Assembly (NCBI GenBank): GCA_965240325.2
Contig: OZ251224.1
Span: 2,356,001 to 2,420,000 of the forward strand
Source: Rebecca billardiae RCC1528
Taxonomy: Eukaryota; Protista; Haptophyta
Length of the DNA stretch: 64,000 bases
Reading direction: 5' to 3'
Shown here: positions 1 to 64,000 of the stretch, piece by piece
Layout of the letters: every line of letters begins with the position of its first letter
Position numbering within the stretch: the first letter of the stretch is position 1
The notes under the pieces: model-generated
What the model was told of the DNA's origin: nothing
Seen by the model: the letters and a program-made list of their open reading frames with translations, nothing else
The model's database searches: none
Program-made: the position numbers and the translations under genes

Positions 1-870
1 GTCGCTCGCTAAGCCCCACCCGCCCCGGCCAGCATGGCTGCCTGGCCGGCGGCGGCGTGCTCAAGCGAGCGTAGGCCGGGAATCCACGCGCTGGCGGTGC
101 GGTTTTGGCGGCGCAAGGCCTCGCAGGTCGCCTGCAGGTATGCTCAGAGCCTTAGGACAGCTTGGTGGCCCGCAACCCCAGGCTCCTTGTCGCTGCTTGC
201 CGACTGCTGAGACTGCAAGCGATCACGTGTCGACCGTGCAATCCCGCGTGCACGCGGCCCAACGTAGGGTGCTGCACATGCTAGCAGATGGTGAAGGGGG
301 GTCGCCCGCTACGCAGACGTCCTCGGAGAGGACGTCGACCCCCGTGCGTCGTCTCGATCCCGACCTCTCCAGCCCAGGCTTGCGTGCTTCCTAATGCAAT
401 GACATACGAACAACCATAGGCATTTCAAAATGTTATCTCGACTTTTGGGCTAGAACTTCACATTGTCCGTGTCTCTCTGGGCAGCAGGCCTTCAGCGACT
501 CCTTGCGGGACAACGCCCAATCAAGGCGACGCACGGGGGTCGACGTCCTCTCCGAGGACGTCTGCGTGGCGGGCGACCCCCCTTCACCATCTGCTGGCAT
601 GTGCAGCACCCTACGTTGGGCCGCGTGCAACGCGGGACCGCACGGTCGACGCGTGATCGCTTGCAGTCGGCAAGCAGCGACAAGGAGCCGGGGTTGCGGG
701 CCACCAAGCTGTCCTAAGGCTCTGAGCATACCTGCAGATGACCTGTGAGGCCCCCTGCGCCGCCAAAACCGCACCGCCAGCGCGTGGATTCCCGGCCTAC
801 GCTCGCTTGAACACGCCGCCGCCGGCCAGGCAGCCATGCTGGCCGGAGCGGGTGGGGCTTAGCGAGCGCC
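1..870. repeat. Long inverted repeat (arms ~1-358 and ~519-870, ~160-bp spacer), probably extending left of the window
   Basis: Reverse complement of 841-870 (ggcgctcgctaagccccacccgctccggcc) matches 1-30. Reverse complement of ~519-566 matches ~312-358. ORFs 140..394(+) and 433..837(-) share near-identical peptide stretches. Confidence 0.9.
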
Positions 871-1054
871 TTGGCGGCCGGAGGAGGCCAGGAGTCCGGG
901 AGCCAAGGCGGCTGGGTGCGTACCAGCCAGGCGAGCGCCCCCTCTCGCGCCCTTGGTCAATTGCCGAAAGCCCGACGAGTACAGGGGGGTCCAGATGGTG
1001 GGCCCCACTTTGGCGGTGGCTGGCCAGGTAGTGCGGCACGTCCGTGCCTCTGGA

Positions 1055-1586
1055 CGGGCATTGAGCGGTGGCGAGGTCGCCAAATGGCGTGGCGTGGTCC
1101 CAGACAAGGTTGTTACTAGTCCTGATCAGCTTGCTAGCCATGCCGGTCGTTGATCACCCTGCCGTTGACAGGCGCGCACACGCTAAACGTATTCGCACGG
1201 CAGCCGTGTCGGACGGCGGTCGCACGACTACCGCGCAGCCAACCTTGCTGGTCCGATCCACGGCTTGTAGGGTCAGATGGACCATTGCCAGGCATGCACC
1301 GTCGCAATGCATGCTCCAGAGGGCAGTATGACCGTCAGAACGGTGATCCTGGCCGCTACCTGCCCATCCTTCTCATGCGCAACCTCACCGGCGCGCCGGT
1401 CGTACGGGGTCGTGGACGTGGACGTGAGAGTGGTCGAAAAGTCGGAAGGGAAGCTGTCACTCACGCACACGCGCTCGTACGGCGACGCCGACCTGCCTAC
1501 GCCACGCCCCAGTGACCGGGCCGTGGCGCTGGGGCCTTAGATCGCGTTGGGACGGGCATTCACGCCCGCCATGGCTTCCCTTCCGA
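1055..1586 (+). repeat. Dispersed repeat copy 1 (probable TE relic), homologous to 13735-14288
   Basis: Colinear shared blocks: gaggtcgccaaat, gcttgctagccatgc, ggtgatcctggccgctac, gtgagagtggtcgaaaagtcgga, cctacgccacgccccagtgacc, cccgccatggcttcccttccga. Confidence 0.85.
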
Positions 1587-1728
1587 AGTGGGAAACTTCA
1601 TCTGGCCCCCCCTGTAATAACCACGTCCGCGGCGAGCGTCGGGCTGGGGGGCGTACGCAAGGGCGTACGCACGACCCCCTTGGGGGCGAACGACACAGGG
1701 CCACAGGTCCGTCCGTAGGTCGAGCACG

Positions 1729-4632
1729 ATGCGGCTCGTCTCCGTTCGCGCCGTGGTGTGCGCGTGCCTTCTCGCCGCGCTCGAGGTGCCCGCCAAGACG
1801 GTGAGCGACGAGCTCGCCTCCCACATGAAGAGCGTCGGCTCAACCGACTTCACGTCATGGTGTGCGCGCACCGCTCGAGCGCGTGTTGTTCGGGGCAGCT
1901 GACGCGCCGAGCGCGCGATGCGTTCGCAGCAAGCGGGGTCGGTGTGTATCTCCACTCCCTCGCATCGCTGCTCCCGCCCGCAGCTGCTCCAGGCACCGCG
2001 CGTGACCTGTCGTGGGCGCGCCCCTTGATGTGTGCGTGTCTGTCGCGCAGGCATAGCGTCTGGTCGAGCATCGAGGGCTCCATCCCGACGTGGATCGGCG
2101 ACGCGACGCAGCTGCGGAGCATCTTCGTCTGCTCCAACTATGAGACGATGACGGGCCCGCTGCCCTCGGAGATTGGCCGCCTCACGCGCCTGCAGTTTGT
2201 GAAGCTCATGACCACCGGACTCGAGAACGGGCCCGTGCCCGTGCGCGCGCGTGGAGCGCCGCGCACGTGCAGCTCGTGCCCGCGCGCGCGTTGCCGTGTA
2301 GCTCGTGTCCGTTTCGGGTTCGCCGACTCCCGCGCTCGCTCACCGCGCGTGCGCCCCGCCCCACGCGTTGTGCGGCACGCGCGCGCCTCAGACGGAGCTT
2401 GGCCTCCTCACCGGTGTGAGCTATCTCAACGTCCTTGGCAACTCTCTGAGCGGCGAGGTGCCGACGGAACTGGGTCGGCTGTCACTGCTGGAGGTGCTCA
2501 GGCTCGGCTATGGCAACCAGCTGCACGGCAAGATGCCCACCGAGCTCGGCGCGCTCGGCCCCACGCTGCGAATGCTCACCATGTACGGCCAAGACGTGGA
2601 CGGCACGGTGCCGACTGAGCTAGGGCTGATCACGCACGCGACCAAGATCGAGCTCGTCGGGACGCTGCTGTCAGGCACGCTGCCCGTGGAGGTGCTCGAG
2701 ATGCCCAACCTGGACGCCTGGTGCGCTGCGCGCCGCACGCGCGCGCGGCGCGCCGTGGCTCGGCCCAGAGGCGGCCGCCGGCCTGCCGTCGCCCGGGGCG
2801 CGCGCCCGCGCTCACGCGCCCGCGCCTGCCGCCCTCCGGTCTGCCCGCAGGGATGTGTCGTACACGCCAGTGCAGCTCCACTACTTGTGCGCAACAGCGC
2901 GCCCCCGCGTCGCGGCGCGCGGCGCGTGGCGCACGAGCTGACCCTCGCCCCGCACACGCGCCTCGGCCACCGCTGCGGCCTTACTCCCTTGGCTGGCTGC
3001 GCGGGCCGGCGGGACGCCGCGCTGCTCTTGCCCCCACGCCACTCGCCAGCAAGGGACAGCTGCCCACCGAGATCGGCACGACTTACCCGTGGCAGCTGTT
3101 CGACATGCGGAAGGACCCGGTCACGGGCACGCTGCCGACCGAGATCGGCCTCCTCAGCACCCTCACGAAAATCTCGCTGCACCAAGGCTACGACCATCTG
3201 CTGATGCGGCTCGACACCACACTGCCCACCGAGATTGGCCGGCTGACTGCGCTGGACCTCATGCAGATTGGGTCGAACAATGGGTACTCGACGTTCCGAG
3301 GCACGCTGCCGACGGAGATCGGCGCGTGCGCCAGTCTGCTCGACTTGTGCGCGCACGCCGCTCGGCGCGCACCGCCTGCCCCTCGCGCGCAGCATCACCC
3401 CGCCTGCCGTCGTGCTCATACTGATATGTGTGCTGCGCGTGCGTGGCTGATTCTCTGCTGCTCCCCACGGCTCCCCTCGGCCGCGCGGCCGCGTCCTTGA
3501 TGGATTGTCCCGCTGTGGCCTTCCCCTCGCAGCTCGGTAGAGGTAGTTGACATCTCGGGCTCGGTGCCAACCGAGCTCGCCAAGCTGGACCACCTGAGCT
3601 ATCTGTGCGGGCACCGTGCACCGCGCGCGCTCGCCCCGAATGTGTGCGCGCGCCGCTCGAGCCGCGCGCGACGGGTCGAACCGTGCGCCCCTGCCCTCGC
3701 GCAGTCGCCTGATCAAGTCCAACTTCGAAGGCACCATCCCAACTGAGCTCGGACTGCTGCGCTCGATGACGCGGCTCTTGTGCGCGCGTCTGCGCCCGCG
3801 CCCTGTCCCCCGCGCGCCGTGTGCGCGCGCGCGGGTGCGAGTGCGCGCAGCCGAGCACCGATGCCGTCCGGCGCCCGCTGCCGCGCGCACGCCCGGCCGG
3901 TTGCGTGCGGCGCGCGCTGCCACGCGCGCGCCCGGCCGGTTGCGTGCGGCGCGCGGCTTGGACGCATCAGTGACCTGCACGAGAACTCGCTCGTGGGCAC
4001 GGTGCCGAGTGAGCTGGCGCTGCTGGATCGCAACGACTTCCCCGATTATACGGACCTCGACCGCGTCGTCCTGTGGGGCAACTCGCTCACCGGCAAGCTG
4101 CCCCTGGCGGCATTCGAGCACGACAACTGGAAGGACTTCTTGTGCGGCGCACGCGCCGACGACGCGCGAGCGCGCGGACGCGCCGCGTTCGGGGCGAGGG
4201 CGGGAGGGCGGCTGCGCGCGCGCCCCGTGCGCGGCCAGTCCCTGCGGCCGCGCAATCACCTGTGCACACGCCCGGTGCGCCCTGCCATTCCGCGTGCGCT
4301 GCGCCCTGCCCAGCCTCGTGTGCGGCTCGTGGGAGTATCGCGGCTGCTCCAACCAGGTGGATCTCCCGCCGGCAGGTTGGAAGCCCCCGCGCCGTGCGCG
4401 GGGCGAGCCGGGGGCCCGTGCGCAGCTGCACGAGGCTGCGCCAAGCACCGGCCAGCCGAGCTCGGGCGCCGTGGCGTCTAGCGTTGCGCTTGCCGTCGGC
4501 TCCCTCGCGCTGATCCTGCTGGCTGCGGGTGCGGCACTCCGCCGCGTGCGCGTGACAGCGACCACGCGCGTGCTGGCAGGCCACGAGGCGGGCGGCGGGC
4601 TGGTGTCAGAGGCCGGCATGCCGATGATGTGA
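1729..4632 (+). CDS. Multi-exon leucine-rich-repeat receptor-like protein (signal peptide, plant-type LRRs, single TM, short tail)
   Basis: ATG 1729 gives MRLVSVRAVVCACLLAALE (signal-like). Exons carry repeated LxxLxLxxNxLxGxxPTELG motifs (e.g. NSLSGEVPTELGRLSLLEVLRL, NFEGTIPTELGLL) separated by GT...CAG introns. Hydrophobic AVASSVALAVGSLALILLAAGAAL followed by RR lies before the stop at 4632. Not all exon borders resolved. Confidence 0.85.
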
Positions 4633-6719
4633 ATAATGAATAATTGTGATGCGCGACGCGGGTCACTCGGACCGAGTTGGCCTAGTGCTGCAGCCCGACG
4701 ACGGCGGCGCGCGTGCCGCCAAGCTGTGCGGCCGGATGCGAGCGAGTCAGACTGCGAGGCGGGGCGGAGAATTCTGAGATGGTCCGAGATAGGCTATATG
4801 CTCATCGCAGCGACTATGCGCTGTAATGCCTCAGCCTCGGTCTGGCAAGACTGTGTAGTGACACATTCACACGACACTGCCACCTCCTCGCGCGTCACAG
4901 TTCCGTTGGTCAAGAGGCAGAGCGCACATCTGACATCATGATTAGCTACTCAGGGCGCGGCGCGTGTACCGCTATAACTGCTAGCTACTCCGAGGCGACG
5001 GCGTCAGGCGTGATGCACAGCGCGCGCCTCGCGCGCGCTTACTTATATATACTTACCTCGTCGTCGAGGGGCTCGAGGGCGCCCCGTCGCGGCTCGCCCT
5101 CGGTCGGTTCATTCACGGTTGGGATCGCAGCGCACTCACTCGTCATATCGGATCGTCCGGTCCGAGACACTAGCTATAACTACGCGTGCACATGATCATC
5201 TGATTAGCATCTGAAGCTACTGTCCTGGACGCGCTGAATTCAGAGTGTCCACACAGAGCGCGTTCAGCTCTGCTTGCATGTGAATCTCAGATAGAATAAA
5301 TGATCGGCTACGCCGATCTTCGGGTAGTAAACAACGAAGTTGAGGGCGCACGGCCCTAGCTAGTTCCGCGCGTGGCTGCGTGCGCCAGCTGCGCGCACCC
5401 GCTGGCCGCTGCGCCCGCGTTGAGCCCATGCGAGCGCCGCGCCTGCGAGCACACGCGGCGGCTCGACACAGCCGCACGGCAGTGTCGCTCGTGCGCCTCA
5501 CCGGCCTGCCCGTGATCAGTCTCAGCTCTGAGGCGCGCGCTCAGGAGGGCTGCGGCCGGGCCGAGCGCGATATGCGCAGACGGTACAGCCCGTGGTGGCT
5601 CATGGGCAGCCCGAGCCCAAAGCCCGCCTCCGCCATCCGCGTCACAGCCGGCCGCTCCAGCCGAGGTCTCGCGTGCTGCGCTGCAGCCGTGCTCGGCCGA
5701 ACCGGACGCCCGCCGAGCCGAAGCCGGGCACGCGGCTGATGAGCAGTGGTAGCCAGGCGAAGCCGTCGTCGCGGGCGAAGCTGCGCTGGGTGATGCGGCT
5801 GAGCAGTCGGGTTTCCGCGCACCGCGCGCGTGGCCGTGATGGGTCGGCACAGCCCAGTCAAAGACACGGCATCGTATCGCCCTCTGGCCGCCAGCAGCAT
5901 CACCTCTGCCGTCTGCGAGCGACTCGTAGTTGCAGCAGCAGCCGCCAAGAGCTTGCACAAATAAACTGCGCAACGGGCGCGCCGACGCGCGTGGACGCGG
6001 GTCGGCACCGGGGCGGGGCGCGAGGGGGGAAAGAGGCACGAATGCGATGCCGACGGCCGCTGGGACCCACCGCAGCCGCGCGCACCTGCGCTGAGTCTGT
6101 CGGATTGAACGATCGTGCGGCGGCGGCCTACATGGGCAGGCAGTGGACACCTACCTCCCACGCTGCGCCTTCGGAGCCGCTGCTGCCCGCCCGCGCGCCG
6201 GCACGAGCCGCGAGGCCGTACCATGGTATTAATCATGAAGGGAGATATTATGAAGATTTGTCCGCTCAAGTTTATCGTTCATATTCGTCAAGCTCTCCCG
6301 GACTGCGCCGGTATTAAATGGGAGAGAATCAAGGGTCGTGCGTGAAGCGGTAGAAATTCTTATGCTCATGATATTTTCAGGCCCGTCAATGCGGGTGGCA
6401 ATCCATTCTTGCAATAGCTTGATAACCGTATGATACCAGGGCGCGCGGGAACGTCGATTCAAGCTACCCGCGCAATACCATCTCGCGTCGCTTTGATGAA
6501 TCTGAGGAGTGAACAGCTATCCAGAGAATTGGTTCGATATCTCACCTTCTTTATGGTCAGTTCAACACACGAATCTTGACTATCAGAAAGGTAGCTAGAT
6601 GTCTTTGTCCTATTTGATTTCGATTTCTTCTATTACTTACTATCCAAGGATTAAGGAGCAGTACAAACGCAATCATGAGCAGCGATATGGACTCAAATGC
6701 TGCGGTTTCACCTAAATCT

Positions 6720-7845
6720 ACCTACAAAAATCCCCCAAATCCTGCGCGCATCCTCTTTTTTGATTTTGCGGAGCACGTGCGCCGCCCCCCCCGGCTTTCG
6801 CTCACGCTCAGACCTTTCGGGGGGGGCGTGCGCCATAAGCAGAATCCGATTGCCACAGACTACAGTATAGCTTTGAACCAATACTACACTGAAACACTAT
6901 CAGCAGGTGAATATCAATGTCAGAAAGGTCCGCCAGATTTTTCGTTTCTATTTGACATTGAATTTCTCTAGTGGTGGTAACCATCATGTTAAAAAGAAGG
7001 ATTAATACGGGGAGGAGAATTGGATGATGGTAATACCGCAATCAAATCTAATCACTGAGCGGAGTGCTATACACTATACAGTCAAGGCTCAAGCGTTCCC
7101 TGCACGCCGCAGCAGCGCCAGCCGCCGCCAGCAAGCCAGCTGAGCAGAGCTGCAAGCACGCACGCGGCCGCGCAGGCCCGCGCAGGGCACACGGGGACGA
7201 CTACAATCTACTCACCGCCGGACCGACCGCCAGGGCCCAGCGGCTGAGACGGCCGTCTGCCATCCGGACCTGCACCCTCGCCCTCGCTCGGGGCACGCTG
7301 CACAGCAGCAGCAGGTCCGCATGCGAGCCGCGCAGCGCATAGCGGAAGGAGTGGACCGCGCTGCAGCAGCTCAAGGCCGCGCTCAACCCTCAAGCCATTC
7401 GATCGCGGTGCAGGCTATGCTCTCAGCTCTCGGCCACTGTCAACGCCGACTTGTTTGTCGACTCTATACGTAATACGCTCGCGAATCGGGCACTGCCGCC
7501 GACGAATCGCAGGAGACCTGCGCGCCGTCATATACCCATATAGGGTACGTGTCGTCGTTATAGATCATAGCAGAATGAGATGACAGAATGTGCAGTCGTC
7601 GTCAAATATGCGCCGCGCCGAGCCGTTTTCACATCACGACCTATATATATATATAAGAAATCCATCATCACCGCAGCCTACACAAAGCCCGCCCGCATCA
7701 TTAATAATAATATATTTTTATTAATAACAAAAGCATGCGCGCAGCAGCATTGTTTGTTTAAATATGGATTTGATGCGGTGTACGTGCGCCGCCCCCCCCC
7801 CGGCTTTCGCTCGTGCTGTAGCGCTCAGCCGGGGGGGGGGAGGTC
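6720..7845 (+). repeat. Two degenerate direct repeats (~6720-6830 and ~7677-7845), each ending in a C-run/G-run hairpin
   Basis: Shared core acgtgcgccgccccccc(c)cggctttcgctc...ggggggg at ~6775 and ~7782, with similar upstream cctaca.aaa...cgcatc. Confidence 0.6.
7085..7480 (+). mobile_element. Degenerate hAT-like transposase fragment
   Basis: Peptide order KRSLHAAA...LLTAGPT...RLRR..AIR...KEWTALQQLKAAL then, after a small duplication and frameshifts, KPFDR..VQAMLS. This resembles the hAT RNase-H/insertion region pattern (FxxS, L..pTRW, EW..L..l...LxPF...t..LS). Contains a stop and frameshifts. Confidence 0.5.
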
Positions 7846-7855
7846 ATACTCATCG

Positions 7856-10800
7856 TCAGTCGTCGTCATCGGCGCCGTACACTCCGTCACTGGATCCACG
7901 TGCCAGCAACGCCTCCGTGGCACGCTCGACAGCGGCGCGATCCCGGGGGTTCAGCCGATCCGTTTTGACAGCGTACTTCATCTCGTCGTCTTCGGCCGGG
8001 CCGTCGAATTCGCGCAGCTCGCAGTGCTCCGCGCCCAGGACCATCCTCCACGTCTGAGGCAGCAGAGCCTCGAAAACTCGCGTCAGCGCTCTGTATGTGT
8101 GCGGGGGCGACAGCTCGCCGCCCTTCCGGCTGTCCTCCAGCTGCCACGGGGCGCCCGGCAGCCCGAGCTCCGCCATGTCCTTCACCTGCGACGTGTACGC
8201 CCAGACGCTGATCTGCTCCTTGAGCGCGTAGATGCCTTGCGCGTGCTCGACGGCCACCGTGTCGACGGCCTTCCACACGCGCAGCACGTTCTCCAACGCC
8301 CACGTCTTGCGCAGCCAGCTCGGCACCAGCCCGTCCTCCGGCAGCCCCATCTCGAGGCCCCGCTTGAGGTGCCGCATGAACGCGCCGCGGCGGCGGTTAG
8401 GCGCGCTGGAGGTGGTCCAGGTGGGCTGCGTGCCGCCATCGTCGCCGTAGTGCGTCACGTCGAAGGTGATCAGCTTGTCGCCGAGCGGGTTGTGGATCGC
8501 TTCGATCGCGCCCGTGTGCAGCGCGATCAGTAGCACCGTCACCCGATCGAGGGCGTGCGGGTAGTAGCTCGTCCTCATGTGGAGGAGGCTGCTCTTGCCC
8601 GAAGTGTCGAGGTCCATCAGGTCGCCCAGCAGGTCCAGGTGCGTCCACGGAGCGAGGTCGCCGTCGCGATCGGTGTCCGCGTCCTTGTGCAGCTCCGGGC
8701 AGCCGGCGAGCAGCAGCGAGAGGTCCCAGCGCGCGCGGTCAGAGCGCGAGAGCACCCCCCGCTCGGCCTCGTCCAGCAGCAGCCTCACCGCGGTCGCGCC
8801 GATGTGCGCGGGCGGACACTCCCTCCTCGGCACGTGCACGCGCGGCCCGCCGCACAGCGGGAACGGGTTGAAGCTGCTCGCCGCCTTGACAAGGAAGCGC
8901 TGCCCGACGAGGTAGCGCGCGAGGTGCACGCCGAGCACGCGCGCCCAGGTCGTGCCCTTGGTGAAGACCGAGGCCATGTACCAGACGAGGCTGAGCATCT
9001 CCCCCTCGCTCATCCGGCCGCGCAGCTTGGCGGCTAGCGCGCCGCCGCCGTCGGGCTGCAGCGGGCCAACTGTCAGCCTGTACCCGCCCGTCTCATAAGG
9101 ATCCTCGACCGACACCAGCCGTACGCCGCGCTTCTCGGCGGCCGTGCGCAGCCGCGACTGGCGCTCGGCGATCTCGACCGTGTCGAGCTCGCGCAGGCTC
9201 TCCGCGGGCACGTCCTTGCCGTGGACCGCTACCCACAGCTTGTGGGCCGCCTCCAGATCGGCCGGCCTGCCGAGCGCCAGCCGCGCGTGCGGGTCGCCGA
9301 GTCGGTGCGCCGCTGCGTATAGCAGCTCGGACACGGTGGCGAGCTCACTGCCCAGCTCTGTGCGCACGTCGGGGTCGCTCATCGCCACCTCGAACTCGAG
9401 GCCGAGCCGGAACGGGCTGAAGCCGCGCCGGCCCCAGCCGATCAGCCTCCGCGACCTCACCAAGTCGAACATGCCGGACGTGCGCAGCGCGAGCAAGTCC
9501 GGGTGCTGGTCGTCGATGGCGGGGAGCTCGGCGGCGGCGTCGGCGGCGTCGGCGTCAGCGTCGGCGTCGTCGGCGTCGGCGACGCGGAGGTTGAACAGCT
9601 TGATGATGCGCTTGGCGGCCGCGTCACTCTCGGGTCGACTGGCGATCGGGCGCAGGTTGTCCACGACGGCGCGGATTGGCTGTGCGCCGTCGTCGACGCC
9701 ATCGTCGCCGCCATCGTCGCCGCCATAGTAGCTACGGCTGCCGCCGCGGCGGCCGCCACCGCGACCGCCGCCATGATCGCCGCCGTCGAGCTCGCCTGAC
9801 GAGAGGAGGGTCAGCACGACCACCGCGAGCACGACCACCGCTATCGGCCCGCACACGACAGCCAGCTTGCGGTCTTCGCGCCGGTTCGCGCCACCGCGGC
9901 CCCGCGCCCTGCGGCCACCGCCGCGCGCACCGCCGCGCTCGCCGCCGCGCTCGCCGCCGCGAGGGGCGAGCAGAGCACCGGCGCGCGCGCACGCGTCGCG
10001 CACTGCGCCTCGCAGTGGCGCGAGCCGGCGCGCGGCGGCGATGCGCTGGCGGCAAAGCGCCGCCGCCATCGCCGCCGCCCAGCGCACCGCTGCCGCGCGC
10101 ACCTCCAGCAGCCACCGCCGAGCAGTGTCGCACGCGTGCGCCACGCTCGCCCCAATGAGCGCCCCGAGCGCGCGCACCGGCGCCATGCAGCCGGCGAGCG
10201 TCGCGCAGAGCAGCAGCATGAGGCGGGACCGCTGCACCTCCGCGACGAGAGCCGGGCGGTTGGCCCCGGCCGCGTCATCGAGGCCGGCCTCAGACCCCGC
10301 GTCCGAGCCCGCGTCCGAGCCCGCGCCGGAGGCGGCCGCGGCCGGCGCGGCCATCGTGCCGGTCAGCTCCGCGCCCACGCCGGCCGCAGCTCTCGCCTGC
10401 GCCGCATCGGCGATGAGCGCGCCGGTGGCGAGCAGCTCGCACTCGCGCCGGTGTGCCTCCTTCCAGTGCACGCGGAAGCACGCCTCCGAGCAGTAGCGCG
10501 CGATCCTGCAGCGCCCGTTGCACCGGAAGCGCCCACGCGCATCGCAGCCGATGCTTGCGCACCGGCGCGTGTGCCGATACTCGCACGAGCGGATGTGCGC
10601 CGCGAGCTCGTCGAGCGCGACGACCGCCGGGCAGCCGTCCCCGGCGAAGTCGCAGGTGATGCGCTGCCGGCCGATCAGCTCGCGCAGGATCCGGCTGCTT
10701 TGCACGAGCTCATTCGGAGCGATGGGCTGCCGGCACGTCGGGCAGCCCGCCTCGGGGTGCGCCGTGATCCACTGCGTGATGCAGTCGCAGCAGTAGGCGT

Positions 10801-10909
10801 GCTCGCACTCGGGGCGCTGGCGCGGATCGCGCAGCACGTCCGAGCAGTACGGACAGAGCGTCAGCTCCTCGGGGGGCTCCGCGAAGCGCGTCGTCGCATA
10901 ACCCACCAT
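7856..10909 (-). CDS. RING (C3HC4) + TRAF/Sina-type Zn finger + MYND finger + TM + unknown C-terminal domain; putative E3 ubiquitin ligase
   Basis: MVGYATTRF..CPYCSDVLRDP..CEHAYCCDCITQW..CPTCR and ITCDFAGDGCPAVVALDELAAHIRSCEY resemble the RNF41/NRDP1 N-terminus. MYND-like CASIGC..RCNGRCRIARYCSEACFRVHWKEAHRREC. TM LAVVCGPIAVVVLAVVVLTLL. Continuous ORF; start taken at ATG 10909. Confidence 0.85.
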   Translation of the reverse strand: MVGYATTRFAEPPEELTLCPYCSDVLRDPRQRPECEHAYCCDCITQWITAHPEAGCPTCRQPIAPNELVQSSRILRELIGRQRITCDFAGDGCPAVVALDELAAHIRSCEYRHTRRCASIGCDARGRFRCNGRCRIARYCSEACFRVHWKEAHRRECELLATGALIADAAQARAAAGVGAELTGTMAAPAAAASGAGSDAGSDAGSEAGLDDAAGANRPALVAEVQRSRLMLLLCATLAGCMAPVRALGALIGASVAHACDTARRWLLEVRAAAVRWAAAMAAALCRQRIAAARRLAPLRGAVRDACARAGALLAPRGGERGGERGGARGGGRRARGRGGANRREDRKLAVVCGPIAVVVLAVVVLTLLSSGELDGGDHGGGRGGGRRGGSRSYYGGDDGGDDGVDDGAQPIRAVVDNLRPIASRPESDAAAKRIIKLFNLRVADADDADADADAADAAAELPAIDDQHPDLLALRTSGMFDLVRSRRLIGWGRRGFSPFRLGLEFEVAMSDPDVRTELGSELATVSELLYAAAHRLGDPHARLALGRPADLEAAHKLWVAVHGKDVPAESLRELDTVEIAERQSRLRTAAEKRGVRLVSVEDPYETGGYRLTVGPLQPDGGGALAAKLRGRMSEGEMLSLVWYMASVFTKGTTWARVLGVHLARYLVGQRFLVKAASSFNPFPLCGGPRVHVPRRECPPAHIGATAVRLLLDEAERGVLSRSDRARWDLSLLLAGCPELHKDADTDRDGDLAPWTHLDLLGDLMDLDTSGKSSLLHMRTSYYPHALDRVTVLLIALHTGAIEAIHNPLGDKLITFDVTHYGDDGGTQPTWTTSSAPNRRRGAFMRHLKRGLEMGLPEDGLVPSWLRKTWALENVLRVWKAVDTVAVEHAQGIYALKEQISVWAYTSQVKDMAELGLPGAPWQLEDSRKGGELSPPHTYRALTRVFEALLPQTWRMVLGAEHCELREFDGPAEDDEMKYAVKTDRLNPRDRAAVERATEALLARGSSDGVYGADDDD

Positions 10910-11255
10910 TGGCTCGCGCCCGAGCGTCGTGGCTCCGCAGCGGGGGGCGAAAAACCAAAACAAAATGCTGATGGTGCATGTGCATGCGTTCCGGACCCAA
11001 GTCCAGACGTCCCCGGACCTTGCGACATACAATAATGCGTCTGCCAGTCTCCTCCGACGCACTCTGTCTCTGCGTCTGCGGACAGCGCGGTGGCCCAAGA
11101 CTCAGGTGCAATGTTGACGCTGTGCCGCGGCACAGCCGGCACGCCGTCGCGCCCACGCCCGCGGTCCCAGGTCGCGCGACACGCGCGCCCACCGCGGCGG
11201 CGCTGCCCGCGCTCACTATTCATTATTCAAGACATACATTATAAGTGATGAGACA

Positions 11256-12425
11256 CTAAGCCACGCGGTACACGATGATGTAGGACGGCAGCGCCTGCTG
11301 CGCCGAGTAGACGACGTTCTCCTCGTAGTTGAGCGCGCCGCCGCGCGCGGTGGTGAGCCCGAGCACCGAGTCGTACGCGCCGCCGGCCCCGCGCGCGGCG
11401 AGGTGCATGTCGATCTGCTCCTCCCCGAGCGCCTCCTCCGCCGTCTCGAGCGTGCGGCCGAGCAGCACCTTGCAGAGGAACATCACACGCACGCCCGCGC
11501 GCTCCGACGGCGCGGCGTAGTCGTGTGCCTTGGAGGAGGTGCGGCTGGTGTACAGGCCGCGGCCGTAGCGCAGCTGCATGCGCGTGCCGCCCGGCCCGCT
11601 CCCGGCGAGGTTCAGGTCGAACGAGCGCGCGCAGATCGTGCACACGCTGCACTGCTGGTCGTGGCACGGCCCGGCCGACGGGTCGATCCCAAAGTTGCAC
11701 AGCAGCCCGGTGCCGTGGAAGCGGCGCACCTCGTTGGCGCCGCCGTGGGGCTCGAGCGCGCGCTGGCACGCGAGGTAGCGCGCGAGCACGTCCTGCGCGT
11801 TGCGCACCTGGTACACGCGCAGCACCGTCGGGCACGCCGACGGGTGCTGCCAGCCCGCCGCGAACTGCTGCTTGACGCCAGCGTACCGGGGATGGGCGTT
11901 GGTCAGCTCGCTCAGCGTGTAGTCGGGCTCGCCCGCGCGGCCGCGGAAGACGCGGTTGACCCAGCGGGGGTCCATGCCCGCGATCGCCGGCGGCACGAGC
12001 CCGCGCTGCCGCGCCGTCACGGCGTGCGTGCGCCCGCAGTAGTCGTGCTGGAAGCCGGTGGCCTGGTCGATGAAGCACGGCGCCGTGCAGCCCGGGAGCG
12101 AGCAGATGGGGTCGCTTGAGCCGCCCTCGCCCTGGCGTGGGCGGTTCGAGGGCAGGTGCAGCCCGCGTGCCTGCGCCTCCTGCGCGTGCGAGAGCCCGCA
12201 GAACTCGTGCACCCGCCCGGTCTCGCGCTCGAAGAAGACCGGCAGGTTGCACCCCGGCAGCGCGCATTCGTGGCAGATGCCGTGAGGGTCGGGCAGCTCG
12301 CGGCCTTGCGAGGCGAGCGCCTGCTGGGCGTGCGTGCGGCCGCAGAAGTCGTGGGTGATGCCCGTGCGTGCGTCAGCGAAGGCGGGGCGATCGCAACCCG
12401 GAAGCCGGCACACCGCCGACGACAT
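11256..12425 (-). CDS. PARP-family ADP-ribosyltransferase with three N-terminal Cys/His repeats
   Basis: H-Y-E type motifs: EVRRFHGT, YGRGLYTSRTSSKAHDYA, VMFLCKVLLG, YDSV, LNYEENVVY..ALPSYIIVY. Three CxLPGC-x13-H[DE][FY]CGxxHA repeats. Intronless; alternative in-frame ATG at 12527. Confidence 0.9.
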   Translation of the reverse strand: MSSAVCRLPGCDRPAFADARTGITHDFCGRTHAQQALASQGRELPDPHGICHECALPGCNLPVFFERETGRVHEFCGLSHAQEAQARGLHLPSNRPRQGEGGSSDPICSLPGCTAPCFIDQATGFQHDYCGRTHAVTARQRGLVPPAIAGMDPRWVNRVFRGRAGEPDYTLSELTNAHPRYAGVKQQFAAGWQHPSACPTVLRVYQVRNAQDVLARYLACQRALEPHGGANEVRRFHGTGLLCNFGIDPSAGPCHDQQCSVCTICARSFDLNLAGSGPGGTRMQLRYGRGLYTSRTSSKAHDYAAPSERAGVRVMFLCKVLLGRTLETAEEALGEEQIDMHLAARGAGGAYDSVLGLTTARGGALNYEENVVYSAQQALPSYIIVYRVA

Positions 12426-12564
12426 GGCACGGCGTGGAGGGCAACGATGCAGGGTACCGGCGTGTTCGTCACGCCCGCCCAAGAGGACCCTTGCCAACAC
12501 GAAGCCGCCCGGACCGAAAGTCTCCATCCGGATCAGAGCGGGACAGGTCGCAGGACTTGGACGT
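12426..12564. promoter_or_regulatory. Putative bidirectional promoter between the PARP-like and NADAR genes
   Basis: Divergent ATGs at 12425 (or 12527) on - and 12565 on +. Inferred from geometry only. Confidence 0.45.
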
Positions 12565-13407
12565 ATGATGGCGCACTCCGTTGGTGGCCGTCAAGTGGAC
12601 GCGCCGCGCCCGATCGCGCTGATCCCTGACCCCCGCGGAGAAGGGCAGCAGGCGGGCGTGATCGCGTTCTACTACCCCGGTCGCGACACGCCATGGGATG
12701 CCGCGTGCGGCAGCCGTTTCCTCGGCAACTTTTACGAGGCGGCGCGCGGCTTTGAGTTTGCACCACCCGCCGCCTCGCGCGGCGAGGCGTACGTCTTTCG
12801 AAACGCCGAGGCGGCGTTCCAGGCGTGCAAGTTCTGGCATCTGGCCGCAGACTTCGCCAAGTGCACGGGCCACGAGGCCTTCCAGCTCAAGCGCTCGCTA
12901 AGCGGCCGCGAGGACTGGACGTACGGCGGCTCGGGCGGTGAGCACGAAGGCTCGGGGGCAAACTGGCGGGCGATGCAGCTGGTGCTCGCGGCCAAATTCG
13001 CCCCCGGCTCGGCACTCGCCGACGCGCTGCTTCGTACGGGGGACGCCTTCTTGCTCGAGCACAACGCCGCAGTCGGGCGCGACGCCGCCTGGTCTGACAA
13101 CGGCGACGGATCGGGTGCCAACTGGCTCGGCGCACAGCTCATGCTCTTGCGAGACGAGCTCGCCGGCTCGGCGCGCGATGCCGGGAGCTGGACGAGATGG
13201 ATCGCGAAGTGGATCGACGTCGGCACGGGCGCTGACCTTGGCAGCCGCTCTGAAGCTAGGCGTGACAATGCTTGGCGGAGGAGTGTGCGCGCAGCCAGCA
13301 CAGTCGTTATCGGCCAGTTTGGCGACCCGGCCGGAGCAAAGGTGCTGCCGGCTGGTGGCCGGCTGGGCCCTGCGGGCGCTTCGACGGCGGGCTCCCATGT
13401 GGCGTGA
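12565..13407 (+). CDS. NADAR (YbiA/DUF1768-like) family hydrolase
   Basis: IAFY...FLGNFY, FRNAEAAFQACKF, MQLVLAAKF...LADALLRTGDAFLLEH...RDAAWSDNGDGSGANWLGAQLMLLRDEL follow the canonical NADAR motif series. Intronless; start at ATG 12565. Confidence 0.9.
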   Translation: MMAHSVGGRQVDAPRPIALIPDPRGEGQQAGVIAFYYPGRDTPWDAACGSRFLGNFYEAARGFEFAPPAASRGEAYVFRNAEAAFQACKFWHLAADFAKCTGHEAFQLKRSLSGREDWTYGGSGGEHEGSGANWRAMQLVLAAKFAPGSALADALLRTGDAFLLEHNAAVGRDAAWSDNGDGSGANWLGAQLMLLRDELAGSARDAGSWTRWIAKWIDVGTGADLGSRSEARRDNAWRRSVRAASTVVIGQFGDPAGAKVLPAGGRLGPAGASTAGSHVA

Positions 13408-13734
13408 TAGGCGTGGGACCGCGCAGCCCTCGGCGAGGGGGAAAGGGGGTGGTGCGGACAGTGGTGGTGTTGGTTCCCGGACCGATGACGGGCGGGTGAA
13501 TCCTGAGCTCAGGCGACTCCGCGAGTCGTCCGGAGCCTACGGGCCACAAGAGCACGTCAGACCTCCCTCACACGGTCCATCGATCGATGCAAGTTCACTA
13601 CTACTACTAAGTAGTAAACTGTGACCAGAGTCCATGTGCTGACAATGTACTACGACGCGCTTATCAGTCAAGTCCCGCGCCATCATGATCATCCGCTGTC
13701 CGTGCAGCCTCTGGAGTCTCGGGGCATCATTGTC

Positions 13735-14288
13735 ATTGAGCGGTACGTCAGAGACTGAGAGCAGAGGTCGCCAAATCGCGTGGCATGGTCCCAGAATAAG
13801 GCTGCCACTCGCCCTGGCCAGCTTGCTAGCCATGCTGGTCGAGGTTCGCCCCGCCGTCACGACTAAGGCGCATACACGCCACGCGAATAATATTCGCACA
13901 GCACGGCCGTGAATCAGGACGGCGGTCGCATGACATCGGGCATGACTCTAGTTACCGCGCAGCCAACATTGATCGTCAGACTCACGGCTTGTGGGGCGGT
14001 CTGACGGCACATTGATAGGTCTGCACCCTCGTCTGGCATGCCCCAGAGGTCAGCAAGGCCGTCAGAAGGGTGATCCTGGCCGCTACTTGCCTATCCAGTA
14101 TCCTTCCCATGTGGCATGTGCAGCCTCACACGCGCCGGTCACACGATGACGTGGACGTGGGCGTGAGAGTGGTCGAAAAGTCGGATAAGACCGCGCCAAC
14201 CTACCTACGCCACGCCCCAGTGACCCGGCCGTGGCGCTGGGGCCTTGATCGGGCACTCACGCCACGCCCGCCATGGCTTCCCTTCCGA
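13735..14288 (+). repeat. Dispersed repeat copy 2 (diverged copy of 1055-1586)
   Basis: Same colinear blocks as copy 1, with many indels. Confidence 0.85.
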
Positions 14289-14692
14289 TGTCCCCATCAA
14301 CGACTGTACCAAGTGTGCACGTTAAAACACAGTAAACTGCATGTATCGCGTACTTGTAGTAATCTCGTCGCCTCCCTGAGCTGGAGAGCTGTAGTCTCTG
14401 TAGCCGATTCTATGACGAGTAAACTGTAGAAATCGATGACTGAAAGTCAAAAGCAGCGGGAGCATCGTCTCGCGACCACGCTGGAGAGCGGTCGAGGCCG
14501 AGCCCTCCGTCGCGACGTCGTTTTGGTTCGAGCTCGAACCCGTCCGGCGGCCAGCGGCGCTCGAGGACCTCCGGCAGCCACCCAGTGACGTGTGCGAGCC
14601 TCCCCCCACCCCACGCCGGGTGCGACTGCTCGCGGTAAACCGCCGCGTACGGCCAGACTCTTCACTCCCGTCGCGTCGGCCATCGGCTCTTC

Positions 14693-15823
14693 ATGGCTCG
14701 AGGAGGTGGTGGTACTCGATGTCCGCCCAGACGGTCAGCTGATCGTGCTGTCGTGGTTGTGTGGTGTCTGCTTCGGGTGGCATGGGCTGGAGAGGACGCC
14801 GCACGGCTGCATCACTCCAGCGCCAGCGCCCCGACTCGCGTCGTCGCCACGCTAGGCACCATTCCGGGCCGGGACCCGTCACCCGCCATCGCGAGCCTCC
14901 TGGGGCAGCAGCTGGCCCTCGACGCCATCCACGTCAACCTGGGCGGGAGCTCGAAATTCAATATGACGACACCGCCGGAGCCGTCCGCCGCTTTGCTCGC
15001 CGCCGTCCGCGCTGGTCTCGGGCGCGTGCATCTCCACCGCCTCGAGCTCAGCGAGGACACCGGACCGGCAGACAAGTACCTGCGCACACTGCGCGAGGAG
15101 CGCGAGCCCACGACAGTCGTGCTGGTCGTGGACGATGACAGAGAATACCCGCCCTCGCTTGCAAGGGTGCTGGTGGACGCGCTCACGGCGCGCGGACGCG
15201 GACATGCTGTCGGGTGCTCGGGCGCCCTCTTCGCGCGCGACATCGCACGGCACCGCCTCTGCCTCGGGAGCGAGAATCGGTCGTGTGCCGAGCAGATGCG
15301 AGGGCAGTGCGCCGACACTCACAGCGGGACGTCATTGTATACCCGCAGTCTGCGCGAGGGCTGCGCGCGCGTCGCGGACGTGCTTTTTGGCGGCTGTGGC
15401 GTTGCATTCTGGCGCGGAGACATCAACGCGAGCCGGCTGGACGCGCTGGTGCGCGCGCTGCCTGGTGGCGCGCACAACTGGGACGACGACCTGCTCCTCG
15501 CGACCGAGATGCTCAGCGCGGGTGTGCAGCGGTGGACGGTGGGCGCACCGCGCCCGCGCAACACACCTGCCGCACGTGTGCACCCGCTCAGCGGCTTCAC
15601 CGCGCATCAGTGCGCCGGGTTTGGGCGCACCGTCGGGTACGCGCTCAAGAACCAGTTCGGGGTGCGGTGGCTGCAGCAGCACCGGCCGCCGGCATGGTCG
15701 CACGTCGAAATGTCCACACTGGCGGCGGGAGATGCCCTGGTGGAGCTCTTCACCAGGTGCCTAGAGCAGACGAAGGTGCAGAAGCATCACGATGCCAGCA
15801 AAACCGGCCGCTCGGAGGACTAA
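14693..15823 (+). CDS. GT-A fold glycosyltransferase-like protein
   Basis: VVATLGTIPGR..AIASLLGQ..DAIHVNL, EDTGPADK, VLVVDDDREYP (DxD), DVLFGGCGVAF, WDDDLLL, plus an N-terminal hydrophobic stretch. Start uncertain. Confidence 0.7.
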   Translation: MARGGGGTRCPPRRSADRAVVVVWCLLRVAWAGEDAARLHHSSASAPTRVVATLGTIPGRDPSPAIASLLGQQLALDAIHVNLGGSSKFNMTTPPEPSAALLAAVRAGLGRVHLHRLELSEDTGPADKYLRTLREEREPTTVVLVVDDDREYPPSLARVLVDALTARGRGHAVGCSGALFARDIARHRLCLGSENRSCAEQMRGQCADTHSGTSLYTRSLREGCARVADVLFGGCGVAFWRGDINASRLDALVRALPGGAHNWDDDLLLATEMLSAGVQRWTVGAPRPRNTPAARVHPLSGFTAHQCAGFGRTVGYALKNQFGVRWLQQHRPPAWSHVEMSTLAAGDALVELFTRCLEQTKVQKHHDASKTGRSED

Positions 15824-16559
15824 AGCGCAGCCAGCCGAGCATTGGCGAGCCTGTCGGGCGCGGCGGCGCCGCCCGCGCGGCCCCGAGGCCTCGGAGGCTG
15901 AGCTGGCAGCACTGCTCAGCTGTCAGTCAGCACCGTCGGCACCGCCCCCGACACTGACAACTCTGAACAGTCTGAAGGCTTCCGCGAAGGCTTCCGCAAG
16001 TTGGACATTGTCAGGTCATAGTCTGCTGATGATTCAGCCCATCAGTTGCTAAGCCGCTGCGCCGTGTCAGATCAGCTGGGCGCGCGCGGCTCGAAGTCGT
16101 AACTGTATTTGCCGGCGGAAGGTTGCGGTGAAACGTAACGATATACGCCGCTTCCCGTAGCCTTTGCTGAGCTAGTGAGCTTGTATCTGTATCTGACTTC
16201 TACTTGCAGAGGAAGTGTCTGTACTCGGTTTTACCCCTATAATCACCAAACGGCGGTGACATCAGAATGACCGCGGACAGCGTTCCGTCCAGGTCATTCG
16301 AGCCAGCTATTGCACTGGAAGTTCCGTGCAAAAGTTTCCTTTTTGCGTCGGCAGCTCGAAGCCTTTTCGGCCATCTCAGCAAGATCTCAGCCAATCTTGT
16401 TCAAGGTGATGTGTAGATCGTGGCCGGCCGGCGCTCGGCGACGACGGCAGCTGGGGAGGCAGCAGGAAGGAAGCCACTTGCGGCCGCCCGACGAAAGCTC
16501 GAGACGCTGCTGACTCGGCGCCCTGCTCACCCGCGGCCAGCCTCGCCTCCACGTACGGC

Positions 16560-18056
16560 ATGCGGCTCACGCCTCCAAGGATGCCCACGCTGGGACGGGC
16601 GCGCTCGAAGCACGAAGAGCCCATCGTGGAGAAGGATGCGCCGCGGAGCGAAACGCCCACGCCCGAGCCGCGCTCCGAGCCCGCCAAGCCCGTCCGCGTG
16701 GTGTACACGCGCGAGCAGCTCTCGAACAAGGCGATCGACCTCGCGAAAGGGCTCGTCTCGGCCTCGCAGACCGCCAGCCGGGAGCGCTCCGCCATGCGCC
16801 TCCTCTGGCTCTTCATCGTCGTGTTCCTATTCGCGTGCCTTCTCGAGGCCATCCACACGCCGTACACGCTCGTTGACATCTCGAGGCCGTTCGACCCGGC
16901 CGTGCCGCTGACCATCGGCACGTACGGGTGCGACGTGCGCGTCGAGGCGGACGCGCACGCGGGGCGGCGGAAGGGCACGCACCGGCGCGCGAGCGGGCCG
17001 CGTCTGCGCCTCACGGGCATGCTCTCCTCGACGCACGTGCGCTGGGGCTCGCACGACGGCAACCGCGTCTTCTCGGTGAACGTGCGCTCGGCGGCGAGCT
17101 GCGCGCGGCTGCCGTTCCTCTCGTGCGCGACGGTGTGCATGCTCACCGTGTACGCCCCCGCCGACGCCGAGATGAGGGAGCTGCACGTCTCGCAGGACGT
17201 CGACGACCCGAGCGCGTGGCTGCAGCTGCGGGTCAAGGACGCGTCGTTCGGCGTGCTGCGCATCCGCGGCCCGGGCGGCAACTTCTGGGACCTCGCGGGG
17301 CCGACGCTGGACGTGCAGCTCGCGCGGGTGCGCGTCGGCGCCGGCTTCCTCGTCGCGCTCGGCGGCGGCTCCCTCCGCTGCGAGCAGTGCGCGATCGGTC
17401 AGAACACGTCTGTGCGCGTCACCTCGGAGGCAGGCTCCATCTACATCGACAGCGTGATGCCCGGGCCGGCGGGCACGCCGCTCTGGCTCGACGTGCGCCA
17501 GCCGATGGACTACGTGTGCATCGCGGCCGAGGCGTCGACCGCCGCGCCGCCCGCGCCGGGCGCGGCGCTGCCGTCGACGCTCGCGCCGGCACCCCCGACC
17601 GTCTCGGCGCCCGCCGCGGACGCGCCGGCGCCGCCCGCGGCCGCGCTCATGACGATCACGCCGCCGAGCGATCCGTGGGCCACCTGCCGCACGGACGAGT
17701 ACGCGCTCAAGCTCGCGTACAACCTGTACGACACGGACAAGGACTTCTTCATCAACCGGCACGAGCTCATCGCCGCGCTGCCGCAGCTGCCCATCTGCTG
17801 CGGCGAGACGCTCTGTCCGTTTGCCTCTTTCTGTGACCCGCTCTCGTGGCGCGTGTTCCCGTCCGTGCTGCCCACGAGCGAGGCGGACGAGTCGGCGTAC
17901 GCGGGGCGCGCGGACGTGCTGAGCAACGCCGCGTTCCTGCGCCGCGTCATGCTCACCAACTACACCGGCCTCGTCCCGCTCTGCCGCCAGCGCATCACCG
18001 TCGTGCAGCCCGCGGCGCTGGCCGCGCCCGCGCCAACGCCCGCGGACGGCAAGCAC

Positions 18057-18091
<35 letters not shown>

Positions 18092-20027
18092 GGCGGCGTC
18101 GCAGTGGATGGTGCAGGCGGAGGCGGGGCAGGCCTCGTTCGCGCTGCGCGCGCACGCCAACTCGAGCTGGTCGCGCCTCGAGACGCCGCCCGGCCCGGGC
18201 GGCAGCTCGGGCTGGCCCCCCAGGTTCCCGCGCGAGCGCGCGACTTACTGGGCGCCTGAGAACCGCTACCGCGGCGTGCGCATGCTGCAGCGCGACGCCG
18301 AGATGCTGCAGAAGCAGGTGGGCCCGCAGTTCGGCGACCTGGACTCGACGGGGCGCGGGTACGTGCTCTTCGATGTGCCCGCCGCGCCGGGCGTGCCGCG
18401 CAGCCTGTGGGTCTACGTCACGCAGCCCGTGTACCACATCCTCGAGCCCGCGGCGCTCGCGCACTTCAGCTTTGGCACTTTGCTGCCGCACGTGCACCGC
18501 TACCGCGTGCGCTTCCACGACGCGACGTGCGACGCGAACCTGACGCGCGGCGAGCTGGTCGGCTCGTCGTGCGAGGCGAGCTACCAGGCCGACTGGCCCG
18601 GCGACAACGCCGCGCGCTGCTCCGACGTCATCTACGACGACCACGCGCGCCGGCTCGCGCAGGTCTGGTCCGGCCTCGAGCGCGCGATCAAGTCTGACGG
18701 CTGGGACGCGCGCAAGCCTCGCGGCCAGGTGCTGCTCGTGGGCGAGCCGACGCGCGGGCACGCGTACTGGGAGTTCCTCAGCGCGTGGCGCCGGTACGGC
18801 CTCTACGAGTTCTCCACGATGGGCTCCTCCGGCGGCGGCGCCGAGATGGACGTTTGGATCGAGCCGCTCCGCGCGACCAGCCTGGCAGCCATCCTGCACG
18901 CGGCCGTGGTCATCGCCGTGCTCGCCGCGCTGCTGCTCGCGGTGAGCGCGGAGGTGGGGGTGCACGTGGCGGCGAAGGCGCTCGTGCGCGCGGCGTGGCG
19001 CGACAAGCGCTCCAAGCTGCGCATGTTCGAGCGCAACGGCCTCGACGTCGACCACTCCGAGCTGCTCGCCGCCGCGTGCTATGGCGGTGCGCTCAAGCGG
19101 AGCGCTGCGCGCGGCGTGGCCTCCTTGGGCGAGCGCCCGCTCCCCCGGCGCGTCTCGATGGCGCCGCGCGCGCGCGGGCGCGTGCTCGGGCGGAACAGCG
19201 ACGCGTACGCCTCCGAGCTCCCGCCCGCGCACTCCTCCGCCGCCGAGCCCGACTTCGACGTGTTCGAGGTGCCGCTCGCCTTCATCTCTGTCGTGTTTAT
19301 CGAGCCGATCCGACGAGCGTACGTCGATTCTGTCGCGGCGTTCGTGCGCGACAAGTGCGCGCTGGACGAGGGGCAGCTGGCGAGCGCGGGCGTGCGCGCG
19401 TGGCGCGAGCGGCTGTTCCGCTCCGCGGGCGCCTCGCACGCCTCCGGCCTCGGCCGCGACGGCACCATGCGCTTTGGCGCCGCCTCCGCCTTCTCCAAGC
19501 TCGCGCGCTCGGCGCACCGCGTCGAGGCGCTCGCGCGCTGGCGCCGCTTTGCGAACCTCGAGGAGGACGAGGACGAGGGTGACGCGGAGCGGGGCGGGCC
19601 GCCGCCGCCGCCGCCCGCGCCGCCGCCGCTGCCGCCGCGCCCGACCGCGCCCACCTCCTCGATCAGCATGGCGGACTGGGTCTTCCACTACGAGATCTAC
19701 TGTGCGCGCGCGCCGCGCGAACCGCCCAGTGCCACGCCGCGGCGCGCCGCCGCGGCGCGCCGCCGCGGCCGATGCGCGCCGTGCGCGGTTGTGGTTGCCC
19801 GTCTGCGCGGGTGAGCCGGTCGCTGGGCTAGAGGGTGCGCACGCACACCACGGCGTGGCACGGCCACGGCGGGCTCACGGCCCTTGCTCGAACCGTGCCT
19901 GACCCTCGGCGTCCACCACCGCTCCGCCCCTCTCCCGGCTGCTGCTGCTGCTGCCGCGGCGCCTGCTGCTGCTGCCGCTGCTGCTGCTGCCGCGGCGCCT
20001 GCTGCTGCTGCTGCTGCTGCCGCGGCG

Positions 20028-20060
<33 letters not shown>

Positions 20061-23000
20061 GCGGTGCCTGCTGCTGCTGCTGCTGCTGCTGCTGCCGCGC
20101 CTGCTGCTGCTGCTGCTGCCGCTGCTGCTGCCGCCGCCGCGTCTCAGGCTTCCAGCACGGCCTCGACGTCGTGCACTCCGTGGACGCGCTGCAGCGCGCG
20201 CTGATCGGCAGCTTCGGCTGCCGCGTCTCGTCCAGGCGCGCGCTGCGCTCCCCGCGCGCTCCCGACGCGGCGGCTGGGCGCGCACTCACTCGCGCGTGCG
20301 GTGCGTGACGTCTCACGCGCGTGCGCGCCCTGCCTCGCGCCGCGCGCGGCCGCGCACTGCTACCGCTGCTGGTGCCGCCGCCACCGCCCCTGCTGCCGCT
20401 GTCGCTGCCGCCGCGCACGCACAGCCCGGCGGTCGAGTACCGCGGGATCATCTGGAAGGAAGACGCCGACTCGGCCGAGGCGGCGGCAGAGGTCGCGCTC
20501 GGCGGCGCGGCGAACGGCGTCGGGCCCGCGCCCGGCCCGCCGCCCGCGCCGGTCACGCGGGCGGACGATGACCTGCAGCTCGCCCTCGCGGCGGCGAGCG
20601 GCGCCGAGGCGGCGGCCTCGTCGGCGGTCGTGCCGTCCGTGAGCGCGGCGCCGAGCGCCCAGAGCGCTCCGCCTGCCCCGCTCGGCACGGGCAGGCGGAC
20701 GCCTCCGGCCACCACCACACCCACCAAGACTGCCCAGCGCAAGCCGAGCCTGATGTCGAGCCTGCTGCAGCAGGGCGACTCGCACGAGGAGGCGACCGGG
20801 CGTGAGCCTCGGCTGAGCGCCGGTGCAGACGGGCCGCGGCTGATGGCCCAGCTGAGCCAGGCCGAGCTCGCCGTGCTCGAGGCCGACCACCCGCCCGCCG
20901 CACTCAAGCCGTCCGCCACGAGCGCGGAGGAGCTGACGCCCGAGGCGCGCGCCGCGGATTACCGGCAGACGATCCGCGCGTTCGTCGCCGAGCGCTGCGT
21001 GGTCGTCGGTGACGTGCACGGCACGCCGGAGAGCAAGCGCGAGCCGTCGGCGCCCGGCCGCGGGCCCGTGCGCCACATCTGCGCCGACCGCGGCCCGGCG
21101 AGCGCGGACGGGCCGCAGCGCGGGCTGCACGAGGCGCTGCGCGCGTTCTGCGCAGAGCACGGCCGGCTCGAGCCGACGCGCGTCGCGGTGATGTGGGAGC
21201 TGAGCCAGCTCGGCGTGACGATCAACCGGCGCGCGCAGCGCACGCTCACCGGCATCAAGCTCGCGACCAACCCGGCGCAGCGCCAGCGCGGCTGCTCGTC
21301 CGGTGACTTCATGCGCGAGGCGGTCACCGTCGTGATGCACTTCATCGTGCTCCTCGTGCCGAGCACGCCGCTCTTCCTCTCGGCCATGTACGCGCAGGAG
21401 GTGTACGCGTCGACGTCGGCGACGCGGCAGCCGCTGCTGTGGCAGCACATGTTCGAGCTGCGCGAGCCTGCGCGCTCGCTGTGGACGCGCGCGGTGCTCT
21501 TCGACTCGGGCGGGCAGGTGCTCTGGTCGGTGCGCGCCGCGCTCGTCTGGCTCTCCTGCTTCTTCGGCGCGACCATCCTGCACATGGGCGCGCACTACCT
21601 CGACCTGCCGCCCGAGGAGGAGCCCGGGAGCGTGCGCGCGCGCGTGCGCCGCGCCGCGGCGCGGCTGTACGCTCTGATCCTCGGCATGCACATTTTTATC
21701 GTGCTCGTGCACACCAGCCTCACGCTCACGTGGATGATGCTCGCCGCGGTGCTCGAGCCCACCACCTTCCTGCCCGTGGGCACGGCGATGGTGGTGGGCA
21801 CGGTGGTCGTGCTCAGCACGCGCCGTGAGATGGTGCGCTCGGCGCGCGCGCTCAAGCGCGCGCTCGAGGCGAGCTTCAACACCAAGCTGCAGGTGAGTGC
21901 GCGCCCCGGCCGTGGGGGGACGCGGTGGGCACTCGCGCCACGAGCGCTGCACTCCGGGGGCGGTGCTGCGGCGCGGTCCGCGCGCGCGTCGGCCGGTGGC
22001 CCGCGCGCTCGCACCGCACACGCGACACGCGCCCCTCCCGCCCGCCCCGCCCGCCCCGCCCGCGCGCAGGTCGCGCTGCGCAAGGCGTGGCTGGCGTTCC
22101 GAGAGGAGCAGGAGGCGCGGCAGACCTCGCAGGTGCGCGAGCTCGGCATCACCGCCGAGCAGATCATGCGCCAGAACGTGCTGGACGTCGGGCCCGGGCG
22201 CGGCGCGCACCAGCAGGGGCCGCTCGCGCCGCCGCTCGGCGCGCCACCCAGCGGGCAGCTGCAGCCCGCAGAGGTGTTCGCCATGCTCACCTCAGGCCTG
22301 CGCGCCAGCGCGGACGGCGACGAGGGCGACACGAGCGTCACGATGGCTGAGTTCGAGATCCTCTTCGAGAAGCTCGACCTGCAGCTCTCGCGCGCGCGGC
22401 GCGAGCAGCTCTTCGCCTACATGGACATCAGCGGTGCGCGCGCCGCACGCGCGCGTGCGCGCCGCCCCGCGCGTGCGCCGCCTCGCGGCGAGGCTGCCGG
22501 AGCCGCGAGCGCCCGTGCGCGGAGTGCTGCGTGCGTGATTCAGTGGGGCCGCGTGCTCACGCGCGCGCGCGCTCGGCCGCGTCGGCCGTGCAGGCGACGG
22601 GCGCATCGACCAGCGCGAGTTTGAGGACGGCTGGGCGTTCCTCGTCGAGCAGCTGATCCAGGAGGTGACCGAGCAGGCGGGCATCTCGTCCGCGCAGATC
22701 GTCCTGGCCGTGACCGTGCTCGTGCTCTGGCTGATCCTCGTCTTCGCCTTCATCTTCCTCGCGATCCAAGGCTGGGTCGCGTCTGGCTCGTTCGAGTCGG
22801 CGGTGCAGTCCATCTTCGTCGGCGTCGCAGGCGGGGTGCTGCGCTCGGTGCAGCGGCACCGGCCGCAGGAGTACGACGAGGCGGACGTGAACGTGCTCGT
22901 GGCCGACATCATGACCAACGGCAGCCGCGAGAACGCGGCCGCGCACCTGCACACGGACTATGGGCCCAGCCAGCGCGAGCCCGCGCTTGCACGGGTCTAG
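16560..23000 (+). CDS. Large multi-exon multi-TM protein with EF-hand motifs, function unknown
   Basis: ORFs 16560..19814, 20321..22624 and 22665..23000 can be joined by introns (e.g. 19702-20147). EF-hands YDTDKDFFINRHEL and, across a splice, MDISG|DGRIDQREF. TM segments LLWLFIVVFLFACLL, AVVIAVLAALLLAV, IVLAVTVLVLWLILVFAFIFLAI. Confidence 0.7.
19938..20130 (+). repeat. Interrupted (CTG)n microsatellite, intronic
   Basis: Runs of ctg separated by ccgcggcgc, inside the predicted intron 19702-20147. Confidence 0.9.
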
Positions 23001-23271
23001 CAGCCGCTGGATGCCGGCGGGCCACGCGGCCGCGTCGATTGTCGAAGGCGTCTGCGCCCGGATATGTCGCGCTGGCAACGCGGTGACTGACACTGACTAC
23101 CGCTACGACTACTGTTCTCAATAGCGCGCAAGACTAGCTGCTGCGCTGCGCTGTCGTCGCGTCTGTCAACGTCTGCTAGTGATGCCTCTGCTACCGGCCC
23201 GCTCTGATGACGGGCTAGCTCTCTCACCGCTTGCGTCGTGTCGTCAGCCCACGCACTCAGTGACTAGTGAC

Positions 23272-24405
23272 TCAGCCCTCGCGGCAGGTCCGACGCCATT
23301 CGTTGCAATACGGCTTGTGCGCCTTCCACGCCAGCCGCAGGTGGTCCTGCGAGCAGAAGACAGCCACGCGACACCGCTCGCACTTCTTCAGACCATGGCC
23401 CGACTGTGCACACACCAAGCAGCACTTGGACACCACCTCGCGCTCGCCCGCAAACTCGGCGGCGAGCATTGCAGCAGGGTCGAGATCGCTGTCGAGCTCG
23501 TGCGCACGGCGCAGCAGCCGCGCGCCTTCCTCCACATCGCGCTCCACGCCCTCGCCCGCAAGTGTCAGCCGCCCAAGCAGGGCCAAAGCGGCTGGCACAT
23601 CGGCATCTGTGGCCAGTCGGTACAAGCGCACCGCTTCGGCCATGTCCTTCGGCACGCCCTCGCCCTTCTCGCAGCACACGCCCAGGGCGCACTGCGCCCG
23701 AGCGTGGCCCTGCTCGGCCGCCAGCCGGTACCAGCGCGCCGCCTCGGCCATATCCTGCGGCTCGCTGTTCTCGCAGCACACGCCCAGGTTGCACTGCGCC
23801 CGAGCGTGGCCCTGCTCGGCCGCCAGCCGGTACCAGCGCGCCGCCTCGGCCATATCCTGCGGCACGCCCTTGCCATTCTCGCAGCACCAGCCCAGGTTGC
23901 ACTGTGCCCATGCGTGGCCCTGCTCGGCCGCCAGCCGGTACCAGCGCGCCGCCTCGGACATATCTTGCGGCACGCCCTTACCCTTCTCGCAGCGCAAGCC
24001 CAGAGTGCACTGTGCCCATGCGTGGCCCTGCTCGGCCGCCAGCCGGTACCAGCGCGCCGCCTCGGCCACATCCTGCGGCACGCCCTCGCCGTTCTCAAAG
24101 CACGAGCCCAGGTTGCACTGCGCCCGTGCGTGGCCCTGCTCGGCCGCCAGCCGGTACCAGTGCACGGCCTGGATCAGATCGCGATCTAGTCCGTACTGAC
24201 CCTGGTGATGAAGATCGCCAAGCGTGAACTGAGCGTCGGCAAGCCCACGGTCGGCGGCGACGTGCCACAGGCGCATCGCCTCGCTTAGATTCTGAGCGAC
24301 GCCGTCTCCGCGTGCAAAGCGATCAGCCAAAATGTGTGTGGCAAGCGCGTCACCTCGCGCCGATCTGCGTCGAAGCAGCTTCACCGAGGCGCTGGTTTCG
24401 TCCAT
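23272..24405 (-). CDS. Sel1-like repeat protein (8 repeats) with C-terminal MYND finger
   Basis: 36-aa AQCNLGxCCExGxGVPQDMAEAARWYRLAAEQG repeats, then CLVC..LKKCERCRVAVFCSQDHLRLAWKAHKPYC. Start MDETS chosen by alignment with the paralogue. Confidence 0.92.
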   Translation of the reverse strand: MDETSASVKLLRRRSARGDALATHILADRFARGDGVAQNLSEAMRLWHVAADRGLADAQFTLGDLHHQGQYGLDRDLIQAVHWYRLAAEQGHARAQCNLGSCFENGEGVPQDVAEAARWYRLAAEQGHAWAQCTLGLRCEKGKGVPQDMSEAARWYRLAAEQGHAWAQCNLGWCCENGKGVPQDMAEAARWYRLAAEQGHARAQCNLGVCCENSEPQDMAEAARWYRLAAEQGHARAQCALGVCCEKGEGVPKDMAEAVRLYRLATDADVPAALALLGRLTLAGEGVERDVEEGARLLRRAHELDSDLDPAAMLAAEFAGEREVVSKCCLVCAQSGHGLKKCERCRVAVFCSQDHLRLAWKAHKPYCNEWRRTCREG

Positions 24406-24672
24406 CTGTGCGGGCGGCTCCTTCTTCCCCGTCGAGGCGCACGGCGCTGCCGCCGGTGTCCGAGTAAGAGTTGCCGCGCGAGGTGAGTTAGATGACGGTT
24501 GGTCATTGGTCATTGATTGGGGCTGGTTAGTTTCAAGTTACTGCATCAATACCCCCACAAACTGTACGATCTGGCCGCGAGATCGCGACGACGACGACGA
24601 TGACGACGACGGGTGCCGCGCGACTCATACTCCGGGATGATCAACACGATTTTTAAATTCGCATCGAGGCGG

Positions 24673-27600
24673 CTACTGGTCATCGTCGGGCTCATCCGCA
24701 TGCAGGGTGAGCTCCTTGAGCAGCCGTTCGTCCACGCCCGCGCCCGCGCCCGCGTCCGCCTCGCCGCACCCGCCGCCGGACGGCGGCGCCGACTCCGCCG
24801 CGGAGGCAGCAGCGGCGGCTGTGAAGACGCCGTCGGCTGCGACCGCGCCCACGAGGTGGTACGCGCGCCCGCCCTGCACGAGCGCGCCCTTCTTCGTCTT
24901 GAGGCTGCCGAGCATGCGCAGCCCCACGCCGTGGTTGTACACCGAGTCGTCGAGCGCGCTGCCCCAGTCGAGCCGCGCCTCCCAGCCGGCGTCCCCGCCC
25001 GCCGCCGGCGGCCACGGCTCTGTCGCCAGCCGCGCGCGCATCTCTGCGACGATGGCGCGGGCGGCGTCCGCGCCGAGGACCAGCTGAGGCGCGTGCAGGT
25101 GCGCGCCGCTGCGCACGCCCGCGCCGCCGTGCTCGTCGACGGCCGCGCACGGCCGCGCGGCAGTGATGAGCACACGCCCGACCGACGACGCAGCCCCGCC
25201 GCCGCCGCCGCCGACCGCGGCGGCCGCGCACTGGAGCGTGCGCGCGAGGTGCGCGAGCCGAGGCGCGTCGAGGTGCGCGGGCGCGCAGCGCACGTCCACG
25301 TCGACGAAGAGGCGGAAGCGGCGAGTGTCCACGAGCTCGCACAGGTAGCGCGGCGCGCGCTCGGCGGCGTACACGGTGCGGAACTCCGCGCGGAGCGCCG
25401 CTGGCACGCACAGCAGCTGCGTGCGCGCGGTGCCCACTGCCATCCGGAGGTGGGTGGCGCGCGCGCGCCGCCGCGCCGCGCCGCCGTCGAGCACGCAGCC
25501 GCGCGCCGCGAGCCATTGGCTCAGGCTCGACGGCGGCGGCTGCGGCGGTGCGCGCGGCGGCGGCGGCGGCGGCGGCGGCTGCTGCTCCGCGCCGTCGGCG
25601 CCCGCGCCGTTCGGCGCCGCCGGCCCGTCCGCGATGCGCACGGCGGCGGGGTCGCGCTCCCACCGCCGCCACATGGCGGCCACGACCGGCGCTGGCACGG
25701 CGTGCGCCGAGCGCTGCGACAGCCGCACCGCCGTCCGCTCGTCGGCGGGCGGCGCGAGCTCGAGCACGACGACGGCCGCCCCCGCGCGCTTCGCCGTGCG
25801 CACGTAGTACCGGTACTCCTTGAGCCGGCTGTTCGTGTTGTCCACGACCACCACGCCGCCCGTGGCGGCGCGGCCGGCTGCTGAGCCGGGCGGCTCGGCC
25901 GACGCGGCGCCGAGATCGGCGCACGCGCGCTCGAACGCCGCGCGGCACGCCTCGTGCGCGCGCGCGAGCTGCTCCGAGTCAAAGGCCTGCGCGTACAGCG
26001 CCGCCGCGACGCGCTCGGCCGCCGACGAGCCTGGCGCGCACGCCTCCGTTGTGTCGGGCGCCGGCGCGGCCTCCCACGCCGGCGCGGCCCCAAGGGCCCG
26101 CCGAGCTCCCGTCGCGGCCTCGTCCCGCTCGGCGCGCGCCGCGCCCTCCGCGCTCGGCGCGCGCCGAAGCGAGCGAGCGTCGCGGCGCGCGGTGCGCACG
26201 GCCGCGCGCCGCGCCTTGGCCGAGAGCGTGGCGCCGGCGGCAAAGAAGTCATCGGCGGAGCACAGCACTACGCCGGCGTCCGCGTACTCGGAGGGCTCGC
26301 TGGGCTCAGAGTGCTCCGGCTCGCTCTCGGCCGCGGCGTCGGCGGGCGCGTCCGCGCAGGCAGCGCCGCCGCGCCCCGCGTCGGCGGGCGCGGGCGCGCC
26401 CGCCGCCCACGCGCGCGCGAGCGCGCGCGCGAGTGTCGACTTGCCCGCGCCAGGCAGCCCACGCAGCACGAGCACGGCCCATGACACGTCGGCGGCGACG
26501 GTCTGTGTGCCGTGTGCGGCCGCAGCCGCGGCGAGCTCGGCGGAGGACGCCGTGCCGGTGCCGCCCTCGCCGCGACGGTCGCGCGGCGGCACCAGCACGG
26601 CGGCCGCAGCCTCGGGCGGCGGCAAGCCCTCAGGCGCCGCCGCCGCCGCCGTGGCGGGCGGTGCTGTGCCGAGCATGGCTGCCGCCGCGCAGGCGCGGAG
26701 CCCGGCGAGCAGCCGGCGGAGCGGGGCGGATGGCGACTCGGCACACACCGCGATCAGCGCGGCCTCGAGCGACGCGTGCGCCACCCCCGCCGCGGAGGAC
26801 GCGCGCGCGGCGGACTTGGACTCCCATTCCCCTTCGCCTTTTTGGCCGCCGCCGCCGCCGCCGCCGCCGCCGCCCGGCCCACCATCGGCAGACGAATCGT
26901 CTCGGCGCGCCCGCCCGTCGGCACTGCTCGCGCCGGGCGGGCGTGCGGCCAGCGCTGCCGCCATGTACGCGTCCATCTGAGCCGCGCTCGCGAGCACGAC
27001 GCCGCCAGCCGTCGACGCCGTCGGGTGCCACGCGCCCGCCGACGCGGCGGGGGTGCCGTCGGGCCCGGCTGCGCGGTCGGCGCTCGCGCGACCGTTGGCC
27101 GTGCGGCCTCCGGAGTGCTCGGCCGCCGCGGCCGTCGAGTGGACCGACCCGTCCGCGCGCGCGGCGGCGTCCTCCGCCGCGGTCGTGGAGCGGCCGCGGC
27201 GAGGCACGCTGAGCGAGAGCCGCCGCTCGTCCCCGCCGCCGTGCGCGCGCGAGTGCCGCTTGCGGTCGTGCCCCGCGCCCTTCCGCCCGTCGCTCTCCGA
27301 GTCCACACCGTGTGCGCGCGCGTACGCGTGCACGGCCGCGCGCGCCCTGGCGTCTGGCAGCTGCGCGCGCGAGAAGCGAAGCCGAGCGCCGGCGGGCGCG
27401 GTGTGCACAAAGTCGAGGACCAGGGCGCGCACCTTGGGGGCGAGCAGCTCCAGCGCCGCGTCGGCGGCGGCGCTCGCGGCGGGCGGCGGCATCGGCGGCG
27501 CCCAGGCCGGCAGCCGCTGCGGATGCGCCGCGGCCGCGCCCTCCGCGCGCGCTGCGGCCGGCGCGGGCGGCGAGGGCGGCGGCTGTAGCTCGAGTCCGAC

Positions 27601-27784
27601 CACGCCTCGCACGCGCAGCTCCGCGCTCGAGCTGCCGGCCGAGGCGCCAGCCTCCTCCCCCTCCTCGCCACCGCCGCCGCCGCCGCCCCGCCGGGCGAGG
27701 GCGCTGCCTCCGCCCTCAGCGCCGCCGCCCAGCGCGCCGTCCGCGTCGTCGAGCGGCTCCGCGACTCGGCGGTCGGCGGCCGCG

Positions 27785-27840
<56 letters not shown>

Positions 27841-30800
27841 GTTGTCGTCGTCGGCGTCGGCGGCGTCGGCGGCGGCGTCGGCGGCGGCGCTAAGAAGCTG
27901 GTTGGAGTAGACGGCGCCTGTGCCCTCCGCGGTGGAGATGGTGACGTGCGGGTGCGCGTTGGAGCCCAGCGCGCCGAGCACGAACACGCCGTGCACGTCC
28001 TCCTCCGCCGCGCGCACGCGCACCGCCTGACCCCTCGAATCCGCCGCGTGCGCGTGCAAGCGCAGCGTCAGCGCGTGCCCAACGTGCGGCCGCAGCCGCT
28101 CGGCGCACCAGCCGAGCGGAGGGGCGAAGCGCAGCGTGCAGTGGTGCGCGTGCACCGTGCCGTGCAGCGCGGGCCAGCGCTCGAGCAGCGCGCGCTGGCT
28201 CGGCGGGTCTAGAAACACCGCCGCGTAGAAAGGCGGTGGCGGAGGCGGCGGCACCGCGGCCGCGGGCTCGGCGGCGGCGGCTGCGGCGGCGGAGGGCGGC
28301 GGCCGTGGCGCCTGGCGTGCGGACTCAGACTCCGCCGCCTCCGCCTCCGCCGCCTCCTCCGTGTCCTCGTCGTTCTCGTCTGTGCCGCACGTGTCCGCGC
28401 CGCCCTCCGCCTCGCCCTCGCTGCTCTCCTCTGCGCCGCCATCGCTCGACGGCAGCAGCGGCGGCGCGCCGGCCACGGCCTCGCCCCCGCCGGCGTCGGA
28501 GCGCGCCGCCGAGCGCGCCGCGCGCGCGACGGCCGCGCAGCCGGGCACGAAGCGCGCGCGCAGCTCGGGCACGCTCGGCAGCAGCACGGCGGTCTCGGGC
28601 GCGAGGGACGCCGGCGCGGCCGCCCCCGCGTGCGCCGCGAGCGCCTCGAACAGCGCGAGCGGGAGCACCGCATCCGCTGCCGCGTAAGCGATTTGCTCGG
28701 CGCTGAGTGGCGCGCGTGCCGCCCAGTCGGACGCCTGCAAGCGCTTTTGCTTCGACGGGAGTCGGCGGGCGAGGACGGCCCAGCACGCGCGCGCGGCGCT
28801 GGGCGGGTCGGCGGCTGGCTCGGCGCGCGAGAGCACCGCGTGCACCGCGCGCTGCGTGTCCAGCACGCGCGGCACCGCGGGCGGTAGCGCGGCACGCGCC
28901 GCGCGCGTCGGCAGCGCGTGCGCCGCGGCAGCGCCGAGCCTGCACAAGTCTTCGGCCGCGGCTCCGAAGCCGAGGACGAGGGTGTGCTCGGCGCGGAGCA
29001 GGGCGAGCGCGGCGCTGAGGAGCTCGGCGTGCGCACGGCCGCGCTGCCGCCGCCGCTCGTCCGCCGGGACGACTGGCACGGCCGCGCTGCCGCCGTGCCC
29101 GCCACCGTGAGCGCCCGCCGCCGCCTCTGCCACGCCTGCGGGTGCGGCCGCAGCCGGCGCCGGCGGCGCGGCCTCCGCCGCAGCGGCGTCCTCGAGGGGC
29201 TCGCCGCCCAGCCCGCCGAGCAGCCGGATCAGGTACACGCGCAGCGCCGGCGGCTCTGCGCCGCCGCCGCCCCCGCCGCCGCCGCCGTCGGCTGAGGCGG
29301 CTCCGCCGCCCGCCGAGCGCACAGCCAGCTGCAGCAACGAGGCCGCGTGCCGGCGGCGGCGGGGCGGCGGCGCAGAGTCCGGCTCGCCGCATGCTCCGGC
29401 GGCTGCCGCGCCAAAGTCGTCGGGGCGCCACTCCACATCGAGCCCAACGAGCAAGCGCGGCGCGCCGCCGGGCGCGGACGACAGCGCGTGTCGCGCGCAC
29501 GGCGCGCCGGCGCGCTCGGCCGCGGCCGCACCAATCGCTCGAAGCTCGCTCGCAGCCGCGAGCGCAGCCGCCACGTCGTGCGGCTCGACCAGGCGGACGT
29601 GCCACGCGCGCGCGGCGTGCCCGGCGTCGTGCGCGCCATCGCCGCGGGGCGCGCCGCCCGCCGAGCCGTCCGCACCCGGCCCGAAGCACGGCGCGTCCGC
29701 GGGCGCGTGCGCCTCGCGCGCGCGCGCGCACACGGCGGGGGGCAACCGCGCGGCGGCGGCGGCGGCGATGGCAGCGGCTGGTGTGGCGATCGCCGCCGTG
29801 GGTGCGGCGCTCGGCGGCGCGGGCAGGACGCCGAGCGCCGCCGCCGCCGCGTCGGAGCGGAGCAGCGCCGCCAGCCGCGCGCGCGTACGCGCGCTCGACG
29901 CGCTCGACGCCTCGTGGTGCACGAACACGCCGCCGGCGCGCGACCACGCTGCTCCGATTGCTTCGCGGTCGTCGATCAAAACACACGTCCCCGCCGCGGC
30001 GGCGCGGATATGCATGTGCTTGTCCGACGAGGCGCAGGTGATGACGGGGGTGGGCGCGGCGCCGCCGAGCTCGCGCGCGCACCACGCGCGCTTCTGCGCC
30101 GCCGCGCGCGCGCCCGCCTCGCCCGCGCCCACGCCGGTCAGTATGCACAGTGACGAAACAAGGCGCGCGGCGCGCAGTCGTTCAAGCGCCGACCAGAGGC
30201 TGCGCCCGGCGGCCGTCCACGGAAGGTTCTCGAAGAAGTCGCGCTTGCGCGAGATGGCGCGCCAGAGGAGCCGGCTCGGCGTGGCCGCGATCAGCCGCGC
30301 CGCGAACGCCGCCGAATCGCCGTCCCCGCCACCACCGCCGTCCTCTTCGTCGTCCGCCGCGTCGGCGGCGGCGTCGGCGGACGCCGCGGCCGCGCCTCGC
30401 GCTCGCACGGAGTGCCGCGGCGCCGCGGGCAGCGCCGGCAGAGGGATGTCCCCGGCGGCGCACAGCCGCGCGACGAGCGGCGCGGCCGCGGCGTTGAAGT
30501 CGCACAGCACGCCGTCCAGGTCGCAGAACACGTGCCACGCGGCAGCCGGCGCCGACGCGCCGTCACCCAGGGCCGGCGCGGCCGCGGCCGCGCCCGGCGC
30601 GCCCGGCGCGCCGGCCCCCGCTCCGCCGCCGCTGCGCGCGGCCGCGGCGTCCGGCCGCGCGCTCGGCTCGGCCGGGCGCGCGCCCGCGCGCTCCGCCCGG
30701 TCCACGCGCACGAGCGTCTTCGTCTCGAGCGCCAGCTCCAGCGCCGCCTGCAGCTCGGCCGCCCCGAACCGGGTGCCCGTCCGGATGAGAATACCGCCGA

Positions 30801-33800
30801 AGCTCCCGGACTCGGCGAGCGCGCCGCCGGCGGGCGGCGCGCGCGACGACCGCGCGCACACGCGCGAAGGGCCAAACTGCGCGAGCAGCAGCGCGTACCG
30901 CGCGTCGCCGTTGTGCGCGTCAAAGTCCGGCGCGTCCGGACTGCGCGGCGGCTGCAGGTCGAGCCGGAGGTCCAGCACGCCGCCGCCGCCGCCGCCGTCG
31001 GCCGACGCGAACTTCTCCCAGAGCCCCTTCAGCTTGCCCTCGGAGCCGGCGTATCTCGGCGCAATCTCGAGCTCGAGCGGCGGCTCGAGATCGCCATCTC
31101 TACAGCGCAGCTCGAGCGGCGGCTCGAGATCGCGATCTCGAGAGCGCTGCTCGAGCGGCGGCTGCCGAGCAGGGCCCGCCGCGCCCTCCGACTGCAGCAC
31201 GGAGCCCTCCGAGCCCGCGCCGCCGCCCTCCTCCTCCACGCCGCCGCCGGCCTCGAGCGCGGCCGCGCTCGCCACCGGCGCGCCCGCGAGCGCGGCCGCG
31301 CTCGCTGCGGGCGCGCCCGCGAGCGCGGCGAGCTTTCGAGGCAAGTAGACGCGCACCAGGTGCTCGACGAGGCCCGGGGGCGGCGTCCGTGGCGTGATGG
31401 CGCCGGGCGGCGCGTGCAGGGGCGTGAGGAGCACGCCCGCCGCCTCGCCCTCCGCACCCGGCCGCGGCGGCCACGCGCGCGGCACGTGCGCCGCGCCACC
31501 CCACCGCTCCCAGTGCAGCCACAACAGGCGCTCGACGGCGCGCGCGCCCTCGGCCGAGGCGGCGGCGGCGCCCAGCTCGCGCGTGAGCGCGCGCTCGAGC
31601 GAGGGCGGCGGGGGCTCGTCCGCTGCGCCGCAGCCCGCCGCGCCCGCCCGCCCGCCTGCGCCCTCCGCCGCGCCCTCCGCGCCGCGCAGCAGCGCGAGGG
31701 CGAAAGACCGTGACCAGCCCGCGCCAACGATACGCGCGGCCGCAGCCTCGCGCGCGGCCGCCGCGCGCGCCGACGCGGAGGGTGCGCCGCCGCCCGCCGG
31801 CGTGGCCGCGTCGGCCGCCGCGCGCACCGCGCACCGCGCCCAGCGCGCGTACGCCTCCATCCGCGCGCCCAGCTCCTGCACGCGCGCGCGCGCGGCGGCT
31901 GCGAACGTCAGCAGCCGATCCGCCTCCGCCTCAGCAGCCGCGCGCACGGCCGCGGCGGCGTCAGCGGCCGCGGCCGGCGCGGCGCGCGCGCGCGCGTGCT
32001 CGCGCGAGGCGGGCGCGGCGCGCGAGCTGCCCGCGCGCGGTGCGGCCTCGGCGGCGGCCTGCAGCAGCAGCGACGCGCACAGCGCTAGCTGGTCGTCGCA
32101 CCCATCCGCCAGGACGAGCGGCCAGATCGCCGTCGGCGGCACTGCACGCAGTGTTGGCCGCGCGCGCAGCAGCGCTGGCAGTACGGGCGACCCCGCGGCG
32201 CGCTTGCTCGCGCCGCTCAGCGCCAGCCACCAGCCCGTCTTCAGCTTGAGCAGCACCTGCGTCCGGCCGCGGCGCACGCCATCCTCGCCGGCAGCCGCAC
32301 CGGCGGCGGATGCGGCGGCGGCGTCGGCGCCGGAGGCCGGCGCCTCGCTGTCGCGCGGCGCTGCGCCACTCGAGCCCGCCGCCGCGCGGAGTCGACACGC
32401 ATCCGAGTCCTCGTCGCTCTCGCGCGCGGCCGCGGCGTCGTGCGCTGCGCGGGAGGGCACCGTGACGCACAGCACCGCGCCCTCCATCCCCGTGCATGCG
32501 CGCACGCGCTCGAGCAGCGCGCGCGTCGCGCCACGCGCCGCGACCGCCGAGGCCGCCGCCGTCGCGCGCGGCGGCTCGGGCGACGCGAGCACAGCGGCGC
32601 GCGCCGCGTCCGCAACCGTCGGCACATGGAAGGGCGCGGCGCGGCGCGCGAGCTCGGAGGGGTCGCACACGTACTCGCCGGTGCGCACGCAGCGCAGCGC
32701 GAGCAGCGTCAGCTCGTCGCGCTCGTGCGCGATGCTCCCCACCGCCTGCCCCCTCGCGCACCACTCGAAGAGCGGCGTCCATCCCTGGCCCAGCCACTTG
32801 CGAGCGAACGCCGAGTAGCGGCGCGCGGGGCGCGCGGCGCGCGCGGCGCGCACGTGCGCGGCCACGGCGGCGCACGGGTGCACGCGCGTGGCCCACACGA
32901 GCGCTCGGTCGTCCGCCCCCGCCCCGCCGCCCGCCTCCGAGCACGCGCCGCCCTCCGCCTGCGCGCCGCCCGCGTCGCTCGACGCGGCGGCGGCGGCGGC
33001 GGCGGCGCCGGTCGCTTCCTCCTCCGCCTCGGCGCGTGCGAACGGGTGCGGGCGCGGCAGCAGGAGCGGCGAGACGAGGCTGCCGTCGAGCTTGGTGCAC
33101 AGCGTCGCGTGCTCGAGCAGCGCGCGCACGCGCTCGTCCTCGTCCGCCGCGGCGCTGGCGGCGGCGCTGTTGGCGCTGCCGGCGGCGCCAGGCAGCGGCA
33201 GCCGCGGCGGCGGCGCCGGCTCGCACGGCGGCGGCGGCGGCGCCGGCTCAATGCTACACAGCGCATCGATAGCCTCCGCCTCCGCCTCGGGTGCCTCGTC
33301 GACGTTGAAGAACTTGTGGAAGCGGCGCGCGAGCACGTGCCCCGTCTGCGCGCACACGAGGAGCCCGCGGCACTCCCGCCGGAGCGCGCGCAGCCAGCGC
33401 TCGCGCGTGCCGCGCCGCGCGCCGCCCGGGTCAGCAAACGTGCCGCCCGCGCCCGCGCCCGCGCGCTCGGCGCGGTAGTCGAAGGCGATGTACGCGCCCA
33501 GGTCGACTTCGACGAAGGCGTCCGACGACGCGATCGCCTCGCGCACGAGCGGGAGCACGTTGCCCTCGAGCACGGGGAACGCCCCGTGCATCTCGAGCGC
33601 CGCCAGGGCCAGACGCAAACGCGCGCGCGCCACGGCCGCCTCGGCCGCGACGGCGGCGTGGCGCGCGGGCTCGGGCGGGAGGGTCGCGCCGGGCGGTTGC
33701 GCTGCGCACAGGCTTGGCTCGGCGCTGCGTCCCTCAGCTCGCGCCTCGCGCGCCTCGTCCGGCGCCACGCCCGCGGGCGAGTTGCCGTCGGCCGCCGCGC

Positions 33801-34401
33801 GGCTCGGTAGCTCGAGCCGAGGCACCGGCGGCGCGTCGCGCCAGTCGACGAGCACGGCGCTCGCGGCCGAGGGCTTGCCCGAGTACTCCTCGCCGACGGA
33901 CACGTTGACGATCGCGTCGTCGCAGAGCATGTGCGCGCACTCCCCGCGAGGCAGCTCCGAGCCCGGCGCGTGCGCGCCGACGCGCGTGCGCAGGAAGAGT
34001 CGAACCCGCGCAACGTCGCGCGTCCTGAGCTTGAGCTTGTTCGCGGCGGCCGTGGCGATGGCGTCAAAGTGGGGCTCGACGACGACGACCGACGACGCGT
34101 CGCCGCGGCCTTTCCCCACGTTGCGCGCGAGCCCAAGCCGCACTTTCTTCGGTCTCGCGCCTTCCGGCATAGCGGCCGGCCCTCGTTGATGTACCGAGTC
34201 CGTGCCTGTGGGACTGGGACAAGGCCGGGCCGCGCCTTCCGTGCCACCGGTCGGGCGGCCCCGGAACTGTGGGCCGGAATCGGGAAGCATGGCGGTCGAA
34301 TTTCGCTCAAGACGCTCGCAGCTGGTCGACAACGGCCTCCTTGGGTGGAAGCTGGTCGAGCGAGTCGGTGTCCACGCCTCGGGACCGATCGCGCCTCGCA
34401 C
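24673..34401 (-). CDS. Giant intronless multi-domain RNA/nucleic-acid repair protein: Ub-like, Rnl1-type ligase, unknown domain, HAD nucleotidase, DEDDy 3'-5' exonuclease, 2H phosphoesterase, R3H, P-loop kinase, AEP primase-polymerase
   Basis: Ligase: RECRGL, FHKFFNVDE, TKLDGSL, LFEW, MEGAV, LKLKT (~33600-32200). HAD: FCDLDGVLCDF..LIDDR (30540-29910). Exonuclease: GLDVEW..LLQLA..SDW..QIAYAAADA (29455-28640). 2H: HHCTL..HVTIS (28230-27885). R3H: RAAVHAYA (~27320). Kinase: RGLPGAGKST..SADDFF..VDNTN (26480-25650). AEP: FVDVD..GAHLH..DSVY..LRMLGSLK (25525-24840). True start may be ATG 34290 or 34170. Confidence 0.88.
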
Positions 34402-34897
34402 CTTTGCGCGAGCTTGTCAGCAGCCCCGCCCCGCCGCCCGAGCCAGCGCTCGCCCTTGCCTCTTGGGCTTGGCTCCATCGCCAGTCGGGAGGAATCACTG
34501 CGCCCAGCCGGAGCAGCTCAGCTGCTCAGCGCCACACACAAACTCCCAGTACCGTACCCTGGGGCTTGTAGCGTTGCAGCAAGTTGTGTTTCAAATACAT
34601 GCGCGGCTGAGTGGTGGCAGGACACCGCGCCCCGGGCGCGACGTGAAATGCTGTCGATGTCGCTGGCGGTGTCGCTGGCCGCATCGTCACGCTGGAAAGC
34701 GCGCAATTCTTTCCAAGCCGCTCCTGAGTCCTGACCAGGTTTGCGCTCAACTTTGGCGCCTTTCCGTCGTCGTAAGAAATGCTTCGATCTGACGGCCGGC
34801 TTGCAGCCGTTTCGTCACACGAAAAGCCCCACTCGGAAGTGAACCGGTCGGCCCAGTGCCCACTGCAGCAACGCGCTCCTCGCGCACAATCAGCGCG

Positions 34898-37121
34898 ATG
34901 AGCGTCGTCGACGCACGCCTGCTCGCCGACGACGAGGCATGCGAGGCGGGGGCGGGCCGATCACAGCCTCAGCTGCCTCCGCGCTGGAGCCGCACCGGGC
35001 TCTCCTGGCCGCGCGCCGCCGCTCTCGCCGCGCTCGCGCTCAGCGCCTGCCTGATCGGCACGCGCGTGCGCCCCGATGCTGACCCGCGCGGCGCCGGCCT
35101 GCTGGCTCGGCTGCGCCAGGCGGGCCCGGGCTCGCCACCGCTGCTCACGCCGACCTGCGCCATGGTGATTCAGACCGTGCGCGACTCCACCGATCGCCTC
35201 ACCCCGCAGCCCGGCTGCGCCGCCTTCCGCCCGGTCGGCGCGGAGGGCGGCGCGGGCGCGGGCGCGGCCCTTCAGCTCGACCTCACAGACGCCGGCACCG
35301 AGCAGACGATCCTCGGCTTCGGCGGCGCGTTCACCGAGGCGTCGGCGCTGACGTGGCAGGCGCTCTCGCCCGAGCTGCAGCACAGGCTGCTCGAGGCGTA
35401 CTTCCACCCCACCGAGGGGATCGGGTACACGCTGGGGCGCGTGCACATCAACTCATGCGATTTCGCGTCGCACTCCTACTCGTTCGACGACGTGCCGGAG
35501 GACTTCGAGCTGTTCCACTTCGACGACGCGGTGTCGCACGACAAGCGCACGCTGATCCCTTTCATCAAGGCCGCGCAGTCCTTCCTCGGCGACGAGCGCC
35601 CGCTGCAGCTCGTCGCGTCGCCGTGGTCACCGCCCGCGTGGATGAAACACAGCTGGGTGAGTGCCGCGGGGCGCGCGCGCGCCGCGGCACGGCCGGCCGG
35701 GGCGTGGGGCGGCCGGGCCGCGCTCGGTGCTGACGCCGATCGTGCCCCTCCTCTGCCGCGCGCCGGCCGCCCCGTCCCGCCTCGTCCTCCCTCGCGCGGC
35801 AGATGATGACCGGCTCCCCGCGCCCCGCCGGGCTGCGCCCCGAGTGCCACTCCGTGTGGGCGCGCTACATCACGCGCTGGCTCGACGCGTACGCGCGGCA
35901 CGGCGTGCAGATCTGGGCGCTCACCCCGCAGAACGAGCCCGAGAACACCGGGCCGTGGGAGGCGTGCGTGTGGGAGGCCGTGGACATGGCCGTGTGGGTG
36001 CGCGAGACCCTCGGGCCGTTTGTGAAGAATGCGCAGCCCAACGTGAAGCTGCTCGCGTATGACCACAACCGGGTGCGTGCGGCGCCGCGCGGCCCGTCCA
36101 GACGGCCCCACGCGCCAGCTGCGCGCGCGCGCAGCTAGCCGGCGGCGCGCTCACCTCCGCGCCCACCCGCCCCGCGCCGCGCCGGGCGCAGGACCACATG
36201 CGGCAGTGGGCGGACGTGACGTTCTCAGACCCAAATAACGCGCGCTGGTTTGCCGGCATGGCGGTGCACTGGTACGCAGGCGACCACTTCGACGCGATCC
36301 GGGACGTGCGCACGCGGTTCCCGGACAAGGTGATCTTGAACACGGAGGCGACGTACGAGAAGCACCGCTGGCCCAAGGCGGCCGACGGCTCGCCCGTCCT
36401 CCCGCTCAGCGGCGACGGCGAGTGGGCGTTTGGGCTGGGCTATGCGCACGACATCCTCGGGAGCCTCACTGCCGGCTCATCCGGCTGGATCGACTGGAAC
36501 CTGCTGCTCAACGAGAGGGGCGGTGCGCGCGCGAGCAGGCGGGCACGCGCGCGCACGGACGGCGGGCAGCCTGAGCCCATGCGCGACGCCGGCGGCGGTG
36601 GCGCGATGCGCCGGCCTCACGCGCGCCCGTCCGCGCGCGCCGATCGCCGCGCGCGCGCCCCCGCAGGCCCCAACCACGCCAACAACGCGTGCGACGCGCC
36701 CGCTGTGGCCAACATCAGCGCGCAGGAGCTGAACTTCCACGCGCAGTACTACGCGATCGGCCACTTCTCCAAGTTCGTCCCGCCGGACTCGACCCGGCTC
36801 GTCGCGCGCGCGACGGCGGGCGACGGCTCCGGTCTGCCAAGCGCGCCCGCGGGCCGACCGTACGGCACGTGCACCGCAGCGGACGGCGTGCAGGCGGCTG
36901 CCTTTGTCCGCCCGGATGGCAAGGTGGCGACGGTGGCGCTCAACTGCGGGGACGAGCCGAGAGACTGGCGCATCGTCGACGGCGAGGTGGCAATCGACCT
37001 CTCCATCCCCGCGCAGAGCATCCAGACCATCCTGCACGAGCGGCCGACGGAGGAGAGCCTCGGCTTGATGCGCGCTCAGCTGGCCGAGTCCGAGGCGGCT
37101 GCGGCACGCCGGCGCGCATGA
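34898..37121 (+). CDS. GBA: GH30 glucosylceramidase-like glycoside hydrolase (about 4 exons)
   Basis: QTILGFGGAFTEAS, GIGYTLGRVHINSCDFASHSYSFDD, ASPWSPPAWMK, ALTPQNEP (acid/base), MAVHWY, NTEA (nucleophile), GWIDWNLLL, YYAIGHFSKFV. Introns at ~35657-35802, ~36073-36191 and ~36523-36666. Confidence 0.92.
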
Positions 37122-37961
37122 ACGCCTGACAACGCGCCGCGCCGTCAGTGTCTGGCGACAATACTGTACTACTGGGCTCGTCAGACTGGCATCAAGAACG
37201 GTAAACATCGTGTATCGACCGCCGTCGTCCGTAACTATATACGTACGTTTTTAATATAGCGCTACAGTACGTACGACATGCAATTTTAGTCAATAATCAG
37301 CAAGTAACGATAATCGTCATCATAATCAACTCGTCCGGACCCGGCACTCGCACTACTCATCAGTCTCAGACCAATTCTATGATTTAAAGACACATCAGGC
37401 ACGAGGGCGCAGCTCTCTTATTGATTCGTCGTCTGTAGTGGTACTGGTCGAAGCTTGCAGCAGTGGCACTGGCAGTGGTGTGACTGTGAGCACGTTGATG
37501 ACATTGGCAGACCATCATCATGTAAATATACAGTTTATTTAAGACGTGGCATGACCAGCAATGATAACGTCATACCAATCGTCGCGTCAATCGTCGGCGC
37601 GTCGTCGCTGATGATCGATCAGTGATGCCCGATCCGCCATCCGGATCGCGATTCGCGTGACGCTTGGCAGTCGTCAGCGCAACGCTTACGGTCGCGCGAT
37701 CATCAGTCTGTCCGTCGTGATGCGGAGGTTGAGTATCGTCTCTTCACACCGCCGCCGTGACCGGAACAGCAAGGTGCACCGAGCGTCATCCCCTTCCTCA
37801 CCGACTCCCCATCGCGCCTGCCTCGGGCGCACGGACGCGCTTCGGTCCGATCCTCGCGCGCCTGTCACACCGGCGGCACCGCGCGCTGCATCGCGCGAGG
37901 CGCGCATGCGGCCGGGCCAGCATCCATCCCCATGCGGCCACCCCCAGAGCCCCCCGGCCTC

Positions 37962-39068
37962 TCATGCGAGCCGCTGCGTGACGGCGGCGCCCTCGAGCCC
38001 CGCGGCGGCGATGGTGAGCCCTCGGTCGGCGAGCTCGACCGGCGGGAACCCCGCGAGCAGCCGCTGCCGCTCGCGCGTGCCCACCGCCGCCTGCGCCACG
38101 AAGCGGTACAGGTCGCCGACTGTGCTGTCCAAGTTGAGCCGAACGCGCAGCCGCGCGCCGTCGGCGAGCCGCACCTGTACGGTGGTCGTGGGTCTGGCCT
38201 CGTCGACGGCGAAGCCAGACTCGCCCGCGCCCTCGCCCGCGCCCTCGCCCGCGCTGCCCGCGTCGCCATTCGCCTTCGCCACCACCGCCGCCGCCGCCGC
38301 CGCCGCGGGCTCGGCTGCGCCGCCGGGCGTAGCGGTCTCGGGCTCGGCGCCACCGAGTGTTCGGCCTTCGCCCGTGAACGCGCGGAAGGCCGGCGGCGGT
38401 GGTGGCGCGTACGGCTGCGTGCGCATGTCGCGCAGCTGGACCTCGACGCGCACCGGCCGCCCTCGGCTGTCGAGCTGGCGCAGCTCGGGCGGGAGCACCT
38501 TCATCTCGAGCATCTTGAGGAAGAGGCGAGAGGGCGGGTCGTGCGGGTCTCGGAGCGGGCCGTCGTCGACCGAGAAGCCGTCCGCCCAGAAGGTGATCAT
38601 GATGGTGCGCGTGGTGAGCTCGTCGCCCTCGTCGGCGGATGCCGCGGCCGCGGGCGCCGAGGCGCCCGGTTCCAGCCGGCCGCCCGCGAGCGAGTACCCA
38701 GCGCCCGTGAACGCGCGCGGCAGTGCTGCGCGCGTGTCACCGCCGCTGGTCGCATCCATGTCACCGCCGCCGCCGCCGCCGCCATTGGCGTGCCCGCGGG
38801 CCGGTACGCGCTCGGCGCTGTCGAGCAGGCGCTGGTCGAGATCAGCCCCTCCCAACTCGCCGCCGTCCCCCACGTCGTCCCCGTCCTCGTCCAGATCGTC
38901 CTCGTCCTCGTCGTCCTCGACGCCGCCGCTGCCATCAAAGAAAGCCGAGAGCGCGGCGGCAATGTCCCCGCCCGCCGCGTCGAGGTGGGCGCGCGCCGTG
39001 GGCTCGTCGACGCCGCAGGCGTCCATAAAGTGTGCGAGCACGCTCTGCCGCCCATCCGAGTCGCCCAT
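37962..39068 (-). CDS. NSFL1C: p47/Shp1-like p97 cofactor (UBA-like, SEP, UBX)
   Basis: FMDACGVDEPTARAHLDAAGGDIAAALSAFF (UBA-like), ITFWADGFSVDDGPLR..P.SRLFL (SEP), AFTGEGRTLG (SHP box), TTTVQVRLADGARL..TVGDLYRFV..AGFPP (UBX). Confidence 0.92.
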   Translation of the reverse strand: MGDSDGRQSVLAHFMDACGVDEPTARAHLDAAGGDIAAALSAFFDGSGGVEDDEDEDDLDEDGDDVGDGGELGGADLDQRLLDSAERVPARGHANGGGGGGGDMDATSGGDTRAALPRAFTGAGYSLAGGRLEPGASAPAAAASADEGDELTTRTIMITFWADGFSVDDGPLRDPHDPPSRLFLKMLEMKVLPPELRQLDSRGRPVRVEVQLRDMRTQPYAPPPPPAFRAFTGEGRTLGGAEPETATPGGAAEPAAAAAAAVVAKANGDAGSAGEGAGEGAGESGFAVDEARPTTTVQVRLADGARLRVRLNLDSTVGDLYRFVAQAAVGTRERQRLLAGFPPVELADRGLTIAAAGLEGAAVTQRLA

Positions 39069-39363
39069 CGCTGTCAGCGCCCGGGCGCGAGCTCGCAGGC
39101 CCCGTCCCACCAGTGCTCGCGCGACGCAATTTACTGCAAGCTGAGGCAGCAGTGCATCTCCACGTCCGGGAATCTCGTCAAGCTGGGCAGCCAACGACCG
39201 GCGCGGGCGCGCCCGCGGGATGCGACCGGTTGCCACAAGTAGTTCGACGCGAACTTCCTTCGAAAAAGTCGTAGTTTATTTGCTTCTCACCCGGCCGGGT
39301 GGGCAGCCCGTCCGGCAGTGGCAGGTTGGCGCGTGGGAGCTGCCTCATCACGAGAAGACGAGC

Positions 39364-39813
39364 ATGGCTGCGCCGGCTCGGCCGATCGCGCTGCTCGCGG
39401 GCAGCCTGCCGTGGCTGGTGCTGTGCCCGATGAACGTGCTCAAGGTGCTTATGAACAAGCGCTCGCCCATCGCGCACAAGATCGTGTACGAGGCGTCGGA
39501 GCGCTGCCAGGCCGAGTGCGGCATCGCGCGCATGTGGGCGACCTGCTTCTGGTCGCTGCAGTTCTTCCTCGCGGCCATCCTGTTCTCGCTGTGGGCGTCG
39601 GCGCCGAAGCGGCGGCTCAGCGCCGTGTCGGACGTGGTGCTTCTCGTCGCCGCGGCCAAGCTCGCCCTCGGCGCGCTCCTCCTCCACAACCACGTGAAGG
39701 AGGTCGTGCGCGAGCCAGTCGCCGCGGGCGCGCTGTATGAGATCACGTGTGCGCTTGCACTCGTGGCCGCGGTGATGAAGGAGGGGCGGCGGGGAGATGG
39801 GAAGCGTGCGTGA
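39364..39813 (+). CDS. Small hypothetical multi-TM protein (~149 aa)
   Basis: Coding-like codon usage and about four hydrophobic segments (IALLAGSLPWLVL, FWSLQFFLAAILFSLW, VVLLVAAAKLALGALLL, ITCALALVAAV). Confidence 0.6.
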   Translation: MAAPARPIALLAGSLPWLVLCPMNVLKVLMNKRSPIAHKIVYEASERCQAECGIARMWATCFWSLQFFLAAILFSLWASAPKRRLSAVSDVVLLVAAAKLALGALLLHNHVKEVVREPVAAGALYEITCALALVAAVMKEGRRGDGKRA

Positions 39814-40239
39814 GGGTTGGTTGCGCAGCAGGCCGCCCGAACGTGCCTGGTCACCCTCGAGCCGGCGTCAGACGACGTGTCGCCCTCCCGCCCTCCCGTA
39901 GTCGCGCCAGCTCACTCATGCCCGCACCGGGGGCGCCACCAACGTCTTCAGACACACAGACTCAGGGTCCTAAGCCGCGCAATGATTTTATTGCGGCGCG
40001 TCGTGGTAGTCCATCCGATGAACACCCGGAGCCGGTGGCTCAAGCTGCTCGCTCATATGCATGCACCAGTCAGACTATAGATATGCATCTAGCCGTCTGA
40101 ACTTAGTTATCGGTAATAATAACTGAGGCTACGGCTTCATACCGTGATCTCTTATTCCTGAGTGGCACTCATCAGAGACTGGTCCCTGACCCTGAGGCCT
40201 GAGTGGCCTGACCCTCACTCCTCAGATATGAACACGAGC

Positions 40240-42690
40240 TCAGGGCGGCAGGTAGCACAGCGACTCGACGCCCGCCGCGGCCGGCCCATCGCCCTGCGGC
40301 TCGTCGCCGAGCGCAAAGGCACCGCACACGCCGTCGTGCCACGCGAGCCGCGCGCTGTATGCGCCGAGCGCCGTCGCGTTGCGCAGCCCTGGCACGGCGG
40401 GCCTGGGCGCGCGTGAGCCCTCGCCGCCGCCGTGCTCGCTCGCGTGGATGAGCGCGCGCGGCGGGCGCACGCGCAGCACGAGCAGTGTCGTTCCAGTGGG
40501 CACACTCGAGCCCGCCTCGCGCGCGTGGCGCCCGGCCCAGCGCTCGAGCGCGCGCGCGTCCAGCTCCGTGCCCGACGCCCACAGCGCGCGCGGCAGCTCG
40601 AGCGCTCGCTCGACGACGCGCCCGGCGGCCGCGTGCCGTCGCACGTCGACTTCGAGTAGCGCGCCCCCCGCTGTGTAGCACCCACACGGCGCGTCGAGGA
40701 GCGCGCGCGGGCCGGCGGCGCGCGCGAGGATGGGCGCGCCCCCTGGCGGGAAGGGCGGCACCCGCTGCGCCTCGGGATCCGGCGGCGGCGGGAGCAGGTA
40801 GCACTCGGGCGGCGGCGGATCGTCCGCCGCGCCGCCGCCGCCCTCGACCGCACGCGGCGCGCTGTCGCGCGCGCGCGGCGCGGCAGGCGGCTGCTCGAGC
40901 GGCGGCTCGATCGGCGCGGCGCACGCGAAGACACCCGCCGGCGGGGGCGGCCTCGGGCGCACGCGCTTCCCGGGCCCGCGCCCGAACTTGGTCGGTGTCG
41001 GCGGGCACGGCGCGATCCGGCCGACCAGCGTCTCTCGCAGCCGGCGGTGGAGCGTGCGCAGCGCCGCGCTCATGCGAGGCGCGAGCGGAGGCCACACAGG
41101 GAGCGCGCCCGCCGCGAGCGCGAGGCGCGAGACGGCGCGCACGGCGCGCGCGTGCGCAAGCGTCGGGTCGGCGCGCGCGCGCGCGCTCGCCGCGCCCGCC
41201 CGCGTCGCGTCGTCCAGGTGCCACGCCTCTGCGCCCAGCGCGAGCGCGAGGCGCACGCCCGCGCCGGCGCTGCTCACGCCCGCGCCGGCGGCGCCGGCGG
41301 CGAGCGCGCCGCCGGCTGTGCGGTTCGGCGCCGCCTCGCGCCCCGCGCGCGGCGGCGCGAGGATGCCCAGCACCTCGTCGGTCTCGTGCCGCCACCAGCC
41401 GGACGCGCGCATGAGCAGCCCCTTATCCGGCACCGTGACGAGGTGGCCGACGACCGGCGGGCCGGCGGCGGCCGTCTTGAGCTGCTCGAAGAGCCAGCCG
41501 GGCGCGGGCAGCGCGCGCTGGCGCGGCGCGCCCGCGTCTGCGCGGAGCAGCGGCAGCGCGCGCGCCGGCTTGCCGTCGCGCGTGCGGTTGAGCCACGCTT
41601 CGAGCCGGGCGGCCGTCGAGCCGCGCGCGCCGCTCGCGCCCATCAGCCCGCGCAGCTCGGCGCCCTCCGCCGCCGTCGCCGGCCGCACGCTCTGGTAGCG
41701 GCCTTTGAGCGCGTCGGCGAGCGCGCGCTCATCCGCGCGCGTCATGAACTTACGGGCGCGGCCGCTCAGCGTGTTGAAGGGGTGCGACGCGTTGAGGACC
41801 GAGTGGATGAGCTCGTCGTTCATCACGTCCTGGTCCATCGTGCCGAGCGGCTGGCCGCGCGCCGTGCGCGCGCCCGCGTGCACCGCGCGCACCAACTCCC
41901 ATACTCCGCGCACGAGCCGGTGCACGCCGCCGCCGGCCGGGCCGGCGCGCATGAAGACGCAGCCGCAGTTGAGGCCGGGCAGCCCGCCGTCGCGCTCGTA
42001 CAGCAGCGAGAAGGGCGCGAGCGCGCGCGCGTGCAGGAAGGGCAGCGGCGACGCCGCGAGGTGCACGTCCAGGTCGAGCATCAGAACGCTCACGCCGCCG
42101 CGCGCCAGCACCCGCTCGGCGAGGTGCCAGCGCAGGAGCCAGAGGTCGTTCAGCCGCGCCGACGGCTTGAGCTGCAGCGCGCGCAGCGTGGACGGCGCGT
42201 ACCAGCCGCACGCGAGCGACGACGCGCCCGGGGCGCCGTCGCCGAAGAGCGCGCGCGCGACGAGCGGGCGCGACGCGTACGCGCCGCTTAGCGCGGCGCA
42301 CGACGCCTCGGACTCGCGCACGAGGATGTAGTCGTGTACGCCCGCGGCGCGCAGCTCGCCCAGCGTGTTGGTCGCCCAGATGAGCTGCTCCACGCCCATC
42401 CCCTCGGAGACGAGGAGCACGAGCGTGCCGCTCGGCGCTTGCGCGGCCAGCATCGCCTCCAGCCCGCGCTCCGAGCACAGCTCGCCAAAGAAGGCGCGGC
42501 GCGGCGGGCGCGGCGGCGGCGCCGCCGCCGAGGCTGTGGGACGGGGCGGGTCGGCGCGCGCGACGGGCTCGAGGCGCACGATCGCGGCCGGGCTCCAGCG
42601 TAGCGTGCACCAGAGGAGCACCGCCGCCGCCACCGCGACCACCAGCGTGCTCGCCGCCATCGTCGACACGGCCGGCGGCCGGGCCGCCAT
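40240..42690 (-). CDS. Nucleotide-diphospho-sugar transferase (GT77-like), type II membrane
   Basis: N-terminal TM LVVAVAAAVLLWCTL, then LWLLRWHLA, GVSVLMLDLDVHL (DxD), LNCGCVFM, MDQDVMND. Confidence 0.8.
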   Translation of the reverse strand: MAARPPAVSTMAASTLVVAVAAAVLLWCTLRWSPAAIVRLEPVARADPPRPTASAAAPPPRPPRRAFFGELCSERGLEAMLAAQAPSGTLVLLVSEGMGVEQLIWATNTLGELRAAGVHDYILVRESEASCAALSGAYASRPLVARALFGDGAPGASSLACGWYAPSTLRALQLKPSARLNDLWLLRWHLAERVLARGGVSVLMLDLDVHLAASPLPFLHARALAPFSLLYERDGGLPGLNCGCVFMRAGPAGGGVHRLVRGVWELVRAVHAGARTARGQPLGTMDQDVMNDELIHSVLNASHPFNTLSGRARKFMTRADERALADALKGRYQSVRPATAAEGAELRGLMGASGARGSTAARLEAWLNRTRDGKPARALPLLRADAGAPRQRALPAPGWLFEQLKTAAAGPPVVGHLVTVPDKGLLMRASGWWRHETDEVLGILAPPRAGREAAPNRTAGGALAAGAAGAGVSSAGAGVRLALALGAEAWHLDDATRAGAASARARADPTLAHARAVRAVSRLALAAGALPVWPPLAPRMSAALRTLHRRLRETLVGRIAPCPPTPTKFGRGPGKRVRPRPPPPAGVFACAAPIEPPLEQPPAAPRARDSAPRAVEGGGGAADDPPPPECYLLPPPPDPEAQRVPPFPPGGAPILARAAGPRALLDAPCGCYTAGGALLEVDVRRHAAAGRVVERALELPRALWASGTELDARALERWAGRHAREAGSSVPTGTTLLVLRVRPPRALIHASEHGGGEGSRAPRPAVPGLRNATALGAYSARLAWHDGVCGAFALGDEPQGDGPAAAGVESLCYLPP

Positions 42691-42784
42691 CGTGCACAGA
42701 CCCGCTGGCGCAGCGACCTCGGCGCGCGAGACCTGTCGGCCTGCCGCTGATACGAGGCGGGGCGCCGACCTGCGGCCAGACGCG

Positions 42785-45700
42785 ATGGCGCAGCTGGCCA
42801 AGTCGACGTCGATGCAGAGCAACGCGTCGGCGGACGCTAGCAACGCCATCTTCTTCGTCGGCTGGCCCGAGCGCTTCCACCTCGCCGAGCGCTACGCGGA
42901 CGAGGTGCTGATGCTCGGCTCAGAGCTCACAGACAGCGACAAGCTGCTGCTCGGTGCGCGCCGCCGCCGCGCGCGTGCGCGTGCGCGGCCGAGGCGTCGG
43001 CGTCGGCGCTGGCGCGTGCGCGCCGCGCCTCGCGCGCGATTGGCTCCCAGCCCTTCGCCCTCACGCCGCGCCTCGCCGCGCCTGCGCGCTCCTCGCCGAC
43101 GCAGAGAGCCTCCGCAGCCAGGCGAACAATGGGCCGTGCACCGCGCCGCGCCCGTCTCTCTGGGACAAGGAGGCGATGGTGTGCGCGCGCACGCGGCGGC
43201 GGGCCGGAACGCGCGCGGCGCACGCGCACGCGCCACGCGCACGCGCACGCACCCACGCGGCGAGCCCGCGCGCGCGCTCGCGCGCCCGCGTGCCTGCCCC
43301 CGCGCGCCCGCGCGCAGGCGCGCTGGTCCAGCTGGCGGCAGCTCAAGAACATGTCCGTCCCGGAGGCGATGAACCTGTACGTGCGCGCGGTGGGCGAGCT
43401 GGACGCGGAGTGGTGGCGGTGGCCGCCGCTCGGCGTGGTGGAGGCGCCGCCCGAGCCGCCGGCGGAGGGCGCGCCGGCCGGCGGCGGCGCGTGGCGCGAG
43501 GCGACGGATGGCGGCGACGACGACGACGACGACTCCGAGTACGTGCCGGGCGAGGAGGAGGAGGAGGACGACGACGAGGAGGAGGACGACGAGGAGCACG
43601 GTCGGGGTGGCGAGGCGGCCGCGGCGGCCGGGGCGGCGGGCGGCACGCGCGCGGGCGGAGCCGGCGCCACGCTCGCCGAGGGCGACGGCGCGGCGGCGCG
43701 CGCGCAGCAGATGGAGCGAATGACGCGCTCGCTCGCGGCGCGCGCGCAGCTGACCATGCAGCACGGGTGGCAGCCGATGCGCACGAGCGGCCTGGCGCCG
43801 CGCGCGCACTACCGACACGCGGCGGCCGTCAGTACGCGCCCGCGCGACCCACCGCCGCGGCGCGCGCGCCCGTGGGCCGCCGCCGCGATCGCCGCGCGCG
43901 CGTGCGCGCGCGCGCGCTCATTGCCGCCCCCGCGCCGCCGCCGCCGCCCCCACGCACAGTCGGCGCGCACATGTACGTGTTCGGCGGCCGGACGCACGGC
44001 GGGCGGCTGCCGGAGGGCGTGCGAGTCCTCAGCTTACTCACGTGCGAGTGGTGGGCCCCCGAGGTGGAGGGCGCGGTGTCGCCGCGCTGGGCACACACGA
44101 TGAACGCCTGGCGGCACATGGTCGTCGTGTTCGGCGGGCACCGCAAGCGCGAGTACCTCAACGACATCGCGCTGCTGGACACGCACAACCTGTGCTGGGT
44201 GCTCGACAAGACGACGGACGCGCGGGCATCCTCGTCCGCGCCGGGCAGTGCCGGCGGCGCCGCGGCCGCGGCCGGCGCTGCGACCGGCCGGCCGAGCGCC
44301 AGAGCCTACCACTCGGCCGCTCTGATCTACAACACGCTCTACGTGTTCGGCGGCGAGGGCGCGGCGGGGCTGCTGCCCGCGGACGTGCACGCGCTCGACC
44401 TGCTCACGCTCAAGTGGCGGCGGGACGCGTGCACGGGAGCGGGTGCGCGCGCGCGCGCGCGTCGCGCGAGCGTGCGCGCGCCGCGCGCGCCGCCATGCGC
44501 CTCTGCCGCCCTGAGGCACGGGAGCGCTCGCGCTGACCCGCGCGCTCGCTGGCGCCGCCGCCGCCGCCGCCGCCTCCGCCGGCGCGCGCGCAGTCCCGCC
44601 GCCCGTGCGCGACCACGTCGCCGCGGCGGTGGGCACGCGGATGATCGTGGTCGGCGGCTCGACCGCGAGCGGGTACGTCGATGGCTCGCAGCTGAGCGTG
44701 CTGGAGACAGCGGAGATGACCTGGGCGCGGGTGCCGTGTCGCGGCGCGGTGCCGAGCGCGCGCGCGGGGCACGCGGCGGCGCTCACCTCGGCGACGCACG
44801 AGGTGGGCGCGGACCTGTGCATCTTTGGCGGCGGCGACGGGACGCGCGGCTTCGCGGACCTCTTCAGGCTCGACCTGAGCACGAACGAATGGGCAAAGGC
44901 ACGTGCCCCGCGCGCGCGCGGTCAAGCGCGGCGCGGGCGCGACGGCCGCGCGCGGGGCGCGCCGACGACGCGCGGCGCGCACGCGGCCTGACTGGCGGGA
45001 CCCGCCGCGCCGCGCGCGCCGCCGCTGCCCCCTCCCCCGCGCGCCCGCCCACCCGCCCGCGCCGCGCGGCGGCCGCGCAGGTGAGCTCGCCCGCCGACGG
45101 CGCGAGCGGCGCGCGCGGCCTCACGCCGCGCGAGGGCGCGACGTGCGTCGCCGCGGGGACGCTGCTCGTCGTGTTTGGCGGTTACACGGCGCTCGGCTGC
45201 TCGGCGGACACGTACACCGCGACGCAGGGGATCAGCGGCAGCGCGCTGCAGGAGAGCCTGCTCGCGCGCGACGCGGCGCCCGGCCGCGCCGCCGGCACCG
45301 ACGCCGATGCCGACGGCGGCGCGGATGCCATGCCCGAGGCCGCCGACCGCGCGGCTTCGGCGCCGGCCGCGGCGCCGCGCTCGGCGCCGCGCGGCGAAGG
45401 GATGCTTGTGCTGCTCGCGAGCGCGGACGCGCAGGAGGTGGGCGCGGCGCAGGAGGTGTTCGCGCGCGCGCTGAGCTCGGCCGTGCTCGGCGTGAACGCG
45501 AGCGCCGGCGAGGGCGAGTGGCAGCCCGTCGGCCATGACGAGGCGCTCGGCGCGGCGCTGCAACGGCTGGAGCTGCTGCAGCTGCAGCTCGCGCGCGCGC
45601 CGCCCGACTCGCCCGCGCGCCGCGCCGTGTACCTCGCCTCGTCGCACTGCGGCCTGCTGCCGGTGAGCGCGGCGTCGGAGGAGCGCTGGTTCCTCTTCTA

Positions 45701-45986
45701 CTGGGCGGTGGTGCAGCACGTGCCCACCGGCCGGCGCGCCTCCGCCATGTCCGCCGGCATCGAGCTGAGCGCCGCGCTCGTTGCTAAAGCGCGCGAGACG
45801 CGCTTCACGCGCTCCGTGCTCGCGCTCGCCCGGGAGGAGATGCCCGATGGCCGCGCAGCGGCGCACCTGGACGTGCAGGAGCAGCTGACGCGCGGGCTGA
45901 TGACGATGCACGCGCAGCTCACCGAGGCGTGGTACTCGGCCATAGGCGCGCTGCTCGCCGCCGGCGGCGTCGACGCGCCGGCGTAG
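42785..45986 (+). CDS. Acyl-CoA-binding domain + Kelch repeats + C-terminal YjjX/NTPase_I-T-like domain (multi-exon)
   Basis: WPERFHLA..DKLLL|..QANNGPCTAPRPSLW..|ARWSSWRQLKNMSVPEAMNLYV resembles plant ACBP4/5. Kelch motifs MYVFGG, MVVVFGG, LYVFGG, IVVGG, CIFGG, VVFGG. C-terminal QPVGHDEALGAALQRL. Confidence 0.8.
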
Positions 45987-46152
45987 CCCGGTGCCAGCAT
46001 CGTGCTGCCAGCGCCTCAGCCTCAGCAGCCTCACCAGTGTGCACTGGCCTGGGGCCGGAAGGCCTTGATGCACTGATGATGTAAGCGGGAGTCAGCGGGA
46101 GTCAATCTCGCCTGCCTGACGAGCTGCTGTGTAGTGCGTCATATCAATAATC

Positions 46153-46252
<100 letters not shown>

Positions 46253-46259
46253 TTAGTAG

Positions 46260-46615
46260 TTATGGCCCGCGGTGCAGGGCGGAGCGCGCAGCGTGGAGCC
46301 CGCACCAGCGGGCCCGAACCACGTTTCAAAAAGATCTTTGATCGTCAAAGAAAAAAGGGACGGGGGACGATTTTCAGGGCTGGAGGAGACCGAGTTTCGA
46401 ATTTTGAGACTCCCTTACAGGTGCATCCTCGTCGAAAAAGGTCGCGCCCGGCTCTTTTGTATTCAGAGGAATCAACGAAACCCGCGCCCAAGTGTGCCAG
46501 GCAGGGTAATTGTGGGTAGACTCTCGTTCATGTGTGACCATAGTAAAATAAATATGGCCTCGCCGGCCGCCGCCGCAACGACTCTCATCGTATTTATCTT
46601 CACCGCGGGCCATAA
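46260..46615. mobile_element. MITE-like element with 15-bp perfect inverted termini
   Basis: ttatggcccgcggtg (46260-46274) and caccgcgggccataa (46601-46615) are exact reverse complements. They can be read as TA + TIR...TIR + TA. Interior is lower GC with no credible ORF. Confidence 0.55.
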
Positions 46616-46717
46616 TGTATCGTACCCGCGTATGCCGAAAGCTGGGATTGCAGAGGAAGCGGGTCGCGTGTGACCGGACTCTTTATCATACCACTCGTTA
46701 CCTGATCGTCGCCATCT

Positions 46718-47041
46718 GACAAATGGTATTCATCAAGGAGCCATCAGGAGAACGAATCCACCGCTTCGTGACGACAAATGGTATTCATCAATGAGCCATC
46801 AGGAGAATGAATCCACCGCGTCGTAACCTACTGATCAGAGAGCTACCCGGCACGCAAGGCACTAGTTCTTGATCAGAGAGCTACATTCATCAAGGAGCCA
46901 TCAGGAGAACGAATCCACCGCTTCGTGACGACAAATGGTATTCATCAATGAGCCATCAGGAGAATGAATCCACCGCGTCGTAACCTACTGATCAGAGAGC
47001 TACCCGGCACGCAAGGCACTAGTTCTTGATCAGAGAGCTAC
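46718..47041. repeat. Nested tandem repeat: 157-bp unit x2, each built from ~55-bp subunits and tgatcagagagctac boxes
   Basis: 46728-46884 repeats as 46885-47041. gacaaatggtattcatcaa occurs at 46718 and 46773. Confidence 0.9.
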
Positions 47042-47116
47042 AACAGGCACGTGCCGAGGTGAAAGAGGTCGTCAACTGCGGAGCCTGTCCAAGGGAGTGC
47101 CTTGCGACGCACATCG

Positions 47117-47400
47117 ATGGGCGACACAGACCAGGACTGCGCTCTCCGCGTGTTGAACATGCTGCGCGACTCAGGGGCAGTGACGACGAAAGGGGGCAAT
47201 AACACGCTCTCGAGCATTGCTGCTGCCATCTCAGTCGTGAGGCGCAAGCATGACGTGGGCTCTGCGGCGGTGAAGTACTGCGTGCCGCGCCGATCGATCT
47301 ACAACATCCTTGGCAAGGTCCGCACCGTGCTGGAGGACGATGGCGCACTCGGCAGGGGGAGCGCGGCGCGGCTGATCACCGACTTCACCACGCGCCCCGC
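47117..47400 (+). mobile_element. pogo/Fot1-like transposase N-terminal relic (pipsqueak-type HTH)
   Basis: SIAAAISVVRRKHDVGSAAVKYCVPRRSIYNIL fits the psq HTH pattern (A+..V......AA..Y.VP..++). No DDE domain visible downstream. Confidence 0.5.
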
Positions 47401-47659
47401 AGGCCAGCTCCCTCCCTCCTCCTCACCCGGCCCAACAGCTGGCAGCCGCTTTGCGGCACTCACTCTCGGCCCGCGCCGGCGAGTCTGTCTGCAGCGCTGG
47501 ACGGGCGGACCTAGGAGGACGAGCTGCGGCGCGGGCGACGGTGGTGCGCGACGTCCCCAGAGCTGGCCGTGCCTCTGCGACGCGTGCCGAGCCCGACCGA
47601 GGTGTGTCACCCCGTGACCCCGTGCAGTGCACGCGCGGCGCGCGAAATAACGATCACGG

Positions 47660-48000
47660 GTGCCCTCGCACCTCGGCACACACAGTGCTCCCTCTGGCTG
47701 TCAGCTCCGCGTAGATAGAGTTGCGCTCATGCGTCGATCACGCCTCGCGCCCGCCTGTCGGCCGTCGCGCAGGCGCTGGTCGAACCCTACTCGGACCAGT
47801 GCAAATCATCTACTGACTACTCCTGGCGCTGCCGCGGCGCGCGGTGACGACACTGTCGACAGACAGCGCGGTCAGCAGCAGCGGCCCGAACGAATCCGCG
47901 GCCCCGCACAGTGTTCCCTGGCTGTCAGCTCCACGTGGCCTGGCGTGCACGTGGAGTCGCGCTCATTCGTCGATCACGCCTCGTCGCATCCGCCTGTACA
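47660..48000 (+). repeat. Degenerate direct duplication (~230-bp spacing)
   Basis: cacagtgctccctctggctgtcagctcc vs cacagtgttccctggctgtcagctcc, and cgctcatgcgtcgatcacgcctcg vs cgctcattcgtcgatcacgcctcg. Confidence 0.7.
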
Positions 48001-48739
48001 CAATCCGGGCGCCGCGCCGGCGGCTGCGATGGGCCCGCGCCCGCGGCGCCGGCGCCGGGGCGCAGCGGCGCGCCGCTGGAGTCTAGTTGTACGGGCATGC
48101 AACTGGTCTGTCAATAGACGACTGCGACGGAGGGTGCACCGCCACCGCGGGCCCCGAACTACGTTCGTTCTACGGAAAAGGACCGCGGAACGCGGTCATT
48201 ATATATATATATATAACTGATAAGTGATATATAGCAGCAGAATAATTAATAACTAGTGTCGTCAGCGCAGCATGACTTATGCGGGACCGGACGACATGCA
48301 GCGCGGTACTGGTATATATATATATATATAGATATACTCGGCTGGCGTAGTCTACTGATGCTCCGGTACTATAGTCTATATCTATACCCTGCTTTGCCGC
48401 GCCTTTGCGTGTGCCGGCCCGCGACAGTACACTCACACTGCACAGTCGTACCGGTACCGTCACGCTGAGACTGAGTACTACGCTGAGCATCTGACGCAGC
48501 TGCTTCTGGAATGCCGCCGGGCCGCGGCGTTGTTGTGCGCCGACGATGCGCATCCGAGCTAGCTACAGTTAGTATTATACTAAGAATAAGAGACGCACAC
48601 AGCTCAGGCAGGCGAGATGCGCGCGTGCGCACCAGCCAGCGGTATAGGGATTCCGCGGTCCCGGGGCCCGATGACTCATGACTCATCGCGGCACCGCCGG
48701 CACCATGCGCTCGAGGTGTCCACCGCGGCGTCGTACAGG

Positions 48740-50323
48740 TCAGTCATGCGATGAGCGTGGCTGGCCCTCTCGCCACGCGGTGCAGTGCGGCTTGTGCGCC
48801 GCCCATGCGCGCCGCAGGTGCTCGCGGCAGCAGAAGACCGCCACGTGGCACCGCTCGCACTTCCTCACGCCGTGGCCCGACTGTGCGCACACCATGCAGC
48901 ACGCGGAGGCCACCTCGCGATCTCCGGCGAAGGCGCTGAGCAAAACGATCGGATCCACTGTGGCGCTGTCAAGCTCGTGGCCACGGTGCAGCAGCCGCGC
49001 GCCTTCCTCCACATCGCGCTCCACACCCTGGCCCGCCAATGTCAGCCGCCCAAGCCGGCACCAAGCGGATGGCCAATCGGCATCTGCCGCCAGCCGGTAC
49101 AAGCGCACCGCCTCGGCCAGATCCAATGGCACGCACTCGCCTGCCTCGAAGCACGCGCCCAGGAGGCACTGCGCCGCTGGATTGCCCTGCTCGGCCGCCA
49201 GCCGGTACAAGCGCACCGCCTCGGCCATATCCTGCGGCACGCCCTCGCCCTCCTTGCAGCACCAGCCCAGGTTGGACTGCGCCCCTGCGTGGCCCTGCTC
49301 GGCCGCCAGCCGGTACCAGCACACCGCCTCGGCCATATCCTGCGGCACGCCATCGCCCTTCTCGCAGCACCAGCCCAGGTTGCACTGCGCGGCTGCGTAG
49401 CCCTGCTCGGCCGCCAGCCGGAGCCAGCGCACAGCCTCCGCCATTTCCCGCGGCACGCCCTTTCCCTCCGCGCAGCACATGCCCAGGTTGTACTGCGCAA
49501 GTGCTTCGCCCTGCTCGGCCGCCAGCCGGTACCAGCGCGCCGCCTCGGCCATGTCCTGCGGCACCCCCTTGCCCTCCTTGCAGCAATTGCCCAGGTTGTT
49601 CTGCGCAGCTGCTTCGCCCTGCTCGGCCGCCAGCCGGTACGAGCGCGCCGCATCGGCCATGTCCTGCGGCACGCTCTCGCTGGCCTCGCAGCACACGCCC
49701 AGATTGTACTGCGCATCTGCATCGCCCTGCTCGGCCGCCAGCCGGAACCAGCGCGCCGCCTCGGCCATATCCTGCGGCATGCCCCTGCCATTCTCGCAGC
49801 ACAGGCCCAAGTTGAACTGCGCATCTGAATCACCCTGCTCGGCCGCCAGCCGGTACCAGCGCACCGCCTCGGCCATATCCTGCGGCACGCCCTCGCCCTT
49901 CTCGCAGCATACGCCCACGTTGTACTGCGCAATTGCGTCGCCCTGCTCGGCCGCCAGCCGGTACCAGCGCGCCGCCTCGGCCATGTCCTGCGGCACGCCC
50001 TTGCCATTCTCGCAGCACTCTCCCAGGCTGTGCTGCGCTCGTGCGTAGCCCTGCCCGGCCGCCAGCCGGTACCAGCGCACCGCCTCCGTGTGGTCCTCGG
50101 CCATTCCGCCGATCCCCTGATGATGACAGGCGCCGACTTGCCACTGCGCGTCCGCCGACCCTTGCTCGGCGGCGAGGGCGAGAAGCCGACGCGCCTCGAC
50201 CGTGTCCTGTGCGATGCCGTCGCCGTTGTCCACGCGCTGGGCGAGGAGGAACGTGGCGCGCGCGTCACCTCGCGCCGATTTGCGCTGAAGCAGCCTCACG
50301 CCGGCGCTACGGCGCGCATCCAT
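48740..50323 (-). CDS. Sel1-like repeat protein (12 repeats) with C-terminal MYND finger; paralogue of 23272-24405
   Basis: Same N-cap (VRLLQRKSARGD), same repeat consensus, and CMVC..KCERCHVAVFCCREHLRRAWAAHKPHC. Confidence 0.92.
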   Translation of the reverse strand: MDARRSAGVRLLQRKSARGDARATFLLAQRVDNGDGIAQDTVEARRLLALAAEQGSADAQWQVGACHHQGIGGMAEDHTEAVRWYRLAAGQGYARAQHSLGECCENGKGVPQDMAEAARWYRLAAEQGDAIAQYNVGVCCEKGEGVPQDMAEAVRWYRLAAEQGDSDAQFNLGLCCENGRGMPQDMAEAARWFRLAAEQGDADAQYNLGVCCEASESVPQDMADAARSYRLAAEQGEAAAQNNLGNCCKEGKGVPQDMAEAARWYRLAAEQGEALAQYNLGMCCAEGKGVPREMAEAVRWLRLAAEQGYAAAQCNLGWCCEKGDGVPQDMAEAVCWYRLAAEQGHAGAQSNLGWCCKEGEGVPQDMAEAVRLYRLAAEQGNPAAQCLLGACFEAGECVPLDLAEAVRLYRLAADADWPSAWCRLGRLTLAGQGVERDVEEGARLLHRGHELDSATVDPIVLLSAFAGDREVASACCMVCAQSGHGVRKCERCHVAVFCCREHLRRAWAAHKPHCTAWREGQPRSSHD

Positions 50324-51442
50324 GGGCCCGCGAGTGCGACTACTGGTCGTGCCGCTCGATCTCGTGCCAACCCGCCATCGCACGCGGCAGCCCCTAACCG
50401 AGCGCAGGAGTTTGGGGGGAGGGCCGGGGCGGGGCGGGGCGGTGAGCCGCGTTGCCAGCCGCTCGGTGGCGCCGCCGCCGAGGTCATCTCCGCGTCACAC
50501 ATCGACGTGCGTCGGTGTGATGTGTCTCATCGGGCGTGTGTGAGTACTTGCAGGGGCCCTGCATTCCTTTAAGGCTCGGCATCGCACTCCTCCGAGTGTG
50601 CACGCTCGTCAACGCCGTGCCGTGCGACTGCTGCGCGTGTGGGCTGACACGCCGGCAATGTAGGCGAGACGAGCGCGGCTGAGCGCCAAGAGATGGGCGC
50701 TTCCACGCGGGAGTAGTCGGGTGCCAGGCCCCGATCCCTCGCGCATCGGCTCGAAGCGTGCCTGAAGCATTGGGCACTCTCCTTCACAGTCTTGTCTCCC
50801 CCATCCCAAGCTTAGCTACAACACCGCAGAACGATGACGTGTTTCTGCGCATGCGATTTGGAGTTTGGACAATGGTGTCCATGGTCATCGCGTGGGCAGC
50901 GGACAGACTCGCTACTTCAGCTCCAGGCGCGCTGACTGGCCGTGAGGCAGTGACTGAGTCACTACTGAGTGCCAGCTCGTCTGGGCGGTCTGGCGCTGAT
51001 GGGCACGACGGATGCCTGACTGAGTGAGTGAGACTGCCTGACACGAGAGCCTGATATCTGCGAGCGGCGAGTCCGCGACGATGGCGAGGTGGCATATGCT
51101 ACTGGGCGACACCGTGCTCCCCTCTCGCCCGTGCTCGCAGTATCGTCGCCCTCGCGCTGAGGCTTCCGGCCTCCGGGCCGTCGTCGCCCGGATGCCCTGA
51201 GTCCCGCGGGCCTGAGTCATACCGCGGCGCCGGCGCGCGCACGGCGCAGCGGCCCTTGCACTGCATCGACGCGGCGGCGAGGCTACTGTACAATGTGCTG
51301 TGACGGAGCGGGTGGCACAGCTGCACCGCGGGCCCCCAACTATACGTTGGTTCTGACGGAAGAGGAACGCGGAACGCGGTCATTATTTCGTCGATGATGA
51401 TATAGACGCACTAAATAAGGACAGGCGGCTTGCTGATGCGGC

Positions 51443-54400
51443 TCACCGCATCGGCGCATTGCCTCCACTGACCGTGCGGGCCGCGACGCTGGCGATGCTG
51501 GACGGGGGGCTGCGCCTGCCCGGGTTCCCACCGCGCGAGAGCGAGGCGGACGCCGACGCCGGCCGCGGTGTGCGCCTGCGGCGCGCTGCCGCGGCGCCTG
51601 AGCCGCCCGCCGTGGGTATGTCCCGCGTGAGGCCGATCTTTGAGGACGAGCCGGCTGCGCTGCTGCTGCCCGCGACGCCGCGTGAGGGGGACGTGTGCGC
51701 CGCGGCGCGCGGCGCGGCAGCGCGCTGTTCGGGGGACGGCGGATCCTTCAGCCTCGCGAGGATCACCTCCGAGCCGCGGTCGCCGTCCGGATCGAGGAGC
51801 TTGACCAGGCGCAGCGCGTCCTGCACCAGCTGCAGCTGCGACCTCTTGGGGTGGTCCGCGTGCGTGTCGTACGGCGTCGCGGCGCGCTCGGTGCGCTCGC
51901 CCCGCTCCCACACGTCCCGCGCGGGCGTCGGCCCGGGCGGCGGCGGCGGGCCCGCGCGGCCCGCGCGCACGTGGCGCGTCTCGGACGAGCTCATCGCGAA
52001 GAGGCGGCGCATCTTGTCGGTGGTCACGACGGGCAGATCGCGCATCGCGCGCTCCTTGCGCTCCTCCGCCTCGGTGAAGCCGCCGCCCACGCTGCGGTAG
52101 TCGCCGATCGTCAGCCCGGTGCCCATTACGCCGAGCAGGTGGTTCACCGCGTCGAGCAGCGCGCGCGCCGTCTCGCTGCGCGGCGGCGCGGGCCGGGCGA
52201 GCGAGGCGGGTGGCGGCGCGGCAGTCAGCGCGCAGCGCAGCGCGATGGACAGGGCAGGGCACGGCGCACGCGCGCGTGCACGCGCGGCGCTCCTCCACGC
52301 GCCAGGGGTGCCGCGTCCGCGCGCGCTGCAGCGCACTCTTGCTGGCGAATGGTCCGCTCGAGGTCGGCCTGCAGGTCGGGTACGTTGCCCGCGTTCCCGC
52401 CGCTCGCCTCCTGTGGCCCCGCCTGTTCGCGCGCCGCCTCCTCCGCGGCGTGCGCGCGTGCCTCGGGCTCAGCGCGGCTGCGCTCGGCGTCCTCAGCGCT
52501 GCGGTTGGCGTTGAGGCTGGCGTCGTCGAGCGGGGCGTGCGCCGCCGCCGAGCCGCCGGGCTCCGACGCGGTCTTCAGCGCGGCGTCCAGCTCCTCGATG
52601 CGCGCGGCCGCCTCCGCCGCATCAGCTTTGAGCTCGTCGATGTGTTTTTTGGCCGCGGCGAGTCTGGCCGTGGCGGCGGCGGCCTCGGCAGCGGCCTGCG
52701 TCGCGGCCTCGGCGTTGGCTTTGGCCCTGGCCTCGGCCACCTCGCGTGCAGCCGCGTCCTCCGCCGCCTTCTTCTCCGCCGCAGCCACCGCAGCCGCGCT
52801 CGCGGCCGCGTCGGCGCCCGAGCCCTCGTTGGCAGACGCGCCCTTCGGCGCCTCGGACGCCTCCGACGCCGCTCCGTCACGCGCGCGCTCAAGCTCGGCG
52901 ATGCGCTGGTTGGCCGCGGCGAGTGCGGCCGTGGCGGTGGCGGCCTCGGCAGCGGCCTGCGCCGCCTTGGCCTCGGCCGCCTCGCGAGCCGCCGCGTCCT
53001 CCGCTGCCTTCTTCGTCGCCGCAGCCACCGCAGCCGCGCTCGCGGCCGCGTCGGCGCGCGAGTCATAGTCGGCGGGCGCGCCCTCCGACACCTCCGACGC
53101 CTCCGACGCCGCTCCGTCACGCGCGCGCTCAAGCTCAGCGATGCGCTGGTTGGCCACGGCGAGTGCGGCCGTGGCGGTGGCGGCCTCGGCAGCGACCTGC
53201 GTCGTCTTGGCCTCGGCCGCCTCGCGAGCCGCCGCGTCCTCCGCTGCCTTCTTCGTCGCCGCAGCCACCGCAGCCGCGCTCGCGGCCGCGTCGGCGCGCG
53301 AGTCATCGTCGGCGGGCGCGCCCTCCGACACCTCCGACGCCTCCGACGCCGCTCCGTCACGCGCGCGCTCGAGCTCGCGCTCGCGCGCGGCCCCGGCGTC
53401 TGAGGCTGGCTTGGGCTCGCGCGCGGCGGCGAGCGCAGCGCGCAGCTCCGCCGCCTCGCGCTGCAGCTGGCCAACCCACGCCCGGTCTGAGCGCGCGCGC
53501 TCGTCCGCGCTCGAGCGCTCCGCGTCCCAGCGCGCGCGCTCGGCCGCTGCTTGCTCGGCTACCCAGCGCGCGTGCTCGTCGGCTGCGTCGGCGCGGCTCT
53601 CGGCCATGAGTGCGTCCGCACGGCTCTCCGCCACCAGGATGGTGCGCTCCACCTCGGCGCGCGCGCGCTCCTGAGCCAACGCCGCCGCGTGCGCCTCCGC
53701 TTCCAGGCGACTTCGCTCCATCTCCGCGGCGTCATCCGCGCCGCTGAGCGCCGCCTGCGTGCCGAAGTCGGCGTGGTCGGCCTTGAGGATGGTTGAGCGC
53801 GAGCGCTCAATGCCGGCGTTGATAGCCTCCTGCACCTCCTCCTTGAAGCCGCGGCGCAGGTGGTCGAGATTGATCGGCTCCGGCGAGCTGGGCGGCGACG
53901 GATCAGGGCTCTCGCCATCCGCGCGCGGCCTGTCGGCCGTCGGCGGCCCGCTCACCTGCCTCTGCGCGCGCTCGATCTCGGCGGTCGCCTTGGCGACCGC
54001 GGTGCCGAACATTTGGAGGAACTCCGCGCGCGTCTCCTCTGCGCGCTGCGCCTCCTTGCGCCCGCCGCCTCCGAGGCCGAGCATGAGCCCGCCGCTCCTG
54101 AGCGGCGGCGGCTTCTCGCTGGGCAGCAGGTCCGGCTCGGAGCGCCGCTGCTCGCGCACCTTGCGACGGAACAGCGCCAGCGTGACCGGGCTGCGCTCGA
54201 GGCGGGCGCAGAGCTGGCGGAGCGCGCTGTACTTGTCCAGGGCGTACAGGTGCAGCACGAAATCCACGCGCGCCACGTGCTGCCCGGCGGTAGATCGGAC
54301 GCGCGACACGCCCGGCCGGATCCGTTGGACCTGCACCGCCGCCTCGCGCCGCGCGATGCCGAGCTGCCGGGTGAGATATGCGCACACGTGCCGCACACTC

Positions 54401-57400
54401 ACCGTCTCGCCCGGCGCGAGCTCGACCGCAAACGAGGCGAACAGCTGCAGCCGCGACTCGGCCGCGCCTAGGCCGCCGTCCTCGCGCCACGGCGCGCCGC
54501 TCCCGGCCTGGCCGGCGCTCGTCAGCTCCGTCTCGACCTCCGTCTTGACAGCGCTGAGGACGACAGCGCGCAGGTCGGCCTCGAGCTCGTGCTTCACGGC
54601 GCCTGCGACGACGGCGCGCGGCTTCCTGCGGTCAGCGGCGGTGGCGATGCTCAGCGCGTACCCCGCGACGCTCGGCGTCCCACCCTCGTCGCCGCCACCA
54701 CGACCCTCGCCATTCCTGCCGCCGCCGCCCTCAGCCGCGCTGCTCTGGCGGCTCCGGAAGGCGACGAGCACCGAGAGGGTGCCCGTGAGAGAGGAGAGCA
54801 AGATCACGACCGCCTGCACTGCATCTGGCGCGAGCAGCCTGATGTCGATGGCGCGGAACACGGCCCAGAGCACGAGAGCGGCCACGATGCCGACGGGCAC
54901 GAGCAGCAGCACGAAGACGAGCGCGTCCGAGGGGCGCGCGAGCAGGTCCTGCAGCGCCTGGGTGCGCGCGCGCACCGCCGTCGTGCCGAGCCCGCGCGCG
55001 AAATTGGCCGCGGACGTGTCCGATGCCGCGCTCGAGATGCACGCGCGGAAGTCGAGCGCGGCCTCGGCCACCCGCCCGATCGGGTCGAGCGTGCCCTCCA
55101 CCTCGACAATCTTCTTCAGCTTCACGACGCCGCGCCGCACTGCGTAGTATCCGACCGACGCCGCGCGCGCCTCGTTCAGCGCGCGTGTGAGCACCGTGCC
55201 CACGTCGCGAAGGAGCGTCTCGCGCTTCGCCGCGCTCGCGGCACTCCACGCGTCATGCCACGGCCGGACGGCCAGGCCGGCGGCGCCCCCCTCGCCAGGG
55301 CCCCCGATGCTCCGCTTGAACCATTGGACGCGAGCGCGCACGCGCTCGCACGCCCACCGGGACTTTGCCGCCGACTCGAGCAGCTCATCACCCCACTGGC
55401 AGAGCACCCCGGCGCACCCGACGCCCACCTGCGCCAGCAGAGAGGCCAGCTCGGCGTCTCGCACGCCGAGGCGCGAGCCTTGCGCGCCGAGATCCTCAGC
55501 TCCGGCAGCTGGCGCGGCCGCCGCCTCGCTGCCCGCAGGGGGGCCTGGCTCCGCGGAAGAGGCGCCAGGGGCGGCGTAGTCGAGGTCGAGCGAGGAGAGA
55601 TCGCGGAGCGCCTCATGCAGCCGCGCCGCGCCGAGCACCGCGCCGGCCGTCTCTGCCACGGCGACGCGCGCGAGTGCGCTCGCGAGTTCCTTCGAGCTCG
55701 GCCAGCCCTTAGCGGGTGGCTGAAGGGGCAGGCGCTCGGCCGTGCGCTCGAGCTTTGCGCGCTCCTCGTGCGTGAGGCAGGCGCCGTGCACGAAGAGGCG
55801 GAGCGCGAGCGCGCGCAGCGGCTTCATCAGCAGGTCGCCCTGCATCCAGCTGTCCACGGTGTCGAATGGGCTCTCGCCAGCCACAGGTGTCGCGCTGCCG
55901 CCGTCGTGGCCGCCGGGCGCCGCGGCTGCCGCCGCGCCCTCCGCGCTGCCGGTGCCGATCGAGGGCAGGTTGCGCTGGATCACGGCGGGCTTGATCTGGT
56001 AGGCGGAGGCCGTGCGCGGCCTGGTGGGAGAGGGGATGGGCGAGAGCTGCTGTCGGCCCGTGGGCCGCCGCGGCTCTCCCTGCCACTGCCCGCTCCTGGC
56101 CTTGCTCGGCAGGTGGAGCGTCTGGCCCTGCTCATCAAGCGGGTCATGCCGCGGATGCTCCTTCTCGTCGTCAACAGCCACGTGCATGCTCGAGCCATCC
56201 GCGCTCGAGAGCTCGGCGTCGCTGTGCGCGTCGCGCTCGCGCTCGTGGTCGCGGTCTGCTTGCTCCGCGTGACCGAGCGCGCACCGCTCCTTGAGCTCAT
56301 GCGCTGACGCGCGCAGCCGCTTTTTCGCTTCGCGCTCCACCGCCTTCTCGATGAAACCGGCCGCGTCGTCAGTAATGGCCCTCGTGCGCGAAATCTGGCA
56401 CACACGGCGCACCCAGTAGATGCACGCGTTGTGCACCAGTCGGCCGAGCGCGTCATGCGCCTCGAGCTCGAAGCAGTCGGCCGCGTCGAGCGCCGAAGAG
56501 CCGAAGGATGCCGCGCCGCGCTCGTCGCCACCGGCGACGGAGCTCGTGCCGGCGGGCGAATCCCAGCGGGCGTGCGGCGGCGCGCGCGGCGGCGGCGGCG
56601 ACGGCGGCACCTCTGCTGGCGCGTGCGGCGGCGCCGCCGCCTCAGACAGGCCAGGTAGGTTGGCGCTCAGAACTGCATTGATAGCGCCGAGCTCGGCGAG
56701 CGTGCGCAGGGGGCGCGCGTGCGTCTGGACGATCTGCTCCACGATCGCGGCCTTCTCCTCCACCACGCGATTGTCGAGCAGCGCCTTCGAGCCCTCACCA
56801 GCCACCTCCGCCGCCTGCTCCGGGTCGCAGTCCGCAAGGAAGTCGGTAAACGACTTGAGCGCGTGCGCGACAGAGTCTCCGACAGCCGGAAGTGTCGGCG
56901 TGGCCAGAGGCACGTCCTCGTCGCGCACGAGCGAGAGCGGCATCTCGGTCGCCTGCCACAGCAGCCGCGCGTGCGCACACGCGTCATCGACCTCGCGCAG
57001 CACGCTCGCAAAGTTGCTTGCCAGCCCGGCCAGGTCGCCCACGTTGTTGTTGGCCGCTGCGGCTAGGGCGGCCTCGCAGTCTGACAGCAGGCTGCGCCTC
57101 GTGTCCGCCTCAGCCTCAGCCTCAGCTGCTGCGTTGGCTGCGGCGTTGGCCGTGGCGACAAAGTCAGCGGCGTCGTTGATGGCGCCAGTCCCGAGCACGC
57201 CTGCCTCGAGCGCGCCGATGACCTCGCCAGCTGCGCGTCGAACGTTGCCACCACTTGCTGCTCCGAGCACGCCAACCGCATCCGCATCCGGCTCCGCACC
57301 CCCGAGCGCTGCCTTGAGCTCGCCAATGAATTCGTCGACGGAGGTCTCGACGACGCCGGCGACGCTCGTCTTCTGCGTCTTGGAGGCATATGCGACGAGC

Positions 57401-60400
57401 ACGAGCGCCACCGCGGGCATCGCGTACACCGAGAGCACCTGGAAGGTCACGTCCCGCCGCACGAAGGCCGCGAGCAGCATCGCAAGCAGGGCGTAGATCA
57501 GAAACGCCAGGTCTGCGATCAGCACCAGCCGCGCGCAGACTGCGAGCGCGCGCTGCGTCATCTGCACGGTGCCAAAGTCCGCGCGAAGCACGCGCACGCC
57601 GAGCGAGCACCCGCCGAGCGAGCCCGGCGTGCTGTGCCCCACCATCTCCACCGTCGCGAGCCCCAGATACAGCGCGCTGAGCGCGAGGCAGGCGTAGGCA
57701 AGGCCCAGCGCGGCCTCACAGCTCTCGCTCGGCTGCCAGCACGGCCGCGAGCTGCGGACAAATGCCGCGCGGTAGACGGTGATGATGAGCGGCGAGACAA
57801 AGAGCACGTGCGCCCAGGGCGCGAGCATGGCAGGCATCGTCTGCCGGCTGAGGAACTTCGAGAGCCACGGCAGGTAGAGAGACAGCGACAGCCACTGCGC
57901 TGCCGCCATGCATGGCGACCGCTTGAGCTTCTCGATCGTCGGAATCGCTGATGGGCAGCAGTACCGCACGAAGGTGTAATCGCCTGGCCTCAGCAGGCGC
58001 AGGAAAGACATGAGCGCGCCGCGGAAGTCGAAGGTGCGCACGAAGTTCTCGATCGCAAACGCCGTGCCGCAGTACCGCGCGAGCATCGCCTCCACCAGCT
58101 CCTCGCGCGCGCCGGACGTGTCGCCGTGCCAGCCGCCTCGCTCTGCCTCTGACTCGGCCGCGCGCACGGTGTGCACGGTGGCGGCCAGGAGCTCGGAGAG
58201 TGCCACGTGCCGCAGCGATGGCGGCGCGAGCGGCTGGACGTCGGGAGGCGGGTCGGTGAGGCGCAGCACGTCAGACACGTCGCCAGAGAGCACCGAGCGC
58301 GGGCAGAAGATCATCCGCCCTACCCGGACCAAGTAGACGCCAGGCAGCTTGTGCTCGAGCACGCACAAGCGCTCGAGCTTGCGCCACTGCCGGTTCGAGT
58401 CGGTCACGTCATCCGCGCGCGTCGCCATCGGCAGCGCGGCGAGCGAGGCGGGGCGCAGCCCGGCGCCGCCACCAGCTGGTGGCGGATCGCGAGCGCCAGC
58501 GACAGCATCACGAGCACCAGCGCGCCGACATCGCGACCAGCAGCTGGTGCTCGCTACTTTGTCGAACTTCGGCCCGAGGTTCTCGCCTGCGTGGTCGTCC
58601 GCGGGCGCGCCAGCGGGAGCGGCGGGGTCCCCCGATGCGCGCACGTGCTCGGCGTGTGCAACGTGCTCCGCGTATGCATCGATGGTCCGGCTGACGAGCT
58701 CGCACCGCCGCGGCTCGAGAAAGACGAGCTCAGCATCCGAACCGAGCGCGGGCAGCTGCAGAGCGCCCGAGCCGTGGAGGCGCACGAGGCGCGCGCGCAT
58801 CGCGGTGCGCACGGGGCGCACGAGGATTGCATCGGCGGCGCGCACGATGCGGCCGTGCAGCAGGTACGCGAGCACCAGCGCCAACAAGAACGACCCGAGG
58901 ACGACAGGCAAGACCGCCGACGAGCCGTCGTTCGACTGCCTGAGCTCGACCGGCTCCGAGGCGGGCCCGTCATGGACGTAGGTCGAGTATCGGCGGAGGG
59001 GAAAGGCGCGGTCGATCATCTCGTCGGTGGCCACGAGCAGCCCGTCGAAGCCGAGCATCAGGAAATCGAAGTGCTCCGGCCGCACCCCGCGCAGGGAGCT
59101 GTACCCGCGGTTGGTGGAGAGCCCAGCGTCAACAACGACCGCGCTGATGACGAAGAACCACCACGTGCACGCCATCCCGTGGCAGAGGAGCGCGCTGGCA
59201 AACTTGGCGCGCTCGCGCCACGTGACGGGCTCCTTGGCGTCCGATTCGTCGCGGCCGACGACGAAGCTCACGCGCTGCACGGGGTGCGGCGCGAGCGGGC
59301 TGGCGCGCGCCCAGACCATCTCCACGCTCAGACCCTTCAGCTTCAGGGTGTCCCACGGCGTGAGCCGCGCGTCGGGAAGGCCATCGGGACCGCCAAAGAA
59401 CCGGCTGGCCGACCTCTGCAGCAGCTGGACGCGGCTGGCCGACCTCGAAGTGGCTCTGCGCATCGTCGCCCCACCGCGCGAGCTGCTCGGTGACGGGGTG
59501 GAAGCCGGCGGGGCGTTGGCGGCAGGCGTGTCGAGAAGGCCGTCGGCACGGCTAAAGATTCGGCTGGCCGACTTGCTGACCGACCTCGAAAAGGCCCTCA
59601 TCGCCGCCCCGCCGCGCGAGCTGCTCGGTGACGGGGCGGAAGCCGGCGGGGCGTTGGCGGCCGGCTCGATGCAGAGCAGCGTGTCCGCGCCCGCGCGGTG
59701 GGTCGCGCCGTCGGCAGGCATGCCACGCGCGCGCAGCTCGGCGCCAAGCGAGGGATTCACGCGCTGCAGCGGCGTCAGGGTGATGGCGAGCATGTGTGCC
59801 CGCCAGATGCCCTCCACGCCACTGCTCCCCTCCGGGATCGCCGCCACGCCGCCGCCAAATCGCAGCGCCAGCCTCGAGCGGCGGCGCGGCGGCGCGGCGT
59901 TGGGCTCGGCGCCGTCCACGAGGTGTCCAAGCAGCCACACGCGCGTTCTCGTCGCGACGAAGCGCTGCCCGTCCCTCGCGCGCAGCAGCAGAGCGCCGCT
60001 GTCCTTGTTCTCCGCCTCGAGAACAACACTGTCGGGGCCGTCGTTGGAGCCACTGCCGCTCTCGTGCCGCGGCTCGGTCAGCGCGTGCACGTCATCAGGC
60101 GGCGGCGGCGGCGGGGGCGCGCCTCCGTTCTCGACGTCGCGTACGCGTCCGCGCCGCTTGGCCAGCCAACTTGCAACCGCTCGACCGGCGGGCTCGTCGA
60201 AAGCCGGTGCGCCCGCGTCGGCCGGTGCGCCGCTGTTCACATCGTACGCGCGCGCACACCTCCACACGCGCAGAATCGGCTCGCTGTGGAATCGAGCGTC
60301 GCCCTCGGCCAAGTCTGCGAACTCCGCCAGGGCGGCCTCGCCGTCCTTGATCAGCAGCCAGCGGCGCTCTGCGCGCAGCGTCTCGAGCGGGCGCTGCAGC

Positions 60401-61030
60401 AGGTGGCGCAGTGGCGTGGCGAGTGGCGTGTCGACTGTGTCGAGCAGAAGCACGCGCGGCTCGGCGAGCGCGATCGCGAACTTCTCTTCGCGCGCCCGGG
60501 CGGCGCTCGGTCTTCGAGCCTTGATGTCGGCGTCGCTCCACACAGAGGCAAAGAGCTCGGCGCCGACCTCGGGCCCGTGCCCACGCCCGCGAATGTCACT
60601 TCCACCGACAGAAGCATCATTGTCCGTGTCGGCAGCGGCCACGCCGCTGCTGTTGGCCGCGCTGATCGGTGTGGCCGCCGCCTCGTCGCTCTGCCGCCGA
60701 TGTTCGCCACCGCCGCCACCGGGCACGTGCGTGGCGCGCGCGCGGAGCGCACGCTCCCACGCTGCGCCGACAAAGTGCGCGTGCCAGTACACGCCGTCCT
60801 TGTCCAGCTTGAACGTCGCCTCGAGGTCGATGCGCTTCCGGATCGAGCCGTCCGCGCCGCTGGGCAGCGCGCCGAGCGCGAGCGCCACCGCGAGTGTCGA
60901 ACAGGTCGCCAAGACGATCGATGCCACCCCGTATGCCACCCGGATCCACACATACACCTGCAAGCGCGTCCTGGCGTCGCCGGTGGAGGAGTCGTCGGGC
61001 GGCGGTGCGCTCGGCGGCGGCGGCGGCGGT

Positions 61031-61061
<31 letters not shown>

Positions 61062-64000
61062 AGGGCGGCGGCGGCGGCGCGGGCGGCGGCGCGTTGGGTG
61101 GCGGAGGCGGCGAGGGCGAGGGCGAGGGCGGCGGCGAGGGCGGCGGTGCCGGCGGCGTGGACGGCGGCGCGGATGGCGGCGCGGACGGCGGCGGCGGGAG
61201 CGGCGGCGGCGCAGAGGGCGGCGCGGAGGGCGGCGGGCGCGGCGGTGGCGACGGCGGCGGCGGCTCGGGCACGGTGAGCGTGTCCAGCGTCGGCGGGATC
61301 ACAACTGTCACAAGCCCACCACTCGAGCCATCACCGCCGGCAATGCCGTCACCGCCGGTGCTGCCGCCCTGCGCGGGCGGCAGCAGCTGCTGCGCCCACC
61401 ACGCGTCCGCGCCGCTGAGCTGCAGCTGCCGGCGCGAGCGCCGTCGGCGTCGGCGCCCCAGCTCGTCCCCGCCTCCAAGCGCGCGCAGCGCGAACGACAC
61501 GTTCACGGCGCCCTCCGCCCAGCCGCCCTCCGGGTGCAGAGCCACGGCATACTCGCCCGGGGCCGTTTGCTCGGCGGTCACGACGATGAGAGCGCCGCCC
61601 GACGGCGCGTCGGCGGCAGGCTTGCCGACAAGGACGCGCGGCGCGGTGCCCGCCGCGCCGGCCTCCAGTGCGAAGCGCACGCTCACCTCCGTGTGCAGGC
61701 TCGCCGGCGTGCCGTCGCGGAACGCCACCGCCGCGCGCACGAGCAGGTCGCCACTCGACTCGGCGGAGACACACCCGACTTGCACGTTGCCAATAGACAC
61801 CTCGGACAGGAAGCGCATTCGGTTCGAGGCGATGGCGTGCAGATAGAGCGCATCGGTGAGGGTGACGGAGCCGTCGCGCGTCGCGTCGAGCCGCGGCGCG
61901 CACGGCAGCGCCGACGCCGACGCGCCGAGGGCGATCCGCTCCGCCAGCAGCACGTCGTACGCGCTGAAGACGCAGTCGCCGTCGCTGTCGCCGAGAACGT
62001 CGGGCGCGCAGCAGCCGAGCGGCGCGCGCGGCGCGCACGGGTCGGCTGGCGCGAGGCCGGCGGCGGCGTCGGCGGCATCGTCGAGCTCCCACAGCGTGTC
62101 GGTCACGTGCGCGGCGCACGCCGCCACGCCCGCCGGCCCGACGCGCGCGCGCGGCGCGCGGCACTCCGCTCCCCACACCAGCTCCACAGCCACGCCGTGC
62201 GCACTCGCCGCCCAGCCAATCAGGGCGCTGCCGTTGGCCGCGCCGCCGGCGTTGGCGGCGTCGGCGTCGCGCGGCGCAAAGACGACGGTGGCGAGGCGCA
62301 CGAGCCGGCTGGGCGCGGCAGCGCCGCCGTCGGCGTCGTCCGCCAAGATCCCGTCTGCACCGCCGGCGATGATCAGCCGGCCCGGAAACGCATGGTCGGG
62401 CGCGCAGAGCGCGTGCAGTGCGCGCGCGGCCGGCTCGCACGAGCGCACGCGCAGCACGTCGGCGCGGTAAGCAATTTCGAGTTGGTACAGCCGGAGCGGC
62501 GAGGCGCCGACGTGCGCCCAGAAGCTGAGCTCGGCGGCCTCGCCGCCGTCGAGTAGCCGCACCGGCGGCACGCACGCGAGTGCGCCCTCGCCCTCCTCCT
62601 CCGTGCCGAAGCCCACGCCGATGCGGCCGAGCGGCGGCGTCGCGACGACGGCAGCGAGCGTCGCGCGCGCGACGATGGCGGGCGCGCACGTGACGCGCGC
62701 GCTCAGCTCGACGGCGGCGGCGTGCGTGTCGAGCAGCTCGACGGTGCCGTCGCCCGCGCTCACGTTCACCGCGCACGGCGCGGACGAGCCGTACGCGAAC
62801 GCGCCCGCCAGCGCGCCGTGCGCCGTCGTCGAGACCACGGTCCCGTCGGCGAACGTGGCGGCCAGTTCAAGTCGACCGAGCGTGGCGCGCGGCGCGCCGC
62901 ACAGCGCGGCCGGCGAGGCGCGCGCGCGCACCGAGGCGACGCCGAGCGGCGCGACCGCCGAAATCTCGACGTCGAGCTCGCCGAGCGCGCCGTACCACGC
63001 CACGCGCACGCGCGCGCTGCCCGGCGACACGCCGTCCACGACGAGCACGCTCACGCCGCCGCCGGACACACCGAGCGCGCGCGCGGCCGCGACCGCGGGC
63101 ACAGAGCTCATCGTGTCGAGCTCGGCGGCGGGGACGTCGACCCAGGGCGCGGCGGGGTGCGCGCGCGCGCGCACGCGCAGCACGGCGCGCTCGAACGGGC
63201 CGTCCGCGCACGCGAGCCTGCGCAGCACCAGCGTCTCTGCCGGCGTCGGCGACGCCTCATCCACGTCGGCCGCGGCCGCGACGGCGGCGTCGGCCGCGGC
63301 CGCGTCGGCGGCCGCGTCGTATGCCGGCAGAAGCGTCAGGGCGAGCTCGGGCACGGCGGGCGCGATGGGCAGCGTCGCGCGCGCGGAGCGGCCGCTTGGC
63401 GCGTGCGTGGCGACGAGGCTCACGTCGCCCCGCACCGCCGGGTCCGCGCACGCCGCGCCGGCCGCGCCGGACGCCGGCAGCTGCACGCGCGCCGCGGCAG
63501 AGTCGGGCGAGGCGGGCGAACCGTGATGCGCAGGCGGCGCTCGCGTGACGGGCGCGGCGAGTGCGGCGCAGCCGGCGTCAACGCCGTCGCCCTCGAGCGA
63601 GACGGTGACGCCCGCCGCGCTCGAGACGTCGACGACGCTGCCGTCCGCGTACACCAGCTCCACCGCCACCTCGACCGAGTCCGGGAGCCCGAGCGGCGGC
63701 GCCGCGGCCGGCTCGCTCCCGAATGCGAGCGCGGCCGCGCCGCGCAGACGCACCCGTAGCTCGGCCGGGGGCGCGCGCGGCGTGTCCACGCGGGCGAGGG
63801 CGAAGCCCTCCCACGCGGCGGCGGGCCCCGCGCCGCACGGGTCCCAGAGCACGCGCACGAGCTCGCCGCACGCCGGCTCCGCCGTGGACTCGTCCAGCAC
63901 CACGCCCGTGCCGTTGGCCACGACGCTGAGCCCCGCGTGCGCAGAATAGGTGCCGCCGAGCGCCGCGGCGGCGGCCGCGCCCGCGCGCGGCAGCTCGGCG
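51443..64000 (-). CDS. Giant (>3900 aa, 5'-truncated) cell-surface/membrane protein: Ig/BIG-like domains, cohesin-like and dockerin-like domains, Pro-rich stalk, multiple TMs, Ala/Glu-rich coiled-coil tail
   Basis: Frame is open to the window edge. Dockerin-like GDSDGDCVFSAYD..LDATRDGSVTLTDAL (~62000-61830). Beta-rich cohesin-like segment (~62535-62270). SPPPP stalk (61270-61000). TM ~60950-60880. A terminal intron (~52336-52177) links to the last exon ending at 51443. Confidence 0.8.
52660..53370 (-). repeat. 240-bp (80-aa) coding tandem repeat, about 2.6-3 copies
   Basis: gccgcgtcctccgc.gccttcttc recurs at ~52751, ~52992 and ~53232. Peptide unit ELERARDGAASEASE...KKAAEDAAARE. Confidence 0.9.

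Follow-up and report, generated by a model that had tools for sequence, protein, structure and literature searches.

A long single-exon gene and its relatives

The window analysed, a stretch of 64,000 nucleotides from contig OZ251224.1 of the haptophyte Rebecca billardiae RCC1528, carries on its minus strand an open reading frame listed at positions 24673..34401 (3242 aa, GTG start), for which the full stop-to-stop extent is 24676-34416. Residues 2-3 of the homologues align with aa 84-86 of the listed ORF, and a GC3 of 0.8-1.0 with a lower GC2 extends over the entire frame from approximately aa 80. This alignment of the N-termini, together with the onset of high GC3 at that point and not before, makes M78, with its ATG at 34170, the likely start, and the protein would therefore comprise 3,165 aa; the likely complete CDS (24673..34170, minus strand; residue numbers below are those of the listed ORF) runs in a single exon from M78 to a TGA/TAA at 24673-24675, giving 3,165 codons plus the stop.

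That such a frame merely stayed open by chance in 80%-GC DNA is contradicted by its GC3/GC2 pattern, by Pfam matches that lie in this one frame between aa 343 and aa 3123, and by collinear homologues which span it from end to end. The single uninterrupted 9.7-kb ORF described in the initial annotation is thus confirmed, and every motif quoted there lies in frame: KLDG at 437; DLDG at 1294 with DD at 1477-78; DVE at 1655-57 with YAAAD at 1906-10; HCT at 2087 and HVT at 2152; GLPGAGKST at 2648; and DVD at 3034-36 with H3101 and D3151. A further explanation to be weighed is that several genes, or exons and introns, have been run together in a frame which stays open because stop codons are scarce in 80%-GC DNA. 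Numerous long spurious ORFs in other frames do overlap the region, and 36% of the residues lie in low-complexity, in-frame, Ala/Gly/Pro-rich inserts without counterpart in the homologues. However, the inserts have the same GC3 as the conserved core (0.91), whereas the flanking non-coding DNA has a GC content of 0.65-0.71; many of the tandem repeats within the ORF have periods which are multiples of three; and homologues from AT-rich genomes (25-36% GC) and from transcriptomes have this succession of domains in a single ORF. We therefore regard such an artefact as very improbable. The extra length is an in-frame low-complexity expansion typical for this genome, and because of 17 Ala/Gly/Pro/Asp-rich inserts of at least 25 aa the protein is 30-90% longer than its orthologues.

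The domains were mapped on 150 matches. A collinear order of ubiquitin-like domain (Ubl), Rnl1 ligase, a conserved module here named RxDxQ, NT5C-type HAD phosphatase, DEDDy exonuclease, 2H phosphoesterase, R3H, kinase and Prim-Pol is common to at least 22 sequence clusters, which comprise a green alga, amoebozoans, a diplonemid, a dinoflagellate, choanoflagellates and giant-virus contigs. The protein of the green alga Cymbomonas tetramitiformis (KAK3259837.1, 2,487 aa) is 44% identical over 1,621 columns and is the sister in the tree (SH-aLRT 100); other orthologues include those of Pelomyxa schiedti (KAH3743940.1, 2,207 aa) and Balamuthia mandrillaris (KAL6062134.1), and in the four orthologues scanned almost all Pfam domains score above their cut-offs. 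A single assembled transcript encodes the homologue in each of Mastigella, Sulcionema, Gymnodinium, Acanthoeca and Helgoeca, two homologue transcripts being labelled 'type:complete', and the giant-virus contigs encode the same domain order in one ORF of 1,709-1,761 aa. In a full-length alignment with 24 homologues, 196 of the 207 family-conserved columns (at least 85% identical among the homologues) are kept, including all catalytic residues (K437, D1294/D1296, D1655/E1657/D1848/Y1906/D1910, H2087/H2152, K2654/D2717 and D3034/D3036/H3101/D3151).

The architecture had been put forward as unfamiliar; this holds in that it has no known bench-characterised counterpart, but it is not unique, being widespread in protists and giant viruses. 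By its sequence the protein is best described as a new member of a known, uncharacterised family, and since this family is found in so many of these organisms it is a good example rather than a one-off. An automatic database annotation, 'RNA ligase/3'-5' exonuclease/Prim-pol 4/R3H domain', had already been given; the database names of the orthologues are partial or wrong, for example 'DNA repair exonuclease SbcCD D subunit'. The gene is real and, as read from the sequence, single-exon, and its 3,165-residue product is predicted to combine in one chain an RNA ligase and six further enzymes that act on nucleic-acid ends.

Domains of the protein

The extreme N-terminus (aa 84-180; 33862..34152, minus strand, as are all features below) is a ubiquitin-like, beta-grasp domain kept in 27 homologues (alignment A1); its AF2 model (pLDDT 82.6) is matched in Foldseek by the TBCE Ubl, ubiquitin, SUMO and CIDE (prob 1.0, E 7e-4 to 1e-2). 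It is followed by a T4 Rnl1-type RNA ligase nucleotidyltransferase domain (aa 260-730; 32212..33624), in which RNA_lig_T4_1 (PF09511) scores 53.1 bits against a cut-off of 28.3 and ligase motifs I, III, IV and V are invariant (K437-x-D-G, E546, E640-G641 and K719-x-K721). The family profile finds T4 Rnl1 itself (2c5u) at E 1.4e-30 and fungal Trl1 at just E 0.04; the domain belongs to the T4 Rnl1 RNA ligase family, and ATP-dependent joining of RNA ends is its predicted activity. As the profile alignment ends at Rnl1 residue 262, the C-terminal tRNA-binding domain of T4 Rnl1 goes unmatched. A conserved post-ligase region lies at aa 731-1030 (31312..32211), with family-conserved positions at W760, D769-D770, F833, W854, W964, Y1019 and K1023, and matches nothing in Pfam or Atlas.

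The phosphatase (aa 1289-1500; 29902..30537) is a HAD domain of the NT5C 5'(3')-nucleotidase type, with D1294, D1296, K1461 and D1477-D1478 invariant for the DxD of motif I, the K of motif III and the DD of motif IV. The A3 family profile matches mitochondrial and cytosolic 5'(3')-deoxyribonucleotidases at E 2e-12 to 8e-9 (4mum, E 2e-12), and in Atlas, where the features reach 0.94, 80 of the 100 matches are NT5C; Pfam has no match in the protein's own sequence, and its NT5C model is unreached by single sequences. The DEDDy 3'-5' exonuclease (aa 1650-1925; 28627..29454) is interrupted by long inserts, and all five of its residues are present (D1655 and E1657 in Exo I, D1848 in Exo II, Y1906 and D1910 in Exo III). 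DNA_pol_A_exo1 scores 22.5 bits here, barely short of the cut-off of 23.6, and 32-77 bits in the orthologues, and the A8 profile finds Mut-7/EXD3 (7jw2) at 2.5e-25 and the WRN exonuclease at 7e-24, with Rrp6 matched too.

A putative 2H phosphoesterase of the cyclic phosphodiesterase type follows (aa 2058-2165; 27907..28230), its two HxT motifs (H2087-x-T2089 and H2152-x-T2154) being almost invariant in alignment A4. The Trl1-type CPD model, tRNA_lig_CPD (PF08302), gives 16 bits here, below its cut-off of 23, and 31.7 bits in homologue P0018; against the PDB, CNPase and Trl1 KIN-CPD are the top matches of the 2H profile, weak at E 0.3-0.5. The R3H domain, of the single-stranded nucleic-acid-binding type (aa 2310-2400; 27202..27474), has R2354 and H2358 kept across the family; Pfam R3H reaches 17.5 bits in the protein itself, under the cut-off of 26.8, and 30-38 bits in three of four orthologues scanned, the sister protein P0003 falling narrowly below at 26.4. 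Exonuclease, 2H and R3H, all below their Pfam cut-offs in the protein's own sequence, and the Pfam-negative HAD domain were thus assigned via family profiles and motifs.

The P-loop kinase (aa 2640-2920; 25642..26484), of the polynucleotide-kinase type and split by inserts, holds GLPGAGKS at 2648-55, D2717, DNTN at 2854-57 and R2897, and is recognised by AAA_33 (31.4 bits, cut-off 27) and KTI12 (27 bits, cut-off 22); its A6 profile matches PSTK at 2e-8, Pnkp1 at 1e-6, mammalian PNKP at 1e-5 and T4 PNK at 3e-4. The C-terminal archaeo-eukaryotic primase-polymerase (AEP), PPL4 or D5-like (aa 2963-3185; 24847..25515), has invariant D3034/D3036, H3101 and D3151 for the DxD, sGxH and hD motifs, scores 36.4 bits with PPL4 (PF18188; cut-off 25) and 23.8 bits with AEP_C962R (cut-off 23), and by its A7 profile matches the poxvirus D5/OPG117 primase at E 3e-8. 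It is the one PPL4 locus in the genome.

All the domains named in the initial annotation were recovered. The ubiquitin-like N-terminus, the T4 Rnl1-type ligase, the DEDDy exonuclease (now of the WRN/Mut-7 type), R3H, the kinase and the AEP stood as claimed, the 2H phosphoesterase probably so, and for the HAD phosphatase the assignment and motifs held, the type being NT5C by profile rather than T4 Pnkp. Two conserved parts had been overlooked: the post-ligase region and the RxDxQ module, which is the ninth of the protein.

The RxDxQ module and a fungal nematotoxin

The RxDxQ module (aa 1103-1245; 30667..31095) is found in 34 homologues with 10 invariant columns (alignment A2) and takes its name from D1144-L-R1146-x-D1148-x-Q1150, its other conserved residues being E1121-G-K1123, H1163, Q1175 and T1208. 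Pfam has no match for it in this protein or in its orthologues. Its AF2 model (pLDDT 74.9) resembles residues 639-746 of PDB entry 9s11 (Z 6.3, rmsd 2.9 A, 91 aligned, 19% identity), a single outlier among the structural matches, with the runner-up at Z 3.7. This entry is the structure of CCTX2, a nematotoxin of Coprinopsis cinerea with RxDxQ in its C-terminal effector domain, a domain which its authors consider a new fold, without known biochemical activity, whose RxDxQ is 'not described for any other protein' (PMC13324453). In CCTX2, and in the model of the module too, R-x-D-x-Q lies on a central beta-strand directly after a helical insertion, and the motif, invariant in the present family, is essential for toxicity in CCTX2 (PMC13324453).

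The two differ in setting, as the toxin is secreted and its domain lies behind four beta-trefoil lectin domains. A sequence profile finds no match between the module and CCTX2, and the Z of the fold match lies under 8. True homology between the module and this orphan effector domain is possible but somewhat doubtful. If it were true, the constant position of the module within a predicted RNA end-repair protein of nine modules, shared by protists and giant viruses, would provide the toxin domain with its first functional context, namely an activity toward RNA or RNA ends, eukaryotic RNA repair would gain an unrecognised enzyme or binding step, and how toxins of the CCTX family act could be tested directly.

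Proposed RNA end repair, known systems and other possible roles

The architecture bears likeness to several repair systems. Burroughs and Aravind reportedly predicted, in NAR in 2016, eukaryotic proteins for RNA repair of a 'Swiss Army Knife' (SAK) kind, a concept carried in the Pfam names HAD_SAK_1 ('HAD domain family 1 in Swiss Army Knife RNA repair proteins') and PTP-SAK, and the present protein falls under it, being likewise a large eukaryotic fusion of kinase, 2H, HAD and R3H, to which SAK proteins often add a ligase. Its kinase and 2H segments match P0017 of the choanoflagellate Salpingoeca urceolata (E 1e-18 and 3e-10), which has MJ1316, AKAP7-2H, AAA_33, CPD-like 2H, HAD_SAK_1, R3H and NUDIX domains. 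However, the order is 2H-R3H-kinase here and kinase-2H in P0017, the HAD_SAK_1 and PTP-SAK models have no match in the protein or in four orthologues, and the present protein has in addition its Rnl1 ligase, DEDDy exonuclease, Prim-Pol, Ubl and RxDxQ module. Like Pnkp and Rnl1 of phage T4, it has a ligase of the Rnl1 type and a kinase of the PNK type, together with a phosphatase of the HAD superfamily that would heal ends; in T4 these form two separate proteins, repairing tRNA after PrrC cleavage, rather than one chain, the phosphatase is a DxDxT Pnkp-type HAD instead of an NT5C type, and 2H, exonuclease, Prim-Pol, R3H and Ubl are lacking. Fungal Trl1 and plant RNL do combine in one chain a PF09511 ligase with a polynucleotide kinase of the P-loop type and a 2H domain of the CPD type, but in the order ligase-kinase-CPD, whereas here the CPD-like domain precedes the kinase and four more enzymes or modules are inserted; the Trl1-type kinase model PF08303 has no match in the protein.

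The heal-trim-fill-seal repair of RNA put forward in the initial annotation follows naturally from the domains, from which we infer its chemistry, substrate and order of action. The substrate would be RNA with 2',3'-cyclic-phosphate and 5'-OH ends, cut by a ribotoxin, anticodon nuclease or stress RNase. The Trl1-CPD-like 2H domain would open the cyclic phosphate, the remaining 2'/3'-monophosphate would be taken off by the NT5C-type HAD phosphatase, the PNK-type kinase would phosphorylate the 5'-OH, and the T4 Rnl1-type ligase would then join 3'-OH to 5'-P via Lys437-AMP. Damaged 3' ends could be trimmed by the WRN/Mut-7-type DEDDy exonuclease and lost nucleotides put back by the D5/PPL4-type primase-polymerase, with single-stranded RNA held by R3H, and the ubiquitin-like N-terminus and RxDxQ module may serve in targeting or a further step. 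Against this scheme, the NT5C family is known to act on mononucleotides rather than polynucleotide ends, the exonuclease, 2H, R3H and HAD domains were assigned via family profiles and motifs, and DNA-end repair also uses a WRN-like exonuclease, a PNKP-like kinase and an AEP polymerase.

An alternative is an enzyme for DNA-end repair or priming, in the manner of bacterial LigD or of PNKP/WRN end processing. The AEP is closest to the poxvirus D5 DNA primase, WRN and Mut-7 are the nearest to the exonuclease, mammalian PNKP is matched by the kinase, deoxyribonucleotidases are nearest to the HAD domain, and ligase, AEP and phosphoesterase are known to be fused in LigD-like proteins. However, the domain that would do the sealing is an RNA ligase of the Rnl1 type and no DNA ligase, the chemistry handled by a 2H cyclic phosphodiesterase arises from RNA ends only, an R3H domain is present, the kinase-2H unit is common to proteins annotated as RNA repair, and one of the best matches of the kinase is Pnkp1, which belongs to an RNA repair complex of bacteria. 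A DNA-end role is accordingly judged improbable.

Somewhat less remote, though still unlikely, is that the protein serves, as its sole or a second role, as a housekeeping ligase of tRNA splicing or non-conventional mRNA splicing, analogous to Trl1, in which case the 2H domain would yield a 2'-phosphate end, kinase and ligase would heal and seal, and Tpt1 would strip the 2'-phosphate from the junction. A genome search found no RtcB and no Archease but two Tpt1 genes, and no other locus in the genome unites a ligase of the Rnl1 type with a PNK-type kinase and a Trl1-CPD-like 2H domain; the kinase and 2H domains have no paralogue, and fungal-type tRNA_lig_kinase or tRNA_lig_CPD loci were not found elsewhere in the genome. 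With no RtcB found, the protein is a candidate tRNA-splicing ligase. Against this, Tpt1 is common even where splicing does not need it, a plant-type tRNA ligase could escape six-frame Pfam searches, the genome holds three further ATP-dependent RNA ligase genes (one a phosphatase-kinase-ligase fusion), and the ligase profile matches phage T4 Rnl1 far better than Trl1. Amoebozoans, choanoflagellates, dinoflagellates and giant viruses also have members, so the family overall is no essential ligase of a single lineage.

Taken together, we consider it probable that this is a functional single-exon nuclear gene whose product belongs to a family conserved in protists and giant viruses, made up of multi-enzyme proteins that repair RNA ends in the 'Swiss Army Knife' manner. 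The family spans green algae, amoebae, choanoflagellates and giant viruses, and proteins of this architecture are not known to have been characterised experimentally; the distribution of the family, giant viruses included, suggests that it takes part in conflicts over RNA integrity, between hosts and viruses or between predators and prey. One chain with all the activities for rebuilding cut RNA would be a compact model of RNA repair and a possible tool enzyme.

Reading frame and gene model

The proposal in the initial annotation that a single polypeptide is encoded here holds at the level of the reading frame: positions 24673-34401 on the minus strand of the window are covered by a single open reading frame, 3,242 codons long (the residue numbering used below), and every catalytic motif quoted for it was found in that frame. 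As the DNA has a G+C content of approximately 80%, long chance ORFs are abundant, and dozens of ORFs in other frames overlap this one. The repair-protein frame has a third-position GC (GC3) of 0.8–1.0 and a lower second-position GC over its full length from about codon 80, carries Pfam family matches from residue 343 to residue 3123 and is covered end to end by homologue alignments. The predicted start of the coding sequence is most likely the ATG at 34170 (M78), giving a protein of 3,165 aa, since the N-terminal domains of 27 homologues, which start at their own residue 1–7, align to R. billardiae residues 84–88 onward and GC3 rises only after about codon 80.

The adjoining, divergent GH30 glycosyl hydrolase gene (34793-35803 and 36063-37118, plus strand) has at least two exons; introns therefore exist in this genome, and an intron-less repair gene of 9.5 kb is unusual here. 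An alignment with 24 full-length homologues places 1,147 residues (36%) of the protein in columns filled by fewer than one-fifth of the homologues, within which there are 17 Ala/Gly/Pro-rich runs of at least 25 aa. Introns concealed in these low-complexity inserts were ruled out, because the GC3 of the inserts equals that of the conserved core (0.911 versus 0.917), whereas the flanking non-coding DNA and the intron region of the neighbour have 65–71% GC, and because many of the tandem repeats inside the gene have a period that is a multiple of three; the inserts are thus in-frame expansions. A further coding-like open frame (52228-63999, minus strand) of at least 3,924 codons continues past the window end.

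Domain assignments and distribution of the family

Searched with its own sequence, the protein exceeded the Pfam cut-offs for RNA_lig_T4_1 (53.1 bits versus 28.3), AAA_33 (31.4 versus 27), KTI12 (27 versus 22), PPL4 (36.4 versus 25) and AEP_C962R (23.8 versus 23), whilst DNA_pol_A_exo1 fell slightly below (22.5 versus 23.6) and tRNA_lig_CPD (16 versus 23) and R3H (17.5 versus 26.8) clearly below; Pfam gave no match for the HAD domain, the N-terminus or residues 760-1280, and phmmer searches of single segments against the PDB gave no useful match. The ligase, kinase and AEP calls of the initial annotation were therefore recovered from the protein itself, whereas those of the DEDDy exonuclease, the HAD phosphatase and R3H rest on family profiles and motifs. 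In all four orthologues scanned, RNA_lig_T4_1, DNA_pol_A_exo1, R3H, AAA_33 and PPL4 matched in identical order, with every score above its cut-off except R3H in the sister homologue P0003 (26.4 bits versus 26.8). At the level of sequence, this family evidence settles the exonuclease and R3H predictions, which are weak in the protein's own sequence.

Profiles built from the family alignments were also compared with solved structures in the PDB. The ligase profile matched T4 Rnl1 (E 1.4e-30), with fungal Trl1 at only 0.04; the exonuclease matched Mut-7/EXD3 (2.5e-25), WRN (7e-24) and Rrp6; the kinase matched PSTK (2e-8), Pnkp1 (1e-6), mammalian PNKP (1e-5) and T4 PNK (3e-4); and the AEP matched the poxvirus D5 primase (3e-8). 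The best matches of the HAD profile were mitochondrial and cytosolic 5'(3')-deoxyribonucleotidases (E 2e-12), in agreement with an Atlas feature search in which NT5C made up 80 of 100 matches (score 0.94). The N-terminal domain was modelled as a ubiquitin-like beta-grasp (pLDDT 82.6), for which Foldseek gave a probability of 1.0 to the TBCE Ubl, ubiquitin, SUMO and CIDE. The weakest assignment is the putative 2H domain, which rests on motifs and homologues: both HxT motifs are nearly invariant in the family alignment and the copy in one homologue passes the tRNA_lig_CPD cut-off (31.7 bits), whilst CNPase and the Trl1 CPD head the PDB list of the 2H profile at E values of only 0.3–0.5.

A word-indexed homologue search with the full-length protein gave no match; as residues 2045-3242, searched exhaustively and without a profile, matched 589 proteins at E <= 1e-3, this blank reflects a limit of the index. 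Nine R. billardiae segments were mapped onto the best 150 of the 589 relatives, among which at least 22 clusters (50% identity) of proteins of 1,600–2,500 aa had the same domain order. The caveat that a widespread architecture would lower the novelty of the protein is thus borne out, as the architecture search found it in at least 22 clusters from protists and giant-virus contigs. The members include the green alga Cymbomonas tetramitiformis, the Archamoebae Pelomyxa and Mastigella, Balamuthia, the diplonemid Sulcionema, the dinoflagellate Gymnodinium smaydae and the choanoflagellates Acanthoeca and Helgoeca, several of which are known from single assembled transcripts; a member from a metagenome already bears the label 'RNA ligase/3'-5' exonuclease/Prim-pol 4/R3H domain'. 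A word-indexed, length-limited search with the ligase segment had a single match (E 6e-17), P0001, a 728-aa protein in which a histidine phosphatase (His_Phos_1) is fused to an Rnl1-type ligase, and which occurs on TARA and other marine metagenome contigs (L009-L012).

A second clade is AT-rich and consists of 1,700-aa proteins on long metagenomic contigs with giant-virus-like gene content. Single ORFs of 1,709–1,761 aa with the same order were found on IMG/VR giant-virus contigs, one of them a GVMAG, and the contigs with full-length nine-module copies (L019-L023 from IMG/VR and L018 from Logan) have 25–36% GC and reach 624 kb. A tree built on 1,656 columns places the giant-virus copies in one clade with the choanoflagellate copies, and the R. 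billardiae protein as sister to that of Cymbomonas (SH-aLRT 100, 44% identity) in a clade of cellular eukaryotes. An endogenous giant-virus island was considered for the R. billardiae locus but is not supported, given its host-like GC of 80%, the ordinary cellular genes next to it (the intron-bearing GH30 gene, PARP and RING) and this placement among cellular eukaryotes. The latter two neighbours, a PARP catalytic-domain protein (11259-12590, minus strand) and a RING/MYND-finger protein (7859-11101, minus strand), lie upstream in the window. The R. billardiae copy keeps 196 of 207 highly conserved positions, every catalytic residue included, which in terms of sequence argues that it is under purifying selection and is no relic.

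The RxDxQ module

Between the ligase and the HAD domain lies a module (30667-31095, minus strand; aa 1103-1245) present in 34 homologues, in which ten columns are invariant (E-G-K...G...E.F...D-L-R-x-D-x-Q...H.G...Q.G). In two proteins, P0040 and P0014, it is located after the AEP domain, and it can therefore be regarded as a module in its own right. Pfam gave no match to it, its family profile none among PDB sequences and Foldseek none in the PDB at E <= 0.001; Atlas feature searches gave no usable match, the Atlas shape search only TM values of 0.32–0.40 (GGDEF and others), and a profile search among short proteins one 175-aa fragment.

The sole outlier in an exhaustive structural comparison was the C-terminal effector domain of CCTX2, a nematotoxin of Coprinopsis cinerea (9S11 residues 639-746; Z 6.3, rmsd 2.9 A, 91 aligned residues, 19% identity), the next best chain having a Z of 3.7. 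The fold of the CCTX2 effector domain is described as new and its activity as unknown, and toxicity depends on an R685-x-D687-x-Q689 motif in the central sheet, directly after a two-helix insertion at 656-683 (PMC13324453). In the model of the R. billardiae module, R1146-x-D1148-x-Q1150 lies on a strand after a short helix and loop and, judged by the aligned ranges, would be equivalent to the CCTX2 site. As a single match of moderate Z, the structural link should be considered a lead and not a demonstration.

Predicted repair activities and a possible role in tRNA splicing

The set of predicted activities would fit the rebuilding of RNA cut to 2',3'-cyclic-phosphate and 5'-OH ends. The cyclic phosphate would be opened by the 2H domain and the monoester removed by the HAD phosphatase, after which the 5'-OH would be phosphorylated by the kinase and the ends sealed by the Rnl1-type ligase; the DEDDy exonuclease may trim and the AEP polymerase refill, with R3H holding single-stranded RNA. 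T4 Rnl1 does not require a 2'-phosphate. Since the ligase is close to this enzyme, and the phosphomonoesterase adjoining the 2H domain points likewise, the comparison favours a T4-style 3'-OH/5'-P joint over a Trl1-style, 2'-phosphate-dependent joint. By analogy, the R. billardiae protein may work like T4 Pnkp plus Rnl1 and like Trl1, but it is a member of neither group, differing in domain order, in HAD type and in the kinase and CPD models.

Six-frame searches of the 72-Mb assembly (G000) found neither RtcB nor Archease, and two genes for the 2'-phosphotransferase Tpt1 are present (C35:914370-914909 and C11:1960282-1960833); tRNA splicing in R. billardiae probably relies on 5'-phosphate RNA ligases. 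As, in addition, the kinase and 2H domain of the repair protein have no second copy in the genome, it could also serve tRNA splicing, as an analogue of Trl1. However, three further ATP-dependent RNA ligase genes are present. These are a second Rnl1-family gene, in which one frame of 1,350–1,432 aa joins an RNA ligase (PF09511, PF09414) to a nucleotidyltransferase of the AbiEii type and a Ham1-like domain (G000:C1:1550006-1554058, L005:7-4059, plus strand); a PTP-SAK phosphatase-TPR-AAA_33 kinase-Rnl2-family ligase in one frame that extends upstream (G000:C3 ~1806981-1809053, L015:46-2118, plus strand); and, fourth, an Rnl2-type RNA_ligase (PF09414) with T4_Rnl2_C in a 793-aa frame (G000:C1:1275381-1275971, L016:1075-3456, minus strand). 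Moreover, the family also occurs in lineages and viruses in which the role of an essential ligase is impossible.

By its predicted domains, the protein belongs to the 'Swiss Army Knife' class of eukaryotic RNA repair proteins, a name borne by Pfam families matched in relatives (HAD_SAK_1, PTP-SAK) and a concept reportedly due to Burroughs and Aravind in 2016; a literature search on PPL4/PF18188 and Swiss Army Knife proteins returned nothing relevant. The R. billardiae protein is thus an unusually inflated example of a known, experimentally untouched kind, the value of which lies in the completeness of its enzyme set, the reach of the family into giant viruses and the lead offered by the RxDxQ module.
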